Assembly: GCA_031701365.1 (NCBI GenBank) | Contig: GCA_031701365.1_4118.1 | DNA: 64,000 bases | DNA from: Escherichia coli | GTDB lineage: Bacteria > Pseudomonadota > Gammaproteobacteria > Enterobacterales > Enterobacteriaceae | Strand: one strand, 5' to 3' | Shown: positions 1 through 64,000 of the stretch, piece after piece | How the letters are laid out: each line of letters starts with the position of its first letter | How positions within the stretch are numbered: position 1 is the stretch's first letter | Translations under genes and position numbers: made by a program | The notes under the pieces: generated by a model | What the model was told of the DNA's origin: nothing | Seen by the model: only the letters and a program-made list of their open reading frames with translations | The model's database searches: none

Positions 1-88
1 GTATTCCACGCAGTAAGTACGAAAAAAGTAGTTGCCATTGATAGTAAAGTACTGTAATATAGTTTCATTAACTCAAGGAGTCAATACA

Positions 89-673
89 ATGCGTAACTAT
101 ACTAAATTCATCCGTTCACTTCATGCAATGGAAACTAATAAAGAGATCCTTACAGCTTGTCGGTTAGCTGGTCTGGAGATCGTCGGTGCGGGTTCTTCCC
201 GTATTGTATTCGCTTTAAATGATCGGTTAGTGATTAAGGTCGCTAATAGTGATGCTGGCGTAGATCAAAATGAAACTGAATGTAAGGTATGGAATTTTTT
301 AGATTATGACCGTCCGCACCTTAAACAGTACTTTGCAAAGGTGCATATGCATTTATGCGATCCTGATAATCTGTTTATTGTTATGGATCGTTTGAGTATT
401 GCAAGCAAAGGTAGTGCAAAGCACATAACGGCCTGTAATGAATTAAAGTACAATGCTAAACGTAAAACTATTGAACGCCAACACCATTTTGCCGATGCAC
501 TACAACACGTCGATGATACATTATCAACACTAACGATCATTGATATCAGCAAGACGAACATAGGCCAGGATCGCAACGGCTTGATTAAAGTACTTGATTA
601 CGGTTTAACCCGCAATATCTGGAATCAGTACTATAAAAAGCGTGATGTAAAAACCGTAACAATAACACGATAA
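89..673 (+). CDS. putative protein kinase-like protein
   Basis: ORF 32-673; likely start ATG 89 after AAGGAG. Gly-rich loop GAGSSRIVF, VIKV lysine, DISKTNIGQD catalytic-loop-like and DYG (DFG-like) motifs. Confidence 0.45.
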   Translation: MRNYTKFIRSLHAMETNKEILTACRLAGLEIVGAGSSRIVFALNDRLVIKVANSDAGVDQNETECKVWNFLDYDRPHLKQYFAKVHMHLCDPDNLFIVMDRLSIASKGSAKHITACNELKYNAKRKTIERQHHFADALQHVDDTLSTLTIIDISKTNIGQDRNGLIKVLDYGLTRNIWNQYYKKRDVKTVTITR

Positions 674-687
674 AAAAGATTAAAAAA

Positions 688-716
688 GGGATTGACTCAG
701 GTCAGTCCCTTTGCTA
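688..716 (+). terminator. rho-independent terminator-like hairpin
   Basis: GGGATTGAC-tcag-GTCAGTCCC inverted repeat followed by T-rich tract. Confidence 0.5.
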
Positions 717-744
717 TTATATATTCATTGAGAGATAACTCACT

Positions 745-775
745 GACCCATAGGGTGCGGAAGTGTATCTATTAT
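745..775 (+). promoter_or_regulatory. conserved intergenic box, copy 1
   Basis: CCCATAGGGTGCGGAAGTGTATCT; near-identical copy at 2665-2690, each downstream of a hairpin and upstream of a promoter cassette. Confidence 0.4.
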
Positions 776-809
776 ATAAGTATTCAGTACTGAAAACTAT
801 TTTATAAAA

Positions 810-875
810 AGTACTTGCATTGTACTTAGAATCAAGTATAATGTTTTATATCGAGAGGGGGAAATGGTTCTCCCT
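810..875 (+). promoter_or_regulatory. PeSL-like cassette 1: early-type promoter plus 5-prime UTR stem-loop
   Basis: -35 TTGCAT 815-820, 16-bp spacer, -10 TATAAT 837-842; hairpin AGGGGGAA-atgg-TTCTCCCT 855-874 just upstream of RBS. Confidence 0.6.
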
Positions 876-896
876 GGTACATTAAGGAATAAAATC

Positions 897-1118
897 ATGA
901 CTACGATGACTTGCGTTCACGCTTCAAATCTTCTGAATGATGCAGCATTTAAAGCAGGTGAAGAATATCAATGCTATCGGGATGAAAATAAAAAAGTTTT
1001 CGTCGTTGATGCTAACGGTTTCCATATTGAATTACAATCCGGCTTCACTGGTGTTGATGGTAAATCAGTATGGGGCGTACAGGACGATAACGGTACATAT
1101 CATTTTAAACGTAATTAA
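897..1118 (+). CDS. hypothetical small early protein
   Basis: ORF 864-1118, start moved to ATG 897 after AAGGA RBS downstream of cassette 1. Confidence 0.6.
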   Translation: MTTMTCVHASNLLNDAAFKAGEEYQCYRDENKKVFVVDANGFHIELQSGFTGVDGKSVWGVQDDNGTYHFKRN

Positions 1119-1121
1119 GTA

Positions 1122-1180
1122 TTGACAAAGTATATCAGTACTGTATAATAGTTTACATCAAGGGGAGAATAGTTCTCCCC
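1122..1180 (+). promoter_or_regulatory. PeSL-like cassette 2
   Basis: -35 TTGACA 1122-1127, TG-extended -10 TATAAT 1144-1149; hairpin GGGGAGA-atagt-TCTCCCC 1162-1180. Confidence 0.6.
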
Positions 1181-1202
1181 ACCAATAAAAGGAAACAAAA
1201 TT

Positions 1203-1475
1203 ATGTCCAGCTACTCCGCTACTATGATTATTAAAGATATGAACGGTAATCCTACTTCTGCTGGTGGATCATTTGGTAACATTAACTTAGATGGTCGGTT
1301 ATCAATTGAATCAGCCATCAATGCCGCGAAAGAAGTTTTTAAGAATGAATGTACTGTAAGCAAGCTGGATTATATGGGCTTCGCTATCGAGAAAACTAAT
1401 CGTTTTGTGGACTACAAAAAACCACTGATGATCGATACTAACCTGAAAGCTAACGAAGTGGAATACTTATTATGA
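1203..1475 (+). CDS. hypothetical small early protein
   Basis: ORF with AAAGGA RBS; downstream of cassette 2. Confidence 0.65.
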   Translation: MSSYSATMIIKDMNGNPTSAGGSFGNINLDGRLSIESAINAAKEVFKNECTVSKLDYMGFAIEKTNRFVDYKKPLMIDTNLKANEVEYLL

Positions 1476-1663
1476 CAGTAGAAGAAGTTAAAAAAGTACT
1501 GGCAGTACTACGCTATCATAATCATTGTAAGGTGAAGAATGATCCTGATTATCTTGATTCATCGCTGGAAGAGGATACACTACAAGCAATAAGCCATATG
1601 CAAAAAATGCTTAAGCGTATGACCGAAAAGAATAGGCCGGACTATATAGGAAATAAAATTTAA
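1472..1663 (+). CDS. hypothetical small protein
   Basis: ORF whose start overlaps upstream stop (ATGA), translationally coupled. Confidence 0.55.
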   Translation: MTVEEVKKVLAVLRYHNHCKVKNDPDYLDSSLEEDTLQAISHMQKMLKRMTEKNRPDYIGNKI

Positions 1664-1670
1664 AAAGTAC

Positions 1671-1727
1671 TTGCATTGTAAGTAAAACAAAGTATAATGT
1701 TTTGCATAGGGGGAGATATCCTCCCCC
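1671..1727 (+). promoter_or_regulatory. PeSL-like cassette 3
   Basis: -35 TTGCAT 1671-1676, -10 TATAAT 1693-1698; hairpin GGGGGAG-atatc-CTCCCCC 1709-1727. Confidence 0.6.
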
Positions 1728-1746
1728 ACTAATAAGGAGTACTAAA

Positions 1747-1971
1747 ATGGCTAACTTTGATGAACTGATGCGGGAAGTAGCTACCCTGGCAGAAGAGAAG
1801 AAATCATTTGATTCTATCTATAACACCGCTTACAGTGATTCAGTACTGGCATGTACTCAGGATCAAAAAGATGAACTGATCGCCACCTATCATGAAGCAT
1901 GGAAGTATTACCGCCAATGGGAGAAAGAAGAAAGCGAGTCTACCATCAACGGCCTCAATAATCTAATCTAA
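1747..1971 (+). CDS. hypothetical small early protein
   Basis: ORF 1702-1971, start moved to ATG 1747 after AAGGAG RBS. Confidence 0.65.
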   Translation: MANFDELMREVATLAEEKKSFDSIYNTAYSDSVLACTQDQKDELIATYHEAWKYYRQWEKEESESTINGLNNLI

Positions 1972-2046
1972 AGTTTTATTTCAGTACTATTATCATAGCG
2001 TGATAGTACTGTTGTGATAACTTTACTAACTACAAGGGGAAACATA

Positions 2047-2304
2047 ATGGAACAGTTTAAAACGTATCGGGTAAATCCAATCGCCACAGCCTACGTAGAA
2101 GACCATAAAACATTACCAGTACAGACACCAATCAAAGGCCGTATCTATCGTGCTATGCAGTGGAATAACGCCTATAATGGCTATAAAGCGGTATCCGCTG
2201 CAATGTACTTAGGGGATGGCGAATGGTTTGATCCAAATAATCCTGGTGCACTCGATAGTACTGAAAAAATGAAATGGGCCGACTATATCGAAGATATCTC
2301 ATAA
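2047..2304 (+). CDS. hypothetical small protein (MYLGDGE motif)
   Basis: ORF 2014-2304, start at ATG 2047; shares MYLGDGE motif with ORF 21801-22109. Confidence 0.6.
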   Translation: MEQFKTYRVNPIATAYVEDHKTLPVQTPIKGRIYRAMQWNNAYNGYKAVSAAMYLGDGEWFDPNNPGALDSTEKMKWADYIEDIS

Positions 2305-2311
2305 AAACTAT

Positions 2312-2373
2312 TTGACAGTACTACAAGATAATGTATAATGTTTTACATAGAGCGGGGGAATAGTTCTCCCGCA
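2312..2373 (+). promoter_or_regulatory. PeSL-like cassette 4
   Basis: -35 TTGACA 2312-2317, TG-extended -10 TATAAT 2334-2339; imperfect hairpin GCGGGGGA..TCTCCCGC 2352-2373. Confidence 0.6.
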
Positions 2374-2392
2374 CCTTTAGGAGTAAAACATT

Positions 2393-2593
2393 ATGTCAAT
2401 CGCTAACGAATTGGTTGCAGTACTGAATGAAGCAAAAGCCAACTGCATCGATGTACAGATCAAAGAGCTTGGCAATGGCTTGATCGGCTGTACATGTTCA
2501 GTTCAAACGGCTACCGATTATCGGGAAGTGGAATCACTCGAATCACTGGTACGGTATATTAAAATCCTGGTAGAAGATTGGAGAATCATCTAA
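2393..2593 (+). CDS. hypothetical small early protein
   Basis: ORF with TAGGAG RBS downstream of cassette 4. Confidence 0.65.
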   Translation: MSIANELVAVLNEAKANCIDVQIKELGNGLIGCTCSVQTATDYREVESLESLVRYIKILVEDWRII

Positions 2594-2611
2594 CAAAAAA
2601 GAATAAAAAAA

Positions 2612-2640
2612 GGAGTTGACTTCGGTCCGCTCCTTTAGTA
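2612..2640 (+). terminator. terminator-like hairpin
   Basis: GGAGTTGAC-ttcg-GTCCGCTCC followed by TTT. Confidence 0.45.
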
Positions 2641-2664
2641 CTATATACGCATAGACAAAAACTA

Positions 2665-2690
2665 GCCCACAGGGTGCAGAGAAGTATCTG
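2665..2690 (+). promoter_or_regulatory. conserved intergenic box, copy 2
   Basis: CCCACAGGGTGCAGAGAAGTATCT, homologous to 745-775. Confidence 0.4.
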
Positions 2691-2766
2691 TAAGATAGTT
2701 AATAACGGTGAGTAACTATCTGCTGGTGGATGTAATTCCAGTACTCAAAACTATTTCAAAAAAGTA

Positions 2767-2830
2767 TTGACAAAGTATAGCAGTACTGCAATAATGTATC
2801 TCGTAGGGCGGCAATGGTGCGACGGCCCAC
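2767..2830 (+). promoter_or_regulatory. PeSL-like cassette 5
   Basis: -35 TTGACA 2767-2772, -10 AATAAT about 2790-2795; GC-rich imperfect hairpin GGGCGGC..GGCCC 2806-2828. Confidence 0.5.
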
Positions 2831-2848
2831 AAAGTTAGGAGCTTCATC

Positions 2849-3175
2849 ATGAGTACTTCAATCGCTATCGTTAAAGCTTTCATCCGTACCAATTTCGACC
2901 GCATTACTGTTGATGGTAATGATCGGGAAGTAGAATACTCTTTCATTGTTGCACAAACCGCAAACGGTGCACGCTATATCTTAAACGATAGTGAAGCTAA
3001 CCACTACTTCTATAATAAAGGATTACACTACATCCCTAGCGAAGTAGTCTACACTAAGATGAATAAGCTGGTAGACAAGATTAACGCTAAAGGTACTATC
3101 GATTTACAGTACTGGACCGAAACAGATCCAGAATACGGATCACATCGTTACCTGAATCCAGGTATTAAAATGTAA
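2849..3175 (+). CDS. hypothetical small early protein
   Basis: ORF with AGGAG RBS. Confidence 0.65.
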   Translation: MSTSIAIVKAFIRTNFDRITVDGNDREVEYSFIVAQTANGARYILNDSEANHYFYNKGLHYIPSEVVYTKMNKLVDKINAKGTIDLQYWTETDPEYGSHRYLNPGIKM

Positions 3176-3182
3176 AAAGTAC

Positions 3183-3245
3183 TTGCATAGTACTTAGAAT
3201 CAAGTATAATGTTTTACATAGAGAGGGGGAAATGGTTCTCCCTCC
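3183..3245 (+). promoter_or_regulatory. PeSL-like cassette 6, near-identical to cassette 1
   Basis: -35 TTGCAT 3183-3188, -10 TATAAT 3205-3210; hairpin AGGGGGAAATGGTTCTCCCT 3223-3242; about 70 bp nearly identical to 808-875. Confidence 0.6.
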
Positions 3246-3264
3246 TAAATTAAGGAGTTTTATC

Positions 3265-3666
3265 ATGACCTTCTCAATCACTTCCTTCGCTGACGTTTTA
3301 GTACTGGCTCGGACTTTTGGTAAAGATGCACTGGAGTACGCTGTAAGTAATGGCACTCTCCAACCGGAACAATGCCGCATCATTGGAAACTGTAAACGTT
3401 GGGCGGTATCCAATACTATTGCACTAGAAAACTTCAACGATGGTAACAATGAGTATTCAGTTGATGCAGTATTCGAAGCCGTTGATCTTGGCGGTATCTA
3501 TAACACTAACCTAAATGATGTGCGTATCGTTCGCACGGGGTTCGGTGCTTATGATGTATCTATCCGTGAAGCTATGAACACCGGATACATTAGTAAGGAC
3601 TTACTTGCTCACATCATGCAGCTATGGACGGAACGTAACGAAGCACGCACTATCTTAGGACTATAA
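3265..3666 (+). CDS. hypothetical protein
   Basis: ORF 3232-3666, start moved to ATG 3265 after AAGGAG RBS. Confidence 0.65.
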   Translation: MTFSITSFADVLVLARTFGKDALEYAVSNGTLQPEQCRIIGNCKRWAVSNTIALENFNDGNNEYSVDAVFEAVDLGGIYNTNLNDVRIVRTGFGAYDVSIREAMNTGYISKDLLAHIMQLWTERNEARTILGL

Positions 3667-3690
3667 GCATTACACATCACCAAACATCAT

Positions 3691-3710
3691 AGGCCGCTCT
3701 CTAGCGGCCT
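3691..3710 (+). terminator. palindromic hairpin, weak terminator candidate
   Basis: AGGCCGCT-ctct-AGCGGCCT; no clear U-tract. Confidence 0.35.
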
Positions 3711-3734
3711 TAACTATATCAGGAGGGCATACAT

Positions 3735-3944
3735 ATGTTCTATACAGTATACAGCGTTCTAGGTACGATTGCTGGCGTACATGATAACGTCGATGATGCT
3801 ATGCGTACAGTACTAACACAAGTCCCCCTCAAGCCTAAGACTGTTAAGCAGATGACAGCACGACTAACCAGGGCGGGCGATGGCGTGGAAGTATGGCAGG
3901 ACTACGGGGATACACAGATAATCGTTAGCGTAACGAAGGATTAA
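3735..3944 (+). CDS. hypothetical small protein
   Basis: ORF with AGGAGG RBS. Confidence 0.55.
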   Translation: MFYTVYSVLGTIAGVHDNVDDAMRTVLTQVPLKPKTVKQMTARLTRAGDGVEVWQDYGDTQIIVSVTKD

Positions 3945-4135
3945 TGCGTAAAGGGATCTAGTACTGATTCAGAAAAAAGTCAAGGCGTTTTTAAAATTAT
4001 GCGTTAAAAAAATGCATAGGTAATCCCTTGACTTTTTTGAAATAAAAGGGATTGGACTATGGCAAAATGCGTAGGGGGCTAAAGGGCGGGTAACCTTAGC
4101 GACTTCGATAAAGGGGTATTACGAATAAAATGTTA

Positions 4136-4163
4136 TTGACTTTTTATACAATTCATATATTAT
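4136..4163 (+). promoter_or_regulatory. sigma70-like promoter upstream of family A array
   Basis: -35 TTGACT 4136-4141, 16-bp spacer, -10 TATTAT 4158-4163. Confidence 0.45.
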
Positions 4164-4193
4164 ATGATTGATATTATTTTCAAGGGAGTCCCT

Positions 4194-4391
4194 ATGCGTA
4201 TTTTAACTCAAGCAGAACACCACGAAAGACTTATCAATAACATGGCTATGATAATGTATAAGTCACATGAACGTGGTATTGCCTATAAGCGTGAATTAAT
4301 TATGGCACTATTCATTGGAACTAACTTTCAGGAAAGGTATGTCAAGGATTGGATTTGGTATTTAATTGAAGATGTAACGAGTAAACTATGA
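4194..4391 (+). CDS. family A small protein 1
   Basis: C-terminal FIGTNFQERYV..IEDVTSKL; start moved to ATG 4194. Confidence 0.65.
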   Translation: MRILTQAEHHERLINNMAMIMYKSHERGIAYKRELIMALFIGTNFQERYVKDWIWYLIEDVTSKL

Positions 4392-4588
4392 AAATGCGTA
4401 AATTAACCGAAAAAGAATATCAATCACTGTTACGTAAAAACTACGTAAAGATTTACAATACAGACACACACGTAGAACGAATGGAGTTATACCTTTTGAT
4501 TACATTGGGAACTAACTATCAGGATGCATGGGTGATTCAATATATGGATGCATTGAAAAATGAAATATTGTCCACGAGGAAACAATGA
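4388..4588 (+). CDS. family A small protein 2
   Basis: LGTNYQDAWV motif; ATGA overlap with upstream stop. Confidence 0.65.
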   Translation: MKMRKLTEKEYQSLLRKNYVKIYNTDTHVERMELYLLITLGTNYQDAWVIQYMDALKNEILSTRKQ

Positions 4589-4794
4589 AAACTATAACAC
4601 GAACCCAATCATTCGGACTTATCTTGAAATACATGGACTTAATGGTGGATATCAGCAAAGACCTGCCTAAAACTGCAATTGAAGTTGCAAGAGCAGAGAT
4701 CCGCATGTTGGCTGTACTGAACACAAACCATCAGGAAGAGTATGTTGACGATTGGATTCGATTTTTAATAGAAGATATTAAGAGTAAACTATGA
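4585..4794 (+). CDS. family A small protein 3
   Basis: LNTNHQEEYV..IEDIKSKL. Confidence 0.65.
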   Translation: MKTITRTQSFGLILKYMDLMVDISKDLPKTAIEVARAEIRMLAVLNTNHQEEYVDDWIRFLIEDIKSKL

Positions 4795-5003
4795 TTATAT
4801 TAACACCTGAAGAATATAAGAAACGTTTTAAATCTGTCCAGGCTGAAATATTACTTATATACCTTTCAAATGCAGATCTTAACTTATCAAGGGTAATGGA
4901 GAAGGATTTACTTATGGGTGCATTTTTGGATACAGACTTTCAGGAGTATTATGTAGGAGAATACTTTATTGCACTTCAGAACCACATTAAGAGTAAACTA
5001 TGA
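4791..5003 (+). CDS. family A small protein 4
   Basis: LDTDFQEYYV..IKSKL. Confidence 0.65.
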   Translation: MIILTPEEYKKRFKSVQAEILLIYLSNADLNLSRVMEKDLLMGAFLDTDFQEYYVGEYFIALQNHIKSKL

Positions 5004-5215
5004 TTATTCTAGAAAAATCATATCAATATACTGAACGCATCGCTGCCAGACAACTTGAAATCCTCATAATATACGAAGAGACTTCTGATTTAAACTTAGC
5101 CGAGGTATTGGAAAATGAAATACTTTTGGGTGCATTCTTGGGAACAGACTATCAGGAGTATTATGAGGAAAAGTATTTGTCATCTCTTGAGAAATACGTC
5201 AGGAGCAAACTATGA
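5000..5215 (+). CDS. family A small protein 5
   Basis: LGTDYQEYYE..VRSKL. Confidence 0.65.
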   Translation: MIILEKSYQYTERIAARQLEILIIYEETSDLNLAEVLENEILLGAFLGTDYQEYYEEKYLSSLEKYVRSKL

Positions 5216-5439
5216 AACATTTAAGTAATATAGAGAAGAATAAAATTATCATTGCTGTAATAAACAAATATTTTACACTTCCACAAAAAGAATGTTTATC
5301 TATAAGGGAACACAGGATAAACACCACCGAGATTCGCATGTTGGCTGTACTGGGGACTAACTTCCAAGAAGGCTATGTTCATGAGCACATCGTTGCACTC
5401 ACTAATTACATAATGGACAAATGTAATGAACATCATTAA
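5212..5439 (+). CDS. family A small protein 6
   Basis: LGTNFQEGYV. Confidence 0.65.
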   Translation: MKHLSNIEKNKIIIAVINKYFTLPQKECLSIREHRINTTEIRMLAVLGTNFQEGYVHEHIVALTNYIMDKCNEHH

Positions 5440-5650
5440 TAACTTTGAATACGAGGCCCGTGCTAAGAGTGCCAGAAAAAAAGAGAACACCATTTACTTC
5501 ACTATGATGTACTTACAATGGACTGAGATTGAAGAAAAGGTTGCTGAAGTATGGATGTTGGAATTCATGGGGACGCAGTATCAGAATAGGTTTGCGGGTG
5601 AGTATATCAATGTTCTTATGAAACAAATAGAAAGAAAGGAAAAGAACTAA
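5426..5650 (+). CDS. family A small protein 7
   Basis: MGTQYQNRFA. Confidence 0.6.
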   Translation: MNIINNFEYEARAKSARKKENTIYFTMMYLQWTEIEEKVAEVWMLEFMGTQYQNRFAGEYINVLMKQIERKEKN

Positions 5651-5808
5651 TGGTTTTCATTAACATATCTGACCAACTCGATACTAAACTAAAAGTCGAG
5701 AAGAGTGAGGGATGGATGCTGTACTTTCTTGGAACTTCTCATCAGAATTTTTATATCCATGAACACATAGTTGCACTCACAAATCTAATAAGGGATAAAT
5801 GCAAATGA
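5650..5808 (+). CDS. family A small protein 8 (52 aa, not in ORF track)
   Basis: Hand-translated MVFINISDQLDTKLKVEKSEGWMLYFLGTSHQNFYIHEHIVALTNLIRDKCK; below track length cutoff. Confidence 0.55.
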   Translation: MVFINISDQLDTKLKVEKSEGWMLYFLGTSHQNFYIHEHIVALTNLIRDKCK

Positions 5809-6062
5809 AACACTTAACACAAGATGAATATTCACTTAGAATTCGAAAGCTCACCCCAGAAGCAAGAGTAATCTACGATGACGATGCACTTTCATGGAAC
5901 GAGATGAAAGTTAAAGTTCATGAGCTATGGTTGCTGTACTTTGTGGGAACCCAATATCAAGAGAAATATTGTACCGATTATCTTGAACAACTAATGGATC
6001 TTATACAGATAAAACTAAATGAACGAATTGTGGAAAAATATGAAAACTTTATCAAGCACTGA
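5799..6062 (+). CDS. family A small protein 9
   Basis: VGTQYQEKYC; C-terminal extension past usual IK.KL end. Confidence 0.6.
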   Translation: MQMKHLTQDEYSLRIRKLTPEARVIYDDDALSWNEMKVKVHELWLLYFVGTQYQEKYCTDYLEQLMDLIQIKLNERIVEKYENFIKH

Positions 6063-6291
6063 GTATCAAACTGCCCTCTTCTCCCTTCTAAACACTCTCC
6101 GCACGAACAATAAACTTTATAATTCCCGTGAAGCTGATATTGTCAACGGTGAACTTTATCTTATGAAATTCATTGGAACAAACTATCAAGATCTGTTCAT
6201 TCAACGATACCTGGCAGCATTGAGAAACGAAATATCAGATAAAACCCGCCAAGCCAGAAGAGAATGGAAGAAACAATGCGACAAAGACTAA
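6019..6291 (+). CDS. family A small protein 10
   Basis: IGTNYQDLFI; start uncertain (6019 or 6040). Confidence 0.55.
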   Translation: MNELWKNMKTLSSTEYQTALFSLLNTLRTNNKLYNSREADIVNGELYLMKFIGTNYQDLFIQRYLAALRNEISDKTRQARREWKKQCDKD

Positions 6292-6527
6292 ATCACAAAA
6301 TGTATTGTAAACTATTACAGAATCTGGGACAAAAACACTATGATACAGTATCTGAAATATTACCCTATGATATCATGCGTTTAATTCATAGTGAGGCAGA
6401 GATGCTTGTACTGATGACAGGCACTGATAAAACAGCAATTACCAAATCTATAGATATGTTCATCGATGCACACTGCCAACACATTAGAACCGAGATATGG
6501 AGACGTGAGAATGAAAATCCTGACTGA
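6264..6527 (+). CDS. family A-like small protein 11 (divergent)
   Basis: MTGTDKTAI in place of LGTNYQ; start uncertain. Confidence 0.45.
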   Translation: MEETMRQRLNHKMYCKLLQNLGQKHYDTVSEILPYDIMRLIHSEAEMLVLMTGTDKTAITKSIDMFIDAHCQHIRTEIWRRENENPD

Positions 6528-6726
6528 GCATGAGTATTACAATAGGTTAAGAACGATACAAGGAAAAGTCTCGTGGACTTTTTTAGATAATTCTATTGCA
6601 GAAGCGGACCGATGTGTTATAATAGCTGAAATGAAGCTATTACTCTTCATTGGGACAAACTATCAAAGTATCTACATAGACGCATGGTTAAGCAGCTTAC
6701 GTCTGAAGTCGGTGAGTTTAAAATGA
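6511..6726 (+). CDS. family A small protein 12
   Basis: IGTNYQSIYI; start ATG 6511 (MKILTEHEY). Confidence 0.6.
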   Translation: MKILTEHEYYNRLRTIQGKVSWTFLDNSIAEADRCVIIAEMKLLLFIGTNYQSIYIDAWLSSLRLKSVSLK

Positions 6727-6941
6727 GAAAATTAATAGGTTTCGAATATGTTAAGCTTCTACAAACCTGTGGAATCAGAAGGAGAATGATTCAAAAGGAT
6801 AAAAGAATTGCCGAAGAACGAAAGTATATAATGATAACTGAACTTTATGTCTTAACACTCTTAGGCACAAACTATCAACACACTTATGTAGACCTATGGA
6901 TCGATGCACTACAGAAAGAGGTTAAAAGTAAATGCAAATGA
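6723..6941 (+). CDS. family A small protein 13
   Basis: LGTNYQHTYV; ATGA overlap start 6723. Confidence 0.6.
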   Translation: MRKLIGFEYVKLLQTCGIRRRMIQKDKRIAEERKYIMITELYVLTLLGTNYQHTYVDLWIDALQKEVKSKCK

Positions 6942-7150
6942 TTAATTTAAGTAAAGACGAATTTTATGTTATACTGGCGAAAACTTATCCAGCACGTAAG
7001 GCCGTTTATGATAGTCACATTATTGAACCCTCAAAGAAGTTGATTTTAGTAAATGAGATAAAGATGCTTTCAGTCTTAGGAACAAACTATCAAGAGAATG
7101 CGGTACTGATGTTAATTGATGCCCTCCAGCGAGAGGTTAAACGTAAATGA
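6932..7150 (+). CDS. family A small protein 14
   Basis: LGTNYQENAV; N-terminus MQMINLSKDEF. Confidence 0.65.
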   Translation: MQMINLSKDEFYVILAKTYPARKAVYDSHIIEPSKKLILVNEIKMLSVLGTNYQENAVLMLIDALQREVKRK

Positions 7151-7392
7151 AAATGATTAATTTAACTTACCATGAATATCAAAAACGTTTAAATGCATCC
7201 AGAGATATAAGGATTCAAATATTCAATAACAAAAGATTGAAGCCTGATATCAGGAAAATCAAAATCATAGAAGCCGTGTTGTGCAACTTCCTAGGGACTA
7301 ACTATCAGGAAGGTAAGGTAGAAAACTATCTTATAGAACTCATGAATAGTATTGAAAATAAATGCGAGGATAATGATCATGAAAATGATTAA
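7147..7392 (+). CDS. family A small protein 15
   Basis: LGTNYQEGKV; N-terminus MKMINLTYHEY. Confidence 0.65.
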   Translation: MKMINLTYHEYQKRLNASRDIRIQIFNNKRLKPDIRKIKIIEAVLCNFLGTNYQEGKVENYLIELMNSIENKCEDNDHEND

Positions 7393-7642
7393 TTTAAGTA
7401 AAGATGAATATACCGAGCGTATGACAAAAAATACTCTTAAACGTAATACAATCTATCACAACCCAGAAATTCAACACAGTAAGAAAATGATTATGATACG
7501 TGAGTTAAAGATGGGTGTATTCTTAGGAACAAACTATCAAGAGATGGAAGTAAATCGCTTAATCGCGGAGTTACTAATGGAAATCAAAGGTAAGCTGTAC
7601 TTTTATCAAATGACCCGTCCACTAAGGTGTACTGATCGATGA
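7379..7642 (+). CDS. family A small protein 16
   Basis: LGTNYQEMEV; start 7379 (MKMINLSKDEY) by analogy with the junction at 7147. Confidence 0.6.
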   Translation: MKMINLSKDEYTERMTKNTLKRNTIYHNPEIQHSKKMIMIRELKMGVFLGTNYQEMEVNRLIAELLMEIKGKLYFYQMTRPLRCTDR

Positions 7643-7881
7643 ATATTGTGAATAACATCAGATTAGCAGAAAGATTTGATAGAATTGGGGAAGCACTGAG
7701 AAGATACGATAAAGAATATGGTCATTTGAGCTTTTCTATAGAAAAGAGATATGAACTTGAAGCAGAGTTTAAAATGCAGAGTCTCTTAGGCACACAGTAT
7801 CAAAACCAATATATTCAAACTTGGATTGATTGTTTAATCCAGACAATTTACGTAAGGAACATTAAATGCAAAATGAAATGA
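7639..7881 (+). CDS. family A small protein 17
   Basis: LGTQYQNQYI. Confidence 0.6.
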   Translation: MNIVNNIRLAERFDRIGEALRRYDKEYGHLSFSIEKRYELEAEFKMQSLLGTQYQNQYIQTWIDCLIQTIYVRNIKCKMK

Positions 7882-8111
7882 TATACTTAACATATAATGA
7901 ATACGTCGAGAGATTAGTTAGTGCCAAGAGATATACAAATCAACTTCCTCACAACCCAAACCAAACCCCAGAGGAAAAGAATGCGGAAGCTCTATTCCAA
8001 GCACTACCATACCTTCTTGGAACTGATAGGCAGGAGTATCACGTTGAACGTATAATTAAATCTCTTAAAATCACTATTAAGGAAAAGATACATGAAGCAC
8101 TTGACAGATGA
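7866..8111 (+). CDS. family A small protein 18
   Basis: LGTDRQEYHV. Confidence 0.6.
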   Translation: MQNEMIYLTYNEYVERLVSAKRYTNQLPHNPNQTPEEKNAEALFQALPYLLGTDRQEYHVERIIKSLKITIKEKIHEALDR

Positions 8112-8322
8112 TGAACATGGGCTTATAGTAATGGATGTAATCAACATCGAATACAAAAAGTTGATACGCTACCGTTGTTATGAAGATAAGCAACTAGTTC
8201 TAGCAGAACAGAAGTTGTTTCGACTCTTAAACACAAACTACCAAGCACAATACGAAGAATCGTATATGTACCTTTTGGCGAGGAAAGCAAAAAGAGATTA
8301 TGAAAATTTTAAGCAAAGGTGA
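8092..8322 (+). CDS. family A small protein 19
   Basis: LNTNYQAQYE. Confidence 0.6.
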   Translation: MKHLTDDEHGLIVMDVINIEYKKLIRYRCYEDKQLVLAEQKLFRLLNTNYQAQYEESYMYLLARKAKRDYENFKQR

Positions 8323-8521
8323 TTCAGTAATATTACTTATAGAGAGTTCAAGTAAATTCTTAAACATAACACTGTCTGATATAGATGAAGATGATAAAGA
8401 AGTACTGAGAGCAGATTTAAGAGTACTGTTGCATCTCGGAACAAACCTACAAGAAGAATATGTAGAGTACTACATTGATGAACTTAAAGAATCAGTACTG
8501 AGAAGATGCAAATGCGAATGA
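8300..8521 (+). CDS. family A small protein 20
   Basis: LGTNLQEEYV. Confidence 0.6.
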   Translation: MKILSKGDSVILLIESSSKFLNITLSDIDEDDKEVLRADLRVLLHLGTNLQEEYVEYYIDELKESVLRRCKCE

Positions 8522-8733
8522 TTACCGACGAAGAATACCTAACAATTATAAATGGATTGTTTTTGAAGTTGTTTGTTATTAACACATCAGATATACCAGA
8601 TATGGATAAAATTATTAAGAGAAATGAAATCTATGTTCTAGCTACCCTGGGAACTAACTATCAAGAATACGATATTAATGATTATATTAATACACTTAAA
8701 CGAGCGATTGAACTAAAATGCCAAAACCACTAG
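8506..8733 (+). CDS. family A small protein 21
   Basis: LGTNYQEYDI. Confidence 0.6.
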   Translation: MQMRMITDEEYLTIINGLFLKLFVINTSDIPDMDKIIKRNEIYVLATLGTNYQEYDINDYINTLKRAIELKCQNH

Positions 8734-8933
8734 GAACAGCAGAATACATTGAACTCATGGGATTACACTTCTCATCCTTTCAGAAACTTATGCGAGAATC
8801 AAAGAATGATTTAGAATATACCATCAGAGGTTCAGATTTAAGAATGCTTCTCACCCTAGACACAGATTCCCAAGAGCGTTTTGTCAATGAGCACATTAGA
8901 GCACTTTTAATGGAAATTAAAAGTAAACTATGA
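8718..8933 (+). CDS. family A small protein 22
   Basis: LDTDSQERFV..IKSKL. Confidence 0.6.
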   Translation: MPKPLGTAEYIELMGLHFSSFQKLMRESKNDLEYTIRGSDLRMLLTLDTDSQERFVNEHIRALLMEIKSKL

Positions 8934-9145
8934 AGATAATATCAAATCAAGAGTACTTGGCACTATTCAGAAAGAATAATCACAAATTTATGGCACTTGA
9001 TTCAAGAACTGATATAAGTGAACTTGAAAAAAATCTTTTGCGTTCAGAGATGATAGTACTGACACTCTTAGGAACACAGCATCAAGAAAGAACTGTTAAT
9101 TCACACATAGAAATACTTAAGAAGCTTATACAGGAAAAGTTATGA
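8930..9145 (+). CDS. family A small protein 23
   Basis: LGTQHQERTV. Confidence 0.6.
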   Translation: MKIISNQEYLALFRKNNHKFMALDSRTDISELEKNLLRSEMIVLTLLGTQHQERTVNSHIEILKKLIQEKL

Positions 9146-9363
9146 GAATCATAACACAACAAGATATTCTTAAGTTCACAAGGGTTCATGCATCTGAATT
9201 TGATGCTATATTATCAAAAAGTTACAACAACCCTTATACAGAAGATGTACACTACAATGAATTATGGATGTATATACTTTTAGGTACAGATCATCAAGAG
9301 CAAGCCGTACAGAGGTATTTGAGTGCTTTAAGTACTGCTACTGCTAATGGAGTATGTGTTTAA
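9142..9363 (+). CDS. family A small protein 24
   Basis: LGTDHQEQAV. Confidence 0.6.
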   Translation: MRIITQQDILKFTRVHASEFDAILSKSYNNPYTEDVHYNELWMYILLGTDHQEQAVQRYLSALSTATANGVCV

Positions 9364-9364
9364 T

Positions 9365-9607
9365 ATGAAAGTACTGACAGAATTAGAAATGTATCATAGA
9401 TTTAATAAGTACTATCATTTACTTAAACCTATACAGAGGATTAAGTGTCCCTTTGTAGTGAAACAGGTATTAATTTATGAGCATAAGTTATTTGTATCAT
9501 TAGGTACGAATGAACAAGAGTATTATTTGAAGTTGTACTTGATTACATTAATAGATTTAATTCACTATAAAACCAAACAAGCTAATAAAGAGAAATATGA
9601 AAACTAA
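9365..9607 (+). CDS. family A small protein 25
   Basis: LGTNEQEYYL; start ATG 9365 (MKVLTEL). Confidence 0.55.
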   Translation: MKVLTELEMYHRFNKYYHLLKPIQRIKCPFVVKQVLIYEHKLFVSLGTNEQEYYLKLYLITLIDLIHYKTKQANKEKYEN

Positions 9608-9941
9608 TATACAACTCAAGGTATATAAATCATTTGAACATACATATATCAAAAGTAGTCTATGTAGAGATGTAATGGATTACAAGGGTAAGCCATTCAC
9701 AATTACCTATGATTCTTATGTTAGTGATTTATATATATCATTTGTTAATTACGAAAATAAAATATACAAGCACGTTGATATTAAAGATTTAAGTACTTTA
9801 TCACCAGAGGAATACTTTCAGGAATCATTAGTATGGGATTTAGAGTTCCCTATGCCATTAGTACATAAGATGATAGTACTAATGAAAGAATCTAAACAGG
9901 AGCCTAATAGTGGTTATGAAGAACACATTATTGAGTATTAA
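9597..9941 (+). CDS. family B protein 1
   Basis: C-terminal EEYFQESLVWD. Confidence 0.6.
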   Translation: MKTNIQLKVYKSFEHTYIKSSLCRDVMDYKGKPFTITYDSYVSDLYISFVNYENKIYKHVDIKDLSTLSPEEYFQESLVWDLEFPMPLVHKMIVLMKESKQEPNSGYEEHIIEY

Positions 9942-9973
9942 GAGTTCTGATAGTACTGAGAGTACAAATGTTC

Positions 9974-10002
9974 TTGACAGTACTTTTCATTACTGATATA
10001 GT
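9974..10002 (+). promoter_or_regulatory. sigma70-like promoter
   Basis: -35 TTGACA 9974-9979, 17-bp spacer, -10 TATAGT 9997-10002. Confidence 0.45.
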
Positions 10003-10031
10003 GCACCAACGTTAATCATAGGGTACAGATT

Positions 10032-10277
10032 ATGTTAAAATTTTTAAATTTCCTTATCGTCTTGTGTATTGTTCTTGGAATTGCACCGTTTGTATTAGCG
10101 TATCTGGATTCAGATGAAATGCAGAAGATGAATTGCACAAAGACAGGACAGAGTAGAGAAGAGACGGTTATGATGCCTGTAACGGTTATTGTGAATAACA
10201 TACCAATTACGAACATGATTCCTACCCTAACGACAACGTACCAGTACTCTTGTACAGATGGAGAGAGGTGGAGATGA
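10032..10277 (+). CDS. hypothetical small membrane protein
   Basis: Hydrophobic N-terminal segment FLNFLIVLCIVLGIAPFVLAYL; weak RBS. Confidence 0.4.
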   Translation: MLKFLNFLIVLCIVLGIAPFVLAYLDSDEMQKMNCTKTGQSREETVMMPVTVIVNNIPITNMIPTLTTTYQYSCTDGERWR

Positions 10278-10594
10278 AATTTAATATAGCAAAAACATCT
10301 AATATATGTATATTTGGTTATGCCGAAGAGTTGGGTGATATTGACATTCTTTTGTACAAAAAGGATGGTGTTATGCATTTCAAGTACCAGGATGAAGAGG
10401 CAGACAATTATCCTTTACCTAATTTAGTACAAATGCAGGAAGAGGAATTATTCCAGTACAGCTTAGTATATGACATTGATATTTGCACGATGCCAGTACT
10501 AATTAATATTCAAAAAGTGATGCTCGATGTGTTTGATAGGCTAATACAAGGCACACAAGGAAGAACCATATATGTCAATGTACAAGACAATTAA
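10274..10594 (+). CDS. family B protein 2
   Basis: EELFQYSLVYD; start probably ATG 10274 (MKFNIAK). Confidence 0.6.
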   Translation: MKFNIAKTSNICIFGYAEELGDIDILLYKKDGVMHFKYQDEEADNYPLPNLVQMQEEELFQYSLVYDIDICTMPVLINIQKVMLDVFDRLIQGTQGRTIYVNVQDN

Positions 10595-10787
10595 TCAAGA
10601 ATGGAAGACCCAAAAGTACAGGGAATTCAGTACTAGTTTAACAAAAGATGCATTGAATTTAAAAAGAACAGAGTTTGATATGTTTATTTTTCTTGGAACA
10701 CGTTCCCAGGAACAATACATTCATTATTATATAAGTTCATTGCGAACGGAGATCGTATGCAAAACACAGGGTATTATAAAAAAGTAA
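10572..10787 (+). CDS. family A small protein 26 (displaced copy)
   Basis: LGTRSQEQYI. Confidence 0.55.
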   Translation: MSMYKTINQEWKTQKYREFSTSLTKDALNLKRTEFDMFIFLGTRSQEQYIHYYISSLRTEIVCKTQGIIKK

Positions 10788-11023
10788 ACCAATATTTGTA
10801 CGCTACAAAGTACAGGGATTTTTGTTTAAAGGGTGGTGATGAAGATTTTTCTTTGCGATTATCAGAATTTAATCTGTTATTTTATCTTGGTACATCGGAA
10901 CAAGAAGAAATGGCACAGAAATTTATCAAGCACCTTGAACAAAAAATTCATATGCAAATTTTGATGCTTAAGGTACATAATGAGATAAACAAATATGAAC
11001 CCAACAATAGTACAGGATCTTAA
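10757..11023 (+). CDS. family A small protein 27 (displaced copy)
   Basis: LGTSEQEEMA. Confidence 0.5.
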   Translation: MQNTGYYKKVNQYLYATKYRDFCLKGGDEDFSLRLSEFNLLFYLGTSEQEEMAQKFIKHLEQKIHMQILMLKVHNEINKYEPNNSTGS

Positions 11024-11384
11024 ACAAGTAATATTCCTTTTGAATACAAGAAGTGAAATGTATACAGAGTTTAAAGAGATTAATGCATTTTATCAGAATT
11101 TTGTAATTCAAGAGTTCAGTGATTTAATTACAGATGCATTATTTGAATTATCGGAAAAATACAAAGGAACAGAGTTCAGTGTTAAGAATGTATTACGTTC
11201 TTTATCAAAGCGTATAATAAAATTAGATCATTTTACATTTGACAATAAAGATTTATTCAGTCACAATCCAAGTACAGCTTTATATTTTATTCCTGATTCA
11301 GACAAAAATCATCCTATTCATTACGGATGGATTTTGTCGTACATAGTACAAGGAAAGGAGTATCCTATTAAATGGAACGATTAG
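10995..11384 (+). CDS. family B-like protein 3 (divergent)
   Basis: AFYQNFVIQE variant motif; placement in family tentative. Confidence 0.45.
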   Translation: MNPTIVQDLKQVIFLLNTRSEMYTEFKEINAFYQNFVIQEFSDLITDALFELSEKYKGTEFSVKNVLRSLSKRIIKLDHFTFDNKDLFSHNPSTALYFIPDSDKNHPIHYGWILSYIVQGKEYPIKWND

Positions 11385-11741
11385 GGCGATTAGATTATTA
11401 CACAATTAATACAAATTATTTGTTGCGTAATATAAAATCCGATTACAAAATATGGATAAAGAACAGAGATAGTATGTGTTATGAATTTTATTTAGATTAT
11501 GCCATCAAACGCTTTTTAAGAGAAGAACATTAATGCACACACCGCACAAAGAGCACACAGAGCACAAAAATACAAAAACGATAAATGTTTTAAATGATTC
11601 TTTATTGGTGAGTATAAATTTATATTATAAAATTCATTTAAATGGTGGTATTGAAAATTTTAGTTATTATTTGAGTACAATATCGCAAGAGCATTTAATA
11701 TACCAAGATCATTTATTGCACCCGAATCCATAAGGCGAATT

Positions 11742-12287
11742 ATGAATGAGATAGAATTATTAGCACACAAGATTAGTACAATAATGCTTATCCTAAATAA
11801 CAACCATCCTATATCGCAGATAGATGGAATCCTGAGTCAGAGGACAGGTGGTAGTTTATATTTGACATTAACAGAGGTTATCGCAAGGAATTACATTGAT
11901 ATTGAAATCGAGAACAGTGATGCATCAGGAAAGGTTGATGTAGGTGCATTAATCAGTTCAAATCCAGTATCAGCATCCCCATTGACCAAAGGTGTTAGTA
12001 CAGGATTCGAAGGGTATTTGTGGTACAATACCAATGATGATTATTTTATATATCAGCATTCCAATACAAATTATGATGAAGACAAATTTCAGTTCATAGA
12101 CCCTTATGATGAAGCTGAAGTATTTCAAAAATCATTAATCACAAAACCGCATGAGATGATGTATCTAATGTTATTCAGTACAATGCATTTGAATCCATTA
12201 ATTAAAGGTTTAAAATTTTATATTCAATTGAAATTAGTCCATGTAGTTTATGATTTATTAATGCAAGGATATAGTTATGAAGTATAA
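11742..12287 (+). CDS. family B protein 4
   Basis: AEVFQKSLITK. Confidence 0.6.
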   Translation: MNEIELLAHKISTIMLILNNNHPISQIDGILSQRTGGSLYLTLTEVIARNYIDIEIENSDASGKVDVGALISSNPVSASPLTKGVSTGFEGYLWYNTNDDYFIYQHSNTNYDEDKFQFIDPYDEAEVFQKSLITKPHEMMYLMLFSTMHLNPLIKGLKFYIQLKLVHVVYDLLMQGYSYEV

Positions 12288-12588
12288 AATGATGTATACC
12301 CCAGATATGATTTATGTTGAATTAGAAGATGATGACGATGGGTGGAATTTGATTTATTCAAGAAGTTCAGGTTGGTACATGGCACATTTAAATGATTCGA
12401 TAGTTACAGATTATTTTGTAGATTTCAATACATTATCCGATGAAGAATTGTTCCAACAGCAATTAGTAATTGACACGGGTGGTTATGATGTTTTATTATT
12501 AAAAAAGATACAGAAAGCTGTTATTGATTTTAAGCCCAAGATGTTGCAAAGGAAATATTATGACCTCGAAGTACCGTACCAGCAATGA
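12277..12588 (+). CDS. family B protein 5
   Basis: EELFQQQLVID. Confidence 0.6.
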   Translation: MKYKMMYTPDMIYVELEDDDDGWNLIYSRSSGWYMAHLNDSIVTDYFVDFNTLSDEELFQQQLVIDTGGYDVLLLKKIQKAVIDFKPKMLQRKYYDLEVPYQQ

Positions 12589-13126
12589 AATTCAGTACAC
12601 CTACGCTAATGCAATCATTATGGGACAAAAGTTAGCTTGTATTGTTGCAGCCTTATATAATGCCCAGAAATATCACAAGCGTCATTTCCACAAATGTATT
12701 GGTATTATTCCATCGAAGTACAATACATATATTGCGTGCACGAGTCATTTTGATAAACGATTCAATACACCTGATACCCCAAATGCCAGTAGTGTTATTG
12801 GTCTTTTGGATTTCGCACCTGGTGCTGTTATTGGAAAGAATGATTTAGAGTACGCATGGTATAATAAAAATGCACCGTTAGTAATGGTAAAATATGATAC
12901 AGAAACGAACAAAACAATAGAGTACAATACATATAAATCAGAGGAAGAATTTTTCCAAGGTTCATTGCTTGTGCCAGTGCGTTTGTTGTTTTATAATGTC
13001 CTTATTAGTACAGTACACAATAGTCCATTACACAAGAATCACAAAATTAATTTCAATTTTTGTGCTTATGCGATTGATGGTGTGTATGAGTGTTTAATGG
13101 AGGTATTGAGTTATGAAGCTGAATAA
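12560..13126 (+). CDS. family B protein 6
   Basis: EEFFQGSLLVP; start ATG 12560 after AAAGGA. Confidence 0.6.
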   Translation: MTSKYRTSNEIQYTYANAIIMGQKLACIVAALYNAQKYHKRHFHKCIGIIPSKYNTYIACTSHFDKRFNTPDTPNASSVIGLLDFAPGAVIGKNDLEYAWYNKNAPLVMVKYDTETNKTIEYNTYKSEEEFFQGSLLVPVRLLFYNVLISTVHNSPLHKNHKINFNFCAYAIDGVYECLMEVLSYEAE

Positions 13127-13454
13127 TACATTTGATATTAATAAGTTAAGAGAATGGTTTTATAGTATTGAAATTGAAGCCATCCCGTATCATAGATATG
13201 AACAATATAATTTAACCAGTATTGATATCAGTGAGTTGTACGCGTATTATCAAAGTGCATTAGAGATGCATAAGTTATTTTTGAGTACAGATTTTGTTCT
13301 AAATTACAATTTTGAGGAATTTAATAATTATAATTTAGTACAGAAATATGTAGTAGCAAAGTATATGTACCTTCAAGGAATTACAAGTAATTTGGAATTC
13401 AATACAGTCCTTGCTTTAGTTGAGGTAATTTTATGCAGTACATGTATGATTTAG
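13113..13454 (+). CDS. family B-like protein 7 (divergent)
   Basis: YAYYQSALEMH variant. Confidence 0.45.
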   Translation: MKLNNTFDINKLREWFYSIEIEAIPYHRYEQYNLTSIDISELYAYYQSALEMHKLFLSTDFVLNYNFEEFNNYNLVQKYVVAKYMYLQGITSNLEFNTVLALVEVILCSTCMI

Positions 13455-13939
13455 AGTTTAGTTTAGATGCTGCCTTTAAATTTGTTCACAAGATAGAAAC
13501 AATATACAGTACATTATGTGCAATAAAATCAGTAACAGAAGAGCTTGATGTTGGTGAAAAATATCAGGTATGGAATAATACATTTCTAAACAAAGAACGT
13601 TGCTCTACGGGGTTTAATATTTTAACATTTAATCCCAGCAATTGTTACCCAGAGAAGCATGAACGTTATCCGAATGACGACATGTGGTTTGATTACACAA
13701 AAGATGGTGATATGTCATCCCTTGTAGTTCCTGATGATTTTAATGCCGAAGATTTAACGGAAGAGTGGTGGTTTCAACAGAATTTAGTACACGATGATAT
13801 TGATTTATTTTTTTATGTAGTATTTAAAATGCTTTACCACAACAATATATTAAAAGATAGTGTGTTTTTTTCATGTCTATATATTGATGATTTGTACAAT
13901 GAAATCCAAATCAACATACCCAGAACGCCTGTATCGTAA
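13433..13939 (+). CDS. family B protein 8
   Basis: EEWWFQQNLVHD. Confidence 0.6.
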   Translation: MQYMYDLEFSLDAAFKFVHKIETIYSTLCAIKSVTEELDVGEKYQVWNNTFLNKERCSTGFNILTFNPSNCYPEKHERYPNDDMWFDYTKDGDMSSLVVPDDFNAEDLTEEWWFQQNLVHDDIDLFFYVVFKMLYHNNILKDSVFFSCLYIDDLYNEIQINIPRTPVS

Positions 13940-13964
13940 GATATGGGCTTTTTTCGTTTTGGTA

Positions 13965-13993
13965 TTGACAAAGAAGTGCAAAGCTGTTATCAT
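13965..13993 (+). promoter_or_regulatory. sigma70-like promoter
   Basis: -35 TTGACA 13965-13970, 17-bp spacer, -10 TATCAT. Confidence 0.4.
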
Positions 13994-14021
13994 GTGTAAT
14001 CATTTTAAAGGAGAACATATA

Positions 14022-14534
14022 GTGAGTTTCATAATCCCAAGTACATACGAAGATGCATCAAGTGCAGTTCATAAGATTCATTATATTTTTAATTTAATTA
14101 TTAGATCTGCAAAAATTAAAATGTATGCACCTCTTGTGACAAATAATCGAAATGAAGAAATTTTTATTAGCACAGACAAAATTATTTTTCCATATTTCAA
14201 TGAAGATAGATTGTGGTTCATACATTTAGCTGCATTACAAAAATATAAGATGTCAATTCGTAATAATTTGGATATACCGTTATATCATCCTGATATTGGA
14301 GAGGATGAATATTTTCAGTACAGTACAGTACACCGCCATGAAGATATCTTTGTTGCTATGCTTATTGCTAAATTGAATACCGTTGATTTGGAGCAGTACA
14401 AATACAATAATAAATCATGTAAGATCATAATCCCTGCATTCATAGCTCTTTATGATTATGTGGTGCATAACAAAAAAGATGATACATATGCTTTCAATGA
14501 AGAGTATTTGAATTTTTTTAAGGAGAACATATGA
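14022..14534 (+). CDS. family B protein 9 (GTG start)
   Basis: DEYFQYSTVHR; AAAGGAG RBS 8 nt upstream of in-frame GTG 14022; ORF track gives 13860. Confidence 0.55.
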   Translation: MSFIIPSTYEDASSAVHKIHYIFNLIIRSAKIKMYAPLVTNNRNEEIFISTDKIIFPYFNEDRLWFIHLAALQKYKMSIRNNLDIPLYHPDIGEDEYFQYSTVHRHEDIFVAMLIAKLNTVDLEQYKYNNKSCKIIIPAFIALYDYVVHNKKDDTYAFNEEYLNFFKENI

Positions 14535-15058
14535 GCAGTGAAGTGCTGAAATCAATGACATTCAATGAAATTGGTACATTTAAAGATAAGATCATTGATT
14601 GCATTGAATACATGATTTGTAGTAATATCGAAAGTATCGAGATATTTAACAAGACAAATCGCTCTTACCATATGATGTACATTGCAAACAATAATGGTAT
14701 CATTCCATTTATTTCGGATAGTACAATATGGTACGCATGTGATACGAAAAAAACCACAATAGGTTTACATTCATTTGAGACACATTATGATCTAATTATT
14801 CCTGAACATTGTATGCAAGAAGAAGAATATTTTCAAATGCAATGTATACATTCACCATTAGTGTTGTTTAGTTTATATATTATACCTTATATCACCAAAT
14901 GTGTTCATGAGAATAAAGCTCCGTGGAATCATGAATTTGTATCGTTGAAGTTATTGTATAATGTATTAGTAGAATATTATGATTACAGGCACAATGGTAC
15001 AATCAGTGATGTATGGGATTTTGAATCGCTAAGGGTGAAAACATACACAGGTGAATGA
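14531..15058 (+). CDS. family B protein 10
   Basis: EEYFQMQCIHS; AAGGAG RBS. Confidence 0.6.
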   Translation: MSSEVLKSMTFNEIGTFKDKIIDCIEYMICSNIESIEIFNKTNRSYHMMYIANNNGIIPFISDSTIWYACDTKKTTIGLHSFETHYDLIIPEHCMQEEEYFQMQCIHSPLVLFSLYIIPYITKCVHENKAPWNHEFVSLKLLYNVLVEYYDYRHNGTISDVWDFESLRVKTYTGE

Positions 15059-15674
15059 TATGACCAGAATTAAAATGTATGATTTGATGCAGTACAGTAA
15101 AATTGCCATTCCAGTGCTTAATAAAGTGCTGGATGCATTCATTGCCAAATACCCTGAGAATTCAGTGTTATGTATTCCATTTAGTGTTCCAGATAAAGAT
15201 GATATATTCCAAGTGAATGTCAGTACACGTGGTATTACATTGCAGCAGAAATACATGGATACGGAATATTATGGAATAAAGTTGGATTCAGTACAGGGTT
15301 CAAAATCAGCCTATGATTTTTTTGTTCCTAATAACATCGAGTCATGGGAAACAAACATTTCAAAGAAAGATGAAAATGATGTTCCTATTAGTGGTGTGTT
15401 CAACAATAAAGTTTTTTATTATTACGAAACCGACAAATTCCCTGAAGAGTTATATTACAATTCAGAAATGAATGAAGATGTAGATGCATTCATGTTTCAA
15501 TTATCTTTAGTACATGATATCATTGATGTTCAAGAGTTAAGAGCAGAAATCAATTTAGCTAAAGAGTTATCGGACATGCTGCCACCGTTTAGTATGCTTT
15601 TTTGTGAAGGAGGTTATTTTTCAAAAGAAGTGTTTGAACATTTCGTAGATGTTGTAAAAGGGTTGGATATATAG
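15051..15674 (+). CDS. family B protein 11
   Basis: DAFMFQLSLVHD. Confidence 0.6.
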   Translation: MNDMTRIKMYDLMQYSKIAIPVLNKVLDAFIAKYPENSVLCIPFSVPDKDDIFQVNVSTRGITLQQKYMDTEYYGIKLDSVQGSKSAYDFFVPNNIESWETNISKKDENDVPISGVFNNKVFYYYETDKFPEELYYNSEMNEDVDAFMFQLSLVHDIIDVQELRAEINLAKELSDMLPPFSMLFCEGGYFSKEVFEHFVDVVKGLDI

Positions 15675-15675
15675 T

Positions 15676-15870
15676 ATGCTTATAATTGATATTAAACAAA
15701 AATACCGTAAGTTTGATTGGTTCACCGATAGTTTCCAGCTTGAATTATTACATATGAATATCAGTGAAACATTATGTGCAGAAACACAAGATGAATTTGA
15801 TGATAGAGTGATGAACATAGTAATGCTTTCTTGCTTTAAACATTTTGGTTATTTTTTCGGGCAGAATTGA
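15676..15870 (+). CDS. hypothetical small protein (weak family B-like FQLELL)
   Basis: 64-aa ORF; ATGA-type junction. Confidence 0.4.
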   Translation: MLIIDIKQKYRKFDWFTDSFQLELLHMNISETLCAETQDEFDDRVMNIVMLSCFKHFGYFFGQN

Positions 15871-15877
15871 GGTAAAA

Positions 15878-16393
15878 ATGCATCAACACAAGCATCATTC
15901 ATATGATTTTGCAATTAACATTATGAAGTTTATTCGAGCGTTGGAGGATGGGAAGCTTAGTCATAAGTACAGGAAAGAGGGTAACAATTGGTTCAGAAAT
16001 GATTCCGAGTTCAGTTGTCATAAAATCGTGTATAGTAATCAGTACAGTGCCAATTACCTACAAGATGTAGTGATGTGTTTTGAATACGTGTTGCAGTTCA
16101 GGGGTTCAATCCAAGATGAGTTGATGGAGAACATGTACATCCGATACCTTCCAATGCTCAAAGATGAAAATGTATTATTAAATTCAATATATCAACGAGT
16201 TCGTGAAATAGAGTGCAGGGATATATTAGATACAGAAGAATCGTATTTCCAGCAATCCCTGATTTATTCACCTGATTTATTACAGGTACATAATTTGTTT
16301 AATACATTACGTCAGAACATCAGTACAGACATATTTTTGTCATTATCGGATTATGATACATTTGTCAAAGATTTAGAGGAAATAGGTTTATGA
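15878..16393 (+). CDS. family B protein 12
   Basis: ESYFQQSLIYS; start ATG 15878 after GAGG. Confidence 0.6.
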   Translation: MHQHKHHSYDFAINIMKFIRALEDGKLSHKYRKEGNNWFRNDSEFSCHKIVYSNQYSANYLQDVVMCFEYVLQFRGSIQDELMENMYIRYLPMLKDENVLLNSIYQRVREIECRDILDTEESYFQQSLIYSPDLLQVHNLFNTLRQNISTDIFLSLSDYDTFVKDLEEIGL

Positions 16394-16734
16394 GTAGATT
16401 TTCAGTTTATATAGTAAACGTCAGTAAAGATGGTAGTTTAATTGAATTTGATGTAGTTGATAACAATGATAATTCATATGGTATTAAGGTACAGGACAAT
16501 GATGTGCAGTTCAGTACAAGAACAAATTTTGAAAATCCAGTCCAAGTTCCTAATTTCATAGAAGATGAAGCAGCACGTTTCCAATACGAAACGGCATATG
16601 ACAATGTACATATGCATATTATTATGCAAACGAGTTTAGTTCAATTAGTTCCTTTGTTCAGACAAAATATATATGTACATGAAGTGTCGATTAATGGCAT
16701 TCAAAGTTCCGTTTTGTTCGATACAAATATGTAA
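16390..16734 (+). CDS. family B protein 13
   Basis: AARFQYETAYD. Confidence 0.55.
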   Translation: MSRFSVYIVNVSKDGSLIEFDVVDNNDNSYGIKVQDNDVQFSTRTNFENPVQVPNFIEDEAARFQYETAYDNVHMHIIMQTSLVQLVPLFRQNIYVHEVSINGIQSSVLFDTNM

Positions 16735-16744
16735 GGAAAGTACA

Positions 16745-17296
16745 ATGAGTTCAATGAGTTTATTAGATACATTAGAAAAAGACAGAAGTGCAATTAAGCG
16801 TTTAAAAGAGCAAGTACAAAAGATTGTATACAACGTTGATAAGTTTGAGGTTCCCGGAAGATTTGGTGATATTTCCCATACGGAGATCAAATCCCTTAAG
16901 TCAGATTTGTTGATTAAAAATAAAAATGGGTTGATTTTAGTTTTGAGTTCAGATATGATGGGGGCAACACATAGTTATAATGCCGTATCGGTGCGTTCCG
17001 AGTGTGAAGGTATATATCTATCACAGGGTTTCAATAGCGAGACACAGGTTTGTTTTTGTGATGCAGTACATGACCCTATGAAGTTCACGAGAAGTGAAGC
17101 CCAAGCGTTATTAGAGCTATCAGACGAGAGTTTGTTTCAGTACAGTACAATGTATGACAATGATAAGATTCGTTGTATGTACGCTGTAAAGCATTATACA
17201 CAGGAGTTTTCTGGATTTGCATACCTTTTAGTTAGAACCAATACCAGATATATTGATATGTTAGAAGATTACATCGATAAAGTTGTTAATGTATGA
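16745..17296 (+). CDS. family B protein 14
   Basis: ESLFQYSTMYD; start ATG 16745 after AAGGA. Confidence 0.6.
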   Translation: MSSMSLLDTLEKDRSAIKRLKEQVQKIVYNVDKFEVPGRFGDISHTEIKSLKSDLLIKNKNGLILVLSSDMMGATHSYNAVSVRSECEGIYLSQGFNSETQVCFCDAVHDPMKFTRSEAQALLELSDESLFQYSTMYDNDKIRCMYAVKHYTQEFSGFAYLLVRTNTRYIDMLEDYIDKVVNV

Positions 17297-17308
17297 TTTT
17301 GTGATGGG

Positions 17309-17488
17309 ATGATGCTAATGAAAGAGTTATTTGAAGATCAGTTCAATACATATGTGGATAATATTCTTTATTCCAGTCGTGCCAGTCAACGAGGAAATCG
17401 TGCTTACAATATTGATTACCTATTAGTGGTGCTGAGTTCACAGTACACCAATGCGGTACAAAGGGTTTATTATGAAAAGTGCAAGTAA
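17309..17488 (+). CDS. hypothetical small protein (59 aa, not in ORF track)
   Basis: Hand-translated MMLMKELFEDQF...VYYEKCK. Confidence 0.35.
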   Translation: MMLMKELFEDQFNTYVDNILYSSRASQRGNRAYNIDYLLVVLSSQYTNAVQRVYYEKCK

Positions 17489-17681
17489 TAGTGATATTGC
17501 AAAGGAGAAGTTTAAGTGCAGTTTAGATTACGGTTTAAATAATTTTCTTACATGCACAATGTACAGGGATGATGATTATGAACAATCCGTAATTTCGTTG
17601 CACAGATATTTCGAAATAATTTACGCAAGATATCTTAGAAGGTTAGATGGGATAGGGGATTGGAATTATGATTACGTTTGA
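17472..17681 (+). CDS. hypothetical small protein
   Basis: ORF 17451-17681; likely start ATG 17472. Confidence 0.4.
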   Translation: MKSASNSDIAKEKFKCSLDYGLNNFLTCTMYRDDDYEQSVISLHRYFEIIYARYLRRLDGIGDWNYDYV

Positions 17682-17892
17682 AGAGCCGGAAGTGGTATAT
17701 TGCTTTAGTGTGAAAGGTTTTGAATACATGATGGATTCGATTTTGAAGGATACATATTTGGTTCAGATTGCAGTTGCACATAATGCAGATAATGCATTAC
17801 AGCGAGTATTGAATATATACGAGAGGACGAGTCGAAGGCTTTGTGCAATGAAAAGGATTGAAGAAATAAAGGTTTCTAGGCTGAATAAATAG
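17668..17892 (+). CDS. hypothetical small protein
   Basis: ORF only. Confidence 0.4.
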   Translation: MITFEEPEVVYCFSVKGFEYMMDSILKDTYLVQIAVAHNADNALQRVLNIYERTSRRLCAMKRIEEIKVSRLNK

Positions 17893-18090
17893 AGACGTTT
17901 CATTTTGACAGGCCGCTGGAGGGGGTCAAAAAAATTTCCGCTGAAAAACATGCTAAGGTATATGTTTAATATAAAGTTTTATATTGTGTTTTTCAGAGTA
18001 CAGTTCATGTTTCCTTAAACAAAAAATACCCCGCCACCGAACGTGCTCTTTATATTGGAGTTTACCTTATTAATTATAGTAGAGATTGAG

Positions 18091-18468
18091 ATGGAAATAA
18101 AATATAATGAATTTTGTGCAAGGACATGGATGTACACTGGTGAGTTAGTTACGCACTCTAACTTATACAAGGGTGATTTAAACTACGCTAGGGACAAGAT
18201 TTTAAAGTACTGGAATGCTGACTTTTATTTGATGGATTTTAGTACTGGGTTTAGGGGTAAAGCAACCGAGATGTTGGACTATACAGTACTTGATGATGCT
18301 GCACTGTTTCAGGCGGCATTAGTATTTGATAAGAAGTACATCTGTACATTAGAAGAGATGATTGAATTACAGCGTAGAATTAAATGTATTCACAGGGAAT
18401 GTATAGATATCTGGTGCAGTACTGGTGAAGATGATTTTTGTAATCATTTCAATCTAGGGGAAGAGTGA
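18091..18468 (+). CDS. family B protein 15
   Basis: AALFQAALVFDKKYICTLEE; start ATG 18091. Confidence 0.6.
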   Translation: MEIKYNEFCARTWMYTGELVTHSNLYKGDLNYARDKILKYWNADFYLMDFSTGFRGKATEMLDYTVLDDAALFQAALVFDKKYICTLEEMIELQRRIKCIHRECIDIWCSTGEDDFCNHFNLGEE

Positions 18469-18824
18469 TGGAATTTGATTTTTTAATATCAGTACATTCT
18501 TTTAAGCACAGTTTTCAGTACTTTTGTAATTTAAACAAAGGTGATTTAATGCACAGTGCGAATGAGTATATTCATTACACTCAGGGTAAATTTACATTCA
18601 TTGATTACAGTTCATTACAGTATCCACACCAAGATATGCCGGACTATACATTAATGGATACCGCAGAACTATTCCAAGAATCATTAGTATTTGATAAGAA
18701 GTACATATGTACCTTTGAAGAAGTAATTGCTATACAAAATGAAATGAAGAAGTATGCTGCTTTGAATAAACCCAATGCAAGTATTAATCAAGAATACAAA
18801 TTCAATTTAGGAATTCAAGAATGA
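18465..18824 (+). CDS. family B protein 16
   Basis: AELFQESLVFDKKYICTFEE; close paralog of 18091-18468. Confidence 0.65.
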   Translation: MMEFDFLISVHSFKHSFQYFCNLNKGDLMHSANEYIHYTQGKFTFIDYSSLQYPHQDMPDYTLMDTAELFQESLVFDKKYICTFEEVIAIQNEMKKYAALNKPNASINQEYKFNLGIQE

Positions 18825-19180
18825 CATATGATTATTCTATGTACTATTATAAGTTACCTAAAGGATGGGACTTGTGCTGTAATCTTATTAAGGGAGACTC
18901 GGAACATGAGTTGAGTTTATATATGCACTACAAAGATTCTTGTTTTAAATTTATTCATGTATTACATGATGGCTATGACTATGAATCTGAGAGTCTCATA
19001 GATTATACAGTACTGGACGATGGTGAACTATTTCAGGAAGCATTAGTGTTTGATAAGAATAAGTACTCCTGTACATTTGAAGAAATGGTTTCTTTGCAAA
19101 ATGAAATGAAGAGATTTGAAAAAGAAAACGTATTTAATCCATCCCCATCAAGAACGAATAATTATTATTTCAATATATGA
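18821..19180 (+). CDS. family B protein 17
   Basis: GELFQEALVFDKNKYSCTFEE; close paralog. Confidence 0.65.
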   Translation: MTYDYSMYYYKLPKGWDLCCNLIKGDSEHELSLYMHYKDSCFKFIHVLHDGYDYESESLIDYTVLDDGELFQEALVFDKNKYSCTFEEMVSLQNEMKRFEKENVFNPSPSRTNNYYFNI

Positions 19181-19189
19181 GATTATAAA

Positions 19190-19660
19190 ATGACATTACA
19201 GAGTTCATTGGAAAAAGCAAAGAAGATTCATGAGTACATGAATATGGCAAAAGAAGGTTCAGTTTACGGTGTTTTCAAAGACACAAGTACTCAATATTAT
19301 GTACCGGATAACCTCCTTTATAATGACTGCTCAGATACAGAAACGTGCGTACTGGATACCGACCCTAATGATTATGAATGCTTCATTAATATGCATAATG
19401 AGTACATGGTCTATATTAATGATTCAGATACTATCTACAGTACTGACAGCGATTCCAATGACATTATAATTCCGAGTGAAGTACTGGAAGGTCCGTGGGA
19501 TAGTGAAGAGTATTACTTCCAACAAAGTACTGTATACGATAATGAAGTACTTGATGTTATTATAATTATGTGGTACTTTAAAAGTATTGGTTCTGGGAAC
19601 TTCTTTTTCGATTACAAATACGTAAAGAAAACTGTAGATAACGGTATTAACAGGGGTTAA
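19190..19660 (+). CDS. family B protein 18
   Basis: EEYYFQQSTVYD; N-terminus MTLQSSLEKAKKIHEY. Confidence 0.65.
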   Translation: MTLQSSLEKAKKIHEYMNMAKEGSVYGVFKDTSTQYYVPDNLLYNDCSDTETCVLDTDPNDYECFINMHNEYMVYINDSDTIYSTDSDSNDIIIPSEVLEGPWDSEEYYFQQSTVYDNEVLDVIIIMWYFKSIGSGNFFFDYKYVKKTVDNGINRG

Positions 19661-19661
19661 A

Positions 19662-20132
19662 ATGAGTTTAGAAAGAGCATTAGAGATTGCGAAGTTAATT
19701 GATTTATGCAGCAAAGAAATTGTATCAAATTGTCTCAATGGATATCTATTCAAGGAAGGTAAATCATATTGTCGAATGATATACGATGACAGTAGTGAAT
19801 ATATCCATATGTATGAAGAAAACTTAGATGATTCTGACATAGTACTCACAGGATGTGATGTTAATTTGGAAGATAATTACATGTACTTCTGCCGTGATGC
19901 TGATATTTTAATCCAAGATTCATTAATTCAAACAGGTGCACCAGAGGTATATCTTCCGTATTCAGTACTGGATAATAACTGGGGTAGTGAAGATTACTAT
20001 TTCCAGCAGAGTACTATATATAATGAAGATATACTTGACAAACTTGTTATTTCTTGGTACTTTCATAACACGGATTATAGTAGCTTCTACATAGACTTGG
20101 ATCTACTAAGAGTACTTAAAGAGGATATATGA
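19662..20132 (+). CDS. family B protein 19
   Basis: EDYYFQQSTIYN; N-terminus MSLERALEIAK. Confidence 0.65.
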   Translation: MSLERALEIAKLIDLCSKEIVSNCLNGYLFKEGKSYCRMIYDDSSEYIHMYEENLDDSDIVLTGCDVNLEDNYMYFCRDADILIQDSLIQTGAPEVYLPYSVLDNNWGSEDYYFQQSTIYNEDILDKLVISWYFHNTDYSSFYIDLDLLRVLKEDI

Positions 20133-20569
20133 GTTTAGAAAGAGCACTAGAACTAGCCAACAAAATACATCAGTACCATGATAAAATAAAAAGTGGGTTC
20201 TATGCTGATAAAGTACATGCATATGGGAATGAATATTATCTCACAGGAGTAAAGAGATACTCTAATGATATTTTACTTATGGGTCATGATAAAGACTATA
20301 CTATACAGTACTCTTCATGTAGTCAATATACTAGTTTTATGGTATATATTCCTGGTACTAAGATTACTTTTGACACATCAAATACACCTGTTGACTTCGG
20401 GGTACTTGATGGCCCGTGGGGTACTGAAGAGTATTACTTCCAACAGAGTCTCATTTTTAACCAAGAAATGCTTGATTCCTTGGTTGTGTTGTGGTACTTT
20501 AAGGAATTGAATTTTGAACCATTCTTTCTTGACTGGGGTTCATGTGAGTATTTAAGTTCAGGGGAATAA
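20129..20569 (+). CDS. family B protein 20
   Basis: EEYYFQQSLIFN; N-terminus MSLERALELANK. Confidence 0.65.
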   Translation: MSLERALELANKIHQYHDKIKSGFYADKVHAYGNEYYLTGVKRYSNDILLMGHDKDYTIQYSSCSQYTSFMVYIPGTKITFDTSNTPVDFGVLDGPWGTEEYYFQQSLIFNQEMLDSLVVLWYFKELNFEPFFLDWGSCEYLSSGE

Positions 20570-20571
20570 TA

Positions 20572-21060
20572 ATGTCATTACAAAGTGCATTGAAAGAAGC
20601 AAAGAAGATTCATGAGTACATGATTATGGTACAGGAAGGTTCAGTACCAGGTGTATACAAAACATCAGATACGGAATTCTTCGTTAAGGATAGAGATGAT
20701 TATGACGAATCAGAGGTATGTGCAGAAACATTAGTACTGCACACTGATACTGGTGACAGTGATAACTGTGAATATCATATGTACAACCAGTACATTAGTT
20801 ATTGCCGTAATGAAGATATTACCATCTACAACACAGATAGTGATGCTGATGACACTATCATTCCTTATTCAGTACTGGAAGGTCAGTGGGATAGTGAAGA
20901 ATATTACTTCCAGAATAGTACTATCTACAATGAAGAAGAACTGGATGTTATTGTGATTATGTGGTATTTCAAAAGTATTGACTCCAGTAGTTTCTATTTT
21001 GATTATGAATATGTAGAGAATACGATAGGAGAAGGTAATGTCATTACAAAGTGCTCTTGA
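20572..21060 (+). CDS. family B protein 21
   Basis: EEYYFQNSTIYN; N-terminus MSLQSALKEAKK. Confidence 0.65.
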   Translation: MSLQSALKEAKKIHEYMIMVQEGSVPGVYKTSDTEFFVKDRDDYDESEVCAETLVLHTDTGDSDNCEYHMYNQYISYCRNEDITIYNTDSDADDTIIPYSVLEGQWDSEEYYFQNSTIYNEEELDVIVIMWYFKSIDSSSFYFDYEYVENTIGEGNVITKCS

Positions 21061-21490
21061 AAAAGCAAAAGAACTACATGGATACGTTGAAGATATAAAG
21101 GCAGAAAAGTTCAAAGAAGTGTACAAAGCCGAGAACGGTAACTACTACAAAGATGAAATGTATAATAACTCCGTTGGAGTAAGGGTTATTCTTGGGTTGA
21201 ATTCCAATAGCCCAGTGTCGTATTCGGAATACAATAGAGATGCAGAATTCATTAGTTATGTTGAAAATGGTAGCATTCGTTTTATTAATAGACAAAAACC
21301 ATTAACATTGAATTGTGAAGTACTGAATGGTCCGTGGAATAGTGAAGAGTATTACTTCCAAAACAGTACTGTATATGATGATGAAGTACTTGAAGCATTA
21401 GTTATTATGTGGTACTTCAAGAGTGTTAGCTGTCCTCGATTTTATTTGGATTTCGAAGAACTTCGTAAAGATCCAGAAGGTATAGAATGA
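21038..21490 (+). CDS. family B protein 22
   Basis: EEYYFQNSTVYD; N-terminus MSLQSALEKAKE. Confidence 0.65.
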   Translation: MSLQSALEKAKELHGYVEDIKAEKFKEVYKAENGNYYKDEMYNNSVGVRVILGLNSNSPVSYSEYNRDAEFISYVENGSIRFINRQKPLTLNCEVLNGPWNSEEYYFQNSTVYDDEVLEALVIMWYFKSVSCPRFYLDFEELRKDPEGIE

Positions 21491-21801
21491 AAAACTTATT
21501 CAGTGTTCAGTACGTCCCTGGTGAAATTGGTTTATTATATCTATTTGACCATGATAATTCATTATTACTAGTAGTGAAGAAATGCCAAGCTAGTTCGTTT
21601 GTTGAATACATTCACGATAGTGAATACATTCCTGATTTCCTAGAGTGTGATTATCACGATGAACATGAATCATTTATTTTTCAGGAATCACTAGTATGGG
21701 ATAAATCGATCAACTTCTTTACGTTAATTGAATTACAAAAGCAGGTGAAGTATTATTGGGATTACTTAATTACACAGGATTACATTGAGATTGAAACATA
21801 A
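21487..21801 (+). CDS. family B protein 23
   Basis: ESFIFQESLVWD. Confidence 0.6.
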   Translation: MKNLFSVQYVPGEIGLLYLFDHDNSLLLVVKKCQASSFVEYIHDSEYIPDFLECDYHDEHESFIFQESLVWDKSINFFTLIELQKQVKYYWDYLITQDYIEIET

Positions 21802-22109
21802 TGACAAAAAATGAATTTGATTCACTTTGTACGGTTTATAATTCATTGACAGAAATACCTGACTTTATTAATTACATTTCAGCGTTAAATCATATTATGC
21901 ATAGTTTTGAACAATCGTTTGAAGAGAAATATGCAGGTAGAAAAGTTCTATGTCATATGTCAATGTACTTGGGAGATGGTGAGCCTTACACTACCAGTAC
22001 TACATGTGAAATAAAAAAATATAATATATTATTGGGCACAATAGAATTCACAGTATCCAATGGTGGTAGTTATATGTACTTTAGAGATGGAGTGGTTGAA
22101 TTATTATGA
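21801..22109 (+). CDS. hypothetical small protein (MYLGDGE motif)
   Basis: EEKYAGRKVLCHMSMYLGDGE; related to 2047-2304. Confidence 0.55.
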   Translation: MTKNEFDSLCTVYNSLTEIPDFINYISALNHIMHSFEQSFEEKYAGRKVLCHMSMYLGDGEPYTTSTTCEIKKYNILLGTIEFTVSNGGSYMYFRDGVVELL

Positions 22110-22555
22110 GTTACGAAAGTGCAATCAAGAAAGCAAATGATATTCTAAAAGTTGTTCAGTTCTTCAAAGAAAATCCTGAATACCTAGATGATGAAAACCA
22201 TGATCACGATGAGAGATTGAGAAGAAAAATTGTCTCTTTATTTGACACTAATGCGGATAATTATAGTCTAATTGAGTTAGCATACGATTATATTTCATTG
22301 AACCGAAACGGACATTTAGTTAATATAGAAAGACATGCGAGTGAAGAATCTTTTAAAATTTCAGACATTTTATCCCTGAGTACTGAAGAAGGGTACTTCC
22401 AGGGTAGTACTGTTTATGAACAAGGAACACTTGACAATCTATGCACATTCAGTGTAATATATCAGAAATCAGTACTGGATGTATTTTATCTTGACACTGC
22501 TGAACTGGATACACTAATCAATTTTGTTACTACTGAAGAGGCCACATTTGAGTGA
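22106..22555 (+). CDS. family B protein 24
   Basis: EEGYFQGSTVYE. Confidence 0.6.
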   Translation: MSYESAIKKANDILKVVQFFKENPEYLDDENHDHDERLRRKIVSLFDTNADNYSLIELAYDYISLNRNGHLVNIERHASEESFKISDILSLSTEEGYFQGSTVYEQGTLDNLCTFSVIYQKSVLDVFYLDTAELDTLINFVTTEEATFE

Positions 22556-23088
22556 TGAAAGTTAACATCAATGACTTTGATGCATTACAAGATTTATCAA
22601 AAAAGATTCGCATAATCGTACCAGTACTCAAAAAATGCAGTACTGGTTTAATTGATCCTAGTACTGTTGTTAATGAGAAGTACAATTTTCATCGTGTATT
22701 ACAGGGTACAGGTGCATTTCAGAAGTGTGATGTACGTGAGAAACACGTAATTGATACATCATTGTTTTCTATTGGTGCACCTGTGTCGAATAATTCTATT
22801 TTCCTGGATAACGCAGGAAATATTCAACAATTAACATTTAAGAAAAGGAAAAAGAACAATAACATTGGTGTGTACGCGATGAAGTGGGGTCAACCTGATT
22901 TGAAGCGTGAAATTCACATCCCTAAGTACAATTACAATGCATTTGACGAACAGTGTTTTCAACTATCGTGTACTGACCCTGACTATGCAATCATTCAGTT
23001 CTATATGGAATTGCAGATAGCATTTAACAGTAATTTATATATTAACTTGTTGGCAATGAACATCGATGAAGTATTCAAAAACATTTAA
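22552..23088 (+). CDS. family B protein 25
   Basis: DEQCFQLSCTDP. Confidence 0.55.
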   Translation: MMKVNINDFDALQDLSKKIRIIVPVLKKCSTGLIDPSTVVNEKYNFHRVLQGTGAFQKCDVREKHVIDTSLFSIGAPVSNNSIFLDNAGNIQQLTFKKRKKNNNIGVYAMKWGQPDLKREIHIPKYNYNAFDEQCFQLSCTDPDYAIIQFYMELQIAFNSNLYINLLAMNIDEVFKNI

Positions 23089-23284
23089 TCGAATTGAATA
23101 CATGAGAACTGTGAGTGCAGTGTGGGATATATGGTTCACTACTAAACCAAAAATGGATTACCATGACTTTAAGCTCTTGTTCTTCGTTGGCTCTAACAAA
23201 CAGGATGTTGCAATGAAGGGTTATATTCAGCACTTACAGGAACTAATTCAGAAGAGGGTTAATGAAAATAATAGACCAAGATGA
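23066..23284 (+). CDS. family A small protein 28 (displaced copy)
   Basis: VGSNKQDVAM. Confidence 0.5.
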   Translation: MKYSKTFNRIEYMRTVSAVWDIWFTTKPKMDYHDFKLLFFVGSNKQDVAMKGYIQHLQELIQKRVNENNRPR

Positions 23285-23453
23285 TATTGCTAAACTATTC
23301 AATATATATTCTACTAGAATGATGCAAACCGACTCATATGGTACGGAATTCAAAGAGTTGAAAGTACTGATGTACTTGGGAACCCAATATCAGGAACAAG
23401 TTATTTTGGAATATATTAATTCGTTGAAGAAGGATATCCGTTATGTACGATGA
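23262..23453 (+). CDS. family A small protein 29 (displaced copy)
   Basis: LGTQYQEQVI. Confidence 0.55.
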   Translation: MKIIDQDDIAKLFNIYSTRMMQTDSYGTEFKELKVLMYLGTQYQEQVILEYINSLKKDIRYVR

Positions 23454-24003
23454 TTTAGATCTTGCGTTTGAACGTATGGTAATTTTAATGCAATGTGCAG
23501 AAATGCATGAAACAATCCGTCGCACCAAAGGGATTGAATATACAAGTAAACTATTCTCATACGAAAGTCGTCGAGGGATGGATCATTTTTACTGCACTGA
23601 TTGTTCAAAGTTTTCAGTACTGAAATATTATCATCCTACTGTTTCCAATAATAGTTTAATATCCACATATGACGGTGATCTGTTTAGTGTAATGTATGAC
23701 ACATTACATCCATCAATTTCAATCTATAAAGATTGCGATAGTAGTTTATCGTATATAATTGAAGATTACTTATCTCCTAATACTGAAGAGAATATTTTTC
23801 AGAACAGTGTGTTGCATGATGAATTAAGTATAAAATGCATCTATATGTTCAATAAGTTAAAAGAGTACGCCGATAATAATTACTTCATTGATGATTTAGC
23901 GGTATTGTCTGTTTCCGTTTTTAATACAAATGATATTGATATGAAATACTATAATGAGATTTATAAAGTACATCATATGTATAAGGAACTATTATGTCAA
24001 TAA
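23443..24003 (+). CDS. family B protein 26
   Basis: EENIFQNSVLHD. Confidence 0.6.
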   Translation: MYDDLDLAFERMVILMQCAEMHETIRRTKGIEYTSKLFSYESRRGMDHFYCTDCSKFSVLKYYHPTVSNNSLISTYDGDLFSVMYDTLHPSISIYKDCDSSLSYIIEDYLSPNTEENIFQNSVLHDELSIKCIYMFNKLKEYADNNYFIDDLAVLSVSVFNTNDIDMKYYNEIYKVHHMYKELLCQ

Positions 24004-24596
24004 ATGCAAATAAATGTTGTAGTGCAGATGTGCATTTGTTTTTTAAGAAATTGGCAAATGATATTATATATATGCAGGAAATGATTTATCACAAACGAGC
24101 GGATTTAGAAAAAGCATTAGTACAGTTCTCATTTATGCTTGATGGTGATATATTTCTAGAGAGTGATGCATTGCGAATAGTATTAGACAAAAATGCTAAA
24201 AGATTTTTATTTCATGTAGATAATAAATTATGTTCCTCCGTATGTCGTACTTTTTATAATCGTGATTCGGACTTATATCAATTCCTTTATTCTAAAGGTG
24301 CAGTAGAAGCATCATATGGTGATGGTTATGCCCTAGGAAAGAGTATTCCATTTATGAAATCATTTAAAATAGAACACATCAGTACTGATGAAGATGCAAT
24401 GTTCACAAATGATATAACTATGGGACGTGAAGATGCAATGCGATATATTACAAATTCTATGTATACATTCTTTCAACGAACAGAATTTGATAATGTATAT
24501 ATATCAAATGTAAATATTTTCAATGACCTGTGTCAGTACTTGAGAAGTGTTTGTAATTTCGATGAAAGCTATTGTAAGCTATATACTGAGGTATAA
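23994..24596 (+). CDS. family B-like protein 27 (divergent)
   Basis: MYTFFQRTEFD variant. Confidence 0.45.
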   Translation: MSINANKCCSADVHLFFKKLANDIIYMQEMIYHKRADLEKALVQFSFMLDGDIFLESDALRIVLDKNAKRFLFHVDNKLCSSVCRTFYNRDSDLYQFLYSKGAVEASYGDGYALGKSIPFMKSFKIEHISTDEDAMFTNDITMGREDAMRYITNSMYTFFQRTEFDNVYISNVNIFNDLCQYLRSVCNFDESYCKLYTEV

Positions 24597-24601
24597 AACA
24601 A

Positions 24602-24964
24602 ATGAACACATTAAGTATTACATACTATACAACTAAAAAATTAGTTACTTGTTTAATATCTTTGAAGACAAACCATGATGATATGTTTGATATGGCTGCA
24701 TATGAATTAGAATTATCAGAAGATGGCTTCAAGAGCTATGAAGTATATAGCTATGTCCGTGAAGATGTAATTGACACTACACTAATGCAAGAGGATGAGT
24801 TATTCCAAGAAAGTTTAGTATGGGATAATAAGTACGATTGTAACTTTGATTTCTTATGTTTAATCCAGAAAGAAATGAAAAGAATCTTTGATAATTATCC
24901 AATCAAACGTTTCAGTACTGCACCTGAGCAATATAAAAGGATTATATTCACCTATGAAGATTGA
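24602..24964 (+). CDS. family B protein 28
   Basis: DELFQESLVWD. Confidence 0.6.
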   Translation: MNTLSITYYTTKKLVTCLISLKTNHDDMFDMAAYELELSEDGFKSYEVYSYVREDVIDTTLMQEDELFQESLVWDNKYDCNFDFLCLIQKEMKRIFDNYPIKRFSTAPEQYKRIIFTYED

Positions 24965-25331
24965 ATTTGAAGTTATTACATATAGTATAGGTGATGGTAT
25001 CCGTTGCTATGTACAAGCAAGGCATATGGTTCCTGATGATAAACTGTCACCAAAAAGCTTCTGTATCACACAAGATCTCTTAGATATCAACGGAGAGAAC
25101 AAGTACATATATTATCTTACTAAGGGTTATTGTAGTACACGTGGTTTTAATATTGTAGCTGTTTCTAGAGATGAAATTGATGATTTAACTGAGTACGGGG
25201 AAGAAGAGATGTTCCAGTACAGTACTGTTTTTAATGAACTGGATGTGTTTCTGTTACGAAAAATACAACACATTATGCAAGAATGTTTGCATCATAAGAG
25301 AGGTATGGTATGCGACGTGAATCTGAATTAG
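24954..25331 (+). CDS. family B protein 29
   Basis: EEMFQYSTVFN; start ATG 24954. Confidence 0.6.
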   Translation: MKIEFEVITYSIGDGIRCYVQARHMVPDDKLSPKSFCITQDLLDINGENKYIYYLTKGYCSTRGFNIVAVSRDEIDDLTEYGEEEMFQYSTVFNELDVFLLRKIQHIMQECLHHKRGMVCDVNLN

Positions 25332-25651
25332 TTAAAGTAATGTACGCTACTCATATTAAACTACTACTTGTTAAATTTGATTATAATAAAAAACATAATG
25401 ATTTCTATACTTTAATTCGTGATGAAAATACATTCTCCTTGCGATGCAACAATATACCCTTGAAGATAAATGATTTTACTTCACTTGACGAGGGGGAATT
25501 ATTTCAAGAATCATTAGTTTTTAATAGTAATATAAAAATTGATATAGAAGTTATTAAAAAATACCAGATTCTATTGAACAAAATTATGAATTGTTATCCA
25601 TGTGAAATAGGTGGTCATATGCAGTTCAAATCAAAAATGTATGAATTATGA
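25310..25651 (+). CDS. family B protein 30
   Basis: GELFQESLVFN. Confidence 0.6.
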   Translation: MRRESELVKVMYATHIKLLLVKFDYNKKHNDFYTLIRDENTFSLRCNNIPLKINDFTSLDEGELFQESLVFNSNIKIDIEVIKKYQILLNKIMNCYPCEIGGHMQFKSKMYEL

Positions 25652-25658
25652 GGTTTAT

Positions 25659-26195
25659 ATGTTAGATAAAAAAATGAACTCTGGAACCCAATATAATCAT
25701 CTTAAGTTGGATACATTCGAATCAGCTATCAGTACAGCACAAGATATAATTGATATTATCAAGTTCATTAAAGAAGATAAGTTCAAATGTTTGAAAATAC
25801 TAAATCGTTCAATGTACCGTGATAAAAATATTCATGTATCAGTACGTAGACCGAAAGATCAAGAAAGTGGGAGAGATTTCTATAACAACAGTGAGCAGTT
25901 CGAATGTGAATATGATCCAGAATTTAGAGGTGGTTTCATGTGTTACTGTATGAAGGATACCTCACACATTGAGATACGTTCATCGAAAGGTGGCATACGT
26001 ACATTAGAGTTTATTGATATAGTTTTAAATCAGGAATACTACTTTCAACTATCATTATTGTTTCCTGCATACGATTTAGGAGTTCTATTCATGTATAAGT
26101 ACTTTCATGAGCACTGGAATGAAGACTTCTATCTGGACTTAGAAGATTACCACTTAGTTTGGAAAGAAATGGTAAAACTTCGCAACCCATCTTGA
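25659..26195 (+). CDS. family B protein 31
   Basis: QEYYFQLSLLFP; start ATG 25659 after GAGG. Confidence 0.6.
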   Translation: MLDKKMNSGTQYNHLKLDTFESAISTAQDIIDIIKFIKEDKFKCLKILNRSMYRDKNIHVSVRRPKDQESGRDFYNNSEQFECEYDPEFRGGFMCYCMKDTSHIEIRSSKGGIRTLEFIDIVLNQEYYFQLSLLFPAYDLGVLFMYKYFHEHWNEDFYLDLEDYHLVWKEMVKLRNPS

Positions 26196-26254
26196 CACCC
26201 TCCGATTCTTTGTGATATAATCTCTTTATATTAATTGTAAAGGGTTATATCACA

Positions 26255-26731
26255 ATGTCCAAAGACCTATCATTTAGCAATGCACAAAAAATAGCAAAAG
26301 ACATTATCAGGGTTTATAAATTCCTTACAAATGTTACTGAAGATTTTTCCGTAGGCAAACATACAGTCAAAAAACGAAATGGATACCTTTCCTTTATGGA
26401 TGGGTTACTCTATAGTTCAGATGAATCAACTTGTAGTATTAGAGTGCTTGATGAAGTACCAAGTGGTGATTTTATTTCATACCATTTCCCAAGTTCAGAT
26501 AATTTCAAATACTACAATCATCATCTTATAAATGAAGGATTTGATACGGCTGAAATTAACACTGAAGAAGAGTTCTTCCAGTACAGTACTGTGTATCCAG
26601 AGAGGATTGTTTTCAGTTCAGTGATTTACACTGCCCTTAAAAATGAACTAAATTCAGATAGTGATCATTTCTACTTGGACCTGAACAATATCGATTGTAT
26701 TATTGAGTACCTGGAGAAAAATGGTTTATGA
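26255..26731 (+). CDS. family B protein 32
   Basis: EEFFQYSTVYP. Confidence 0.6.
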   Translation: MSKDLSFSNAQKIAKDIIRVYKFLTNVTEDFSVGKHTVKKRNGYLSFMDGLLYSSDESTCSIRVLDEVPSGDFISYHFPSSDNFKYYNHHLINEGFDTAEINTEEEFFQYSTVYPERIVFSSVIYTALKNELNSDSDHFYLDLNNIDCIIEYLEKNGL

Positions 26732-27222
26732 TTACTACAGAATATGATTACGATGGTGTTTTAGAATTTGCAGACAATATCTATCGCATTGCAAAGGAGT
26801 TCAGAAGTCCTGACCCATTTGGTGGTATGTTCGAATACGATGAGTTTAGTTCATCCAAAGGAAGACTTGCGTTTACTAATGTAAGAGGTAATCAAATCTA
26901 TGCCGAGTACTTTGATGACAATGACTTTCATTACAAAGCCGGATACATTTCATATTGCCCTGGGTCTGATTTGAAGATTAATATTGACAATTATAGAGAA
27001 GCAGTATTTGTTAAGTATGATGATTTAGTGTTCATGTCAGAGGAAATGTACTTTCAGGGTTCTTGTATTCATGATGTAAAAGTACTTAATGCTATGTTAT
27101 TTTATGGTGCACTACTTCATCATTACAAATACAAACAACGATTCTTTTTAGATTTAGTAGTATACTATAAATGCGTGGATTATTTGAATGCAAAATACGA
27201 CAACAATTCAGTACATGACTGA
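26728..27222 (+). CDS. family B protein 33
   Basis: EEMYFQGSCIHD. Confidence 0.6.
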   Translation: MITTEYDYDGVLEFADNIYRIAKEFRSPDPFGGMFEYDEFSSSKGRLAFTNVRGNQIYAEYFDDNDFHYKAGYISYCPGSDLKINIDNYREAVFVKYDDLVFMSEEMYFQGSCIHDVKVLNAMLFYGALLHHYKYKQRFFLDLVVYYKCVDYLNAKYDNNSVHD

Positions 27223-27550
27223 TGGTACTGAATACTTTGTTTCAAGATATGTAATCAACCACAACCATTATGTAACCTATATTCCAGAATACAATCAATT
27301 TTATATCCAGATTTATCAATATAATGGAAAGATAAATGATATATATTCAGAAATAAAAATCCCTGATTATAGTACTTTATCAGAAGAGGAATTGTTTCAG
27401 CAGAGCACTATCAGTACTGAAGATGTGTACGAAATAATGGAATACCAGAAGGTACTTAAACATTTTCATGAAGTACAGGATATACAAATAGATATTCTTA
27501 CTGCATGGAGTTATATCACACACGAGGTAAATTATGTTCGAAATGATTAA
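27215..27550 (+). CDS. family B protein 34
   Basis: EELFQQSTIST; start ATG 27215. Confidence 0.55.
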   Translation: MTDGTEYFVSRYVINHNHYVTYIPEYNQFYIQIYQYNGKINDIYSEIKIPDYSTLSEEELFQQSTISTEDVYEIMEYQKVLKHFHEVQDIQIDILTAWSYITHEVNYVRND

Positions 27551-27947
27551 AATTATACAACGATGTGTTGTTGACAAACACGGGATATATGGATATCGTT
27601 TAAGTGCTCCTATTGACAAAAATAAAACAACCTATGTAAGCTATAATGCTGTACAAGGATTTGATATATTCATTAGTACTAAAGTTCAAATCAAACAAGC
27701 TAAAGATGTGTCTATGATGACTCCTGAAGAGATATTTCAATACAGCTTAGTTCTGCCTACATGTATCGATTTACAACGTCTAGGAGCGATACAGAAGGTT
27801 TTACGCGAACATAAAGTACAACCCAATAAAGTTACACACCTTCCAGAAACATTCTTCAAAACAATAGAAGTAGAAACTCCTGATTATATGTTAAGTGATG
27901 ATGAGTACTACGAGAAACACTTCCCTGGTAAAGATTGGAGAGATTGA
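27534..27947 (+). CDS. family B protein 35
   Basis: EEIFQYSLVLP. Confidence 0.6.
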   Translation: MFEMIKIIQRCVVDKHGIYGYRLSAPIDKNKTTYVSYNAVQGFDIFISTKVQIKQAKDVSMMTPEEIFQYSLVLPTCIDLQRLGAIQKVLREHKVQPNKVTHLPETFFKTIEVETPDYMLSDDEYYEKHFPGKDWRD

Positions 27948-28438
27948 TGAACCGAAAGTACAGAGAAACTATGAAGTTTGCTAGGGAGTGTTTAGAAGTG
28001 TTTGAGTTCATCAATGCTCATAAAGATTTACTCCATAGATACATTGCAATCAGTGAGACAGATGACCATAGGTACATATGTTCTCGAATTCAAGATAAGA
28101 TATATAAGATTGTGTTCTCGGAAACATACACAGATACATCTAATTCACTATATGATTTTGCACGTACTGATTACGTTTCATACAAATCTTGGTCTGATAG
28201 TATTAAAATTGTGCACAAGCAAAATACATTTTATTCTTTTCTTACGGACATTTCCGAAGAAAGTTACTTTCAAAACAGTTTAATTTATACAGAAAAAGAA
28301 CTCAAAATGTTATATATTATGTCGTACTTTAAAAAGTACTGCAAATTTAATACATTATCTTTTGAGATTTCTGCAATGAAAGTATTCATTAAAAATGTAA
28401 AAGAATTAAAGAGGGCTTTTAATGTACATAGAAAATGA
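27935..28438 (+). CDS. family B protein 36
   Basis: EESYFQNSLIYT. Confidence 0.6.
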   Translation: MERLMNRKYRETMKFARECLEVFEFINAHKDLLHRYIAISETDDHRYICSRIQDKIYKIVFSETYTDTSNSLYDFARTDYVSYKSWSDSIKIVHKQNTFYSFLTDISEESYFQNSLIYTEKELKMLYIMSYFKKYCKFNTLSFEISAMKVFIKNVKELKRAFNVHRK

Positions 28439-28964
28439 GAATGTAAAATGCATTACTGAAATTTGTATAAAATTAATGAAAATTTTCATTAACCCAAAAT
28501 ACAAAAAACGTTCATTACATCATAATATTGATGAGCATTGTACCATTAATATACTAGGTAGTATTCTTGATGTAAAATATGATGGTAGAATGTTATTTGG
28601 CATAAGAGAAGAGAAAATAGATGATGCATTCTTTTCCTGTAAAGATAAATTTGAACCTTCTGATTATAAAGTAATTATTCGTGATGATAGCATCTACATT
28701 AGTAGTGATTATTCAAATTACTTCGATAAAATATACACTGAAAACGTTGACTACCATTATGAAATGATAGATTTACCAGTAACAGACATTGATATGGAGA
28801 GAATCAAATTTTCATTATCAGATAATGAGTACTTAGGTATACAAACATATTATTCACTACAAGGAAAGATTCCACCTGCTATGTATATAAGGATTGAGAT
28901 TGGTAATGTATTCAATGATAAGGTTATATCTATTGCTGATAAAATATTGAGGGTTGAATTATGA
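28422..28964 (+). CDS. family B-like protein 37 (divergent)
   Basis: Array position and size; motif degenerate (DNEYLGIQTYYS). Confidence 0.45.
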   Translation: MYIENENVKCITEICIKLMKIFINPKYKKRSLHHNIDEHCTINILGSILDVKYDGRMLFGIREEKIDDAFFSCKDKFEPSDYKVIIRDDSIYISSDYSNYFDKIYTENVDYHYEMIDLPVTDIDMERIKFSLSDNEYLGIQTYYSLQGKIPPAMYIRIEIGNVFNDKVISIADKILRVEL

Positions 28965-29524
28965 ATATCAATGATTACCAATTTCATAGGCTTGAATTTC
29001 GTCATTGTGTTGCATTTGCAAAAACATTGATGTGCATCATTGACACTCTTTCATCCAAACAATTTCGTAAGGATAATGATTTATTTCTGAAAAAAGGTCG
29101 TGTAACATCAACCGATATCGGTATTGAACTATTTGTTGATATCAGTGTTGATACCGGAGACAGTACAAGGGTTGGTTGTATAGGTCATATTGGTACACAT
29201 TGCTTCACATGGAATCCAAATACAAGTCAAGTACGAATTGATTATAGAAATTCACGTTGGGTTGATCTTAGTACTGAATCAGATTTAGAATCAGCTATGT
29301 TCCAGCTAAGTTTAATTCACAATCCTAATGAACTTCTTTACATTATTACTTTCAGTTATCTGTTACAAAACTACAATAAACCATCAGGTTTTTTTATAGA
29401 ATCAGATATAGATGAAATTATGGAAGAGATTCCCAGTTTAAAGGATATTCTGGAAGAAAAAGATTTCTATGAAGACTTCATAGATTTATACGACATGCAC
29501 TTGGAGTTATTTAAGAATGGATAA
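28961..29524 (+). CDS. family B protein 38
   Basis: SAMFQLSLIHN. Confidence 0.6.
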   Translation: MNINDYQFHRLEFRHCVAFAKTLMCIIDTLSSKQFRKDNDLFLKKGRVTSTDIGIELFVDISVDTGDSTRVGCIGHIGTHCFTWNPNTSQVRIDYRNSRWVDLSTESDLESAMFQLSLIHNPNELLYIITFSYLLQNYNKPSGFFIESDIDEIMEEIPSLKDILEEKDFYEDFIDLYDMHLELFKNG

Positions 29525-30035
29525 AGATGATATTCTAATTAGACTAATTAATAGTTTAATAAAGTTCTCAAATAATGATGTCGATACATACAAAGTGGGG
29601 GATATTGAATTTAAATCATTTGGTATGTACGGTGAGGATAAAACATATTATGCGTCAATGAAATTTCAAGATTTTCACGAGATGTTAATATCGTTATCAT
29701 ATGAAGATGTTGATCCAAGATGGAGTTCCAGTATTTCACTATCGAGAATGGTAATTCGTAGTAAGCATCGTTATATTTCGTCAAAGAATACTCCTAACTT
29801 GATTAATATTGTGTTGAATGAAAATACAAATCCCCTATCTAAACATGATATCGTACCGTTAACCGATGAAGTTCTTTTTCAATTGAGTACCATTTGTGAT
29901 GAAGATGTGATATCATGTATGAAAATTTATGAGAAGGTTGGGAGTGATATTCCCATGAACTATTACCTAACTATAGATGGAACGTACCTTCGAGATGAGG
30001 TTCTAGCGTACATTGACAGTGTTTTACCAAAATAA
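29517..30035 (+). CDS. family B protein 39
   Basis: EVLFQLSTICD. Confidence 0.6.
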   Translation: MDKDDILIRLINSLIKFSNNDVDTYKVGDIEFKSFGMYGEDKTYYASMKFQDFHEMLISLSYEDVDPRWSSSISLSRMVIRSKHRYISSKNTPNLINIVLNENTNPLSKHDIVPLTDEVLFQLSTICDEDVISCMKIYEKVGSDIPMNYYLTIDGTYLRDEVLAYIDSVLPK

Positions 30036-30058
30036 AGACCCGTATGGGTCTTTTTGTG
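30035..30058 (+). terminator. rho-independent terminator
   Basis: AAGACCC-gtat-GGGTCTT followed by TTTTGTGTTT. Confidence 0.65.
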
Positions 30059-30122
30059 TTTATGGCTTTACAAGAGCATTCAGGTGTGTTATACTTGATT
30101 TTAACTAGAGTTGGAGGAATCT

Positions 30123-30689
30123 ATGAGTACTGAATTAATTAAAGAAGTCACATTACTTCTGAAGCATTGTTTTAAGTTCATTCCTGATACTGGCTCACGC
30201 CAGTACATTAAAGTTAATGAGAAATATAACATCAATATCCTTGTATCTGAAACTGCGAGCAGTTATGCTAACATTGAGTTGGATTCTGAAGAAAAATATA
30301 CAGTATTACAAATCATAGCAGATGTACAACGTAAACAAGATTATCGTTCTTCATTTTACAACGATTATCTGTGTGTTTGCTCAAACTTCAGTGAGAATAA
30401 AATTGTGTATAAGAATTTATACACACATGAAGTGATTGATACATATAATTATAAAATTTCATCTGATGAATACAATGTTCTAATGTTCAACGCAAACCTT
30501 TTGTATGATGCCAGTACTGTACGCTGTTTAGAGTTAGCATATAAAATTCCAAAGATCATGGAAAGAAAAGATTTGATTCACTTTAAAACTATTTTAAAAT
30601 ACAGTACAAAAGAATTAGAGGATTTAGTACAGGCTCTTAAGAATTTCATTAATGAACATGTACCTGTTAAATTCGAGGATGCACAATGA
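30123..30689 (+). CDS. family B-like protein 40 (divergent)
   Basis: GGAGG RBS, start ATG 30123; motif degenerate. Confidence 0.5.
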   Translation: MSTELIKEVTLLLKHCFKFIPDTGSRQYIKVNEKYNINILVSETASSYANIELDSEEKYTVLQIIADVQRKQDYRSSFYNDYLCVCSNFSENKIVYKNLYTHEVIDTYNYKISSDEYNVLMFNANLLYDASTVRCLELAYKIPKIMERKDLIHFKTILKYSTKELEDLVQALKNFINEHVPVKFEDAQ

Positions 30690-31270
30690 ACCATATCAGA
30701 ACTAAAATTTTGAGACTCATGCATGACATTGCAGAACTTTCAGAGATTCATGACATTACGGAAATTGTTGAATTTGATAATTATCGACTGAAAATTGAAA
30801 ACAAATCCAAACATCGTTTTGGTTCAGTTCAGTTGGATGTATATAAAACTTATGAATTTTCTAAAAAAATTAAAAGTTCATGGGATACGATTACTATGTA
30901 CATTCGCACATCCAGAAATCGTGAACGTATTGGTTCTATTTCTTCTAATATGGTATTTGCGAATGCATTACATGAAAAAATGAATAAAATTGTAGAATCT
31001 GATTTCAGTGAAGATGATGGTTTTATTGGGTTGGATGTTCCACCAGAATTAGACCAAAGTGAAGATATTCGAGATGCATTCATTTTCCAGAAATCATTGT
31101 TGGACAATTACAAAGAATTCGAGTACTTAATGCTTTGTTACGATACTGCAAAAATTCTTGATTGTGGTGAACTAGTTATGTACAATGATTTTATCAATTG
31201 CAAGACTGATGTTCTGAATACACTACTTCAAAATATAGAATCTGTTAAGGAAAAATATGAACGCTTATAG
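30686..31270 (+). CDS. family B protein 41
   Basis: DAFIFQKSLLDN. Confidence 0.6.
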   Translation: MNHIRTKILRLMHDIAELSEIHDITEIVEFDNYRLKIENKSKHRFGSVQLDVYKTYEFSKKIKSSWDTITMYIRTSRNRERIGSISSNMVFANALHEKMNKIVESDFSEDDGFIGLDVPPELDQSEDIRDAFIFQKSLLDNYKEFEYLMLCYDTAKILDCGELVMYNDFINCKTDVLNTLLQNIESVKEKYERL

Positions 31271-31838
31271 TTATATGACAGAACGCCATCAGTTATTATA
31301 TGATATCAGTAAAAAAATGCTATCAATTGTTGGTAGTGCGAAAGAAATTGAAAAACAATATCTCATCCGTGATGTATCAATTTCATCTAAATGTTGGTCA
31401 AATGAATATTACGACCACGGTATTCTTACTATTTCTGGGGCCAGAAATATTTGTATTGTAAAAAATAAAAGTAAAAGTAATGAAGAGTGTGAGATTAGAA
31501 CCGATATACAAATTAAGGATGATGGAAGTTTTTCACATCACCCATTCCATATTAGTACTGTTGGTGTTTTATATAATATTAAAGTACTATTCGGTGATGA
31601 AGAGTATGTGTTAAAAGCTATCAATCCAGATTCAAGTACAGTTGAAGAAGAACTGTTCCAGATGAGCACTGTTATACCTGAAGAGGTTCTTAGTACTGTT
31701 GTTTTTTGTAGTTTAATTTATCATGAATACAAAAAGAACCAATTCGATTTCCACATTTTAGGAACGTACATCTTCAATACTTTGAATGTTGATCGTTTAA
31801 AAGCATTAAATGCAGCAATGGATAAGGTGCTACAATGA
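31257..31838 (+). CDS. family B protein 42
   Basis: EELFQMSTVIP. Confidence 0.6.
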   Translation: MNAYSYMTERHQLLYDISKKMLSIVGSAKEIEKQYLIRDVSISSKCWSNEYYDHGILTISGARNICIVKNKSKSNEECEIRTDIQIKDDGSFSHHPFHISTVGVLYNIKVLFGDEEYVLKAINPDSSTVEEELFQMSTVIPEEVLSTVVFCSLIYHEYKKNQFDFHILGTYIFNTLNVDRLKALNAAMDKVLQ

Positions 31839-32263
31839 CAAGAGATGATTGTTTGTACATATGGGATATAATTGAAACTACACTTTCAAATCCAGAAAAT
31901 TATAAAACAAAAAAAAGACAACGACACAAAATATGGATAGATTTGTTCGTTGAGGGCATACACGCAGTGACTATTTGGGATTCACCGAGGGCATCAGCAT
32001 CTACTCTATTGGACAATGAATGCATTGATTGCATTAATTCCACTTTTCATCTCTACGGTACTACATTTTTCGGTACATTTCTGGATATTGAAAGTAAAGA
32101 TGATATTGATTCACTTGCGTTACAATACCAAGTACTGTATAATACTAAATTAATTTACGATTTAGTACTAGCTTCTTATGTGTATAAATTAATGATGAAA
32201 TATAATCATATTTCTGTTTCAGTTTATACTAAGGATATTCTTTCATTAAGAGACAAAACATGA
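31835..32263 (+). CDS. family B-like protein 43 (divergent)
   Basis: DSLALQYQVLYN variant. Confidence 0.45.
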   Translation: MTRDDCLYIWDIIETTLSNPENYKTKKRQRHKIWIDLFVEGIHAVTIWDSPRASASTLLDNECIDCINSTFHLYGTTFFGTFLDIESKDDIDSLALQYQVLYNTKLIYDLVLASYVYKLMMKYNHISVSVYTKDILSLRDKT

Positions 32264-32769
32264 GTTTATTAAATGCACGCGAATTAGTTGAGATGTATGA
32301 GATTTTGTCTTCATATAAAAATTCTCATGGAGATGTGATTCTCGACAAAAAGTTCCATGTCAGTGTTGAACATATATCAAATATAGATATGATTTCTTTG
32401 GTGGAAAGTAATAAGTCAGGTCTTGAACGCGATATCATGCGTTTGATTTATATTCCCAAACCATCATATACTAATGATAGTTCAATTAGTAATGAGACAT
32501 TTATGTATAGTCCTGGTACGGATTCTACTATAGTATCGCTGTCCAATAAATCAATGGGTACTTTCCAATTCATCTATACCAGTACTGATAACATTGAAGA
32601 AATTGAATTTCAAAACAATACATTAAGTCCATGTAGTAGTGTTATAACCTTTATGTCATATCTATGGTCAACTAAAACAAGTGCTGTTGTATATAGTTCA
32701 AATTATACACAAGATAGTATTGTTGAATCATATAAAGTTCTAAAGGAATACTATGAAAATAACAAATGA
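32260..32769 (+). CDS. family B-like protein 44
   Basis: EEIEFQNNTLSP. Confidence 0.5.
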   Translation: MSLLNARELVEMYEILSSYKNSHGDVILDKKFHVSVEHISNIDMISLVESNKSGLERDIMRLIYIPKPSYTNDSSISNETFMYSPGTDSTIVSLSNKSMGTFQFIYTSTDNIEEIEFQNNTLSPCSSVITFMSYLWSTKTSAVVYSSNYTQDSIVESYKVLKEYYENNK

Positions 32770-33334
32770 TTTTATTAAAAGTGTAGTACACCCTATGCTT
32801 AGTATTATGAAAAAAATACAGAATCTACCGGAAGATAACGATTACAAGTTTAATCGTTTTGATTCAGATGTGTTTTGTATTGAAATTGAAATTAATAACA
32901 ATCGCAATTTACATTTAAAATTCAAAGAATCGTCAAGTCCGTACTACAACTTTGATATGAATTTTAAAATAGATACTGACATTGAAGAAAACGTAATATC
33001 AAATCATACTAGCAAAAATGGTTTTATGCATAGAACTACTATGTACAATAATAAAAATAGTATTATATCTAAATGGAATCATCAATTCACTAAAATTTGT
33101 GAAATTGAATATAGTGATTTTGGTGAAGAGAATTACTTTCAGTTAAGTACAATTCATGAACTTCCACCGTATGATTATGTTAAAACATGGTTTGATATTC
33201 ATAATATAATTGATGATGCAATCAAACTTCCATTTGGTGTGTCAATATCATATACTGCTCCTAAAACATTTGTTTTTACTGAAGATATGATTATGAAAAA
33301 GATATGGGCAATTATCCCACTTATGATGGATTAA
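32753..33334 (+). CDS. family B protein 45
   Basis: ENYFQLSTIHE. Confidence 0.6.
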   Translation: MKITNDFIKSVVHPMLSIMKKIQNLPEDNDYKFNRFDSDVFCIEIEINNNRNLHLKFKESSSPYYNFDMNFKIDTDIEENVISNHTSKNGFMHRTTMYNNKNSIISKWNHQFTKICEIEYSDFGEENYFQLSTIHELPPYDYVKTWFDIHNIIDDAIKLPFGVSISYTAPKTFVFTEDMIMKKIWAIIPLMMD

Positions 33335-33339
33335 ATTCG

Positions 33340-33366
33340 TACCAGGGGTTGACTCTGGTATTTTTG
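33340..33366 (+). terminator. rho-independent terminator
   Basis: TACCAG-gggttgact-CTGGTA followed by TTTTT. Confidence 0.6.
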
Positions 33367-33395
33367 TATGATACATTGTCCTAAAGGAGAATTTT

Positions 33396-33947
33396 ATGAA
33401 CTACAATCATGATCTTTTTACATTATGTGCATCCAAATGTGTTGATGGATGGACAGATAAAATCAATACCATAATTCATCGATATCTGGTCTTTAGTTCT
33501 CGTGCTCGAAGTGAGGGGGCTATGGATTTCAAATATACACTATCTATTGATGGTGTAACTATCCATGCAGACGAAGAACGTCTGAGCATTAATTTGTATG
33601 ATTCCTGTGTATTTGCTATTCACCAAAAGATGGGGAAAGGATGGGGTTGTAATAACATTAACTCAAAAGCTATCTTTTGGGTTGGTCACCACCAGACAGT
33701 ACTTGATCCTTCAATCAAATCTAATCTTTTAACCGACAACATCGTTTATGATTTAGCGTACCCTGAAGAACTACATTTCCAGTTGAGTACATTACATAAT
33801 TTGGCACACTACGATGATTGTTATAAAACATTAGAACTATGCCATTCCCTTGATCTTAAAGATAAATTGATACAAGTTTACCCTTCATTCTTTCATGAAG
33901 AAGTACAAAGTACACTAGATCATATTTTATATGGATACGATAAATGA
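33396..33947 (+). CDS. family B protein 46
   Basis: ELHFQLSTLHN; AAAGGAG RBS. Confidence 0.6.
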   Translation: MNYNHDLFTLCASKCVDGWTDKINTIIHRYLVFSSRARSEGAMDFKYTLSIDGVTIHADEERLSINLYDSCVFAIHQKMGKGWGCNNINSKAIFWVGHHQTVLDPSIKSNLLTDNIVYDLAYPEELHFQLSTLHNLAHYDDCYKTLELCHSLDLKDKLIQVYPSFFHEEVQSTLDHILYGYDK

Positions 33948-34546
33948 GAAAAAGTTATCAAGAAGCTATTGACTTAATTCGTGAAGTTATCAAGGTGGCT
34001 CCTGCTGCTATTGAGTTCAAGAAGTCCATATACAAGAAGTATGGTCCAATGTCGAGTATGTGCTTTCAAAAGAAACGTAGTGCATATACTACACAGTACT
34101 GGAATGATTCTATCATCCTGAGCAATGAGACTCAGCGTATTTTATCTCTAGAATCTGAACCTACTGATTACGGGGAAGGGAACATTTGTGTACCTGATTA
34201 TGATGAAATTAACTTCAACTGCGGTGATTTTGAAACAACATTATTACTTCATGAGGGTTATCCAGAAGGTGATGTATTAGCTGAGTACAATCCAAAAACT
34301 AAAATTCTCAAAAGTGGAATCCAGTTCACTATTAATAACAAAGATGATGTTCAAGCAGCACTGATGCAACTGAGTACAAGTGAACCTATCACTATTAGTG
34401 TAGAAGAGTTATGGGGAATTATTTCAGTACTCAATGAGTGCTACAAAGTAAAATCATTGCGTAAACACAGCATTATATTACATACCAATATGGCAAATAT
34501 AAAATGTAAGCACATTCAAGAAATGGTGGTTCCAGATGGACTTTAA
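33944..34546 (+). CDS. family B-like protein 47 (divergent)
   Basis: AALMQLSTSEP variant. Confidence 0.5.
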   Translation: MRKSYQEAIDLIREVIKVAPAAIEFKKSIYKKYGPMSSMCFQKKRSAYTTQYWNDSIILSNETQRILSLESEPTDYGEGNICVPDYDEINFNCGDFETTLLLHEGYPEGDVLAEYNPKTKILKSGIQFTINNKDDVQAALMQLSTSEPITISVEELWGIISVLNECYKVKSLRKHSIILHTNMANIKCKHIQEMVVPDGL

Positions 34547-35120
34547 AGAAATTGAAAGTAAATTAAAGTACTTCAAAGATATCAAACTTCTTTGGAAAAA
34601 GTATAAAGTTGATTACAATTTCAGTGATGATGAGACAATAAAATACATTGAGATTAATATCAAAATCAAGTTCAAGAATAATAATTATGGTGAAGTAACC
34701 TTAAATCATACTGGTATATCACTCAAGGACTATGATGGTACAACACTCGCATATTTTGACTTCACACCAGAACCAGGTGAAACACTACTTAGTGAGATAA
34801 ATTCCTATGACATGGAAGTGTTCGGCGGGAATCCGTTACTGTTCCGACTTTCTGAAGAGTGGAGTGAAGAGTACTACACTTACAAAGATGGTGTAGTACT
34901 TGACATTCATGGAGAAGTTGTGAATGACTTGGAAGAACGTTTGTTCCAAGAATTGTGTGTTTCAAATACTTCATATGCATACAATCATATCCTTGACATG
35001 TTTGATTTATATAGTAAAATAGATGCTGAAATGAAGGCACATGGTATTCATTACCTTACAATTAACGACTATGCTCAACTCGAAACCGCTGTGAAAGCAT
35101 TGACTAAAGTACTGAAATAG
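34536..35120 (+). CDS. family B protein 48
   Basis: ERLFQELCVSN. Confidence 0.55.
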   Translation: MDFKEIESKLKYFKDIKLLWKKYKVDYNFSDDETIKYIEINIKIKFKNNNYGEVTLNHTGISLKDYDGTTLAYFDFTPEPGETLLSEINSYDMEVFGGNPLLFRLSEEWSEEYYTYKDGVVLDIHGEVVNDLEERLFQELCVSNTSYAYNHILDMFDLYSKIDAEMKAHGIHYLTINDYAQLETAVKALTKVLK

Positions 35121-35129
35121 GAATGAAAT

Positions 35130-35543
35130 ATGAAACTGTATCATGCGAGTACTGTAAAAATTGATAACTTTTATATCCCGTATGGTGGTCTTCATATGGG
35201 AGGTAAACACAGTGCTTTGGAAGCTGCATTACGCAAGCTGAGAAGCCCACTGAACGTAGTAGACGCATGTACAGTATACTTGCATACCTTAGAAGTTGAT
35301 GTTGATAACGTGCTTCTGTGTGAAGATTTAGGCAGTGATGATGAGTGGCGTTCACTTATTGAGAATTGCACTGCTCAAGGTTATGATGCTGTTCAGTACA
35401 AAAATGACTACGAGCCTGATAATGTTCCTAGTTATATGATTTGGGATGCATCTAAAGTTCGCATCATTGAAGTTGATGCTATGCATATGGATGAAGCTGA
35501 AATAATTATCGAAGATTTTCTTGATGAATATGAAGGTGTATAA
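35130..35543 (+). CDS. hypothetical protein (not family B)
   Basis: 137-aa ORF MKLYHASTVKID..., acidic C-terminus; no family motif. Confidence 0.55.
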   Translation: MKLYHASTVKIDNFYIPYGGLHMGGKHSALEAALRKLRSPLNVVDACTVYLHTLEVDVDNVLLCEDLGSDDEWRSLIENCTAQGYDAVQYKNDYEPDNVPSYMIWDASKVRIIEVDAMHMDEAEIIIEDFLDEYEGV

Positions 35544-36079
35544 TGACTGACCCGATGGTAGCACTGGCACGTACTAAGTTACTATTAAAGATTGGTGAGA
35601 TTTTTACGGTTCTTCTGTCCAATAATATTGATATTACTGAGCTAGATATTAAGCAACCGTGGGAAGTGACTATGTTCTCGGCGTTCCACCGATTGTCATA
35701 TAAAGGTGAAAGTGTTCTTGATTTTAACCCTAAAGCAAAATTCATAGATTATGCTGCGTTGTACAGAGAGTTGCACCGAAATATTTATTCCGGTTGTATA
35801 ACCAATAACTTCAAAGAAATTAAAGTTCAAACTGCATCACATGAGTTCAATGATTTACTTTATCCAGAATTTAATCTAACTGAAGAATTACTCTTTCAGT
35901 ACTCGTTAATTCTCACAAATCTCGAAACGTTAGAGTACTACAAAGAGTTAGTAGATATTTTTATGAATACACGACTTTCAAAAGATATTGTGATATTCTG
36001 GTATACAGAGCATGTTACGGAGGAATTGCTTACTGAATTTCTTCTAAATATGACAGCTATAAAGGAGAAGTTATGTTAG
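35543..36079 (+). CDS. family B protein 49
   Basis: ELLFQYSLILT. Confidence 0.6.
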   Translation: MTDPMVALARTKLLLKIGEIFTVLLSNNIDITELDIKQPWEVTMFSAFHRLSYKGESVLDFNPKAKFIDYAALYRELHRNIYSGCITNNFKEIKVQTASHEFNDLLYPEFNLTEELLFQYSLILTNLETLEYYKELVDIFMNTRLSKDIVIFWYTEHVTEELLTEFLLNMTAIKEKLC

Positions 36080-36546
36080 ATATTTTAGGAAACATTGATA
36101 CTGCAAATTATTTTATCCAGGACGCACTGTTCAATACAGTTCAACATGGATTAGAAGTTCGTCATAACGTTTACCAAGGTGATGGTTATTTCGTTGATAT
36201 TGTTGAGGCACGAAAGAATACGTTTAATGTTAACATTACAACACTGGGTAGACAGAACATTGCACGAATTTTAGTAAGTAAAGATGAAATTGTATTGAGA
36301 TACAGTGCTAAGTTTATGTTGACTTATAAGAAAAAAACTGATATGTTCAGTACTAATTTATTTGATGAGCCATTTGACCTTGAAGATATTGAAGCTACTT
36401 TCTTTACTCAAAGTACTATGGTAAAATACACTGATGTTCAATTTTCTGCTGATGTAATGTCAGAAACATTACAAATGATCAAGGTATTATTTTATGCATT
36501 TGAGCAATTTAGAGAAGAAAGAAACAAGGTTAACAACCACAGATGA
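36073..36546 (+). CDS. family B-like protein 50
   Basis: EATFFTQSTMVK variant. Confidence 0.5.
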   Translation: MLDILGNIDTANYFIQDALFNTVQHGLEVRHNVYQGDGYFVDIVEARKNTFNVNITTLGRQNIARILVSKDEIVLRYSAKFMLTYKKKTDMFSTNLFDEPFDLEDIEATFFTQSTMVKYTDVQFSADVMSETLQMIKVLFYAFEQFREERNKVNNHR

Positions 36547-36907
36547 ACTAATAGAGGCGATCACTAAGGAGTCAAAATACCACAAAGGGATTCGTCTATA
36601 TTTTATAGATATTGGTTCAATGGAAGGCATATACATTTATGGTTCACAATCTTTATCTTATGATGTAATGCCAAAAAAACATGTAAAAATCTTTTTAGGT
36701 TCAGATAAAAAAACTTTCTTGACAATTAATGATAAAAACGTTATTATGAATTCGTTGGGTCATGATAAGGTGGAAATTGATCTAAACACACTGGAGGATA
36801 TTGATTTTTTTCAATACGAGTGTTTAGGTGTTGACTTACATGGCATTAGTAGCGATATGATAAAATCATTAATCAAATATTTCGAAGGTGTTCATAAATG
36901 TATCTAA
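36494..36907 (+). CDS. family B-like protein 51
   Basis: DIDFFQYECLGVD; start uncertain. Confidence 0.45.
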   Translation: MHLSNLEKKETRLTTTDELIEAITKESKYHKGIRLYFIDIGSMEGIYIYGSQSLSYDVMPKKHVKIFLGSDKKTFLTINDKNVIMNSLGHDKVEIDLNTLEDIDFFQYECLGVDLHGISSDMIKSLIKYFEGVHKCI

Positions 36908-37395
36908 CTAAATCAATGAAAAATTCATTTGATAAAATCAAGAGTTGTCTTGATGGGGAAAATATTACAAGTGTTACACAAACTGCTGACCAAATTCAAA
37001 GCAGTTCAAGTGATTGTACTGTTATTTTAGGTTTACATAGTCTACGTTTATCAATAGTAAATAATATTGACAACACTGCTATTGTAATCACACCATGCAA
37101 TATTCAAAATGAGAATGGTGTATATCTTCATCACATGGGAACAGTATTTCATATTTTCAATACAAACGAAAACATTGTTAAGGAATACAAATCTCTTAAT
37201 ATTGATTCAGGTGAATTATTTCAAATGAGTACTTTGTACTCATGTAATTTCACAGATACTTCATGCATTTTGCCATTTTTCTTGGAAATTATTAAGAAAA
37301 TGGAAAATTTAAAACGTGAATACAATAAAGAAATGGTTCCTGAAGCTATATTAAATATTACTAATGCTATAGAGAAGTATAATGCAGTGACTTAA
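36898..37395 (+). CDS. family B protein 52
   Basis: GELFQMSTLYS. Confidence 0.6.
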   Translation: MYLTKSMKNSFDKIKSCLDGENITSVTQTADQIQSSSSDCTVILGLHSLRLSIVNNIDNTAIVITPCNIQNENGVYLHHMGTVFHIFNTNENIVKEYKSLNIDSGELFQMSTLYSCNFTDTSCILPFFLEIIKKMENLKREYNKEMVPEAILNITNAIEKYNAVT

Positions 37396-37437
37396 TAAAA
37401 ACGCACATGGAGTGCATTAGAAGATCAAGGATAGATC

Positions 37438-37911
37438 ATGGAGATTAAAACTGTTGAAAATGGGAAAATTGATGACATTTTAGAGTTGGACGCATTCAAA
37501 GTTCATGATATAATGTTTAATGTGAAGGACATTATTCAATGTCTATTTTTGTGTAGCAAGACAATGCATGATTTTTTTCACAACCCAAATACTAACGTTT
37601 TTATACTAACAATCAGTACTGAAAACTCGTTTATCATGGGTATGCCTATGAGTACAAATGAACAATATATTGATTGTGTTATTCGTAATAACGATAGTAT
37701 TACGCCACAATCTGAAGTACGTAAAAAGAAAAACACCTACACAATCAAAGATGATAAAATTATGATGTGCTGTAGTAAAGGGTTTATATTAGATAATTTT
37801 ATCGTCAAAGACAGTTATCACGACTTTAAAGTGTCTGAAAATCAATCCAATGTAGTTCTTTATGCGAGTGACATAGAAAGTCTAACAGTTAAAGATCCCA
37901 GTTTGGAGTAA
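37438..37911 (+). CDS. hypothetical protein
   Basis: 157-aa ORF with GGA RBS. Confidence 0.55.
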   Translation: MEIKTVENGKIDDILELDAFKVHDIMFNVKDIIQCLFLCSKTMHDFFHNPNTNVFILTISTENSFIMGMPMSTNEQYIDCVIRNNDSITPQSEVRKKKNTYTIKDDKIMMCCSKGFILDNFIVKDSYHDFKVSENQSNVVLYASDIESLTVKDPSLE

Positions 37912-37913
37912 GT

Positions 37914-38045
37914 ATGGCTAAGAAAGTAAACAATTTCGTACAGAAACACATGAATGAGTTTAACAAGCCTCAGACACATGTGGATCGTAAAAAAGAAATG
38001 AAAAATGGTAAAGTAAAACACAAGTCGAGATTTATTCTCGACTAA
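37914..38045 (+). CDS. hypothetical small basic protein (43 aa, not in ORF track)
   Basis: Hand-translated MAKKVNNFVQKHMNEFNKPQTHVDRKKEMKNGKVKHKSRFILD; GGAG 6 nt upstream. Confidence 0.4.
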   Translation: MAKKVNNFVQKHMNEFNKPQTHVDRKKEMKNGKVKHKSRFILD

Positions 38046-38074
38046 TTTTTTGTCTAAATTTATGAGGATTGTAT

Positions 38075-38923
38075 ATGTTAGATATTTCAGATTTTCTTAA
38101 TTTTAAAAAGTATTCAGTACTTGAACATATCAACGAATTTCTGAATTCTACTACACCATTTGGTATCAGTACATCAGATGCATACGATGGATATACAATC
38201 TTCCCATACAATGACTTTCAAATTTCCGTCAAAAAAGGTTTTACAAAAGAAGTTGCAATTCGTGATGTAGTAATGTATAGCGATTCTTCTATTTCTTACT
38301 GTCATGACGTGAACAAGTTTGAATCTCTTTCAACACCTAATTGTTCATACTACAAATCCCATGACACGATGATGTATAAAGAACAACATATTAATGGTGT
38401 TTCGTTCTATAAAACTAGCAGTGATAAATCATATACATCTAGAGATGATTTTGGAAAATACACATGTACTATGCACACGGATAATGAAAAAACAAATTAC
38501 ACTCATTCATTCGAGTCCAAATTCCAAGAGAGTGAAGTTTCAAATATCACTATACAAGAACAGGTTTCAGAAGGCATTGTATATCGTAGTACTGCATTCT
38601 TTCGCATGAAAGATATTGCCACAGGCAGACCAATGATGTACAATATTGACATATACATGAAAGGTGATATATCCGAAGTAGTGATTAGTACTGGTTATCG
38701 TGAAAAATATACAGTTACAATGGAATCACCAGATGCATCATTAGTTCACCTCTTTAACAATTTATATACATTCCAATTCGAACTTAGTTTCGATCCAAAT
38801 GAATATCAAATATTTGATATATTAAAAAGTAATATTATTAATAAGTTAGAATATTACTACAAGTTAGGTGGTAAGATGTGCATAGTTAATACTATGTTAC
38901 ATAACATAAAAGAAACATTATAA
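38075..38923 (+). CDS. hypothetical protein
   Basis: ORF 38069-38923, start ATG 38075 after GAGG; possible family B-like YTFQFELSFD. Confidence 0.6.
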   Translation: MLDISDFLNFKKYSVLEHINEFLNSTTPFGISTSDAYDGYTIFPYNDFQISVKKGFTKEVAIRDVVMYSDSSISYCHDVNKFESLSTPNCSYYKSHDTMMYKEQHINGVSFYKTSSDKSYTSRDDFGKYTCTMHTDNEKTNYTHSFESKFQESEVSNITIQEQVSEGIVYRSTAFFRMKDIATGRPMMYNIDIYMKGDISEVVISTGYREKYTVTMESPDASLVHLFNNLYTFQFELSFDPNEYQIFDILKSNIINKLEYYYKLGGKMCIVNTMLHNIKETL

Positions 38924-38939
38924 ATCTGGAGGATTTGGT

Positions 38940-39233
38940 ATGGATACTAAATTCAAAATTATTTTTAAAACTAAGCCGTATATTCCACATACAGCAGAAC
39001 GTTTTATACCACATGGTGCTGAGGAAATTATTCACCAAGATGGTACTAAGTTATACCTTGTTCCTTGTTCTTATGAACGTGCAGTAGAAATGTTACTAAT
39101 GAATGCTAGACTATGCAAAAACAAGTACATTAGTTACCTATACAATGAACATATTTTAGATTTCAATGATGAAAATATGTTCATTCTAGCAATTGAGGAT
39201 TTTGATAACTGGTACAATATTATTAAAATCTAA
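38940..39233 (+). CDS. hypothetical protein
   Basis: ORF with GGAGG RBS. Confidence 0.6.
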   Translation: MDTKFKIIFKTKPYIPHTAERFIPHGAEEIIHQDGTKLYLVPCSYERAVEMLLMNARLCKNKYISYLYNEHILDFNDENMFILAIEDFDNWYNIIKI

Positions 39234-39242
39234 TGAAAATAA

Positions 39243-39289
39243 TGTGAACATATTAGATTCTTGTGATATAATGTTCACATCTTTTTTTG
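39243..39289 (+). terminator. hairpin with U-tract; loop contains a TATAAT
   Basis: 9-bp inverted repeat TGTGAACAT / ATGTTCACA, 19-nt loop TTGTGATATAAT, followed by TCTTTTTTT. Confidence 0.45.
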
Positions 39290-39304
39290 ATAACGGAGAT
39301 ATAG

Positions 39305-39691
39305 ATGAATACAAGTTCAGTCCTAAAAGCAATTGGTGGTGTTTTACTCATTGAAGTAAAAGGTGAGCCAAAGCTATGCTGTTTAGAAGATATGAAGAAT
39401 ACAAAACACTTCAGTACTGGTCAGATTTTCAATGCCATTCGTATTCTAAATGACAAATCCATTGCTGATTATGGAAAAGTTTGGCCTGTATATCAAAATG
39501 CTGATGGTGATATCAGTACTGATTGGAAAACAATTGAGGCGGTACGACAAAGTTGTGAGAGTGATTGGGACTTCATTGTTGAAGTTTGTGATCAACTACA
39601 AGAAGATGTTCCAGAAATTGTTGAACGAAAAGAAGTTCTAGCACGACTTGAAAAATTCCGTCACGGAACACTACAGTATGACACAATCTAA
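39305..39691 (+). CDS. hypothetical protein
   Basis: ORF with GGAG RBS. Confidence 0.6.
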   Translation: MNTSSVLKAIGGVLLIEVKGEPKLCCLEDMKNTKHFSTGQIFNAIRILNDKSIADYGKVWPVYQNADGDISTDWKTIEAVRQSCESDWDFIVEVCDQLQEDVPEIVERKEVLARLEKFRHGTLQYDTI

Positions 39692-39740
39692 TCTGCTTAT
39701 TAAAAATATCTAATTAACATTATATAAAAGGAATTTAAAA

Positions 39741-40046
39741 ATGGAAGACAATGGAATGAAATTTGATATGTTTGAAGGTGTACCAGAGTTCGATTTCAAC
39801 AAACTTGAAGAAGGTGAGGAATCAGAACTAGTTAGTGTTACACTTAAAGCAGATTCTAAAAAGAAATATTCATCATCAGTACGTTCACGTTCACAAGAAG
39901 AATACGAAACATTTATTGAAAGTATTCATTATGAAACATTCCATCACGCAGATGGAACTCCATATGAAGTACGTGTAACAGTACTGAAGCCTGAAGTAAA
40001 TCCAATGGAAAATCTACGTCCTGTTTACTGCTGGGCAAGTCACTAA
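39741..40046 (+). CDS. hypothetical protein
   Basis: ORF with AAAGGA RBS. Confidence 0.6.
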   Translation: MEDNGMKFDMFEGVPEFDFNKLEEGEESELVSVTLKADSKKKYSSSVRSRSQEEYETFIESIHYETFHHADGTPYEVRVTVLKPEVNPMENLRPVYCWASH

Positions 40047-40054
40047 TAAACCAA

Positions 40055-40086
40055 AGGACGGGATTTGTTATCTCGTCCTTTTTTTG
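40055..40086 (+). terminator. rho-independent terminator
   Basis: AGGACG-loop-CGTCCT followed by TTTTTTT. Confidence 0.65.
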
Positions 40087-40097
40087 TCTGGAGATGT

Positions 40098-40952
40098 ATG
40101 AAACTTTATCTAATCGTTGACTACAATAAGGATTATGCTGGTAACTTCACCGAAGATTCGGATGGATATTGCACATCGACTAATGTCAATGTACGTAGCA
40201 GTAGTGCTCATGAACATGAATCTTGTAAAAATCTAAAAGATTTTATCGCATACCGAGCATTTGAAAAGAACTTCTGCCGCAGTAGATATTCGAAGTTTGA
40301 GTACCCGTTAATTGATGTTCCTGATGATTTAATGTTCCAGTTAATGCTGACTGGAGTTCAAGATTATGATTACATAGCGTATAATCATATTACTAAGAAA
40401 ATTTATATTGGTACATCATCACATGACACTTCTATGTATGCATCATGCCCAGATGATCGAATGAATGATAGAAAATCATACTATAGTGGGTCAGTTGGTT
40501 TAAATGATTCATTAAATAAAAATTCATTCTTTGAGTATGTTTATGATTACCATCATGAGAAAAAAGAACGTGAAGATTACTGTATAGCAATTGATAGTAC
40601 TAATGGTTATGAAGACGTGAAAGAAGCACTTATGCCGTACATTATTGAAAAGTACTACAAAGATTTTCAGTACTGTAGTAATTTTCTAATCAGAAATTCT
40701 ATTATAATCGGTCGCCAATCTAGTGCATACTCTCAGTACTACAACGATTCACCAGTAGCATCGGCAAATGAAATGTGTGATATTTTACAAATTCCACGTG
40801 AAGATATGACATTTATTTTTACGTCTTTTATTGAAGATGATGAGTTGTATATTAAAAATAAACACCGTTTCATGCCAAGCAAGATTGAGGTTATTCGAAG
40901 TTTTAGTGTTGATATACTAACAAATTTCACAGAAAAAACCGAATATAACTGA
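40098..40952 (+). CDS. hypothetical protein
   Basis: ORF 40065-40952, start ATG 40098 after GGAGA; family B-like DDLMFQLMLTGV. Confidence 0.6.
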   Translation: MKLYLIVDYNKDYAGNFTEDSDGYCTSTNVNVRSSSAHEHESCKNLKDFIAYRAFEKNFCRSRYSKFEYPLIDVPDDLMFQLMLTGVQDYDYIAYNHITKKIYIGTSSHDTSMYASCPDDRMNDRKSYYSGSVGLNDSLNKNSFFEYVYDYHHEKKEREDYCIAIDSTNGYEDVKEALMPYIIEKYYKDFQYCSNFLIRNSIIIGRQSSAYSQYYNDSPVASANEMCDILQIPREDMTFIFTSFIEDDELYIKNKHRFMPSKIEVIRSFSVDILTNFTEKTEYN

Positions 40953-40981
40953 GACAAATGATAAGTTAATGATATAATATA

Positions 40982-41015
40982 AGGTGACAACATAATATGT
41001 TAGTCACCTTTTTTA
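40982..41015 (+). terminator. rho-independent terminator
   Basis: AGGTGAC-loop-GTCACCT followed by TTTTTT. Confidence 0.65.
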
Positions 41016-41629
41016 ATCCTGAAAGGTTCCCATAAGGAAATGATTAAAAGCCTAATCCACTCGAAAATGTAGAGGGTAGATGAGTAGTCCTTTCAGTACG
41101 AACAGCAGATGAAACCCGTTAGATGATGGCATAGTTTGAACCACTCACGGCAATGCGGCTGTATAAAGAACTCCAATAGGATAAAGAGAGTTCCTCGATA
41201 GACATATAAGGATCGCACCTTACCAATTATCTAAGGGAGATTTCATAAGAAATATGCGGTCGGAATTATACAATATAGTTGCGTCCAAATTTTGTGAAAT
41301 CAAATACAAGTACTGGTCATATGGTATTTGTATTATGTGTCGGGATGTTTAAGACCGACGACCGTTGCTACAAGAACCGCGATAGAGAGAAACAGAGCAA
41401 CCCGCTTTCGTCTCGTAAGAGAATTCGTGATATGAACTATGTGAAGGCCACCAGCGTCAAATTTTTTTGTTCTTTCCCCTGCGGGGGGATGAAATATGCT
41501 CAAGCAAACCCCGTCAATATTAATTAAAAGAAAATAGTACTTGTAGAATTAAACATGCGTAGCATGATAATTCTACTGATGTTGATGCAATCAACGTCAC
41601 GTATATTCATTGATGTTTCCATAGGAATA

Positions 41630-42175
41630 ATGATGGCATTTATTAGAAAAGAAAAAACTGTTACTTATAAAACTTTGAATTTTGATGATTGCATTAATCA
41701 ATCACAAGACGAAGATATCTTTACTGGATATGTGGTTATTAAAGAAAAAGGATGCATTTCTTATATAAAGGAATTACAAAATGGAATTGAAGTGACTTCA
41801 GTTAAATTACTTCCTACTCAAAAACCAACAATATCAAAAGCCCAGTATGGTAATTATTTTGAAGAAAGATATAGTAATAATTCAATAAGTGTTAAGGCTC
41901 ATATTATTAAAGGAGAACTAGAAGGAGAATATAGAAAATACAACCCACAAGGAAAATGTGTTTGGGTTAAATACTTCAATTCAGGATATGATGTAACATC
42001 TGAAATTATAGAATTCTTGGGTTTAAAATGTACCCCTGAGACTATTCATGATTACAAGTTCAATACTGAAGAAGAGTTTAATCTGATGATGCGTTACGGT
42101 TCACATTTTAAATTTTTATATGAATATAACATTGACAGTAGTACTTTTGATAAGATAGTACACAACTGTCTCTAA
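41630..42175 (+). CDS. hypothetical protein, possibly MORN-repeat-like
   Basis: ORF 41555-42175, start ATG 41630 after AGGA; repeats such as GEYRKYNPQGKCVWVKYFNSG. Confidence 0.45.
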   Translation: MMAFIRKEKTVTYKTLNFDDCINQSQDEDIFTGYVVIKEKGCISYIKELQNGIEVTSVKLLPTQKPTISKAQYGNYFEERYSNNSISVKAHIIKGELEGEYRKYNPQGKCVWVKYFNSGYDVTSEIIEFLGLKCTPETIHDYKFNTEEEFNLMMRYGSHFKFLYEYNIDSSTFDKIVHNCL

Positions 42176-42191
42176 CAAAAGGAATTATATA

Positions 42192-42713
42192 ATGTCGAAG
42201 AAGGATGCTTCGAAAAAACATTCAGTACATTTCAGTACTGGAAAGGACAACTGGACAACTCCCAAAGATTTCTTTGAAGATTTGGATGAGTTATGGGGAT
42301 TTACACTTGATGCTGCTTGTGTTGATGAGACTGCATTGTGTGATAACTATTTTACACCTGATGATAATTCTCTTGAACAAGACTGGGGAAAAAATATTGT
42401 TTGGTTAAATCCCCCATATAGTGATTTAAAAACTTGGTTAGCCAAGGCAGTAGATGCGTATAATAAAGGTGCTACAGTACTGATTCTAGTACCATCCAGG
42501 ACTGATACAATAGCATTTCAGGAATATGCAGCCAAAATATGTGATTGTATTTGTTTTATCAAAGGTAGATTACGTTTTGGTATTCCAGAAGAACCTGATA
42601 AGAAAACAGATTCAGCACCATTTCCTTCGTGTCTTATAGTCCTTGATAAGTACCTCACTACTGCTAAAATTAATTATCTTAAATCTCTCGGATTGGTGAT
42701 GAAGAATCTATGA
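42192..42713 (+). CDS. phage Dam-type DNA N6-adenine methyltransferase
   Basis: DNWTTP, FTLDAAC and NPPYS motifs typical of the small phage N6-adenine MTase family. Confidence 0.75.
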   Translation: MSKKDASKKHSVHFSTGKDNWTTPKDFFEDLDELWGFTLDAACVDETALCDNYFTPDDNSLEQDWGKNIVWLNPPYSDLKTWLAKAVDAYNKGATVLILVPSRTDTIAFQEYAAKICDCICFIKGRLRFGIPEEPDKKTDSAPFPSCLIVLDKYLTTAKINYLKSLGLVMKNL

Positions 42714-43243
42714 AAGAAACATGTGTATTAACGTTTGGTCGTATTAATCCTGTACATCGTGGACATGGTTTAGTTTTTGAAAAGGCCAAAACATTACAAG
42801 AACAGTACAATGCTGATTTAAAAATATATCTAAGCACCAGTACTGACAATATAAAAAACCCACTCCCACCTGAACTAAAAATGTATTATACAGAGGGATT
42901 CTATCCTTCAGTGCAAGAGAACATCTACACAGAAGACAATCTATTTGATATAATGAGAGAACTGGATGGAAAGTACTTAGATGTTCTTTTCATTTGTGGT
43001 TCTGACCGTATTGATTCTTTTCAAAAAACTCTTGACATGTACAATGGTAAGTTGTATAATTTTTGTAGTATAAAAGCAATTCAGGCAGGTATTGACCGTA
43101 ATGTAAGTCAATATAGCTCAACACAAATGCGTAACTTCGCAAAAAATGAAGATTTTGATAGTTTTCGTGAGTTTTTACCTGGAAATGACGAGGACTTAAA
43201 AATACAATTATTTGAAGACGTTATAAAATACATGAGGAAATAA
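42710..43243 (+). CDS. HxGH-motif nucleotidyltransferase (adenylyl/cytidylyltransferase-like)
   Basis: N-terminal TFGRINPVHRGH (HxGH); about 177 aa. Confidence 0.6.
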   Translation: MKETCVLTFGRINPVHRGHGLVFEKAKTLQEQYNADLKIYLSTSTDNIKNPLPPELKMYYTEGFYPSVQENIYTEDNLFDIMRELDGKYLDVLFICGSDRIDSFQKTLDMYNGKLYNFCSIKAIQAGIDRNVSQYSSTQMRNFAKNEDFDSFREFLPGNDEDLKIQLFEDVIKYMRK

Positions 43244-43245
43244 TT

Positions 43246-43539
43246 ATGTCAGTACTGTTCAAAACCAATCCAGTACTTTGGGATCAAAATGAGCAATCAG
43301 GATTTCGTTCCATCCATGTTGAATACAAAGGTAATACTGTAGTTGCAATTATTGCTAACAAAACTCTAGGAAACTGGACTGCACAGGTTGTTCCTATGGG
43401 ATATTCTTACACATCTGATGAGGTACAATTCTTGGCTGAACTATATCGCCAAGTGCCGTTTATCATTAATGTACTAGAAGGTAATGATACATTATCACAT
43501 GCAGATGTGATTAATTTTCTTGGAAACTTGCATGTGTGA
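43246..43539 (+). CDS. hypothetical protein
   Basis: ORF only. Confidence 0.55.
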   Translation: MSVLFKTNPVLWDQNEQSGFRSIHVEYKGNTVVAIIANKTLGNWTAQVVPMGYSYTSDEVQFLAELYRQVPFIINVLEGNDTLSHADVINFLGNLHV

Positions 43540-43819
43540 TGAAATAAATCTTACAGGATATTTTTTACAAGAATCAATGATTAAATTTAGTGAAAAATTT
43601 TCAGTACTGGATGGTATCGAAATGTGGCATGTCAAACCACTGTTCCACACTTTCAGTAAAGAGCACAAAATGTTATTGACTGAAGCGAGTAAATCAAATA
43701 ACATATGTGAAATCAAAATTGGTGTAAATGTCTATAAAGGGATGGTTATCTTTTTTGACAATAACAGCAACTACTTTTATATTGTTAAGGAGCATTACGT
43801 TGACAAATACAAATACTAA
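43520..43819 (+). CDS. hypothetical protein
   Basis: ORF; start uncertain. Confidence 0.45.
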   Translation: METCMCDEINLTGYFLQESMIKFSEKFSVLDGIEMWHVKPLFHTFSKEHKMLLTEASKSNNICEIKIGVNVYKGMVIFFDNNSNYFYIVKEHYVDKYKY

Positions 43820-44414
43820 TACATACTTCCGTTATCTTCGCTTAGGTCTTTCCCTACGTCCGATCCGTGGAAAGTGCGATTCACTCGCTGATCTTGACTA
43901 TGCATATGCATTACATCATGAAGGTGTACAGTATGTATTGGGTGATTATGGTGAATTTGAAGAAACAAATGACAGTACTGGAATTAATGCTGGTGTAGAA
44001 AATCTTAACAACATTGCTAACAGTTCTCGCCATGACATTGTGTTACAGATTCAAAACTTTATTGAGCAGCACACAGGTAAACGTGTTTGGTGCTATGTCG
44101 GTACTGATGCACAAATGTCAATTTCATTCGGTAACGATGAAGGATATGTTGCACAGCTTATTATGGATTTTGAATCTGAAGAGAAGTTTTTAGAATTCAA
44201 AGAAAAGATTATTCAGTCACTTGTTGATATGGGTATCCCCGAAGATAAAATGCCAGAAGTTCAAAACATTGATGAATTTGTTTTGATTCCATCTGATGAG
44301 AAATATGATGCAATGTTTACTGCCCTTAATATTCCAGGAGTTATTGTGGAGTACTTTGATGATGGTGATGATAGTATCTATATCGATCTAGATGACGATG
44401 ACGACGATGAATAA
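43800..44414 (+). CDS. hypothetical protein with poly-Asp C-terminus
   Basis: ORF 43728-44414; proposed TTG start 43800 after AAGGAG; ends DLDDDDDDE. Confidence 0.5.
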   Translation: MTNTNTNTYFRYLRLGLSLRPIRGKCDSLADLDYAYALHHEGVQYVLGDYGEFEETNDSTGINAGVENLNNIANSSRHDIVLQIQNFIEQHTGKRVWCYVGTDAQMSISFGNDEGYVAQLIMDFESEEKFLEFKEKIIQSLVDMGIPEDKMPEVQNIDEFVLIPSDEKYDAMFTALNIPGVIVEYFDDGDDSIYIDLDDDDDDE

Positions 44415-44420
44415 TGTACA

Positions 44421-44449
44421 TAGCCCGACATAAGTTCGGGCTATTTTTG
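44421..44449 (+). terminator. rho-independent terminator
   Basis: TAGCCCGA-cataagt-TCGGGCTA followed by TTTTTGT. Confidence 0.7.
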
Positions 44450-44460
44450 TAAGGGGATAT

Positions 44461-44736
44461 ATGAATTATAAAGTTCTACAATATACATACAGTGTTTTGT
44501 TTGATTTACATCACAATGGAAGATATCTCAATACAATACGAGAAAACACATTCACTCATACTATCTGGATTAATCACTTAATAATGATACGTGAATATTT
44601 TGTTAATAGTGAGATAATCATTCGTGGTAAAAAACATAAGATAGAACAAGTTAATAGTTTTGGTGGTAAATTAGTACTATCATTTATAGATAGTAATACT
44701 AATGAAAGATATAGTATAGATTTGGTGGACATATGA
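44461..44736 (+). CDS. family C small protein 1
   Basis: N-terminal YKVLQYTYSVLFDL. Confidence 0.6.
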   Translation: MNYKVLQYTYSVLFDLHHNGRYLNTIRENTFTHTIWINHLIMIREYFVNSEIIIRGKKHKIEQVNSFGGKLVLSFIDSNTNERYSIDLVDI

Positions 44737-44999
44737 ATTATAAAGATTTCCTACTAACATACAAGATTATTCGAGATTTAGCACACGACAATGATAGCCC
44801 TAGTCTAGAAGACACATGCACTGAAATGATTCATACGATTCGTGGTAAGATTAAAAAAAAATTCAGTACTGTTATTATTGGTGATGACCATGCAGAATTT
44901 TCTGATATAATCATTAGACGTGATGGTAAAGTTGAGGTTCAGTACTACACTGATTTTGGATTTACCAGTATTCCGTTGGAGATATTCCCTTGGGATTAA
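44733..44999 (+). CDS. family C small protein 2
   Basis: YKDFLLTYKIIRDL. Confidence 0.6.
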   Translation: MNYKDFLLTYKIIRDLAHDNDSPSLEDTCTEMIHTIRGKIKKKFSTVIIGDDHAEFSDIIIRRDGKVEVQYYTDFGFTSIPLEIFPWD

Positions 45000-45301
45000 A
45001 TTTAAATGATATACAATTCACTTATAAGATCCTATATGATTTGTATGATGTATACCTTGTTAGTAACAAAATAGGTTCACATAACCCATACAAAGAACAA
45101 CCATTTATTGATTTATATATTGAGTACTTAGATTCAGTAGGTGAATATATAAAAAAGAATTACAGTACTTTTATCGACGGAAATGATATATTCGAGTTCT
45201 CTGGAGTTAAATCATACAATGGGATTATCCATGTTGAATTTCTTGAAATAACCGATAGGGGATTTATCGAGATTAAAGTTGTGAAGTTGGTGAATTTATA
45301 A
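44990..45301 (+). CDS. family C small protein 3
   Basis: LNDIQFTYKILYDLYD; start uncertain (track implies non-ATG start). Confidence 0.5.
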   Translation: MGLNLNDIQFTYKILYDLYDVYLVSNKIGSHNPYKEQPFIDLYIEYLDSVGEYIKKNYSTFIDGNDIFEFSGVKSYNGIIHVEFLEITDRGFIEIKVVKLVNL

Positions 45302-45311
45302 GAGGTTACAT

Positions 45312-45623
45312 ATGTTATTAAATGATATACAATTCACATACAAATTTTTGTATATCCAATACGCTACGGTTGATGCTGGAGAATATCTCTACGGTGAAAT
45401 CTATCGTTCGGTATGGATAAAGTTTTTGGATGAATTACATGAATATTACCATGATTTGTGTATAGTTCGTGATAATAAAATATACAAATTCCGCGATATT
45501 GTTAGTCATAGCGGTAAGCTACGATTGGAATTAAGTACTGATAGTGATGTTGATTGGATTGGTGTAAATTTACTGGAGTTGGAGAATGAAAAACAACTTA
45601 AAGGAAATACAAGTATTTTATAA
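45312..45623 (+). CDS. family C small protein 4
   Basis: MLLNDIQFTYKFLY. Confidence 0.6.
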   Translation: MLLNDIQFTYKFLYIQYATVDAGEYLYGEIYRSVWIKFLDELHEYYHDLCIVRDNKIYKFRDIVSHSGKLRLELSTDSDVDWIGVNLLELENEKQLKGNTSIL

Positions 45624-45870
45624 ATTCTTATACTTGTCATATGTAAAAGATGAGTACTATGAAAGTGTGTATTATTTTTTATGGCAACATTACCGTACTA
45701 TAGTAAGAGATTTATATATAGGAAAATCTATCATATCCAATGGTGAAAGATGTATATGTACTGATGTTGTTAGTTTTAATGGTTCTTTAACACTGTGTTT
45801 CAGATGCGATAATAATAGTGGGTCATTTTCATTAAACGTATATCAGTTAGAAGGAATAAATTTTGAATAA
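45586..45870 (+). CDS. family C small protein 5
   Basis: LKEIQVFYKFLYLSY. Confidence 0.55.
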   Translation: MKNNLKEIQVFYKFLYLSYVKDEYYESVYYFLWQHYRTIVRDLYIGKSIISNGERCICTDVVSFNGSLTLCFRCDNNSGSFSLNVYQLEGINFE

Positions 45871-46063
45871 ATGTCCATATTGTAACAGTACTCAATTAGC
45901 TCGTTTCCGTTTAGATTCAGACTGGGCGACGGGTGCTGGTGATTTCTTCCCTATCAATGATGATGCAGAATACACCGAAGAACAACACAAAGATTTTGAT
46001 AAATCATGGCGACCTGACATTGAGTGCATTTATTGCCTTAATTGTGAGCGTGTTCATGACTAA
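45863..46063 (+). CDS. small zinc-ribbon protein
   Basis: CPYC...CIYCLNC cysteine pairs. Confidence 0.5.
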   Translation: MNKCPYCNSTQLARFRLDSDWATGAGDFFPINDDAEYTEEQHKDFDKSWRPDIECIYCLNCERVHD

Positions 46064-46319
46064 AGCTGAACTAATAGTTCATACATATAAAATGATATCA
46101 AGTACTGAGTTATCATATAGTGCAGATAATCCAGTACTGGATTATTTTGTTGAATTATTGAAAGAGCATTATATTGGTAAATCACTGATTCTTAATAATA
46201 TTAATTTCACGGTAAAGGATGTAGCACCTGGAAAAAACGTACTAATAGTATGTGTTACTTCATCTGATAACCCAGTATACCCAATATCAATAATTTTTGA
46301 GATATTAGGAGATTTATGA
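46057..46319 (+). CDS. family C-like small protein 6
   Basis: ORF 45933-46319, start ATG 46057 (MTKAELIVHTYKMIS). Confidence 0.45.
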
Positions 46320-46606
46320 ATATCATTTTAATGCAGAAAACATATGCTATATTGGTGAAAGATTATTCCATTACTTTCGATTCACAAGAAAGTGCTCTAC
46401 ATAACCTATACAAAAACGTAACACAAGAATACAGAAATATGTTTTCTGACTTAGTAGTAGGAAGGTATTTCAGTACTAGAAAATACCCAAAACTTCAAAT
46501 AGTTGATGTTTCTTTTTATTTCAATGGTCATATTACTATTCATAGTTTAGACCAAGATTCAACAACGTACTTAAACTTTTCATTTGATGAGGTAACATTT
46601 TTATGA
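46316..46606 (+). CDS. family C-like small protein 7
   Basis: MNIILMQKTYAILVKDY. Confidence 0.5.
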   Translation: MNIILMQKTYAILVKDYSITFDSQESALHNLYKNVTQEYRNMFSDLVVGRYFSTRKYPKLQIVDVSFYFNGHITIHSLDQDSTTYLNFSFDEVTFL

Positions 46607-46785
46607 GAACAGTATTTTTTATCTGGAGTCTTTTTTCATTGGCAGTACTGACAGTTTCAGGTGCTTATTCATTTTTAACAATGAACACATGGTATGTTAA
46701 TTTACTATTCCCAATTGTTGGTGTTGGTTTAGGATTTACTTTACATAGTGTATGTAAGGATTACAATGACAAATACAACAAATGA
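46603..46785 (+). CDS. small membrane protein
   Basis: Two hydrophobic segments (FFIWSLFSLAVLTV, LLFPIVGVGLGFTL). Confidence 0.5.
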   Translation: MRTVFFIWSLFSLAVLTVSGAYSFLTMNTWYVNLLFPIVGVGLGFTLHSVCKDYNDKYNK

Positions 46786-47050
46786 AGTTCTTATTGCTGA
46801 AACAATGAAGATGATTTACTTTATTACTACGGCACAGGATTTGTCTTATCCAGTAAAATCGTTACTTAGGTCAATGTATCTTGATATTGTAAAAGAATAT
46901 TATAAATCTAAACACAGAAGCATTATTAGTGTTTATCGTGATTATGAAAGGATTCGTATTTTATTCTGGAACAAGAATCGAGTACGTTCTGAATGTGATC
47001 TAGTAGATTTTAAATTAGAGAATCTTTATTGCTATAAACAGGGACAATAG
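46766..47050 (+). CDS. family C-like small protein 8
   Basis: ORF 46748-47050, start ATG 46766 after AAGGA. Confidence 0.5.
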   Translation: MTNTTNEVLIAETMKMIYFITTAQDLSYPVKSLLRSMYLDIVKEYYKSKHRSIISVYRDYERIRILFWNKNRVRSECDLVDFKLENLYCYKQGQ

Positions 47051-47108
47051 TCTAATTCATGATATAATAATGGGTAAGGAACAATAATTAACACAAGGAG
47101 TGTGTGAA

Positions 47109-47837
47109 ATGCTTGACCGTATCCGTTTCGCTACAGAGATGGCGAATGAATTAAACATGGCAAATTTCCAAATGTTAACATCAGTAATGGCTGAACATGC
47201 ATGTGCTTATTCTGTAAGTGGTGTGCAGTGTGGTCAGGAGAATATGTTAGCAGATGTTTATAGTGAAGTACAAAGTAAGCAATATAGTGTAAAGACATAT
47301 AAGGATAAGTTTGTTAGTCTTTATATGAACGAAGATATTGCCGAAGACCGCAAATTCACTGATTTTATTATTGAACGCCGAGTATCAGGTGTATCTAATC
47401 CTAATGCATCAAGCGATGAAGTTTTTGCAGAAGTACTGAAAGATATATACGAAAATGAATTAAAAAGTAAGAATCATTACAATGTACGTGAAACTAACAC
47501 AGTGCTCTTGGGATATGATGAAGACGAAGAATACTATTATTTTCGTATGACTGAAGTTCCTTTTGAATACAAATCTCCATATACAACTACAGTGAAAGAA
47601 TTTACTGAAAAAAGTAAAAACTTTATGAAGCATGAAGGAAATCGTTGTAGTATAAATGGTTATGACGAAAATGGCATTCACATTTATGAATGGGTTCACC
47701 CAAATTGTCAGACATACACTCGTTGCTTGAAAAAACGTTATAATTTAGAAGAGCATGAATCATTCTATTTTAAAGTTAAGAAGCAAGGTTATACTCGCCC
47801 CGCCGATTCTGAATTGATGGGTATGATATATTTCTAA
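47109..47837 (+). CDS. hypothetical protein
   Basis: ORF 47100-47837, start ATG 47109 after AAGGAG. Confidence 0.65.
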   Translation: MLDRIRFATEMANELNMANFQMLTSVMAEHACAYSVSGVQCGQENMLADVYSEVQSKQYSVKTYKDKFVSLYMNEDIAEDRKFTDFIIERRVSGVSNPNASSDEVFAEVLKDIYENELKSKNHYNVRETNTVLLGYDEDEEYYYFRMTEVPFEYKSPYTTTVKEFTEKSKNFMKHEGNRCSINGYDENGIHIYEWVHPNCQTYTRCLKKRYNLEEHESFYFKVKKQGYTRPADSELMGMIYF

Positions 47838-47847
47838 GGAAACTGCT

Positions 47848-48129
47848 ATGGATTTTTATCTACACACATGGACATACGAACAATATATTACATTATATCT
47901 TGAAATTATTAACACAGAACCTAGGTGTGGTTGTTGGTTCGCAGATATCATAAAAGAGTATGCGGACGAATTTGAGTTCGTGTATCTTGGTACTGATATA
48001 TTTGTAAAAAGTGTAGGTAAAACCGGACGAATCACTGATATAGATTACGACACTGTTAGTGTGAATTTCTATGTTGATTTTCCTGATGCTGGCGTTGATG
48101 GTGTATATTGTCTTTATGAAATAATTTAA
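47848..48129 (+). CDS. hypothetical protein
   Basis: ORF only. Confidence 0.55.
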   Translation: MDFYLHTWTYEQYITLYLEIINTEPRCGCWFADIIKEYADEFEFVYLGTDIFVKSVGKTGRITDIDYDTVSVNFYVDFPDAGVDGVYCLYEII

Positions 48130-48136
48130 ATTTTTA

Positions 48137-48161
48137 GGCCAGCGTTTGCTGGTCTTTTTTC
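48137..48161 (+). terminator. rho-independent terminator
   Basis: GGCCAGC-gttt-GCTGGTC followed by TTTTTT. Confidence 0.7.
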
Positions 48162-48173
48162 GCAGGTACAAAG

Positions 48174-48476
48174 ATGTTCAGTATAGATTTAATTAACAGT
48201 ACTATCAAAATGTTGGCAGATTTGGTGAGACAATCCAATGGAACTTTATATTCTGCAATGTATAAAATGTTTGACCGATATATCAAGGATTGTAACATAT
48301 CATTATATGGACTTGCTGTTGATATAGACGATTACTATGGAATTAATACTTCATATAAAACAGGAATTTTAATTGGTATTAATATAAAGATGGGGTATTT
48401 CCCTTATTACTGTATAGGATTACCAGATAATACTTTGGTAGAATATCCAGCCAGTACTATAAAAATAAGAGGATAA
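48174..48476 (+). CDS. hypothetical protein
   Basis: ORF only. Confidence 0.55.
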   Translation: MFSIDLINSTIKMLADLVRQSNGTLYSAMYKMFDRYIKDCNISLYGLAVDIDDYYGINTSYKTGILIGINIKMGYFPYYCIGLPDNTLVEYPASTIKIRG

Positions 48477-48483
48477 AACTAAA

Positions 48484-49062
48484 ATGAATGTATTAGAATT
48501 AAGTACTAAGCTGATTACTATGCGTAACGAGTGGTACGATTGGTTTTATAATGGTACTGATATGGATTTTTCAAAATATCCATTTATGGAATCAGGATGT
48601 GATGCAAGATACCGCTGGTTGAGCAAAGATTGTTCTGGTTTACATATTCTAGTTGACGATAGTGGTCAGGGAATTATAAAAGATTTACTTCAAGTTGAAC
48701 AACTCGTCCATGATAATTGGTGTGATAACGATCCATACCTTGGAAATATGATTTATGTAAGTGAAGATGATTGCATATTCGTTATCCAGCGTCATGGTAA
48801 TTCTATGTTTTATGTAGCAGACAGCAGTACTCCAGAAGGTGCAGCAGCCGATGGTCTTATGCCTAAGATTGATATATTGGAATTTGGATTACCTGAGCAC
48901 TTCCAGATTAGTACTTTATACGATATTCCACCACTTGAGTTCTTTGAAGAATTTAAATTGTACTACAATGATCTTCAAAAATTGAGTACTGAGAGTCGCC
49001 TTGAAATAACCGTCAAGTACATGGACGGAACGAAATTAACCGATACGGGGATAGAATTTTGA
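48484..49062 (+). CDS. hypothetical protein with family B-like motif
   Basis: EHFQISTLYD. Confidence 0.6.
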   Translation: MNVLELSTKLITMRNEWYDWFYNGTDMDFSKYPFMESGCDARYRWLSKDCSGLHILVDDSGQGIIKDLLQVEQLVHDNWCDNDPYLGNMIYVSEDDCIFVIQRHGNSMFYVADSSTPEGAAADGLMPKIDILEFGLPEHFQISTLYDIPPLEFFEEFKLYYNDLQKLSTESRLEITVKYMDGTKLTDTGIEF

Positions 49063-49748
49063 TTAAAGATTTAGATAGAATTTTATATGTACTAAGGGGT
49101 GTAATTACATTACATCCACAAATCAATCGAATTGAAAGTACATTTCAGTTGGAGTCAAGAGAAACTCCATATTCACATATATCAAATGTAGTTGGTTCAC
49201 TCAGTACTGAAGACTCGTCTTACGATATTTGTGTATGTGAAGTTCAACCAAGTTCGGATCTTGGATTTGCTATTTTTGATAAAGAACAAAATCTCATTAG
49301 TATGTTTCAGTGCAATAATCCTTTTTGGAAAACATGCCTGTATCCAGAGTGGGCTATGCTTGATCCAACCAAGAGTACCATTAAAGTTTATGACTCTAAA
49401 AATGATGAAGTCGCTATTGATTTGGATGAGTCAATGTCAGAGGAAGAACACTTTCAGCTAATGATGATGCGTGCTATGCCTGAGTACAATGCAATGATTA
49501 ACACTGTGCAATACATTAAGGATACTATGCCATCATTGCGTACACATGAGTTTTGTCATCCTGTATTGTATGAACATTTGGATTTAGATTTCAGTACTAT
49601 TAAATTCAAAGATAGTATTATAAAATATATTCAAGAAAATGTTAAATTTAATTTCATTAGTACTATGAACAATAATCCAAAAACGAATTTTAGGCATCAG
49701 TACAATGAATCTTTTTCTAATGGTCGTGATACCAGTTGGTGGAAATAA
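49059..49748 (+). CDS. hypothetical protein with family B-like motif
   Basis: EEEHFQLMMMRA. Confidence 0.55.
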   Translation: MIKDLDRILYVLRGVITLHPQINRIESTFQLESRETPYSHISNVVGSLSTEDSSYDICVCEVQPSSDLGFAIFDKEQNLISMFQCNNPFWKTCLYPEWAMLDPTKSTIKVYDSKNDEVAIDLDESMSEEEHFQLMMMRAMPEYNAMINTVQYIKDTMPSLRTHEFCHPVLYEHLDLDFSTIKFKDSIIKYIQENVKFNFISTMNNNPKTNFRHQYNESFSNGRDTSWWK

Positions 49749-49749
49749 C

Positions 49750-50013
49750 ATGAATATCCAAGATAGATTACAATTACTGTACACACTTGAACAGGCTGCT
49801 TTTGAACTTGTTCGAAAAATATCAGATGAACTACCTAAAGGAACTAAAGTTCGTGTACGTGAGATGAATTATTTTTCTGGAGTAATTGAAGAACAAGTAC
49901 TAACAGTGAATAAAGTAACATACTATGAATCTGAGTTGTCTATTCAGTGTGAATCGGATGATGGATTAATATCATATTATGGAACTGATGTAGATATAGA
50001 GGTAATAAAATGA
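49750..50013 (+). CDS. family D-like small protein
   Basis: ORF 49705-50013, start ATG 49750; SDELPKGTKVRV. Confidence 0.5.
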   Translation: MNIQDRLQLLYTLEQAAFELVRKISDELPKGTKVRVREMNYFSGVIEEQVLTVNKVTYYESELSIQCESDDGLISYYGTDVDIEVIK

Positions 50014-51152
50014 CCCTTTTACAAATATATGAAGATTTAATGCACTTATGTAATACAAACGATGCATTCTTTTATGTGGATCATAAAAGTCCTGCTGGTG
50101 GCACGTATCGTGTATTCAGTTATCGCCTAGCATCATACACTGATTTCATGCAACCAAATGCGTTGGAAACCCGTGGCTCTATGTGGGAAATTGATGAAGA
50201 AGGTGACATGATACGTTGTGCAGCACGTACAATGAAAAAGTTCTTCAATGCTTACGAGAATCCTGCTACAATGTTCCCTGCTAACACCACATGCGATGAC
50301 ATTGCGGTCGTGATGCCTAAGTTGGATGGTTCGATTATCAGTACTTATCGTGATAATGATGGTGAGATTCGTTGTAAATCACATACTGCATTGTATTCTG
50401 ACCATGCGATTAACAGTACTCGACTTATTAACGAGAACCAGAATTTGTATCAGTACATCGACGAAGCGGAACGTTTAGGTTACACAGTTAATATGGAGTA
50501 TACAAGCCCAGAGTACCGAATTGTATTACCATATCAGGTAGAACAACTGTTTGTACTGAACGTTCGACATCGTGTGAGTGGTGAGTTGCTATGTGGTAAA
50601 GCACTACGTGATAAGTTTCCATGTCTTGCACAGTACAGTACTAATATGACCGGAAAAGATATTCATCACACTTTTCCGGTACGAAATACCTTCCGTGAAA
50701 GCGTGGAGGAAGTTCATAAAATGCTTGATATTGAGGGTTTTGTGTGCATCCTAAATAATGGGACAATGTGTAAAATAAAAACTGACTGGTACAGTTCATT
50801 ACATCTTACAAAAGATAGTATTATTATTGATTCTCATTTATATGAAGCCGTATTAAATGGTTCAAGTGATGATTTAAAACAATTGTTCAGTACTGATGAA
50901 TATGCTATGCAAAAGATATTAAGAATGGAACATTTGGTATTTTCGTGCTATAATGCATTACAAGATGAAGTAGAAAGCTTCGTCAAGGAACACAAGCACT
51001 TGGAGCGAAAGGAATTCGCAATGAAGGTTCAGGAGTGTTTAACTAATGAACTGAATCGTCAGGGCTTGGCCTTTGCAATGTATAACAATAAGAAAGTTGA
51101 TTACAAAGAGACTCTTATAAAATACATGAAAATTGTACTAAAGGATTTTTAG
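50010..51152 (+). CDS. rnlA: RNA ligase 1 (T4 Rnl1 homolog)
   Basis: Recalled alignment to T4 Rnl1 over N-terminal region (FFY..D, GxxYRxFSY, ALExRG, MPKLDGS), including lysine-nucleotidyltransferase KxDG motif. Confidence 0.9.
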   Translation: MTLLQIYEDLMHLCNTNDAFFYVDHKSPAGGTYRVFSYRLASYTDFMQPNALETRGSMWEIDEEGDMIRCAARTMKKFFNAYENPATMFPANTTCDDIAVVMPKLDGSIISTYRDNDGEIRCKSHTALYSDHAINSTRLINENQNLYQYIDEAERLGYTVNMEYTSPEYRIVLPYQVEQLFVLNVRHRVSGELLCGKALRDKFPCLAQYSTNMTGKDIHHTFPVRNTFRESVEEVHKMLDIEGFVCILNNGTMCKIKTDWYSSLHLTKDSIIIDSHLYEAVLNGSSDDLKQLFSTDEYAMQKILRMEHLVFSCYNALQDEVESFVKEHKHLERKEFAMKVQECLTNELNRQGLAFAMYNNKKVDYKETLIKYMKIVLKDF

Positions 51153-51182
51153 TACTATCTAGCCTAAGCACAAGGAGAAGTG

Positions 51183-51437
51183 ATGGCTAAACCTAAGTAT
51201 AAAAATGACGGTTCCCTTTCTCCGACTGAGTTCAGGAAAATACAAGAAGAAATCGATGAATTACAGCACAAACGCTCAATGAAAGGTGTGAAGATAAGTA
51301 AGAAACGAATCGAGAATACCTTCGGATGTAGTAGTACTGAATACAAGAAGAAAAGGAAACCAAAAGGTGTTAAGCCGAGAATACATGATGTAACTCGCTA
51401 TACATCGAAACGTGAAAATAAATTTGATCCACTATAA
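51183..51437 (+). CDS. hypothetical basic protein
   Basis: ORF 51180-51437, ATG 51183 after AAGGAG; Lys/Arg-rich. Confidence 0.55.
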   Translation: MAKPKYKNDGSLSPTEFRKIQEEIDELQHKRSMKGVKISKKRIENTFGCSSTEYKKKRKPKGVKPRIHDVTRYTSKRENKFDPL

Positions 51438-51446
51438 GGAGTTCAT

Positions 51447-51677
51447 ATGAAAGTTGAAGTTCAGCATAGTATTGTTCAGGATATGTCAGTAGTTAAATTT
51501 CTTTCTCTGAAAGATTACTTCAGATGTATCAAGTTCCTAGAAGAATCTCAATTACAGTGGACCCCATTAAAGTACAGTTCATCCAATGATACAGCTAGTA
51601 TTCGTTGTGATGAATCTGTACTTGTGAAAATCTCCAAACGATTTGGAGTAGGAAAAGTTAATGAGCACAGTAAGTGA
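51447..51677 (+). CDS. hypothetical small protein
   Basis: ORF with AAGGAG RBS. Confidence 0.55.
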   Translation: MKVEVQHSIVQDMSVVKFLSLKDYFRCIKFLEESQLQWTPLKYSSSNDTASIRCDESVLVKISKRFGVGKVNEHSK

Positions 51678-51915
51678 CCTAAAATACTACAACAAAACTG
51701 CGGATACGTTTATTACTCATTTATATGAAGAATTTAGTCGTATCCGTAAGGAATATACAGGTAAATGTATTTTATATAGTTCTTATCATAGTGGTGGAAT
51801 TGAAAGTGCTTACATTACTAAAGTGAAGTTTTCTGATGACTATCAATTACTCTTTGAATTAGATGATTGTTTCGTTATTGAAGCTTGTTTGATAGTGGAT
51901 GTTCTAGATAATTGA
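51661..51915 (+). CDS. family D-like small protein
   Basis: RKEYTGKCILY. Confidence 0.5.
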   Translation: MSTVSDLKYYNKTADTFITHLYEEFSRIRKEYTGKCILYSSYHSGGIESAYITKVKFSDDYQLLFELDDCFVIEACLIVDVLDN

Positions 51916-51921
51916 GGACAT

Positions 51922-52236
51922 ATGAATAAAGAACTTGCATTTGAGAGGATCGAAAAGTTAAAGTACATTGAAAAGGAACTAATAGAATCTGTCGAATCAA
52001 TGGTCGAAGATTACGTTTTCGATTTTAAGAAAACATTGATTGGATGTAAAGTTAAATGCTGGGATCATACAATCAGAGAATGGTTCAGTACTATAATTCT
52101 TGATGTTAAAGTATCGCGTACTGCTATTGGTAATTTAGTAAATGGTGAATGCTTTGTATACACTGAATACAATAACGGAACAAGAAACCTTTCAAGAGGA
52201 TGGCACAAACTCGAAGATGTAGAATTCATTGAGTAA
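51922..52236 (+). CDS. family D-like small protein
   Basis: KKTLIGCKVKCW. Confidence 0.5.
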   Translation: MNKELAFERIEKLKYIEKELIESVESMVEDYVFDFKKTLIGCKVKCWDHTIREWFSTIILDVKVSRTAIGNLVNGECFVYTEYNNGTRNLSRGWHKLEDVEFIE

Positions 52237-52248
52237 CAAGGAGTAATA

Positions 52249-53181
52249 ATGCCAACTATTACACTAACAGTTGGATTACCTGGGTGTGGAAAAACCACAT
52301 GGGCAGTTCAAGAAATTAAAAATGCCAAATCGAAGACTATCAACATTAACCGTGATGACATTCGAGAATCAATGGCAGGGTCACATGATGCATACAAATT
52401 CAACGACGCTAATGAGCAGTACGTAACTAAAATGCAGTTCAGTGCAGCAAATTCAGCAGCAGAGAATGGTTGGAACATCATTGTGTCCGATACGAACCTT
52501 AAACAACATTTCCGTGATGAATGGAAACGTTGGGCTAAAGATAATGAATACGACTACAAAGAAAAGAACTTCTACGAAGATTTTGTACCGAATGAAGATC
52601 GTGGTGCAGATGTTCATGTTTTCTTTAAGATTAAAGAGTTCGTAAAACTTTGTAAGAAACGTAACCTCATGCGTGAGCGTTCAGTACAAGATAATATCAT
52701 TGACACTATGGCAGATACGTACTATTATAGTAAGGCCATGCACATTGGTTACTATGGTAATTCACGAGAAGCTGCTATCATCGTTGATATCGATGGAACT
52801 CTTGCTCATAAATGGGGGCGTAACCCGTTCGATGAAAGTACTGTTCTTCAGGATACACCTGATGAAGAAGTTATTTTGTCTATTATCGCTGAAGCAGTTT
52901 TTCATAAACGCAAGATTATCGTCATGAGTGGGCGTACTGAAGGGTGTCGTGCTGATACCGAACAGTGGCTTAAGAATTGGGGTGTTCCTTACGATGCATT
53001 GTTTATGCGAGATATCGATGATAAACGTCCTGATGATGTTGTAAAATTCGACCTGTACATGAAAAATGTGGTTGATCATTACGATGTTAAAAAGGTATAT
53101 GATGACCGAGCACAAGTCGTATTCATGTGGCGTAAGCTACTTGGCTTGAAAGTTTTTCAAGTTGCAGAAGGAAATTTCTAA
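52249..53181 (+). CDS. pseT: polynucleotide 5-prime kinase / 3-prime phosphatase (T4 Pnk homolog)
   Basis: P-loop GLPGCGKTTWA and INRDD kinase motifs; HAD phosphatase DIDGTLA motif; C-terminal WQVAxGxF as in T4 Pnk. Confidence 0.9.
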   Translation: MPTITLTVGLPGCGKTTWAVQEIKNAKSKTININRDDIRESMAGSHDAYKFNDANEQYVTKMQFSAANSAAENGWNIIVSDTNLKQHFRDEWKRWAKDNEYDYKEKNFYEDFVPNEDRGADVHVFFKIKEFVKLCKKRNLMRERSVQDNIIDTMADTYYYSKAMHIGYYGNSREAAIIVDIDGTLAHKWGRNPFDESTVLQDTPDEEVILSIIAEAVFHKRKIIVMSGRTEGCRADTEQWLKNWGVPYDALFMRDIDDKRPDDVVKFDLYMKNVVDHYDVKKVYDDRAQVVFMWRKLLGLKVFQVAEGNF

Positions 53182-53186
53182 TACAA

Positions 53187-53218
53187 AAGGGATCATATGT
53201 TGGTCCCTTTTTCTTTTA
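53187..53218 (+). terminator. rho-independent terminator
   Basis: AAGGGATCA-tatgt-TGGTCCCTT followed by TTTCTTTT. Confidence 0.65.
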
Positions 53219-53406
53219 AGGTATATTATAATGAATGTAAAAACACAGATGTTGTTACAAAAAGAATACTTAGAAAATATAGAAATGTTCTATAGATTGT
53301 CTTTATACGAAAATAAAGATAAAAAATATAACTTTTCTAAACAACTAAACACAAGTACTAATGATTATCTATTTTCATCAATGTTTTATGTGAGAGGTTT
53401 ATTATA

Positions 53407-53667
53407 ATGGATAAATTTCACACAGATATAACACAGATAGGTAATCTTATCAATAGTCTAATTACTGATTTAGAAGAAAAGTATTTAGGTCGAAATGTAT
53501 ACGTAGAAATGTATGAAACATATGGTGTTATTGATATGATTTATTACAGTGCATTGAAGTGTGAAATACGTTTAACAGTATGTTTGTTTGAAAAAAATAC
53601 ATTCAACAGAAGTACTGCAATTCGCCAAGTTGGAGTTGATGATATAGAATTATACGAGGAACAATGA
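53407..53667 (+). CDS. family D-like small protein
   Basis: DLEEKYLGRNVYV. Confidence 0.55.
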   Translation: MDKFHTDITQIGNLINSLITDLEEKYLGRNVYVEMYETYGVIDMIYYSALKCEIRLTVCLFEKNTFNRSTAIRQVGVDDIELYEEQ

Positions 53668-53918
53668 TGTTTGAGCAGGACTTAGAGATATTCAAAAGTC
53701 ATATTGATTACTTGACTATATTAGAAAATGATTTAACTACAAAGTACAAAGGTATTCGTGTTCTGTGCTGGTATGATGATTGGGATTATAAACGTGAACT
53801 CACTATTGATCGAATTTATTTCAGTGACGGTGTACTAAATGTACATGGTGTAAATGATTTTGGTCATTCATATACATATTCTAATAATGCTAAATTTAAA
53901 AGGATCTACAATGAATGA
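53664..53918 (+). CDS. family D-like small protein
   Basis: DLTTKYKGIRVLC. Confidence 0.55.
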   Translation: MMFEQDLEIFKSHIDYLTILENDLTTKYKGIRVLCWYDDWDYKRELTIDRIYFSDGVLNVHGVNDFGHSYTYSNNAKFKRIYNE

Positions 53919-54213
53919 ATATTATCATAATTTATTCGATTACATAAAACTAATAGATGATCTTTCTTTTGAATTTCTCAGTACTGAAAAAGTTCTTGAA
54001 CCTCTCTATTATGATTGTATTAGTTCACTATCTTTAGATGAAAAAGAGATATTATCAAATAATTTACCGTCAACCGTCTGTGTAATCAATGGTTCCAAGG
54101 CTGTGGTGTCTGAGGTTAATTTTCATAAATCACTTAATACAATTGTTTACAAGTTCGATAACACTTGGTTTAATCATGTAACTAGTAATATTAAATCTGT
54201 GAGATTTTTATGA
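53911..54213 (+). CDS. hypothetical small protein
   Basis: ORF 53854-54213, start ATG 53911 after AAGGA. Confidence 0.5.
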   Translation: MNEYYHNLFDYIKLIDDLSFEFLSTEKVLEPLYYDCISSLSLDEKEILSNNLPSTVCVINGSKAVVSEVNFHKSLNTIVYKFDNTWFNHVTSNIKSVRFL

Positions 54214-54506
54214 ATATAAAAAAATTATTTGAACAAGTAAATTTATTGTACTGGTGTTCAGACGGTTCAGATAAGGAATATAGTGAAGTTTATTTAGAAC
54301 TGTTTAGAACTGAAATTCATTATATTCGAAGATACTTAATTGATAACAAAACTAAAGTACAAGTAAGATACCATAATGGTACTTTAAAGGATGGTATAAT
54401 TATTGGATTGATAGTTGCACGATGGTCTAGTAATATTAAAGTTGCAGTAAGATTAATGTCTGATGATGGTGTCTACACAATAGAAGCTAGTGAGATTATA
54501 TATTAA
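54210..54506 (+). CDS. hypothetical small protein
   Basis: ORF; ATGA overlap. Confidence 0.5.
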   Translation: MNIKKLFEQVNLLYWCSDGSDKEYSEVYLELFRTEIHYIRRYLIDNKTKVQVRYHNGTLKDGIIIGLIVARWSSNIKVAVRLMSDDGVYTIEASEIIY

Positions 54507-54812
54507 ATGGATATACAAACATTCAATAAGCTAAAGTACTATGATAATGGTTTTGCATTAATAATTAACGAACTTGATGGGATACCATACGAATATCATA
54601 ATCAATTAATGAAGATAGTAAAATGTATATGTGAAGAATTAAAAAGTATGTTTAAAAATGAATATGTTTATGATTTAGGTAATAGTAGCAAAAAACTATA
54701 CATAAAGAAATTCTGGGGAACGCATTGTGGTTTAATGGTCGATTTAGGTTTAAGTTTAGACGATAATTCTGAATCATGTTCATTATATATAGATGAAATG
54801 CGAATATCATGA
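54507..54812 (+). CDS. hypothetical small protein
   Basis: ORF. Confidence 0.5.
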   Translation: MDIQTFNKLKYYDNGFALIINELDGIPYEYHNQLMKIVKCICEELKSMFKNEYVYDLGNSSKKLYIKKFWGTHCGLMVDLGLSLDDNSESCSLYIDEMRIS

Positions 54813-54869
54813 GACGTATCAGAATTCGGTGATATAATTTGATTACATCACCAATGTGGAGAAGTTGAA

Positions 54870-55196
54870 GTGAATGGTTCGTTTTTAACAATTTTAGAAA
54901 AGACATCCGAGATGCTTTCTAGTTCGTTAATGCACATTTTCAGTACTAATAATTTATACAATACCCAGGTGTTAGATTCAATTAGTAATAACTATGTGGT
55001 AAGTATATCTGATGAAATATGTCCATTTAATGCGTATACGAATTATAGTGTAGAAGAGTTTCATATATCCGAGATTCGATGTGGTTTTGGTGCTTGGTTA
55101 GTTCTAAATGAACGTTCAGGGACGTCTTTATACATCGAAGAAATTGATAAATTTATATACAAAGGAGTAGAATATGTTAACCCCAATCATTCTTAG
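54870..55196 (+). CDS. hypothetical protein
   Basis: ORF; start uncertain. Confidence 0.45.
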   Translation: MNGSFLTILEKTSEMLSSSLMHIFSTNNLYNTQVLDSISNNYVVSISDEICPFNAYTNYSVEEFHISEIRCGFGAWLVLNERSGTSLYIEEIDKFIYKGVEYVNPNHS

Positions 55197-55803
55197 CAGT
55201 GCATATGTAATCGGTATTATTATTTCTGGTATGCTTGCATATAACTATAACAGAAGTGTTATAGGTTATGTAGTACTTGGTACAGTACTAAGTCCAGTGA
55301 TTGCTATTGGTCTTCTTGTTATGCTAGGTGAGAAAAATACAAGCTTCTTTATTACTAAAGAACTTGATAAAATCACCCCAGCACCAGAAACAGTTATTCC
55401 AGAAGTTAAAGAAGAAGTTAAAGAAGTTGAAGTTCAAATGCAAGTTAAAGTGTATAATACACTTGAAGAAACTGACCCTAAAGTTGTAGTGAATGTAGTT
55501 CCAGTCGTTGAAGAGGTGAAACCAAAAGCTCCTAAAGTACAGAAAAATACTAAAACTGCAAAGAAAGCTCGTTACACTAAAGGTAAGAACAAAGGTAAAT
55601 CTAAGGATGAACCACAACTAGGTGTTCATGACCATACTGCACAAATTGCAACGGCAGCGACCGCAGCAGCAATCGTAACATCACCAATCTACAACAATGA
55701 TGATTACAGTGATTATAGCCGTCACAGCAGTTCTTCCTCTGATTCTTGTTCCTATGATAGCTCTAGTTCTGATTCAAGTTCATCTTCTGGAAGTTGTGAT
55801 TAA
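55174..55803 (+). CDS. membrane protein with charged repeat region and Ser/Asp-rich tail
   Basis: Two N-terminal hydrophobic helices, KEEVKEV/KPKAPK charged segment, C-terminal SSSSSDSCSYDSSSSDSSSSSGSCD. Confidence 0.6.
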   Translation: MLTPIILSSAYVIGIIISGMLAYNYNRSVIGYVVLGTVLSPVIAIGLLVMLGEKNTSFFITKELDKITPAPETVIPEVKEEVKEVEVQMQVKVYNTLEETDPKVVVNVVPVVEEVKPKAPKVQKNTKTAKKARYTKGKNKGKSKDEPQLGVHDHTAQIATAATAAAIVTSPIYNNDDYSDYSRHSSSSSDSCSYDSSSSDSSSSSGSCD

Positions 55804-56132
55804 TGTCAATGAAACCACTAATTCAACATAATATTTTTTATAGGTCATTATTCAAAATTCAAGATGATTTTTATCAGACGTTGAGTAATGATCTTATAGG
55901 TAAAACTGTACGATATTCGGAACAATACATCAAACGTATGACAAGTCAGTATATTGACCCTGAATACGAATACGACATTGAACACATTAATCCCAATACT
56001 AGAATGAAAATCATTGAGATATTTAAGAATGGGAGAACTATAGGTGCTGAAATTGAGTACTTGAATTGTGATTGTTACATAGATACAGAGTTGAGTTTGG
56101 ATTATCTTGTTTTAGTGGATGATGAGGAATAA
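55803..56132 (+). CDS. family D-like small protein
   Basis: SNDLIGKTVRY. Confidence 0.5.
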   Translation: MSMKPLIQHNIFYRSLFKIQDDFYQTLSNDLIGKTVRYSEQYIKRMTSQYIDPEYEYDIEHINPNTRMKIIEIFKNGRTIGAEIEYLNCDCYIDTELSLDYLVLVDDEE

Positions 56133-56134
56133 TT

Positions 56135-56350
56135 ATGATAACATTTTTCGCAATATATGGATTTGTAGCATTTGTTACATTTATAACCAACTTTCTAGTA
56201 CTTAATTGGGGTTGTTTTAAAGATGAAATCATGATTATCATGAATCTCCAAACAGCAGCACTGATGGCTATTATTTGGCCTGTAACGTTAGTATATATTT
56301 TTATTTCACTTACCCAAGATATTATTAACAAATATAAGAGAAAGAAATAA
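56135..56350 (+). CDS. small membrane protein
   Basis: Two hydrophobic segments (FFAIYGFVAFVTFITNFLVL, ALMAIIWPVTLVYIFI). Confidence 0.55.
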   Translation: MITFFAIYGFVAFVTFITNFLVLNWGCFKDEIMIIMNLQTAALMAIIWPVTLVYIFISLTQDIINKYKRKK

Positions 56351-56601
56351 TGTTCAACAACGACTTATCACATTTGCGATATCTTATGTCTTTGGCTGAT
56401 GATTTTATAAATGATCTGAAGCCAAAATATATTGGTCAAGAAGTACGATTAATAAACTCCAGAGGGTATGGAAAATATATTATTACTGATATGTATATTA
56501 GTGGTGGTGAATGGCGTTTTAAAATTAATACTTATCTTAAAGATGGTTCTTTTGCTGGAACACAAGTTACTAAACACACTAATATTATATGGTTGGAGTA
56601 A
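56350..56601 (+). CDS. family D-like small protein
   Basis: DLKPKYIGQEVRL. Confidence 0.55.
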   Translation: MFNNDLSHLRYLMSLADDFINDLKPKYIGQEVRLINSRGYGKYIITDMYISGGEWRFKINTYLKDGSFAGTQVTKHTNIIWLE

Positions 56602-56603
56602 TA

Positions 56604-57347
56604 ATGAAACATTTCTTAGAAGTAACCGTACCTGATGATAAAGATTTATACATTGTAGGTGATTTGCATGGTAATGGTAAACTATGGGATGCTACAGTGA
56701 AAGAATTTGGTATTACACACAATGATTATGTTTTCAGTGTAGGTGATATTATCGACCGTGGAGAACAAAATTCAAAGCTCCTTTTTGAATTTTTGTTCGG
56801 AGAAAATCGTTACATGATTGCGGGTAATCATGAGATGATGTGCGTTGATTCGGAAACACTTCGAGATTGGTATCATTGTTGGATAAGTAATGGTGGTGAT
56901 AAATTCCTTGATGAAGTTGGAGGAACAGGCATTCAATTCTTTCGTCAGTACTTAAAAGATCTCCCTATGATTATCCAAATCAATCACCGAGGCTTGAAGA
57001 TTGGGTTAGTTCATGCTGGAGTTCCGTTGGAATATACAACATGGGAACGATTTGTTAATGGGACAAAATCACTTAGTGCTGATATAATTGATAAGTGCTT
57101 GTGGGATAGGAAAACATTCGATTATTGTAGAACGAATAATACCTATTATGCACCTAAGTTAGATGGAGTGCATTGTGTCTTTAGTGGACATACAGCAGTT
57201 ACTGATCCACTCATTTATGGTAATCGCATTTGGATTGATAGTCAATTCTTGACGGGTGACTTAACTCTCGCTACTCCACAAAGTGGTGGGATGAGATACT
57301 TACGTAAAGAAAAAGATGAGTACTCATTCAATCGTTTCAAAAGGTAA
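56604..57347 (+). CDS. Ser/Thr protein phosphatase (PPP/lambda-phosphatase-type metallophosphatase)
   Basis: GDLHG, GDxxDRG and GNHE motifs; ORF 56589 with start ATG 56604 after GGAG. Confidence 0.8.
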   Translation: MKHFLEVTVPDDKDLYIVGDLHGNGKLWDATVKEFGITHNDYVFSVGDIIDRGEQNSKLLFEFLFGENRYMIAGNHEMMCVDSETLRDWYHCWISNGGDKFLDEVGGTGIQFFRQYLKDLPMIIQINHRGLKIGLVHAGVPLEYTTWERFVNGTKSLSADIIDKCLWDRKTFDYCRTNNTYYAPKLDGVHCVFSGHTAVTDPLIYGNRIWIDSQFLTGDLTLATPQSGGMRYLRKEKDEYSFNRFKR

Positions 57348-57352
57348 TAATT

Positions 57353-57622
57353 ATGCATGATGAAGTTAAAAAATATTTGAATGATAGATATATTATGAAA
57401 AAATCTATTAATTCTATCCTAAAAGATCATGCTAATCAAATACGTGAGATTCTATCAAATAAACTTATTGGTTGTTCAGTTGAGTTCAATTACAAAAAGA
57501 ATGTAGTGAAGATTGGAGTTATTAAACGTGTAGTTGCTGTTTATGACCAAAATGTATATGTTGAAATTGAATATGATGGTAAATTATCACAATTAAGTAC
57601 TGAAGATTTAACATTTTTATAA
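57353..57622 (+). CDS. family D-like small protein
   Basis: SNKLIGCSVEF. Confidence 0.5.
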   Translation: MHDEVKKYLNDRYIMKKSINSILKDHANQIREILSNKLIGCSVEFNYKKNVVKIGVIKRVVAVYDQNVYVEIEYDGKLSQLSTEDLTFL

Positions 57623-57632
57623 GGAAATAGAA

Positions 57633-57860
57633 ATGAAAGTAATTCAAGTTATGGTAGAAAAATACCAAACTGAAGATGGTCGTATTTTTGATTCAGCTAA
57701 ACAAGCTGAACACCATGAACGTATTATTTCGGGTGCACGTAAAGTGTGTCCTACATGTAGTGGAACACAACAAGTACCGTCAGAAGATTACCGCAGCTTT
57801 TATGCTTGTCCACACTGTGATGGGAAAGGCTATGTAGAAAAACAAGAGGTATGGAAATGA
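57633..57860 (+). CDS. small zinc-finger protein (DnaJ-type CxxCxGxG-like)
   Basis: CPTCSGTQ and CPHCDGKG motifs. Confidence 0.6.
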   Translation: MKVIQVMVEKYQTEDGRIFDSAKQAEHHERIISGARKVCPTCSGTQQVPSEDYRSFYACPHCDGKGYVEKQEVWK

Positions 57861-58270
57861 AATTGTATTGCTTAACTAATATGTACTGTCAAGGTGTCCA
57901 AGCTGGTATTCAAGCATTCCATGCTGGTGTTAAACTAATTAAAGAATATGAAGGTACTGCTTTCAGTACTATTATTGATGAATGGTACTATGAACACGAA
58001 ACTATTGTAGTACTAAATGCTGGTGGACATGATAAATTAAATTCTTATTATAACAACCTTAGCAAACAGGGGAAAGTTCCGTTTGCCAAATTCAATGAAG
58101 CTGGGTTGAATGATGCTATTACCTGTGTAGCAGTACTGTGTACGTCTGAAATGATTGAAGACATGGCTGTTATGCGTATGAATCTTCCTGCTGGTGATCA
58201 ACTAATGCAAGTAAAATATGGTGCATTGTTTGACACACTAAAAGCAATCAGTACAATGAGGACTATTTGA
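57857..58270 (+). CDS. hypothetical protein
   Basis: ORF 57851-58270; ATGA overlap start 57857. Confidence 0.55.
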   Translation: MKLYCLTNMYCQGVQAGIQAFHAGVKLIKEYEGTAFSTIIDEWYYEHETIVVLNAGGHDKLNSYYNNLSKQGKVPFAKFNEAGLNDAITCVAVLCTSEMIEDMAVMRMNLPAGDQLMQVKYGALFDTLKAISTMRTI

Positions 58271-59469
58271 TGGATTTTCCAGAGAAGTTATTTGTTGCAC
58301 GTTCCTATGTAAACCACAACCAAGTTGATGGTTTTATTATCGATGCAACAAAATCACATACAAAAGCGTTTGAAACAAAGAAAGAGAGAGCAGAGTACTG
58401 GGCAAAGAAGAACAATCTTCCATCGTTATATATTGACAACGTTCCAACTACTGGATTTTGTGTAGTTGATAAATTAACAATTCATGCACGAGAAACATAT
58501 TTCACAATCCGTCACCCAGAAGGATTTGAATTTATGATTAGTGCCAAAAACATGAATGATTTAATTATCAATAACGATATAATCAAAGGTGTTTTTGTAG
58601 ACCCAATGTTTTTCAACAATAACTTAGAATTAATTAATGGTAAAACAAAAACATTTGCTAAGTTAGTTGAAAAAGAAAATAAAAAAGAACAACAAAAAGA
58701 AACTGTAGCAGGTCTTAAAGTTGGTGATGGTTTCACGTATCTCAAAGAAGATTACTATTACTGCGGTAAAGTACATGCAATTTGTATAAAGAAAACTAAA
58801 GAATTTGCATACCCCGACAAAAGTTCTGTTTATCATTTACTTTTTAACAGTACTCGTGGAACTTATGCATTGAATCAACGTTTGGATAATTACAATCTTG
58901 AACCTCGTGCACTCTTGAATAAGAAGACTACGGCAGATGAAGAAATTAAACTTGCTAATGAATTTTGGCAAAGCTATAGAACAAACAGACATAACCCATT
59001 AGGTGAATCTAACATTCCAGTACTGGTACACAATAAATCATTTAAAGCAAAAGACCTAAAAATTAAATATGAAGAAATAAATGTTGATGATCTTATGAAT
59101 AATGGACGTTTCAACGAGAACGTACCATTTATGACTAAAGATAATGAACAATCTTATCGCGTATTTTTTGGTGTAAGTAATAATACAACACGTAGTTATT
59201 ATGGACGTAGCGGGGATTATAATATTCATTATAATGATAAATTTGAACGCTTTAGTGCATACCCAGTTCAAATTGATGATAATGGAATTATGTCAATGGA
59301 TGTTGATATTAATGAGCACACATCATTTAGTACATGGAACGGTTATCGTTCACCATTCTTTCCACCAAATGAACGAAAAACATCAAGTTCTCGTTACTAC
59401 CAAGATAAGCCGTGTCACGTTCAACTATCAATTAGTAATCCACTTTATATTGGAAAGTATTATCTATAA
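58270..59469 (+). CDS. hypothetical protein (399 aa)
   Basis: ORF 58267-59469; ATG 58270 overlapping upstream stop. Confidence 0.65.
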   Translation: MDFPEKLFVARSYVNHNQVDGFIIDATKSHTKAFETKKERAEYWAKKNNLPSLYIDNVPTTGFCVVDKLTIHARETYFTIRHPEGFEFMISAKNMNDLIINNDIIKGVFVDPMFFNNNLELINGKTKTFAKLVEKENKKEQQKETVAGLKVGDGFTYLKEDYYYCGKVHAICIKKTKEFAYPDKSSVYHLLFNSTRGTYALNQRLDNYNLEPRALLNKKTTADEEIKLANEFWQSYRTNRHNPLGESNIPVLVHNKSFKAKDLKIKYEEINVDDLMNNGRFNENVPFMTKDNEQSYRVFFGVSNNTTRSYYGRSGDYNIHYNDKFERFSAYPVQIDDNGIMSMDVDINEHTSFSTWNGYRSPFFPPNERKTSSSRYYQDKPCHVQLSISNPLYIGKYYL

Positions 59470-59480
59470 AGGAATATACA

Positions 59481-60899
59481 ATGAGCATTTTAGCAATTCT
59501 TGAAAGCATTAAAAATACTAGCAGTACTCTAGGCAAAAAAGCTATTCTTGAACAAAATAAAGATAATGTAACTTTGCAAAAAGTACTGAAATATACACTC
59601 GATCCTAGTATTGTAAGTGGGTATAAAAAGCTACCAGACGCTGATAACGTGTATCAACATATGACATTGGATGAAGCTATTGATAAACTAGAATGCATCT
59701 ATAAGCGTGCATTGACGGGACATACAGGGCGTGATTTCATTGCTTCAGTACTAGGTAGTGTGAGTCCAGATGATGCTGAAGTTCTTCGTAAGATGCTTAC
59801 AAAGAACTTAGATTGTGGTATTCAAGAAAAGAACTGCAATGATGTATTTGGTAAAGGATTTATTAAAGATGAACCATATATGCGTTGTTCTTTGCTTGAT
59901 AAAAAGACTGTTAAGAACATCAACTTCAAAGGTCATGGTTATGCTGTCTCCGAGGTCAAGATGGATGGTCAGTACTTAAACCATGTAGTCATTAATGGTG
60001 CTCTTACCTCTTCCTCCCGTAATGGTAAACTATATGACTTCTTAGGTTGTCGTGATGGTGAGATGGCAGGTCTTGCACATCAAATTCAAATGAATGATGA
60101 ACGTTTTAGTAGTGGTGTCGTCTTTATGGGTGAAGGTCTAGTACTTGATAATGACGGTGAAACTATTCTTCCACGAACAACTGGTAATGGTATCATTCAG
60201 AAGGCTGGTAAAGATAGTATTAGTCAGAATGAAGCAATGCGTACTGTATTTGTACTATGGGATGTTGTTCCGTATGATGCATTCTGTGAAGGTACATGGA
60301 ATGTAAAACGTAAAGAACGTCGCGAACTTCTTGAATCTGCCATCAATGTATTGGGTAGTGATTTTGTACGTATGGTGAAATACCGTAAGGTTCAAAACAT
60401 TAAAGAAGCATTTGAGTACAATAACGAACTCATGGTTCAGGGTGAAGAAGGATCAGTACTGAAATGTGAAGATGGTATCTGGAAATCACATACATCTCCT
60501 AAGCAGTTGAAAGTAAAACTAAAAATGCAATTGGATTTGCGTATTGTTGGTTTCAACGAAGGTGAAGGTAAGCGTAAAGGTTCACTTGGTTCTTTACAAC
60601 TTGAAAGTGCATGTGGCACACTGAAGGTAAATGTAGGAACAGGTATTAAAGAGAAAGATGCAGAGTGGACGTTCAAAACCATTTGGGAACGAATGCAAGA
60701 ACTAATTGGTAAAGTCGTTACCGTTGAGTGCAATGAGATTGTAATCGACAAGCGTACAGGTGAACCATCACTATTTTTACCAGTGTTTATTGAATTTAGA
60801 TTTGACAAGAACACATGTGACGATTATACTCGTATTTTAGAAATTCGTGATAGTGCTGTTGAGGTATTCTCGAACAGTATCATTGAAGCACTTAGCTAA
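59481..60899 (+). CDS. ATP-dependent DNA ligase (T4 gp30 homolog)
   Basis: N-terminus aligns with T4 DNA ligase as recalled (GxKAILEQNKDN), adenylation-site KMDGQ (KxDG) and further T4-ligase-like blocks. Confidence 0.9.
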   Translation: MSILAILESIKNTSSTLGKKAILEQNKDNVTLQKVLKYTLDPSIVSGYKKLPDADNVYQHMTLDEAIDKLECIYKRALTGHTGRDFIASVLGSVSPDDAEVLRKMLTKNLDCGIQEKNCNDVFGKGFIKDEPYMRCSLLDKKTVKNINFKGHGYAVSEVKMDGQYLNHVVINGALTSSSRNGKLYDFLGCRDGEMAGLAHQIQMNDERFSSGVVFMGEGLVLDNDGETILPRTTGNGIIQKAGKDSISQNEAMRTVFVLWDVVPYDAFCEGTWNVKRKERRELLESAINVLGSDFVRMVKYRKVQNIKEAFEYNNELMVQGEEGSVLKCEDGIWKSHTSPKQLKVKLKMQLDLRIVGFNEGEGKRKGSLGSLQLESACGTLKVNVGTGIKEKDAEWTFKTIWERMQELIGKVVTVECNEIVIDKRTGEPSLFLPVFIEFRFDKNTCDDYTRILEIRDSAVEVFSNSIIEALS

Positions 60900-60918
60900 T
60901 CATTTATTGGAGGTAATT

Positions 60919-61710
60919 ATGAAATTTGTTGTAACATCTGACGTACACGGTGGAACTGATTACCTCCATAGCGGTGATTACAGTGATGTAGTACTGATCA
61001 TTGCTGGTGACTTTGATGAAGTTAAACGCAGTCGTTATCGTACTGGGATCGAAGAACTGTGTAAGCAGTTCTATAAGGTAGTACTGGTTCCAGGAAATCA
61101 CGAATACTACGGTTCCAATATCCAAAAGACGCATCAAGTACTATCCAATATGCAGGATGAGATTCCTAATTTTATCTTTTTGCAAAACAAATTTGTATGG
61201 CTGGATGGAGTACTGCTTGTTGGTAGTACTCTGTGGACAGACTTCGATAAAGGTAATTCTTTGACGAAGTTTGATGCTCGTCAGAAGATGAACGATTACA
61301 AACATATCCGTCATGGAACAACATCAGAGCCTTGGCGTAAGAAACTGACACCTGATGATACTGAGTTTATGCATCACAAAGATAAACAATTTATCAAAAA
61401 TTCTATTGACACAGTTCGCTTTATGCATGATAATGATTTCAAGGTCATCGTGATTACTCATCACGCACCAAGTTATCAAAGTGTTTCACCAAAATATAAA
61501 AATGATTCACTAAATGGTTGTTACTGTTCCGATATGGATCAGTACATTGAAGATTTGGGTGCTGATGTTTGGATTCATGGTCATGTTCATAGTAGCTTTG
61601 ACTACCACATTGGTAAGACACGTATCATTTGTAATCCACGAGGCTATGAATCGTATAGTGGAGCTTGTGAGAATTTTGATTACAATCCTAAATTTGTATT
61701 TGAAATTTAA
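60919..61710 (+). CDS. metallophosphoesterase (calcineurin-like)
   Basis: SDVHG, GDFDE, GNHEYYG and GHVH motifs; ORF 60847 with start ATG 60919 after GGAGG. Confidence 0.8.
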   Translation: MKFVVTSDVHGGTDYLHSGDYSDVVLIIAGDFDEVKRSRYRTGIEELCKQFYKVVLVPGNHEYYGSNIQKTHQVLSNMQDEIPNFIFLQNKFVWLDGVLLVGSTLWTDFDKGNSLTKFDARQKMNDYKHIRHGTTSEPWRKKLTPDDTEFMHHKDKQFIKNSIDTVRFMHDNDFKVIVITHHAPSYQSVSPKYKNDSLNGCYCSDMDQYIEDLGADVWIHGHVHSSFDYHIGKTRIICNPRGYESYSGACENFDYNPKFVFEI

Positions 61711-61722
61711 TGTGAGGATACA

Positions 61723-62106
61723 GTGTCATTGATTTATTTTGAACTACCAGAATATACCAATTATCCAAGCCGAGTTATTTGCTCAGTTTATAGTAATGCA
61801 TATCATCACTTGTTAGTGAATAGTAATAAAGCTGTGCATTATTATCGAAATAAAGAACCACGTACATTAAAGAATCGTTATGGTTTTGACCCAACTAACA
61901 CTGAAGTTGAACTCTGTGATCTGTTTGGGGAAGTAATGGTGGTGTTGAAACGAGATATTCATCTTTTCCATACATACAAACTTAATCAGTACTTTATGGA
62001 AACACTGTCTATACGTTCCCATGCTCCGATGATTAAAGTTGATTTGAATTTTGTTGATGATAAATTGAAATATGATTTCATAAATTCACTTGTTTATTTG
62101 GAGTAA
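61723..62106 (+). CDS. hypothetical protein
   Basis: ORF with probable GTG start after GAGG. Confidence 0.5.
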   Translation: MSLIYFELPEYTNYPSRVICSVYSNAYHHLLVNSNKAVHYYRNKEPRTLKNRYGFDPTNTEVELCDLFGEVMVVLKRDIHLFHTYKLNQYFMETLSIRSHAPMIKVDLNFVDDKLKYDFINSLVYLE

Positions 62107-62107
62107 T

Positions 62108-62512
62108 ATGAATATACGTTCAGTACGAATATTTTCATTTGTTGATATGAATGAAAAACACTCTTATGTGTTTGAAACTGTCAATAAGTTAAATCCTCAT
62201 ACGGCAAAAATGATTGAAACCATGAAGATCTTGAGTTTGCATATAGAAGTTTACTATCTTCATGACGATTCTGTTTTTGTATATGATGATGGATGGTATG
62301 ACGGTGTGTTTTATGATGACATTAGCACTACTGCTGATTACTACTTTCTAGTGAGTAACCCACTATTCAGTACTAAAACTTTGTTTGACATTACCGATAC
62401 AAGCGTGTATGATACAAGTCATGTTGAGTTACTTAAGTTTGATCCAGTATTATTCAACAAAGAAACGGCGTATTGGATGACTGATTTCTTTTCAAATATT
62501 CCAGTAAAATAG
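62108..62512 (+). CDS. hypothetical protein
   Basis: ORF 62090-62512, start ATG 62108 after GGAG. Confidence 0.55.
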   Translation: MNIRSVRIFSFVDMNEKHSYVFETVNKLNPHTAKMIETMKILSLHIEVYYLHDDSVFVYDDGWYDGVFYDDISTTADYYFLVSNPLFSTKTLFDITDTSVYDTSHVELLKFDPVLFNKETAYWMTDFFSNIPVK

Positions 62513-62513
62513 T

Positions 62514-62542
62514 TTGGACATTTTAAATCTTAGTGATATAAT
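62514..62542 (+). promoter_or_regulatory. sigma70-like promoter upstream of clpP-like gene
   Basis: -35 TTGGAC 62514-62519, 17-bp spacer, -10 TATAAT 62537-62542. Confidence 0.5.
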
Positions 62543-62576
62543 ACTCACTACAACGAAATAATAGAGGAAATTAACA

Positions 62577-63272
62577 ATGGTTGAACAATTCATGTTTGGT
62601 GGTTATGCTAATGGCGAAGTACGTAACATTTCTATTCCTTACGTAGTTGAGAAAGTTAATGGTTCAGAACGTACATATGATCTAGCATCTCGTATGATGC
62701 AAGACCGTATCATTTTCCTTGATACTGATTTCAATGATCAAATGGCACATATCATCAAACAACAATTGGTGTGGTTAGACTCACAAGGTGATTCCCCTAT
62801 TACATTCTACATTAGTTCACCAGGTGGTTCAGTACACGCAGGTTTGGGTATTGCAGACGTTGCTAAGTCTTGTATTTCCCCAATCCGCACTGTAGTTATG
62901 GGTTATGCGGCATCAATGGGTTGCTATACACAATCTGTTATTGGAACTAAAGGTTTCCGTTTAGGTGGTAAACGCTCATACTTCATGTGTCACCAAGTAA
63001 GTTCTGGTACACAAGGTCTAATTACAGACCAGAAGATTTCCCTACAACATTCTGATGCACTGAATACATTGTTGACCAAAGAAATTGCAGAAGCAGTAGG
63101 CGTATCACATGAACAATTACTAAAAGATGCTGACCGCGATTTGTGGTTAAATGCAGAAGAAGCACTTGAATATGGTGAACATGGTTTCATTGATGGTATT
63201 ATTCTTGGACCACGTAACGAAGAAGGCAAGTACTTAGTTAAGCGTCGCGGCGGTGTGGAAGAGTGGGTGTAA
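62577..63272 (+). CDS. clpP: ClpP-like serine protease (peptidase S14)
   Basis: SPGGSV, GYAASMG (catalytic Ser), MCHQ (His) and DADRDLWLNAEEALEYG matching bacterial ClpP blocks. Confidence 0.85.
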   Translation: MVEQFMFGGYANGEVRNISIPYVVEKVNGSERTYDLASRMMQDRIIFLDTDFNDQMAHIIKQQLVWLDSQGDSPITFYISSPGGSVHAGLGIADVAKSCISPIRTVVMGYAASMGCYTQSVIGTKGFRLGGKRSYFMCHQVSSGTQGLITDQKISLQHSDALNTLLTKEIAEAVGVSHEQLLKDADRDLWLNAEEALEYGEHGFIDGIILGPRNEEGKYLVKRRGGVEEWV

Positions 63273-63320
63273 GATAGATTTTGATGCCTCAATATGGGGC
63301 ATCATCTTTGTGGAGATTAT

Positions 63321-63611
63321 ATGAAAGTACTAGTACGTAATAATACGGAAGTAGCAAATGTATTAGAAGATTCCGATTTTATTAATGTTGCGTTCGATCA
63401 AATTAGTGCAGTAGCACTTGAGTTAAAAAATGTGGATGAATCTGAGCGTGTACTAAATGGTTTTGCAATTGTACTTGAATTAATGAAAGAAGTACTAATT
63501 AAAAAGAACATTAATCCAGTTGATGCGGTTCAACATGCAGAAGCTGTGCGTAAAGAACACGGTACATTCTCTGACAAAAAATACATTCAAACTGATGAGG
63601 TAAAAGAATAA
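63321..63611 (+). CDS. hypothetical protein
   Basis: ORF 63294-63611, start ATG 63321 after GGAG. Confidence 0.55.
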   Translation: MKVLVRNNTEVANVLEDSDFINVAFDQISAVALELKNVDESERVLNGFAIVLELMKEVLIKKNINPVDAVQHAEAVRKEHGTFSDKKYIQTDEVKE

Positions 63612-63612
63612 T

Positions 63613-64000
63613 ATGTCCAATGCACAATATAAAGATGGTTATGACGCATACAAAGCAAAAGTAGTTCTAAGTGCTGAACAGCTAAAAATGCAGCATCCAT
63701 TATATCGTCAGGGCTATCGTGCAGCACAAGCAGAAGCAATGAAGAAAAATAATGTAACTTTCCCTACTACGCTATATGATATTCCAAAACGTCCACACAT
63801 TTTTAAAGCTGAATGGACTGATATTATGGCAGCGACAAAGCGTCCACGTTTTGCTAAATTACACACCGATGAAGGTCGCTGGTTGCTAATGGGGATTATG
63901 AAAGCAGTTGAGAATCAATCTCATAAGATTGTTCGTTATAAAGATGTTGTTGCTATGGTTGATAAAGCATTTGACCTTGTACTTCAATATGGTTATGATG
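63613..64000 (+). CDS. hypothetical protein (3-prime partial, runs off window)
   Basis: ATG 63613 after GAGG; open to window end in hand translation. Confidence 0.55.
   Translation, partial: MSNAQYKDGYDAYKAKVVLSAEQLKMQHPLYRQGYRAAQAEAMKKNNVTFPTTLYDIPKRPHIFKAEWTDIMAATKRPRFAKLHTDEGRWLLMGIMKAVENQSHKIVRYKDVVAMVDKAFDLVLQYGYD

Follow-up and report, generated by a model that had tools for sequence, protein, structure and literature searches.

Overlapping genes for a predicted adenine methyltransferase and a HIGH-motif nucleotidyltransferase in an Asteriusvirus jumbo phage: most likely two core genes packed in an operon

The phage and the gene pair

On sequence grounds, the window (the whole stretch of 64,000 nucleotides analysed here) comes from an Asteriusvirus jumbo myovirus, a coliphage of a kind with genomes of ~350 kb; the 3-kb stretch around the two genes under study shows 97.9% identity to the Escherichia phages 121Q, G17, Sharanji and phAPEC6. 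The original prediction held that a Dam-type adenine methyltransferase (MTase) is translationally coupled here to a nucleotidyltransferase (NTase) immediately downstream, and as far as the genes themselves are concerned it is borne out. Both open reading frames lie on the + strand where it had placed them, with a shared ATGA, and every motif that it had quoted (DNWTTP, LDAAC and NPPYS in the first ORF, GRINPVHRGH in the second) is found. The gene identities likewise stand, as a PF05869 adenine methyltransferase (Pfam E = 6.6e-32) and a HIGH-motif nucleotidyltransferase (PHROG 3041, “cytidyltransferase”, E = 8.5e-58). The features of the locus are as follows.

41555..42175, + strand: upstream co-oriented gene, phrog_16210 (a family with no assigned function), in synteny with the pair across the clade
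42178-42183, + strand: Shine-Dalgarno-like AAAGGA ahead of the MTase ORF
42192..42713, + strand: N6-adenine methyltransferase ORF, 173 aa, PF05869; equivalent to 121Q gp417
42246-42263, + strand: MTase motif DNWTTP, aa 19-24
42306-42320, + strand: MTase motif LDAAC, aa 39-43
42408-42422, + strand: MTase motif NPPYS, aa 73-77
42710..42713, + strand: ATGA stop/start overlap of the MTase and NTase ORFs, read from the sequence
42710..43243, + strand: HIGH-superfamily nucleotidyltransferase ORF, 177 aa, phage “cytitidyltransferase” family; equivalent to 121Q gp418
42737-42766, + strand: NTase motif GRINPVHRGH (HxGH), aa 10-19
43112-43132, + strand: second NTase superfamily motif, YSSTQMR (SxTxxR), aa 135-141
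43246..43539, + strand: downstream co-oriented gene, phrog_14956 (a family with no assigned function), syntenic with the pair

Both genes are already known, the same labels being found in dozens of GenBank records. They are annotated in 121Q (gp417, “DNA methyltransferase”; gp418, “cytidyltransferase”), phAPEC6 (gp394c and gp393c, respectively), PBECO4, RaK2 and others. The closest phage records match the MTase at no more than 94.8% identity and the NTase at 100% (phage slurp01), a contrast that suggests either that the MTase evolves faster or that a recombination boundary falls at the junction.

The methyltransferase

The MTase is a single-domain protein that scores 110.9 bits against Pfam PF05869 (Dam; cut-off 28.1) across positions 7-149 of the 169-position profile, and it also matches PHROG 111. 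Catalytic motif IV, (D/N)PPY, is present as NPPY at residues 73-76. In an alignment of 26 family sequences the protein has 25 of the 25 invariant columns, which include W21, T23, P24, D40, the NPPY of residues 73-76, P101/R103/D105/T106, G125/R126/F129 and the APF.S of residues 142-146. Because all of the family-invariant residues are kept, the enzyme is probably catalytically active. Searching the PDB by sequence, whether with the single sequence or with a profile, found no solved structure for it.

No endonuclease or specificity gene was found beside the MTase: the ~12 flanking genes, at 33.9-44.4 kb, contain no Pfam domain above cut-off, the PHROG families of those scanned have no assigned function, and the annotations of relatives offer only hypothetical proteins there. 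A further MTase or a partner was also sought among the genes upstream, which gave no Pfam match. The MTase is an orphan, with no sign of a restriction-modification system among the genes scanned. It is not the only kind of MTase in such phages: genomes of the Asteriusvirus type have others, C5-cytosine enzymes among them (PMC7247149, PMC11895373). Virion DNA of RaK2 has been described, as data not shown, as being cut only by methylation-insensitive enzymes (PMC3622015), and the Asteriusvirus genome papers go no further than “protective methylation”. Two candidate relatives were set aside: Hia5/Hin1523, considered as non-specific PF05869 MTases, are of the Dam/DpnM type with FxGxG and DPPY (Drozdz et al., PMC3299994), and M.EcoGIX is a plasmid-borne, single-strand-specific MTase rather than a PF05869 member.

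The nucleotidyltransferase

The marks of the HIGH-motif superfamily, namely the HxGH and SxTxxR motifs and a Rossmann-like fold, are all found in the NTase, the fold in a predicted model with a pLDDT of 86.9. Conserved across its family are GRxNPxH/TxGH, KNPL, GSDR and SSTxxR. Against Pfam PF01467 (CTP_transf_like) it reaches 17.3 bits, below the cut-off of 21 that homologues from GAP32 (27.4 bits) and a cyanophage (27.5 bits) pass.

As to what the enzyme might act on, the comparisons point in two directions at once. Foldseek places PPAT and NadD at the top for the model (TM ~0.6, 13-18% identity), with NadM-type NMNATs also among the leading fold matches. The family profile finds NadR-type NMNAT, PPAT and NadD in the PDB at E values of 3e-4 to 2e-3, NadR-type NMNAT being the best at 3.4e-4; the single sequence finds no match there. 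The NTase is equidistant from PPAT and NMNAT, and it fails every curated NMNAT, FAD-synthetase and cytidylyltransferase model (for example, 19.8 bits against a cut-off of 112.45 for TIGR00482, and 15.3 against 150 for NF000840). No specific similarity to GCT/CCT (TagD/CCT type) over adenylyltransferases was found, and the public label “cytitidyltransferase” is an inherited annotation. For two relatives, CBB and GAP32, separate genes for NMNAT, Nampt and PnuC have been reported at other places in the genome (PMC5259590), which lowers the odds of an NMNAT role. Taken together, the separate NMNATs and Nampt of relatives and the lack of a curated NMNAT/PPAT match make any substrate for this NTase a guess.

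These data bear on one way of giving the two genes familiar roles, in which the MTase is a T1-type Dam acting on GATC and the NTase replenishes NAD+ during infection as an NMN/NaMN adenylyltransferase, whether for salvage or to offset NAD-depleting defences, with neither tied to the AGTACT signal described below. The NadR-type best match, the NadD and NadM-type NMNATs among the top folds, and a layout of GxxxPxHxGH ... G(S)DR ... SSTxxR that resembles NadD/NMNAT all argue for the second half of this account, as do family members fused to P-loop kinases (see below), which recall NadR. However, the NTase falls far below every curated NMNAT model, PPAT fits it equally well, and relatives already have the separate NAD genes just mentioned. 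For the first half, the phage T1 enzyme belongs to the same Pfam and TIGRFAM family, but GATC occurs in the window at half the expected frequency (108 sites observed versus 219 expected), the host Dam already methylates GATC, and the likeness to T1 Dam is partial (see the last section). We regard this combination of roles as decidedly unlikely.

The NTase family is large. It comprises 3419 representative clusters, mostly of longer multidomain proteins, and is present in 566 phage records, ~460 of them T4-like cyanophages. Some members are fused to Zeta-toxin/AAA_33 P-loop kinases. Its recurrent neighbour is DUF6267, found in 42 NTase-family loci. In most of these it directly precedes the NTase, and in three the two are fused into a single ORF. 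This linkage is seen in T4-like cyanophages and marine phages (loci L007, L008 and L010-L089), with examples at the following positions.

L018:2723-4549: DUF6267-NTase linkage
L074:2747-4552: DUF6267-NTase linkage
L070:40-1890: DUF6267-NTase linkage

DUF6267 is absent from the window, and tblastn of enterobacterial jumbo phages found none. Its invariant KxDG and its PEGYV motif recall ligases, a resemblance that neither a PDB profile search nor hhalign against phage DNA ligase (probability 0.2) supported. Literature searches for “cytitidyltransferase” and DUF6267 found nothing.

Linkage of the two genes

From the overlap and the pairing, the original prediction had proposed a DNA-modification or nucleotide-metabolism module, and this part of it is not supported by comparison. 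When ORFs were mapped greedily along the window, overlaps of the 4-bp type occurred at 28 of the 139 same-strand junctions; in the annotation of 121Q, 14 of 34 junctions in the surrounding 15 kb overlap, five of them by 4 bp. A 4-bp overlap is therefore ordinary here, indeed the most frequent kind of junction. Nor is the junction constant. The MTase and NTase genes overlap by 8 bp in 7t3 and by 4 bp in RCIP0023; they are separated by a 3-nt gap in GAP32, by 8 nt in fHe-Yen9-04 (where the NTase has its own ribosome-binding site) and by 21 nt in CBB, and in XaC1 four genes have been inserted between them.

Outside the RaK2/CBB-like jumbo clade, the two were never found together, in 0 of 80 and 0 of 79 loci. 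No PF05869 gene lies within 4 kb of the NTase homologue at any of 80 IMG/VR loci; conversely, an NTase lies within 3 kb of a PF05869 MTase at one of 80 loci, and that sole case, a 358-kb contig, itself falls in the clade. In PA5oct-like phages, cyanophages and DLP_6, which have the NTase, no MTase is adjacent to it. Among the best 150 NTase-family representatives, ten of them domain-scanned, no MTase-NTase fusion was seen. Neither a linkage that recurs in independent lineages nor a fusion, either of which would mark a dedicated module, was thus found. Within the clade, adjacency or near-adjacency has been kept over deep divergence, the NTase of GAP32 being only 39% identical; this speaks against independent roles, but synteny of the whole region explains it, a functional link being less probable.

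What was called a translationally coupled module is therefore most likely no more than the dense packing usual in an operon, the two core genes being independent of one another. On balance, and with modest confidence, we favour the account in which a DNA adenine MTase and an ATP-using nucleotidyltransferase are vertically inherited core genes of RaK2/CBB/121Q-like phages with separate jobs. What is shown is the family of each protein, its intact motifs and its fold, together with how the genes are distributed and that they are unlinked beyond the clade. The two sit side by side in a long, dense, co-directional operon and would function independently. The MTase, having no partner endonuclease, would transfer a methyl group from AdoMet to the N6 of adenine in replicating phage DNA; that DNA is its substrate is something we infer, from the T1 relative and, indirectly, from the resistance described for RaK2 virion DNA. 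The NTase would use ATP to adenylylate a small phosphorylated metabolite with release of pyrophosphate, the leading guess for this small-molecule acceptor being NMN/NaMN-like or phosphopantetheine-like.

The AGTACT signal

The hexamer AGTACT, to which the original prediction had tentatively related the MTase, is indeed enriched: the window holds 200 sites where 17.2 +/- 4.2 (and up to ~22) are expected, a 9-12-fold excess. Coding sites are spread over the three frames (78/40/63) and further sites fall in non-coding DNA, so the signal is one at the DNA level. The preferred context is C-AGTACT-G. GTAC is raised ~2.7-fold, as are WGTACW variants, while GATC and most other palindromes are depleted. 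Four sites lie inside the gene pair (42234, 42476, 42839 and 42972), where ~0.3 would be expected in 1052 bp, and another stands at 43251, just past the NTase stop.

The sites are unevenly laid out. Two blocks, 3965-8400 and 10635-18205, are free of AGTACT. In the second, AGTACA occurs 39 times on the + strand, against ~3 expected, and NGTACT never; in the first the sole form is TGTACT (8 sites), which reads AGTACA on the - strand. The 2.2-kb centre between them, 8401-10634, has the densest palindromic AGTACT (16 sites). From these polar blocks, the enriched unit looks to be a strand-specific (C)AGTAC that points away from the 2.2-kb centre. As 37 of the 39 AGTACA sites are kept in 121Q, the block is natural. 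No origin-like switch in GC skew was found between the two polar blocks.

The enrichment, at 9-13-fold, extends to all sampled RaK2/CBB-like phages, namely 121Q, phAPEC6, 7t3, RCIP0023, GAP32, XaC1, fHe-Yen9-04 and three metagenomic contigs (the enriched sample being the window plus loci L001-L005, L090, L091, L093, L173 and L174). The hosts of these phages are Escherichia, Salmonella, Klebsiella, Cronobacter, Yersinia and Xanthomonas. None was seen in one PA5oct-like locus, a cyanophage, DLP_6 or T1, and a literature search found no mention of AGTACT in jumbo phages.

Could the MTase be the writer of this clade-wide signal? It would then methylate adenine in (C)AGTAC, the methylated site being read in some phage process (marking of self versus non-self, packaging or transcription, for example), and the NTase would be unrelated. 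The size of a signal that acts on DNA, and the two adenines that AGTACT holds on each strand, fit such a role. So does the distribution, in that every sampled lineage enriched in AGTACT has this MTase clade, while in the sister PA5oct-like group the one locus sampled is unenriched and the MTase is missing from at least 8 of the 11 Pseudomonas records. Those same records have the NTase, which therefore is not tied to AGTACT. All of the positives, however, belong to one clade, so that the co-distribution of MTase and AGTACT amounts to a single phylogenetic event and not an independent correlation, and many other clade-specific genes co-distribute equally well. More distant MTases do not carry the signal with them: a locus whose MTase is 46% identical shows only 2.5-fold AGTACT, and 79 loci with MTases of 37-49% identity are depleted (35 sites observed versus ~111 expected). 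Methylation alone would not explain why sites become enriched, and these phages have C5-cytosine and other MTases as well. A writer role for this MTase is, in our estimate, rather unlikely.

A non-coding element and an RNA-repair block nearby

Two genes upstream of the MTase, in a 600-bp gap, lies a ~480-nt non-coding element (41042-41518, + strand), with two features close by.

40968-40978: extended -10
40983-41015: terminator hairpin

Every RaK2/CBB-like locus long enough to include this position has one copy of the element there, in the same orientation (nhmmer E 1e-86 to 1e-135), while the proteins flanking it are only 39-67% identical across loci. RNAalifold predicts 74 pairs, of which 35 have compensatory changes. 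Paired cells make up 94% versus 81% in shuffled alignments, and changes on both sides of a pair number 35 against 15.6 +/- 2.6 in shuffles (0/500) and 7-12 in slid controls. Scans of the neighbourhood and the element with Rfam, tRNA and tmRNA models gave no match. The element is a candidate for a new large structured RNA. On the other side of the pair, from ~50.0 kb onward, the syntenic block includes a T4-type RNA ligase 1 (121Q gp438); in the relatives L090, L091 and L175 it also has an HD-domain protein and a polynucleotide kinase/phosphatase (PNKP), so that the neighbourhood is RNA-repair themed.

An RNA substrate has been raised for enzymes of this kind. The fold of the window MTase resembles the methyltransferase domain of PCIF1/CAPAM (PDB 6irx), and Iyer et al. 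(2021) singled out AMM43637.1, a small “DAM”, as the nearest to PCIF1 and raised RNA as a speculative substrate (PMC7824862). That protein is CBB_72, the orthologue of the window MTase, and is followed by CBB_73, the orthologous “cytitidyltransferase”. One could thus imagine an RNA-directed pair, in which a PCIF1-like MTase acts on RNA adenine and the NTase on the 5' end of the same RNA or on a cap-type nucleotide cofactor. Against this, T1 Dam shows the family to methylate DNA, and the 173-aa MTase has no counterpart of the helical cap-binding domain of PCIF1. The NTase family, moreover, is abundant in phages that have neither this MTase nor the non-coding element, and synteny alone accounts for the neighbourhood. 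We consider the RNA-directed pair very improbable. A more elaborate form, in which the NTase builds or remodels a cofactor-type RNA 5' end and the MTase N6-methylates the adjacent adenosine, with the 41042-41518 element as possible target within the RNA-themed block, is an extreme long shot.

Significance

The pairing of the two genes matters little, since both were already labelled and their adjacency is clade synteny. The locus keeps some residual value. The NTase belongs to a very large family that most T4-like cyanophages carry. For the conserved AGTAC(T) signal of RaK2-like jumbo phages, which is striking and seems not to have been described before, the MTase is the first candidate as writer, and its PCIF1-like predicted fold keeps alive the published suggestion of an RNA m6A enzyme in bacterial viruses. 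More interesting than the pair are the anatomy and conservation of AGTAC(T) and the covarying ~480-nt element at 41042-41518.

Comparison with known systems

The closest characterised relative of the MTase is encoded by phage T1. The T1 gene ST20 (237 aa, “DNA methyltransferase”) belongs firmly to this family, and we take its product to be T1 Dam (M.EcoT1Dam), which Schneider-Scherzer and colleagues reportedly characterised in 1990 as a GATC DNA methylase. The two share PF05869, the DxWxTP, LD and NPPY motifs and the strand motifs that follow, and both are orphan phage enzymes. Identity reaches 32%, though over the catalytic N-terminal 105 aa only; T1 Dam extends further at the N terminus and differs in its C-terminal part, whereas a loop peculiar to its clade follows GRLxF in the 173-aa window MTase, which also has the C-terminal tail LTxxK...LKSLG. 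Against the NCBIfam equivalog TIGR01712 (cut-off 97.05 bits), ST20 scores 238.1 bits and the window MTase 92.7. Given these differences in size, C-terminal part and equivalog score, the GATC specificity of T1 is not transferable to the window MTase, which counts against a T1-type Dam role.

The likeness to PCIF1, a eukaryotic cap-adjacent m6Am RNA methyltransferase, is one of fold, with an identity of only 16%. The catalytic motif of PCIF1 is NPPF; that of the window MTase is NPPY. The helical cap-binding domain of PCIF1 is missing from the window MTase, and the host, unlike the setting of PCIF1, has no m7G caps.

For the NTase, the cellular enzymes of reference are NadD/NadM/NadR and CoaD, to which it is 13-19% identical and from both types of which the family-specific KNPL and GSDR are absent. 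Its true kin are the “cytitidyltransferases” of cyanophages and T4-like marine phages (S-RIM8 SXDG_00170, Syn9 gp184; PHROG 395/3041), members of the same family with 32-39% identity over the whole 177 aa. Unlike the window NTase, the cyanophage proteins are usually 380-1100 aa long with extra domains, and they stand beside or are fused to DUF6267, never beside a PF05869 MTase.

Follow-up and report, generated by a model that had tools for sequence, protein, structure and literature searches.

The closest described counterpart of the locus analysed here is the rnlA (gene 63)/pseT pair of phage T4, with which it has both protein families and their domain architectures in common. The T4 genes run rnlA-alc-pseT.3-pseT.2-pseT.1-pseT, with four small genes between the enzymes, and order and strand are as in our window. 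Within jumbo phages, the cassette is orthologous to that of RaK2 (gp464, rnlA; gp470, pseT; 64% identity for each enzyme), with homologues in CBB, GAP32, Serratia BF and K64-1. Bacterial Pnkp/Hen1 and Pnkp1-Rnl-Hen1 complexes follow the same healing-and-sealing logic, and Pnkp1 (PDB 4xrp) matches the kinase of the window at 1e-31; these complexes differ in their added Hen1 methyltransferase, in a ligase of a different clade and in forming a defined hetero-oligomer, whereas the window is without Hen1. Published papers have already read the RaK2 pair as tRNA repair, and CBB_83 likewise; the GenBank annotation of coliphage 121Q names both rnl1 and pnk, and the genes are also annotated in PBECO4 and relatives. 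Since the pair has been annotated and its tRNA-repair reading published for this phage group, the finding itself is not new.

The window, the whole 64,000-nucleotide stretch that was analysed, is 99% identical to 121Q (Asteriusvirus), a jumbo E. coli phage. An earlier note on this DNA had placed genes for RNA ligase 1 and polynucleotide kinase about 1 kb apart at 50010-53181, and both do lie there, on the same strand and 1,096 bp from each other. The three small ORFs counted between them are in fact four in 51183-52236, corresponding to 121Q gp439-442; the close relative PBECO4 has three. The features are as follows.

47100-47837: upstream ORF, 245 aa, with a homologue upstream of the cassette in RaK2 too
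50010..51152, + strand: rnl1, predicted Rnl1-family RNA ligase, 380 aa (Pfam, PHROG, NCBIfam and PDB matches)
51183..51437, + strand: s1, 84 aa, very basic (pI 10.1; 24 Lys+Arg), phrog_15306, directly after rnl1 and conserved in RaK2-like jumbo phages
51447..51677, + strand: s2, 76 aa, phrog_14730, small alpha/beta fold
51661..51915, + strand: s3, 84 aa, acidic, lineage-specific; absent from PBECO4 and 33% identical to its A4 counterpart
51922..52236, + strand: s4, 104 aa, phrog_31355; 34-38% identical to its PBECO4 and A4 counterparts, with flanking genes at 83-100%
51665..52248, no strand: sharply bounded swappable slot, from DNA comparison with PBECO4 and A4
52249..53181, + strand: pnk, predicted bifunctional polynucleotide 5'-kinase/3'-phosphatase (Pnkp), 310 aa (Pfam, PHROG and PDB matches)
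53185..53217, + strand: terminator-like hairpin followed by a T-run (11 bp stem, -14.4 kcal/mol, z = -3.2), 4 nt past the pnk stop codon

Searches of Pfam, PHROG and PDB, and of NCBIfam for the ligase, place the two enzymes in the Rnl1 and Pnkp families rather than in unrelated ones. The product of 50010-51152, which is 99.7% identical to 121Q gp438, is by its sequence a T4 Rnl1-family RNA ligase: it matches RNA_lig_T4_1 (9e-16) and T4_Rnl1_C (9e-17), passes the curated Pfam thresholds (PF09511, 58.8 bits against a cut-off of 28.3; PF20819, 61.9 bits against 27) and that of the NCBIfam equivalog TIGR02308 (292.3 bits; cut-off 242.25), and matches PHROG 562 at 5e-109 and T4 Rnl1 itself (PDB 2c5u) at 2e-56. 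The protein has the Rnl1-specific subdomain at its N terminus and the T4_Rnl1_C domain at its C terminus. The product of 52249-53181 is, on the same kind of evidence, a T4 Pnkp-type 5'-kinase/3'-phosphatase, matching AAA_33 together with HAD_PNKP (3e-43; PF25109, 147.6 bits), PHROG 505 (2e-96) and T4 Pnkp (PDB 1ltq; 3e-38).

Identity to the T4 enzymes is 36-39% for Rnl1 and 34-38% for Pnkp, and each protein has residues inserted relative to its T4 counterpart: about 16-18 aa in the nucleotidyltransferase domain of Rnl1 (residues about 200-222) and about 20 aa in the kinase domain of Pnkp (about 103-128). The catalytic residues agree with those of T4, with one exception in Rnl1 motif Ia. Motif I of the ligase, K104-L-D106-G107, aligns to T4 K99-E-D-G102 and is invariant both in 73 and in 151 sequences; R55, K77 and F79 of the N-terminal subdomain correspond to T4 R54, K75 and F77, and E163, E242-G243, K255 and K257 of motifs III, IV and V to T4 E159, E227-G228, K240 and K242, with all eleven of these residues invariant in 73 phage homologues. 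In Pnkp, the kinase domain carries the P-loop G9-P-G-C-G-K15-T16 with D36 (at the general-base position), R39 and R142, and the HAD phosphatase domain carries D180-I-D182-G-T184 with R191, R229, D262, D285 and D286, these phosphatase residues being invariant in 62 homologues. The T4 equivalents of K15, D36, R39, R142, D180 and D182 are K15, D35, R38, R126, D165 and D167, and those of R191, R229, D262, D285 and D286 are R176, R213, D254, D277 and D278. An apparent loss of Pnkp R122/R126 proved to be a one-residue slip in pairwise and MAFFT alignments; a profile alignment keeps K-R-N-x-x-R. The pair is genuine and, by appearance, intact.

The closeness of rnl1 and pnk is not chance. Among 79 Rnl1-bearing phage loci, 66 have pnk downstream on the same strand, 0.1-4.3 kb away, so the linkage is inherited; it goes back to an ancestor and is found in almost all T4-like and RaK2-like phages. 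Both enzymes keep 55-64% identity in RaK2, Serratia BF and SE_PL, where nearly all the adjoining small ORFs are missing, a pattern that points to purifying selection on the pair. That the genes are neighbours only incidentally, with Pnkp processing DNA ends and Rnl1 serving some unrelated pathway elsewhere, is disfavoured and scarcely credible: T4 Pnkp does act on DNA ends too in vitro, but same-strand linkage extends over very divergent phages, and in one lineage, represented by P0093, rnl1 and pnk directly overlap.

Taken as a unit, the cassette is probably the form that the T4 RNA healing-and-sealing pathway takes in the RaK2/121Q clade, and the family assignments and T4 analogy drawn earlier from the sequence are correct, nearly all catalytic residues being kept. 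The HAD domain of Pnkp, with Asp180 as nucleophile, would remove the 2',3'-cyclic or 3'-phosphate left at a break and the P-loop kinase domain would phosphorylate the 5'-OH; Rnl1, adenylylated on Lys104, would then transfer its AMP onto the 5'-phosphate and reseal the RNA, its C-terminal domain presumably steering it to tRNA anticodon loops. The likely role of the pair would be to undo tRNA cuts made by PrrC-type host anticodon nucleases.

The window has no recognisable RNA-repair gene besides the pair; RlaP was sought and not found. The two genes might instead serve RNA end repair or processing in general, as a housekeeping cassette that large myoviruses have inherited, acting on any toxin-cut RNA or on phage RNAs and uninformative about current defences. 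The near-universal ancestral linkage would suit this, as would the window itself, where no tRNA genes were found over the 64 kb, nor other tRNA functions. It is nonetheless improbable, for the only function shown in vivo for the T4 pair in the literature is repair of tRNA-Lys on prr+ hosts, and the window ligase has kept the C-terminal domain that in T4 Rnl1 confers specificity for anticodon-loop breaks (PMC6379707). It is reasonable to suppose, as the earlier note did, that this phage may face tRNA-cleaving host defences; the linkage, being inherited and common to T4 and most T4-like and RaK2-like phages, says little specific about its present hosts.

The exception among the known T4 catalytic residues lies in motif Ia of Rnl1, which reads S124-H125 where T4 has S-K, Lys119 of T4 being replaced by His125. 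Lys119 was reportedly found by Wang and colleagues in 2003 to be essential, and is said to be implicated in RNA adenylylation (step 2). In an alignment of 150 representatives with the window and T4 (151 counted, one having a gap), the column holds Lys in 144, Arg in four and His in three, namely the window, P0091 and P0093; every RaK2-like relative carries this fixed His, which is rare elsewhere. T4 Rnl1 (gp63) also has a function outside catalysis, in attaching tail fibres, and one may ask whether the substitution alters or cripples the ligase, with the protein kept for a function of that kind or for a modified mechanism or substrate. The rarity of the His lends this some weight, as does the mechanistic importance of the basic side chain, which contacts the ATP beta-gamma phosphate and is the likely place where the RNA 5'-phosphate binds (PMC6379707). 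It is still very unlikely. All remaining Rnl1 catalytic residues are invariant across the clade at just 59-64% overall identity, which would be unexpected were catalysis dispensable; His can still give a hydrogen bond or charge to a phosphate; the conserved Lys123 (T4 K117) remains beside it; and the co-conserved Pnkp is fully intact. With this substitution in motif Ia, chemistry identical to that of T4 cannot be assumed.

The small genes between the enzymes had been put forward as candidates for accessory roles, which is plausible for s1 and s2 and does not extend to s3 and s4. All four are unrelated to T4 alc, pseT.3, pseT.2 and pseT.1 (no homology by BLASTP or phmmer --max), and PADLOC and NCBIfam scans returned nothing for the ORFs of this interval. 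In RaK2-like phages, s1 and s2 invariably sit between rnl1 and pnk, with s2 in that place in 12 of 12 contexts examined; both are absent from 76 IMG/VR loci of T4-like phages. The s2 structure model is confident, with a beta-beta-alpha-beta-beta-alpha arrangement. Apart from rnl1 and pnk, s1, s2 and one nuclease-like upstream ORF are the only genes of the neighbourhood kept across genera. RaK2-type cassettes and the window have in common a K-S-H motif, s1/s2 homologues between the enzymes and the 245-aa upstream ORF; they differ in the number of intervening small ORFs (five in RaK2, three in BF, two annotated plus an unannotated s2 in SE_PL, four in the window) and in their identities.

Both s1 and s2 are conserved passengers of the repair cassette. 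That they are dedicated, hitherto unrecognised subunits or specificity factors of RaK2-like RNA repair, such as an RNA/tRNA-binding adaptor with a bridging domain that assembles Rnl1 and Pnkp, or a host-nuclease shield, is a more doubtful proposal, though one with some chance of being right. The idea that they compensate for the absent motif Ia lysine is weakened by the P0093 lineage, which has K-S-H without s1/s2. By contrast with s1 and s2, the genes s3 and s4 form a cargo that can be exchanged. In comparison with PBECO4 and A4, DNA homology ends at 51664 and restarts at 52248/52249, at the pnk start codon, and the three phages have three different gene contents in the slot. Membership of s3 and s4 in a dispersed paralogous family was also considered and set aside, the profile matches to 21801, 53407, 53664 and 56350 being marginal and not significant (E 0.01-0.09).

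The genes form one tightly packed same-strand block ending in the terminator-like hairpin, and are therefore probably co-expressed. All have Shine-Dalgarno sequences, their junctions are short or overlapping, and stable hairpins lie at the block boundaries, with no terminator-like hairpin between rnl1 and pnk. Transcription probably ends at the hairpin after pnk; conservation with A4 continues across it as far as 53219. A sigma-70 scan found 48 promoters against 48.9 expected in shuffled sequence, and no promoter is claimed. Upstream of rnl1, the neighbour is not denA, unlike in T4. The 245-aa ORF had no Pfam match at E <= 1, and its AF2 model (pLDDT 92) matches PD-(D/E)xK restriction endonucleases; its candidacy as the nucleotidyltransferase RlaP (PF10127) was rejected on that fold, there being no PF10127 match or Pol-beta fold.

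Defenses that target tRNA have turned out to be widespread, PrrC, RloC, PARIS, Retron-Eco7 and Cas13 among them. It is therefore of some practical use, when phages are picked by host range, to know in which jumbo phages the repair pathway is intact. The exchangeable slot with sharp bounds adjoining pnk is a modest by-product for specialists. The clade-wide His in place of an essential motif Ia Lys offers a natural test of the part this residue plays in step 2 of ligation. Always wedged between ligase and kinase in RaK2-like phages, s1 and s2 stand first among candidate partners of the two repair enzymes; if they do prove to be repair subunits, they would, with the clade-specific His, set this pathway apart as a variant of its own beside that of T4.

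Database searches bear out the RNA ligase 1 and polynucleotide kinase pair that the earlier note had proposed, returning the Rnl1 and Pnkp families rather than unrelated ones; the small ORFs between the two genes, counted there as three, number four (s1 to s4, in gene order).

50010-51152, + strand: rnl1, 380 aa, Rnl1-family RNA ligase
51183-51437, + strand: s1, small ORF directly after rnl1
51447-51677, + strand: s2, small ORF between s1 and s3
51661-51915, + strand: s3, small lineage-specific ORF
51922-52236, + strand: s4, small lineage-specific ORF, last before pnk
52249-53181, + strand: pnk, 310 aa, polynucleotide kinase/phosphatase

With the rnl1 product, Pfam RNA_lig_T4_1 and T4_Rnl1_C both exceed their gathering scores, the NCBIfam equivalog TIGR02308 (“T4 RnlA family RNA ligase”) scores 292 bits (cut-off 242), PHROG 562 (“RNA ligase and tail fiber protein attachment catalyst”) matches at 5e-109, and solved T4 Rnl1 structures match at 2e-56. 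The pnk product matches Pfam AAA_33 and HAD_PNKP (3e-43), PHROG 505 (“polynucleotide kinase,” 2e-96), and the solved T4 Pnkp structure (3e-38).

The comparison of catalytic residues with T4 suggested in the earlier note was favorable for both enzymes, with one departure in the ligase. Residues essential in T4 Rnl1 and Pnkp are reportedly those listed in mutational studies from the Shuman laboratory. Thirteen catalytic residues of T4 Rnl1 are identical in the window protein (Y37, R54, K75, F77, K99, D101, G102, E159, E227, G228, K240, K242, and Y246, corresponding to Y38, R55, K77, F79, K104, D106, G107, E163, E242, G243, K255, K257, and Y261), and these columns are invariant across 73 phage homologues. 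The sole exception is catalytic motif Ia, where T4 S118-K119 becomes S124-H125 in an alignment that is gap-free, anchored on both sides, and reproduced by a profile built without the window sequence. When the best 150 cluster representatives from 1.84 billion proteins were aligned with the window and T4 proteins, this column held Lys 144 times, Arg four times, and His three times (the window itself, one relative at 61% identity, and one lineage at 43%). The His is common to the window, PBECO4, A4, RaK2, Serratia BF, Salmonella SE_PL, and six metagenomic relatives. It might be taken to signal that His125 alters or impairs the ligase, which would then be retained for a different function, tail-fiber attachment for example; we consider this improbable. 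Because the remaining catalytic residues do not vary across the His clade, whose overall identity is only 59-64%, His125 is probably a variant that is tolerated or adaptive rather than a sign of decay.

In Pnkp, K15, D36, R39, D180, D182, T184, R191, S227, R229, D262, K266, D285, and D286 (window numbering) are conserved relative to T4, with a conservative Thr at the T4 S16 position. Profile alignment also pairs window K-R138-N-L-M-R142 with T4 K-R122-N-S-K-R126, so that R122 and R126 are conserved as well.

Linkage of ligase and kinase is an inherited family trait and not peculiar to this phage. Of the 79 Rnl1-bearing loci examined (121Q, T4, PBECO4, and 76 from IMG/VR), 66 encode a Pnkp homologue on the same strand, ~0.1-4.3 kb farther downstream; in RaK2, BF, A4, and SE_PL, rnl1 is followed by two to five small ORFs and then pnk. 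That the two genes lie together incidentally is therefore very improbable. In a distant metagenomic lineage (Rnl1 43% identical, with the His-bearing K-S-H motif), rnl1 and pnk directly overlap, and the adjoining genes encode NAD-salvage enzymes (NAPRTase and PRPP synthetase), a thymidine kinase, and a PLD-like nuclease. T4 likewise places four small genes between ligase and kinase on one strand (rnlA, alc, pseT.3, pseT.2, pseT.1, pseT), and no resemblance of s1 to s4 to alc or pseT.1-3 was found.

Two stable hairpins with T-runs, probably intrinsic terminators, flank a block of 11 genes, rnl1 and pnk among them.

48136-48155, + strand: hairpin with T-run, -12.9 kcal/mol, z = -4.1
53185-53211, + strand: hairpin with T-run, -14.4 kcal/mol, z = -3.2, 4 nt past the pnk stop codon

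Every gene is preceded by a Shine-Dalgarno sequence, junctions are short or overlapping, and the rnl1-s1 interval is free of hairpins; this would fit a single transcription unit from ~48174 to 53181. A sigma-70 promoter scan gave no more matches than in shuffled sequence.

The earlier note had also seen candidates for accessory roles in the intervening genes. For s3 and s4, such a role in repair is unlikely because their region is a discrete exchangeable slot with lineage-specific cargo.

51665-52248: exchangeable slot between s2 and pnk, delimited by DNA homology breakpoints

Homology to PBECO4 and A4 ends at 51664 and returns at 52248/52249, the pnk start codon. Breakpoints fall exactly at gene boundaries, and three different sets of genes occupy the slot: s3 and s4 in 121Q and the window, a single 103-aa gene 34% identical to s4 in PBECO4 (flanks 97.5% and 94.6% identical to the window), and two genes in A4, 33% identical to s3 and 38% to s4.

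Iterated profile search recovered a dispersed family of 83-102-aa ORFs on the + strand (21801-22109, 53407-53667, 53664-53918, and 56350-56601), to which s3 and s4 show marginal matches only (E 0.01-0.09). Paralogous families of 28, 33, and 5 ORFs together make up roughly a third of the window. The first, found by all-against-all phmmer, is a head-to-tail + strand array of small ORFs (~65-95 aa; 4164-11023 and 23066-23453) whose 121Q members are all annotated “hypothetical”; the second comprises mostly contiguous + strand ORFs of ~100-200 aa (9597-31838 and 41555-42175), and the third lies at 44461-45870. A 209-aa + strand ORF (55174-55803) has a hydrophobic N-terminus, followed by a middle part rich in Lys, Glu, and Val and a low-complexity tail rich in Ser and Asp.

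Both rnl1 and pnk are under purifying selection and, homologous to the T4 pair, linked, and with active sites intact, quite probably constitute the T4 pathway, the best-supported reading; enzymatic activity, substrate, and a counter-defense role would follow that model. Of the earlier note, the observation is confirmed and the interpretation supported in part. That this phage may face tRNA-targeting host defenses can reasonably be extrapolated from T4. It is unlikely, by comparison, that the pair instead forms a general-purpose RNA repair cassette aimed at no particular defense. Within the 64-kb window there are no tRNA genes and no further recognizable RNA-repair genes.

The module is a textbook example of the T4-type RNA repair pair, carried by a phage already annotated. 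Over 4 kb, its sequence matches Escherichia phage 121Q (Asteriusvirus) at 99.0% identity, and 32 records from related jumbo coliphages and Salmonella phages cover this region at 85-100%. In 121Q, rnl1 corresponds to gp438 (“RNA ligase and tail fiber protein attachment catalyst”), the four small ORFs to gp439-442 (annotated “hypothetical”), and pnk to gp443 (“polynucleotide kinase”). The authors of the RaK2 genome paper call the orthologues “two RNA repair proteins” and suggest a pathway for tRNA repair (PMC3622015), Rnl1 of CBB has been read in the same way (PMC5259590), and a comparison of 224 jumbo phages treats Rnl1, Rnl2, and RtcB ligases with PNK-HAD enzymes as countermeasures to host attacks on tRNA (PMC7824862). 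Given these annotations and publications, the pair and its tRNA-repair reading are already known in the RaK2-like group.

The accessory-gene proposal fares better for s1 and s2, which are conserved across genera at a level rated equal to that of Rnl1 and Pnkp themselves (s1 identity: A4 96%, BF 61%, SE_PL 55%, and RaK2 32%; s2 identity: A4 97%, BF 65%, SE_PL 73%, and RaK2 66%). Within ~9 kb, conservation across genera is confined to a 245-aa ORF (47100-47837) and the genes for Rnl1, s1, s2, and Pnkp. Only 30 s2 clusters turned up among 5.8 billion proteins searched, each at least 62% identical, the named ones all from RaK2-like phages. All 12 contexts examined place s2 between the ligase and kinase genes, with an s1 homologue as the first gene after rnl1; a 324-kb metagenomic contig carries the minimal cassette rnl1-s1-s2-pnk, and some other relatives have ORFs inserted between s1 and s2. 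In SE_PL, the s2 homologue (~5662-5871 of the locus record, 73% identity over 70 aa) falls between gp317 and the kinase gp316, in a stretch unannotated in GenBank where gene calling missed it. It is conceivable, if doubtful, that the repair enzymes of RaK2-like phages have s1 and s2 as dedicated partners, which, if true, would be moderately interesting.

Follow-up and report, generated by a model that had tools for sequence, protein, structure and literature searches.

Two metallophosphatase genes lie on either side of an ATP-dependent DNA ligase gene in the 64,000-nucleotide stretch of DNA analysed here (the window), which raises the question of whether the three form a functional unit. The first-pass annotation took the arrangement, together with a kinase-like open reading frame near the start of the window, as a hint of phage control of host phosphorylation or of the hydrolysis of nucleotide signals, for example cyclic-nucleotide defence signals. 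Escherichia phage 121Q (Asteriusvirus, 348 kb) matches the window with 99.2% identity over 6.5 kb, and the RefSeq coding sequences gp455 (labelled NinI-like Ser/Thr phosphatase) and gp461 (labelled metallo-phosphoesterase) of that phage have coordinates identical to those of the two open reading frames. The overall significance of the locus is small, since the published 121Q genome already has both genes annotated, and both come from common phage gene families. In our reading, the two genes probably flank the ligase through synteny inherited within the Rak2-like clade, and would not form a functional three-gene module; gp455 would be a lambda-type protein phosphatase and gp461 a phosphodiesterase of PHROG 1649. 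The features of the region are given in Table 1.

Table 1. Positions in the window of the two metallophosphatase genes, the ligase gene and surrounding features
Feature	Position	Strand	Evidence
T4 Rnl1-type RNA ligase (context)	50010..51152	+	Pfam RNA_lig_T4_1 E 9.2e-16, T4_Rnl1_C E 9.1e-17
T4-type polynucleotide kinase-phosphatase (Pnkp; context)	52249..53181	+	Pfam HAD_PNKP E 3.4e-43, AAA_33 E 4.4e-14
Terminator-like hairpin 3' of Pnkp	53185..53211	+	11-bp stem then T-run; consensus match only
gp455, lambda-phosphatase/NinI-type binuclear metallophosphatase	56604..57347	+	247 aa; Pfam and PHROG
gp456, small conserved protein, no assigned function	57353..57622	+	PHROG 38615 E 3.7e-59; no Pfam match
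gp457, 75-aa DnaJ-type CXXCXGXG zinc-finger protein	57633..57860	+	PHROG 12574; Pfam below threshold: Anti-TRAP E 1.6e-6, DnaJ_CXXCXGXG E 9.6e-6
gp458, Pth2-like (peptidyl-tRNA hydrolase 2 fold) hydrolase	57851..58270	+	Pfam PTH2 E 2.1e-5, 25.2 bits (cut-off 23); PHROG 3668 'hydrolase' E 1.6e-45
gp459, 400-aa conserved protein, no assigned function, immediately 5' of ligase	58267..59469	+	PHROG 14061 E 1.5e-202
gp460, ATP-dependent DNA ligase	59481..60899	+	Pfam DNA_ligase_A_M E 6.5e-13; PHROG 114 E 6.5e-119
gp461, binuclear metallophosphodiesterase of PHROG 1649, PptH-like fold	60919..61710	+	263 aa; Pfam and PHROG
gp464, ClpP-like protease	62577..63272	+	Pfam CLP_protease E 4.2e-41
Terminator-like hairpin 3' of ClpP	63282..63304	+	10-bp stem, 5 GC pairs; consensus match only

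The genes for Rnl1, Pnkp, gp455, the Pth2-like hydrolase, gp459, the ligase, gp461 and ClpP would belong to a long co-directional accessory and repair block of a 121Q-like jumbo coliphage. The predicted hairpins at 53185 and 63282 are possible upstream and downstream boundaries of a co-directional block of around 10 kb, and a promoter scan was uninformative (73 sites, with 75 expected by chance). Neither gp458 nor gp459 has a sequence match in the PDB, and gp459 has no Pfam match; a homologue of the latter, GAP32_098, occupies the equivalent position in GAP32, where the gene order is the same as in 121Q. Further along in 121Q, 7–9 kb downstream, lie genes of NAD and nucleotide conflict, namely Sir2 and Nudix.

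The ATG of gp455 has GGAG 6 nt upstream, and the product matches Pfam Metallophos (E 5.3e-11, 43.7 bits against a cut-off of 21.5) and PHROG 246, 'NinI-like serine-threonine phosphatase' (E 1.1e-65), which confirms the plus-strand gene previously called a PPP-type Ser/Thr phosphatase. The GDxHG, GDxxDRG and GNH[E/D] motifs are present as G19-D20-L-H22-G23, G47-D48-x-x-D51-R52-G53 and G74-N75-H76-E77, and their residues are invariant across 20 homologues, except for G23 (at least 90%). In the same alignment H137 and H196 never vary, while R169, in the sequence WDR, is at least 90% conserved; a phmmer alignment pairs H137, R169 and H196 with the VHA, WNR and GHT of the lambda phosphatase (lambda residues H139, R162 and H186). 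The full complement of metal ligands and phosphate-binding residues is present, and the enzyme looks catalytically intact from its sequence. The predicted fold matches that of the lambda phosphatase, to which full-length sequence and fold similarity are ahead of those to other PPP/ApaH clades, and the scores fall below the NCBIfam equivalog cut-offs for the E. coli families: the PrpA type (63.2 against 326 bits), the PrpB type (53.7 against 332) and ApaH (32.2 against 176). As far as its residues and predicted fold tell, gp455 is an orthologue-grade relative of the lambda phosphatase (NinI) and of T5.035. It would be a Mn2+-dependent phosphomonoesterase that, in the course of infection, dephosphorylates host (or phage) proteins on Ser, Thr, Tyr or His, a role on host proteins that is extrapolated from the in vitro activity of the lambda phosphatase.

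The kinase-like open reading frame at 89-673 (gp308) lies 56 kb from the phosphatase genes. It is plausible as a kinase but stays under the threshold, with E 0.085 and 12.7 bits for Pfam Pkinase against a cut-off of 31.7; all eight of its sub-threshold PDB matches are protein kinases, aligned at DxKxxN (DISKTN in the query) and DFG (DYG in the query).

The gene of the second enzyme, gp461, has its ATG 6 nt downstream of a GGAGG, and the product matches Pfam Metallophos with 51.6 bits (E 2.1e-13) and PHROG 1649, 'metallo-phosphoesterase', with E 3.2e-72; the earlier call of a calcineurin-like phosphoesterase on the plus strand therefore stands. Its ligand set (D-x-H / GD / GNHE / HH / GHxH) is complete, and D8, H10, D31, N60, H181/H182, H222 and H224 are conserved across 38 homologues. 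By these residues gp461 is an intact binuclear enzyme, and its metal centre is probably Mn/Fe. The closest solved structure by fold is PptH, followed by aq_1956, TT1561 and MPPED2. We infer a phosphodiesterase that would act on a small or protein-linked phosphodiester, not a processive nuclease. PHROG 1649, a large uncharacterized family of phages and bacteria, occurs in at least 585 viral contigs and in many large myoviruses, among them Rak2-like, KVP40-like, cyanophage, Rhizobium and Caulobacter phages. Both gp455 and gp461 belong to the calcineurin-like metallophosphoesterase superfamily, within which they are only distant relatives, and they would represent two independent enzymes in one block; between gp461 and T5.034, no relationship was found apart from the superfamily motifs. 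A match of gp461 and its bacterial homologues to PADLOC PDC-S10 extends over no more than the generic N-terminal half of that model, and was not taken as defence-system membership.

The description of the two phosphatases as bracketing the ligase holds closely for gp461, which starts 20 nt past the ligase stop codon, but 2.1 kb and four further genes separate the end of gp455 from the ligase downstream. In another genus, a gp461 homologue of around 51% identity retains the ligase–gp461 order, and this order, with the 20-nt spacing seen in the window, is compatible with co-expression and a functional link. However, neighbourhoods of gp461 homologues at 80 viral and 80 bacterial loci place close adjacency to a ligase in the Rak2-like clade only. 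Of the 80 viral loci, 16 have a ligase inside 8 kb, its distance ranging between −4.3 and +6.9 kb, and the other 80% have none in that range. The dCMP deaminase and ClpP genes (the latter within 8 kb) are likewise each found in 16 of 80, Pnkp in 8 and Rnl1 in 4, and no partner exceeds 20%. Among the bacterial loci no neighbour is conserved (the most frequent occurs in nine of 80), and no ligase adjoins the gp461 homologues. The corresponding locus search with the gp455 alignment recovered six Rak2-like loci, its search patterns being too clade-specific.

These neighbourhoods bear on a role in nucleic-acid repair, in which gp455, gp461 or both would clean 2',3'-cyclic-phosphate, 3'-phosphate or other blocked ends, left by host anticodon or other nucleases, for the phage RNA or DNA ligase. 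The varying distance and side of the ligase, the small numbers of loci with Pnkp or Rnl1 and the ligase-free bacterial neighbourhoods make this rather unlikely. In addition, the T4-type Pnkp of the window already has a 3'-end-healing HAD domain. Members of the gp455 family abound in lambda-like, P1 and T5-like phages, and to our knowledge lambda has no RNA-repair genes. Nucleoside 2'-, 3'- and 5'-monophosphates are not substrates of the lambda phosphatase (PMC2190708), so it could not finish end healing alone.

Alternatively, gp455, gp461 or both may hydrolyse the cyclic mono-, di- or oligonucleotide messengers of CBASS, Pycsar, Thoeris or type III CRISPR immunity, and so blunt abortive infection. 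The lambda phosphatase is vigorous on 2',3'-cNMPs and weak on 3',5'-cNMPs (PMC2190708), calcineurin-like phosphodiesterases have been predicted to be counter-nucleotide enzymes in jumbo phages (Iyer et al. 2021, PMC7824862), and the downstream Sir2 and Nudix genes would suit such a conflict. Class III cNMP phosphodiesterases belong to the same superfamily, and gp461 fits their loose D..GD..GNH[E/D]..H..GHxH signature, but this is not discriminating, because it is common to PptH, GpdQ, Mre11 and others. The class III enzymes (CpdA/Icc and Rv0805) and MPPED2 rank below PptH for gp461, which is not specifically related to CpdA or Rv0805 in sequence or fold; there is no NCBIfam CpdA match, and its bacterial homologues reach 20–32 bits against a cut-off of 225. 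Acb1 has a 2H-type fold and Apyc1 a metallo-beta-lactamase fold. Comparison with these known phage anti-signalling nucleases set gp455 and gp461 apart, as both instead have the calcineurin-like metallophosphoesterase fold. Our analysis found no support for degradation of cyclic-nucleotide signals by either enzyme, and we regard this role as distinctly unlikely. The earlier reading is supported in part: both metallophosphatases look intact, but no tie to the ligase or to the destruction of immune signals was found.

The fold of gp461 suggests a further candidate, namely a hydrolase of the PptH type that would remove 4'-phosphopantetheine from the host holo-acyl-carrier protein and so shut down or rewire host lipid synthesis. 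Mycobacterium tuberculosis PptH (Rv2795c; PDB 6UNC) has the complete ligand set, including GHxH, in common with gp461. However, the profile match (E 4.7e-7) spans only residues 5–71, that is, the shared N-terminal metallophosphoesterase motifs, and identity is 19%, so the substrate class of PptH is not transferable. Moreover, in mycobacteria PptH has PptT as its partner, whereas none of the 80 viral or 80 bacterial loci of gp461 homologues has a carrier-protein or PPTase neighbour. This specific activity is highly improbable. One lead that would have suited the PptH fold match was KVP40.0053, two genes from the KVP40 homologue of gp461 (KVP40.0051) and annotated as a carrier protein in 2003 (PF00550); it has no PP-binding match in current Pfam and no homologue near other genes of the gp461 family, and was rejected.

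A role for gp461 as a nuclease that degrades the host genome, in the way of mycobacteriophage A10ZJ24 Gp48, T5 A1 or Mre11/SbcD, is also very unlikely. The cluster-A mycobacteriophage metallophosphoesterases Gp48 and Bxb1 gp47 (the anti-defence nuclease family) belong, like T5 A1, to the same superfamily; all are encoded by phages, and roles against the host have been demonstrated or proposed for them (PMC12287305; PMC7824862). The hhalign probability of the gp461 profile is nevertheless only 1.1 against Bxb1 gp47 and 0.8 against T5 A1, and that of gp455 against Bxb1 gp47 is 0.6, values that indicate no specific relationship. Mre11 and SbcD rank under PptH, aq_1956, TT1561, MPPED2 and Lmo2642, and the 263 residues of gp461 leave no space for a Mre11-type capping domain.

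The one modestly useful outcome concerns gp461, whose family has a very wide distribution among large phages and bacteria and resembles PptH more than a cyclic-nucleotide phosphodiesterase; this narrows the set of substrates worth testing. It also cautions that a phage 'calcineurin-like phosphoesterase' is not automatically an anti-CBASS or anti-Pycsar enzyme. On the broadest view, gp461 could belong to a new class of counter-defence phosphodiesterases that destroy a nucleotide immune messenger, or could, in the manner of PptH, free a host protein of phosphopantetheine or of some other prosthetic group attached through a phosphodiester; we consider this pair of roles unlikely, and either, if true, would be a new mechanism of phage takeover or anti-defence.

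Among characterized systems, the phosphatase domain of the RNA-repair enzyme Pnkp of Clostridium thermocellum (PDB 4J6O) is fused to kinase and ligase modules, whereas gp455 stands alone and matches the tri-domain 'RNA ligase' family PHROG 8238 with just E 1.3e-6, compared with 1.1e-65 for the NinI family. The lambda Ser/Thr protein phosphatase (NinI, lambda-PP; PDB 1G5B) is only 25% identical to gp455, which is longer by around 25 residues, among them a C-terminal tail that is conserved in the Rak2-like clade, and the lambda enzyme is encoded in the nin region of lambda, whereas gp455 is carried by a jumbo lytic phage.

Between 56000 and 62500 (6.5 kb) the window has 99.2% identity to Escherichia phage 121Q (Asteriusvirus, 348,532 bp); the figure is 95% for about 20 other Rak2-like jumbo coliphages and Salmonella phages. 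The kinase-like ORF near the window start has 90.7% identity to its 121Q counterpart, compared with 99.2% for the ligase region, so the window comes from a mosaic relative of 121Q and not from 121Q itself. The two metallophosphatase ORFs reported in the first-pass annotation, here called P1 and P2, are borne out by Pfam, PHROG and the RefSeq record of 121Q, which gives them the same boundaries and the names 'NinI-like serine-threonine phosphatase' (gp455) and 'metallo-phosphoesterase' (gp461), with 'DNA ligase' (gp460) between them. The observation is therefore correct yet already public. The sole remaining novelty lies in PHROG 1649, the metallo-phosphoesterase family of P2: it is large and uncharacterised, and its fold is like that of PptH, the Mycobacterium tuberculosis phosphopantetheinyl hydrolase.

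Features of the window discussed in the text
Feature	Position	Strand	Remarks
Kinase-like ORF	89-673	+	sub-threshold matches only
T4 Rnl1-type RNA ligase	50010-51152	+	
T4-type Pnkp	52249-53181	+	kinase plus HAD phosphatase
Predicted membrane protein	55174-55803	+	209 aa
P1 (gp455)	56604-57347	+	247 aa; Shine-Dalgarno GGAG 6 nt before ATG
DnaJ-type zinc-finger miniprotein	57633-57860	+	75 aa; CXXCXGXG
Pth2-like (peptidyl-tRNA hydrolase 2) protein	57851-58270	+	PHROG 3668
400-aa protein	58267-59469	+	PHROG 14061, E 1.5e-202
ATP-dependent DNA ligase (gp460)	59481-60899	+	
P2 (gp461)	60919-61710	+	263 aa; Shine-Dalgarno GGAGG 6 nt before ATG
ClpP-family protease	62577-63272	+	Pfam E 4.2e-41

P1 scores 43.7 bits against Pfam Metallophos (gathering threshold 21.5) and matches PHROG 246, the NinI-like phosphatase family, with E 1.1e-65. 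Among PDB sequences (phmmer), the lambda Ser/Thr phosphatase (1G5B) matches over nearly the full length (E 2.7e-16), followed by ApaH and PP1 at only E ~0.005. Across 20 aligned homologues (51-91% identity), each catalytic residue of the lambda enzyme has an invariant or near-invariant counterpart in P1 (D20, H22, D48, R52, N75, H76, H137, R169 and H196). The hhalign probability against T5.035 is 99.96, and P1 lies far under the NCBIfam equivalog cut-offs for PrpA, PrpB and ApaH. Thus P1, judged by its sequence, falls within the lambda-phosphatase/NinI family and is an ordinary member of it; tblastn recovered this family in 1,320 phage records from T5-like, rV5-like, lambda/Stx-like, phage P1 and Vibrio phages. 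The lambda enzyme, a protein phosphatase that depends on Mn2+, is also vigorous in hydrolysing 2',3'-cyclic nucleotides, weak on 3',5'-cyclic nucleotides and inactive on nucleoside monophosphates (PMC2190708). P1 would likewise be a phosphomonoesterase that needs Mn2+ and takes phosphoproteins as substrates, and would have a cyclic-phosphodiesterase side activity; by this analogy, the chances that it has a protein-phosphatase role are about even.

P2 scores 51.6 bits against Pfam Metallophos, again above 21.5, and matches PHROG 1649 with E 3.2e-72. The motifs D8-x-H10, G30-D31, G59-N-H-E62, H181-H182 and G221-H-x-H224 are kept in 38 homologues (36-88% identity), which also share the family-specific motifs TLWTD, MNDY, HHAPS and NPRGY. 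NCBIfam holds no model for the family, and the PADLOC PDC-S10 match to P2 spans the N-terminal half only. The family is large: it was found in 201 phage records (among them KVP40-like phages, cyanomyophages and phages of Rhizobium, Caulobacter and Brevundimonas), on at least 585 viral contigs and at no fewer than 447 loci in bacterial genomes (30-38% identity). It appears to have no characterised member. P2 would be a binuclear phosphodiesterase whose target may be a small or protein-linked phosphodiester, and diesterase chemistry is likely. The best PDB match of the family profile is PptH (E 4.7e-7), over the N-terminal motifs only and at 19% identity. A PptH-like removal of phosphopantetheine is highly improbable: no carrier-protein gene was found next to P2 homologues at 80 viral and 80 bacterial loci, and the GenBank PF00550 (phosphopantetheine-binding) annotation of KVP40.0053 (KVP40 5885-6130) is not reproducible, with no such match in current Pfam. 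Action as a host-DNA nuclease is very unlikely, as no profile relationship was found to T5 A1 or the mycobacteriophage Gp48/Bxb1 gp47 nuclease. Separately, N-terminal fragments whose identity to the corresponding part of M. tuberculosis PptH is 50-70% have source names from Streptomyces, Pseudonocardiales and Corynebacterium, so that PptH-like proteins may extend beyond mycobacteria, contrary to the literature.

The two phosphatases had been described as bracketing the ligase. P2 does start 20 nt past the ligase stop, but between P1 and the ligase lie 2.1 kb with four genes, encoding gp456, the zinc-finger miniprotein, the Pth2-like hydrolase and the 400-aa protein. Around P2 homologues at 80 viral loci, the commonest neighbours are DNA ligase, dCMP deaminase and ClpP (16 loci each); Pnkp is found at eight, Rnl1 at four and P1-like genes at three, all three in the Rak2-like clade. 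The ligase is always on the strand of P2, but its position varies between 4.3 kb upstream and 6.9 kb downstream of P2, and tight adjacency is confined to Rak2-like contigs. In GAP32 (Mimasvirus) the order is retained in full: the phosphatase is followed by three genes, the ligase, one gene, the metallophosphoesterase, one further gene and ClpP. The 80 bacterial loci showed no conserved neighbour (best 9/80). This pattern is as expected from the shared early/nucleotide-metabolism layout of large myoviruses, not from operon-level functional coupling. Healing of nucleic-acid ends together with the ligases is an unlikely role, a T4-type Pnkp being already present upstream.

With the kinase-like ORF, P1 and P2 had been taken to suggest control of phosphorylation or hydrolysis of nucleotide signals; the family calls were correct, but the functional story lacks support. 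Iyer et al. (PMC7824862) proposed that jumbo-phage calcineurin-like phosphodiesterases counter nucleotide signals and serve RNA repair, so as a hypothesis the signal-hydrolysis idea had been put forward before. Signal degradation by P1 or P2 is quite unlikely; the structural ranking and the lack of curated-family membership are among the results that weaken the alternatives to the main reading. The kinase-like ORF, 56 kb from P1 and restricted to Rak2-like phages, has matches below threshold only: Pfam Pkinase at E 0.085 and eight PDB sequences (E 0.45-1.6), every one a protein kinase, with alignments that fall on the catalytic loop and the DFG motif. Some depositors label this gene a Ser/Thr kinase. 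It matches two places per genome in several relatives, and one record has a direct terminal repeat annotated over the match.

Other genes lie in and near the block. The Rnl1-type ligase and Pnkp, 3.4-6.6 kb upstream of P1, form a complete tRNA-repair pair, and the Pth2-like gene (Pfam 25.2 bits, just above 23) belongs to the same run of + strand genes, a hint that translation rescue or tRNA repair is a theme of the block. The start of this gene is overlapped by 10 nt by the zinc-finger gene, whose product has sub-threshold matches to Anti-TRAP and the DnaJ central domain. The 400-aa protein, directly 5' of the ligase and at an equivalent position in GAP32, has no Pfam or PDB sequence match. 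The predicted membrane protein is rich in KE/V in its middle, ends in a C-terminal tail extremely rich in Ser/Asp (SSSSSDSCSYDSSSSDSSSSSGSCD) and matches no family. RefSeq labels the ClpP-family protease 'head maturation protease', which may be an over-call taken from the PHROG name, since another ClpP-like gene and an HslV-like gene follow within a few kb downstream in 121Q.

A similar layout is found in phage T5 (16916-18300, 21154-21753), where T5.034 (a 'phosphoesterase') and T5.035 (a NinI-like phosphatase) are adjacent metallophosphoesterase genes, although T5.034 is not a P2 homologue. The ClpP-like protease T5.042 lies a few kb off in the same early region of T5, in parallel with the arrangement in the window.

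Follow-up and report, generated by a model that had tools for sequence, protein, structure and literature searches.

A divergent ClpP of Rak2-like jumbo phages as the probable core of a phage-encoded ClpAP(S) machine

Results

The ClpP gene of a 121Q-like phage

The window, the whole stretch of 64,000 nt that was analyzed, is ~99% identical to Escherichia phage 121Q. The ORF at positions 62577–63272 (+, stop codon included) corresponds to gene 464 of 121Q. It starts with ATG and encodes a ClpP-like protein of 231 aa. This assignment is based on the ORF list, Pfam, a phmmer search against PDB, AF2, Foldseek and the dN/dS ratio. The Pfam family CLP_protease (PF00574) matches the product with E = 4.2e-41, covering model positions 2–179 of 182. 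The top phmmer matches in PDB are all ClpP (1e-36 to 1e-26), and at E <= 1e-5 the search yields 109 ClpP sequences from PDB. The structure predicted by AF2 for the monomer (pLDDT 92.3, pTM 0.85) was aligned by Foldseek to the ClpP structures of T. thermophilus, S. aureus, N. meningitidis and E. coli with TM scores of 0.90–0.96 and rmsd of 1.2–2.0 Å. The predicted fold is thus that of ClpP, an alpha/beta head domain with a handle helix. The scores against the NCBIfam models for cellular ClpP, TIGR00493 and NF001368, are 151.6 bits (cutoff 308.6) and 155.2 bits (cutoff 249), respectively. On these scores, the gene 464 product (gp464) is a divergent ClpP and not an ortholog-grade match to the housekeeping bacterial ClpP.

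Matches to PF25145 in some clade members represent NfeD1b_N, a related ClpP-fold family; they are sub-threshold, overlap the ClpP domain and add nothing to the assignment. 121Q has a single canonical ClpP. The "ClpP-like" gene 473 was considered as a second ring subunit in the style of ClpP1P2 and was rejected as unsupported. With its signal-peptide-like N-terminus, ClpP matches below threshold (16.7 and 23.8 bits) and an identity of 21%, it is a very distant ClpP-fold protein carrying a signal peptide. Gene 475, labeled "HslV family", reaches 19 bits with the HslV model, and Pfam gives no match for it. Recent capture of gene 464 from the host was also rejected, as its identity to E. coli ClpP (35%) is lower than that to Firmicute and Thermus ClpPs (42–43%).

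Active site, axial loop, terminal regions and docking pocket

Residues of E. coli ClpP are numbered as in the mature protein, and the E. coli sequence was verified against the MG1655 translation. The catalytic residues of gp464 are Ser113 (codon at 62913–62915, +), His139 (62991–62993, +) and Asp188 (63138–63140, +), in register with E. coli Ser97, His122 and Asp171. Ser113 is included in GYAASMG (residues 109–115) and His139 in MCHQ (residues 137–140), while Asp188 is within DRDLW. None of the three varies among the 66 clade members (66/66) or in the 69-sequence alignment. The oxyanion residues Gly84 and Met114, which align to E. coli Gly68 and Met98, are invariant among the 66 relatives. An earlier note on this DNA had described a 231-aa ORF with ClpP blocks, a catalytic Ser and His and a downstream Asp, and had named substitution of the triad as refuting. 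The coordinates, the ATG start and the motifs were all confirmed, and no triad substitution was found among the 66 relatives. By its residues, gene 464 is a genuine canonical ClpP (MEROPS S14) with its catalytic residues intact.

The axial-loop motif is conserved as well: P21, V23, E25, E31, R32, D35, S38 and R39 correspond to E. coli P4, V6, E8, E14, R15, D18, S21 and R22. In ClpP, this N-terminal motif serves gating and communication with the ATPase. The dN/dS ratio of gene 464 against WPEC3 is 0.033 at dS 0.85, and all 14 differences from the G17 ortholog are synonymous (14/14). Comparison of the orthologs indicates that the active site is intact and under purifying constraint.

Residues 1–19 (62577–62633, +) constitute a variable N-terminal leader, upstream of the axial-loop motif P21-x-V23-x-E25...E31-R32-x-x-D35. 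The leader is weakly conserved in the 66 clade members, and the pLDDT of residues 1–10 is below 50. By analogy with the 14-aa propeptide of E. coli ClpP, it is possibly a propeptide. At the other end, residues 211–231 (63207–63269, +) form a clade-specific C-terminal tail with the motif G-x-R-N-x-x-G-Q/K-Y-x-V-K-R-R-x-G-x-x-E/D-W-V. The tail is kept throughout the Rak2-like clade and is missing from canonical ClpPs. AF2 predicts it to be ordered (pLDDT ~92–96) with two short strands, and in Foldseek it is uncovered by every matched solved ClpP chain. There is also a 3-aa insert in gp464 relative to bacterial ClpP.

The ATPase-docking pocket was compared with that of E. coli at 14 positions, taken as the ADEP/IGF-loop contact sites. 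Y60T, F82S and L114G differ, while Y62, I90V, M92 and L189I are conserved or conservative. Within the clade, 94% of the sequences have Gly at position 114. Positions 60 and 82 are not fixed among functional ClpPs, with Lys at 60 in Thermus and His at 82 in S. aureus. The altered pocket could reflect co-adaptation to phage ClpA, or else weakened ATPase docking.

Promoter and local context

A predicted sigma70-type promoter is located at 62515–62542 (+). It is composed of a -35 element TGGACA (62515–62520), a 16-nt spacer, the TG of an extended -10 (62534–62535) and a -10 element TATAAT (62537–62542). In the scan, this site matches the consensus at 11/12 positions in addition to TG; it is inside a 64-nt non-coding spacer and ends 35 nt upstream of ATG. 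At the 33% GC of the window, one such match by itself is no rarity, and promoter-like sites at >=9/12 are not above those in shuffled sequences (34 vs 38.8); an excess and a strand bias show up only at the stricter threshold. At >=11/12, there are 19 sites on the coding (+) strand and 2 on the - strand, against 3.5 +/- 1.8 expected per strand, and 5 of the + strand sites are TG-extended vs 0.29 expected. The RaK2-type ortholog (TTGACA-16-TGtTACAAT) shows the same promoter architecture, and so does WPEC3 (TAGACA...TGaTATAAT) at dS ~0.85, although the spacer sequence differs. In the CBB/GAP32 branch, the promoter is absent upstream of the ClpP ortholog, where the gene abuts another ORF.

A Shine-Dalgarno sequence GAGGA (62564–62568, +), 8 nt ahead of the start codon, is shared with G17, WPEC3 and the RaK2-type ortholog. 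The terminator scan detected a terminator-like hairpin at 63282–63304 (+), which starts 10 nt past the stop codon and has a 10-bp stem with 5 G-C pairs and a loop of 3 nt, with a T-rich run behind it. Its stem is conserved in WPEC3 with a different loop. A search upstream of gene 464 found neither the T4 late motif nor TGAAACG, which has been described as the middle-type motif of CBB/GAP32. Judged from the promoter type, gene 464 would be expressed early. No transcript data for any Rak2-like ClpP were found in the literature: the clpP in PhageExpressionAtlas is the S. aureus host gene, the PA5oct omics paper does not contain Clp, and the Sharanji paper contains neither Clp nor promoter content. 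The neighbors of gene 464 are genes for DNA ligase and metallophosphoesterase and hypothetical genes.

Relation to the head module and to prohead proteases

No capsid, scaffold or portal gene was found within the 64,000-nt window. The T4-type head module of 121Q is ~119 kb from gene 464 and consists of genes 598, 601, 602 and 603, coding for portal, Peptidase_S77 (9.9e-21), scaffold and Gp23 (1.3e-89), respectively. Late-type motifs are present in this module, TATAAATA at the MCP gene and ATAAATA at the gp21-like gene. Processing of gp603 from 42 to 37 kDa has been reported (PMC5646251).

The NCBIfam model for ClpP-related head maturation protease (NF045542) gives gene 464 a score of 51.3 bits, with a cutoff of 120. 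The match to phrog_94, "head maturation protease" (4.6e-44), covers only positions 56–262 of the 622-position profile, which evidently mixes true ClpPs with prohead proteases. In the NJ tree with 200 bootstraps, the Rak2-like ClpPs form a clade (91.5%) placed with cellular ClpPs. A separate group (97%) is made up of three ClpP-like prohead proteases encoded next to portal genes, which are 20–27% identical to gene 464.

These observations bear on what the earlier note had said of the surroundings. The good sigma70-like promoter that it claimed is an 11/12 extended -10 site conserved in diverged relatives. The gene is placed away from capsid genes, as claimed: a check for a nearby scaffold or capsid gene found none in the window. 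It had proposed comparison with ClpP and with prohead proteases, in which the cellular models score 152–155 bits and the head-maturation model 51 bits. A phylogeny with prohead proteases, which it had named as refuting, was not found; gene 464 groups with cellular ClpPs in the NJ tree. The label "head maturation protease" given to gene 464 by RefSeq and PHROG is probably wrong.

ClpA and ClpS encoded by the same phages

Gene 581 of 121Q encodes a full-length ClpA. It matches TIGR02639 with 755 bits over model positions 5–732 of 734, above ClpB, and the equivalog cutoff of 993 is not reached. Its Pfam domains are AAA, AAA_lid_9, AAA_2 and ClpB_D2-small. The protein is 42–44% identical to E. coli ClpA, and both sets of Walker A and B motifs and the KYR and GYVG pore loops are intact. 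The ClpP-docking tripeptide is IGM in gene 581, and IGV, LGM and IGF in its relatives.

Gene 48 encodes an adaptor with a ClpS domain (PF02617, 24.7 bits with a cutoff of 23). The profile of five gene 48 orthologs matches E. coli ClpS structures at 1.7e-9, and its top 10 matches are all ClpS. The ClpS core is ~31% identical to that of the host and is accompanied by extra conserved N- and C-terminal modules. The N-degron pocket is partly conserved, with Asn34 replaced by Asp and His66 by Asn in most of the sequences. Gene 48 adjoins the gene for a phage IF3 homolog.

Predicted sigma70-type promoters are located upstream of the genes for ClpP and ClpA, that of ClpA being conserved in Muenster and CBB, and upstream of IF3-ClpS. 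The three Clp genes of 121Q are dispersed (35 kb, 214 kb and 298 kb) and do not constitute an operon. ClpX and other Hsp100 proteins were not found in 99.5% of the 121Q genome. Among records of Rak2-like phages, ClpP (>=60% identity) is present in 70, ClpA (>=60% identity) in 71 and ClpS-like proteins in 72, with equal host-genus counts; these are counts compared with each other and not a record-by-record intersection. Those for ClpA and ClpS were obtained with tblastn against the phage collection. Further proteostasis genes of 121Q include those for a DnaJ-like zinc finger protein (457), two Cpn10/GroES-like proteins (58 and 615) and a weakly HslV-like protein (475).

Comparison with known systems

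The three components are the same as those of E. coli ClpAPS. gp464 shares the triad, the oxyanion residues, the axial-loop motif and the fold, and the gene 581 product shares the two AAA+ modules, the pore loops, the I-G-hydrophobic docking loop and the N-domain. The identities are 35% (ClpP), 42–44% (ClpA) and ~31% (ClpS core). While clpS and clpA are adjacent in E. coli, the genes are virus-encoded and dispersed in 121Q. The phage ClpP differs by the 21-aa tail, the 3-aa insert and the pocket residues, and the phage ClpS by its additional modules and its N-degron pocket.

Other large phages have different sets. Agrobacterium phage Atu_ph07 encodes ClpX, ClpA, ClpB, ClpP and ClpS (PMC6102473), and unlike the Rak2-like ClpPs, its ClpP has a canonical docking pocket. 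PAC2, of the Pseudomonas PA5oct/PAC2 group, encodes ClpP and ClpA, and the order ligase...ClpP...dCMP deaminase is common to PAC2 and 121Q. Lak phages and phage G have ClpX, whereas the Rak2-like clade has ClpA and no ClpX. The Rak2-like ClpPs group apart from other huge-phage ClpPs (91.5% bootstrap) and are distinguished by a C-terminal tail of their own.

The ClpP-fold prohead proteases of small tailed phages have in common with gene 464 the ClpP/crotonase-type fold family and the serine nucleophile, and both match ClpP-related Pfam and PHROG models. The prohead proteases of Honeybear (gp4), phPA-G and JD-Fnp5 (gp48), 240–358 aa in length, are encoded between portal and major capsid genes, a context that gene 464 does not have. 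T4 gp21 (Peptidase_S77), the prohead core protease, carries out the capsid maturation that RefSeq ascribes to gene 464, but belongs to a family unrelated to it. Its copy in 121Q is gene 601, in the order portal-protease-scaffold-MCP with the late-type motif upstream.

Human mitochondrial ClpP has additional C-terminal residues close to the face on which the ATPase docks, and heteromeric ClpP1P2 cores have rings specialized for ATPase binding; both are precedents for how unfoldase docking could be tuned by a tail or an altered pocket. The human tail has no sequence similarity to that of gp464, and there is no support for a two-paralog core in 121Q.

Discussion

The Clp genes of 121Q are already annotated, and an anti-host role for jumbo-phage ClpP has already been proposed. 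Earlier papers treat the parts separately, with ClpP as an anti-host factor, ClpS as feeding host ClpAP and ClpA as an assembly chaperone. No functional study of the 121Q Clp genes was found in the literature. It is likely, with a probability of roughly 0.65, that gp464 works with the ClpA and ClpS of the phage itself, as the protease core of a ClpAP(S) machine, and has no prohead role.

By homology, gp464 would form two heptameric rings stacked as a barrel, and the IGM loops of the gene 581 ClpA (gp581) would dock on these rings. Substrates unfolded by gp581 would pass into the chamber of ClpP. The gene 48 adaptor, presumably co-transcribed with the phage IF3 homolog, would bind the N-domain of ClpA and alter or deliver substrates. 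As all three Clp genes have host-type sigma70 promoters, they would be expressed by host RNA polymerase, either earlier than the late gp55-type head genes or independently of them. During infection, a set of host and/or phage proteins would be degraded by the machine, and prohead maturation would be left to the separate T4 gp21-type protease. The physical pairing of gp464 and gp581, the oligomeric state, the timing and the substrates are what we infer here.

A more elaborate version can be drawn only tentatively, and we consider it rather unlikely as a whole. The Clp machine would be self-contained and insulated from that of the host, the remodeled pocket and the ordered tail being matched to the ClpA loops (IGM/IGV/LGM). 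ClpS, with its additional modules and altered N-degron pocket, would select the substrates, the genes would be expressed from host-type promoters, and particular host proteins, such as defense or regulatory proteins, would be selectively destroyed, control by host ClpX/ClpA being ignored or evaded.

Phage ClpA, ClpP and ClpS may instead have a housekeeping role, namely quality control and amino-acid recycling for the phage proteome of ~600 proteins rather than a targeted attack on the host. The other proteostasis genes (457, 58, 615 and 475) are consistent with such a role, Attai et al. 2018 (PMC6102473) suggested that the Clp proteins of Atu_ph07 clear aggregates, and the position of ClpS beside phage IF3 implies a link to translation. 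However, host ClpAP, ClpXP and Lon are already there, and a duplicate kept at dN/dS 0.03 in ~70 records therefore suggests a specialized function. The ClpS pocket and the extra N- and C-terminal modules are also unlike those of the bacterial adaptor. Housekeeping is a possible role, less likely than not.

It is unlikely that gp464 acts on the host system instead, docking on host ClpX/ClpA or forming mixed rings with host ClpP, so that host proteolysis is redirected, boosted or blocked. ClpX, ClpA and ClpP are all present in the host, the axial-loop motif for ATPase communication is conserved in gp464, and both an anti-host jumbo-phage ClpP and a phage ClpS that feeds host ClpAP were proposed by Iyer et al. 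2021 (PMC7824862). Against this, a full phage ClpA with a docking loop is found across the same Rak2-like phages. The identity of gp464 to E. coli ClpP is only 35%, which makes mixed rings less likely, and pocket positions 60, 82 and 114 are unlike those of E. coli, whereas Atu_ph07, which encodes ClpX, retains the canonical residues. Action on the host system and a phage-encoded machine are compatible with each other. The earlier note had read the placement of the gene as manipulation of host proteolysis rather than prohead maturation. The exclusion of a prohead role stands, given the own gp21-type protease, the tree and the scores. The choice of host ClpX/ClpA as the partner needs revision: the phage encodes ClpA with a docking loop, and ClpS, in ~70 records each, and therefore the likely partner is phage ClpA, not only host ClpX/ClpA. 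A lone subunit that exploits the unfoldases of the host is the less likely of the two readings.

A protease of the virion, located in the head or the inner body and either delivered with DNA or active inside the capsid, is a very improbable role. The ClpP ortholog CBB_104 was included in the ES-MS/MS data of the CBB virion with 1 unique peptide at 4.5% coverage (PMC5259590), but such a single peptide is below usual identification standards. 121Q has an inner body, based on bubblegram evidence (PMC5646251), and genes 468 and 471, annotated as virion structural, are located 1.4–2.7 kb downstream of gene 464, although gene 464 has no structural flag in the 121Q annotation. The ClpP locus of phAPEC6 and the window are >=94% identical, and MS of the phAPEC6 virion listed 62 proteins including the gp21-like protease and no Clp protein. 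A sigma70-type promoter is also ill-suited to a late structural gene.

The reading of gp464 as the head maturation protease, for which the RefSeq product name of gene 464 in NC_025447, its best PHROG match (phrog_94) and the existence of ClpP-fold prohead proteases in other phages could be cited, is largely refuted and retains hardly any likelihood, considering that a gp21-type Peptidase_S77 with late-type motifs adjoins the scaffold and MCP genes, that gene 464 is 119 kb from them behind a sigma70-type promoter, that the tree and the identities side with cellular ClpPs, that the head-maturation model scores less than half of its cutoff, that the ortholog is missing from the phAPEC6 virion proteome, and that gp464 does not have the C-terminal scaffold-like extension of the portal-adjacent proteases.

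The phage Clp set does not represent a novel type of system. One consequence is a correction of annotation, as in many Rak2-like genomes the gene carries the label "head maturation protease" from pipelines based on RefSeq and PHROG. The presence of ClpP, ClpA and ClpS in ~70 records, the strong purifying selection on ClpP and the host-type promoters suggest that jumbo phages bring their own machine for regulated proteolysis. To regard the three parts as one system is a testable hypothesis, for which 121Q/PBECO4 offers a tractable E. coli model of how a virus may benefit from an AAA+ protease.

Gene 464 Is a Canonical ClpP

At ~99% identity, the window matches Escherichia phage 121Q (genus Asteriusvirus), a Rak2-like jumbo myovirus with a genome of 348.5 kb, and window position 1 corresponds to position 151,788 of 121Q. 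The ORF at 62577..63272 (+), which has an ATG start and encodes 231 aa, is 121Q gene 464. The gene and its ClpP identity are already on record, with the ClpP annotation going back to the 121Q and PBECO4 entries; it is the label that is in question.

The protein matches the Pfam CLP_protease model over its whole length (E=4.2e-41), and the solved structures that match it best are all ClpP (1e-36 to 1e-26). In the alignment to E. coli ClpP (a sequence identical to the MG1655 translation), Ser113 (GYAASMG), His139 (MCHQ), and Asp188 (DRDLW) correspond to Ser97, His122, and Asp171. The serine and histidine blocks and the downstream aspartate pointed out in the earlier note are thus the true catalytic residues. 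The AlphaFold2 model, based on 69 homologs, has a mean pLDDT of 92.3 and superposes as the same fold on ClpP from T. thermophilus, S. aureus, N. meningitidis, and E. coli, with target-normalised TM scores of 0.90-0.96 and rmsd of 1.2-2.0 Å.

A database search recovered a coherent clade of ~67 protein clusters with 58-96% identity, many members of which sit on ~350-kb contigs. Across 66 members, the triad is intact and invariant or nearly so, as are the oxyanion residues Gly84 and Met114 and the N-terminal axial-loop motif (P21, V23, E25, E31, R32, and D35). All 14 nucleotide differences from phage G17 are synonymous, and the comparison with WPEC3 gives dS of 0.85 and dN/dS of 0.033. Judged from these sequences, gene 464 is a protease under strong purifying selection and not a decaying or decoy copy.

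Proposed ClpA and ClpS Partners

The rest of the 121Q annotation, once checked, changes the mechanism proposed for gene 464. Gene 581 (298,257-300,545 of 121Q, +, 762 aa) encodes a full-length ClpA. It scores 755 bits on TIGR02639 over model positions 5-732 of 734, ahead of ClpB and under the equivalog cutoff of 993; the NCBIfam scores of both the gene 464 ClpP and the gene 581 ClpA are below equivalog cutoffs, which counts as contrary evidence. Its Pfam architecture is AAA/AAA_lid_9/AAA_2/ClpB_D2-small, it is 42-44% identical to E. coli ClpA, and it retains both Walker A and B motifs and the KYR and GYVG pore loops. The ClpP-docking loop reads IGM, versus IGL in E. coli ClpA, and the orthologs have IGV (Muenster), LGM (CBB), and IGF (PAC2), indicating that the docking tripeptide is maintained.

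Gene 48 encodes a 181-aa protein whose ClpS domain passes the Pfam threshold. When five diverged orthologs are combined into a profile, it matches E. coli ClpS structures at 1.7e-9, and its top ten matches are all ClpS. The protein has extra conserved N- and C-terminal modules, and its N-degron pocket is only partly conserved. The order of an IF3 homolog, the ClpS-domain gene, and a KTSC-domain gene is kept in 121Q (genes 47-49; 33944-35620 of the retrieved locus L030), RaK2, Munch, CBB, and XaC1 (relatives at loci L054-L057). It is odd to find a translation initiation factor of a phage coupled to a protease adaptor.

In the 121Q genome the ClpP, ClpA, and ClpS genes lie at a great distance from one another, which counts against a joint system. 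Their distributions match. In the phage collection, ClpP and ClpA at ≥60% identity are found in 70 and 71 records, respectively, and ClpS-like proteins in 72; the ClpP/ClpA/ClpS counts by host genus are 34/33/34 for Escherichia, 10/11/10 for Klebsiella, 8/10/8 for Salmonella, and 8/8/8 for Erwinia. Neither ClpX nor another Hsp100 nor a second canonical ClpP turned up in a local tblastn covering 99.5% of the 121Q genome.

It is likely, with a probability of about two in three, that gene 464 supplies the proteolytic core of a ClpA-ClpP protease that is encoded by the phage and includes a ClpS-domain adaptor. Phage ClpA hexamers would dock on this core via their IGM loops, unfold substrates, and feed them to the ClpP chamber, while phage ClpS would bind the ClpA N-domain and alter selection. 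The components, with intact motifs, a matching distribution, and a common promoter type, are observed; from these we infer the physical pairing of ClpA and ClpP, the oligomeric state, the timing, and the substrates. The partnership with host ClpX/ClpA suggested in the earlier note, or mixing with host ClpP, could hold additionally, but it is rather unlikely: the phage's own ClpA makes a host unfoldase less necessary, and the 35% identity of gene 464 to host ClpP makes the host-ClpP version less likely. The ClpA-ClpP machine may attack specific host proteins, or it may serve general quality control; sequence does not discriminate between the two.

Clade-Specific Features of the Rak2-Like ClpP

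The gene 464 protein has a variable 19-residue leader upstream of the axial-loop motif, which may be a propeptide, and a 3-residue insert at 200-202. Its 21-residue C-terminal tail, G-x-R-N-x-x-G-Q/K-Y-x-V-K-R-R-x-G-x-x-E/D-W-V, is kept across the Rak2-like clade, absent from canonical ClpPs, and ordered in the predicted structure. At some positions assigned to the ATPase-docking pocket, gene 464 differs from E. coli ClpP by Y60T, F82S, and L114G, and position 114 is Gly in 94% of the clade. Atu_ph07, which encodes ClpX and ClpA, keeps the canonical pocket in its ClpP, whereas the ClpA-only phages (Rak2-like and PAC2) do not. This difference hints that the phage ClpP pocket may have co-adapted to phage ClpA, as a lead only, because the sample is small and positions 60 and 82 also vary among functional ClpPs.

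Predicted Promoters and Transcription Units

The sigma70-like promoter claimed in front of gene 464 is present as a putative TGGACA-16 nt-TATAAT site (62515-62542, +) with TG at 62534-62535, in a 64-nt spacer. GAGGA stands 8 nt before the ATG (+), and a hairpin with a T-rich tail (63282-63304, +) lies 10 nt past the stop codon. In DNA of 33% GC, a single promoter site of this kind is weak evidence, and a lax threshold gives a count in the window not above that of shuffles. Sites matching at least 11/12, however, number 19 on the coding strand versus 2 on the other, with 3.5 +/- 1.8 expected by chance per strand of the window; five of the 19 are TG-extended, versus 0.29 expected. This strand bias is consistent with transcription of the whole 64-kb block by unmodified host RNA polymerase. 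Sites matching 12/12 occur on the + strand at, for example, 1122-1149, 2312-2339, 26192-26221, and 43032-43060, and many near-consensus + strand sites stand just upstream of ORF starts.

The gene 464 site is kept while the surrounding spacer diverges. The RaK2-type ortholog, whose protein is 70% identical, carries TTGACA-16-TGtTACAAT equally far from the gene, and the WPEC3 ortholog has TAGACA...TGaTATAAT and a hairpin with the same stem and a different loop. In the Escherichia and Klebsiella lineages, the conserved site and downstream hairpin give gene 464 the look of a self-contained unit of promoter, gene, and terminator. Farther off, in the CBB/GAP32 branch, the ClpP gene is directly behind a different ORF, without its own promoter. 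About 100 nt upstream of ClpP (L006-L016, retrieved loci), the end of that ORF consists of repeated "G-N-V-S-T-I-S-G-D-I/V"-like units, as in a repeat protein of the bactofilin or polymer type; the ORF is missing in front of 121Q gene 464.

Gene 581 is alone on the + strand, flanked by opposite-strand structural genes, and has a putative promoter, TAGACA-16-TGaTATAAT, at -68; its TG-bearing counterparts match perfectly (12/12) in Muenster and at 10/12 in CBB. A predicted sigma70 promoter that fits the consensus at 12/12 precedes the IF3 gene, which stands just before ClpS. The head genes differ: a T4 late motif, TATAAATA, is at -53 of the major capsid gene, and ATAAATA is at -24 of the gene for the gp21-like protease. 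The same three promoter classes are reported for this phage group in the CBB paper (PMC5259590), and the related PA5oct relies on host RNA polymerase for the whole of its infection (PMC7318152). At the level of sequence, this supports expression of ClpP apart from the head genes, together with its presumed partners.

Separation from Prohead Proteases

A role of gene 464 as the prohead protease is rejected on the strength of the phage's own T4-type head module, model scores, phylogeny, and virion mass spectrometry of phAPEC6. This module lies at 330.7-336.8 kb of 121Q, ~119 kb from gene 464, with portal (gene 598), a Peptidase_S77 protease of the T4 gp21 family (gene 601, 9.9e-21), scaffold (gene 602), and the Gp23 major capsid protein (gene 603, 1.3e-89). 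Gene 464 scores 152-155 bits on NCBIfam cellular ClpP models and 51 bits on "head maturation protease, ClpP-related", against a cutoff of 120. In the neighbour-joining tree (200 bootstraps), gene 464 groups with its relatives in a clade (91.5% support) that falls among cellular ClpPs (35-46% identity). Three ClpP-fold prohead proteases whose genes lie between those for portal and capsid (Paenibacillus phage Honeybear gp4, Pseudomonas phage phPA-G, and Fusobacterium phage JD-Fnp5 gp48) are set apart with 97% support and share only 20-27% identity with gene 464. The earlier note named a phylogenetic grouping with prohead proteases as a refuting outcome, and the tree does not show it. The virion proteins of the near-identical phAPEC6 include the major head protein, scaffold, "prohead core scaffold and protease", and portal, with no Clp protein in the list (PMC7247149). 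The CBB virion list includes the ClpP ortholog, with one unique peptide and 4.5% coverage (PMC5259590), which is counted as contrary evidence.

Other Genes

Two further protease-like genes lie ~3.4 kb downstream of gene 464. Gene 473 (218420-219028 of 121Q; 23421-24029 of locus L001) encodes 202 aa with a signal-peptide-like N-terminus, has sigma70-like sites upstream, and matches ClpP-fold models only below threshold (16.7 bits in Pfam and 23.8 bits in NCBIfam). Gene 475 (219356-219952 of 121Q; L001:24357-24953) is annotated as HslV family, with an HslV match of only 19 bits and no match to Pfam.

ClpP-type genes are near DNA ligase genes in three unrelated phage groups. The annotated ATP-dependent DNA ligase of 121Q (gene 460, window 59481-60899) is four genes upstream of ClpP (59481-63272 in all). 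In Pseudomonas phage PAC2 (L041, 163230-168808), the ligase is six genes upstream and a dCMP deaminase is downstream, as in 121Q; in PBC2-like Bacillus siphoviruses (L042, PBC2 81116-86529), the ligase directly adjoins ClpP downstream. The neighbourhood of 121Q and PAC2 could reflect shared ancestry. An annotated RNA ligase (gene 438, window 50010-51152) and polynucleotide kinase (gene 443, 52249-53181) are 1 kb apart; in T4, these enzymes repair tRNA cut by host anticodon nucleases.

Among chaperone-like genes, gene 457 (window 57633-57860) encodes a 75-aa DnaJ-type CXXCXGXG zinc-finger protein, sub-threshold in Pfam, and two Cpn10/GroES-like genes (58 and 615) are outside the window. In PAC2, a DnaJ gene stands immediately before ClpA. 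Small paralogous ORFs on the + strand form tandem arrays at window 4164-11023 (with 23066-23284), 19190-28438, and 18043-25651, comprising 22 members of ~70-95 aa (27-48% identity), 7 of ~150 aa, and 5 of ~120 aa; compare the 2017 mention of such arrays for 121Q (PMC5646251).

Annotation and Significance

The name "head maturation protease" is carried by gene 464 in RefSeq NC_025447 and by many relatives (JP4, E9.1, PBECO4 RefSeq, WPEC3, and the GAP32 protein name), and spreads for this canonical ClpP via RefSeq and Pharokka-type annotations. Its source is probably PHROG 94, a 622-position profile in which true ClpPs and ClpP-fold prohead proteases appear to be combined.

The finding is already known in kind. 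Attai et al. 2018 described ClpX, ClpA, ClpB, ClpP, and ClpS in Atu_ph07 and ClpA conserved in most Rak2-like phages (PMC6102473). Iyer et al. 2021 proposed that jumbo phages direct their ClpP against the host, with phage ClpS feeding host ClpAP and phage ClpA/ClpX serving as chaperones (PMC7824862); the ClpS that they give as an example, AMM43882.1, is the ortholog of gene 48 in CBB. What is added here is the joining of ClpP, ClpA, and ClpS into one likely system, the evidence from promoter classes, the separation from prohead proteases in the tree, and the tail specific to the clade. These provide a useful correction of the annotation and a testable hypothesis for the Clp proteins of Rak2-like phages.
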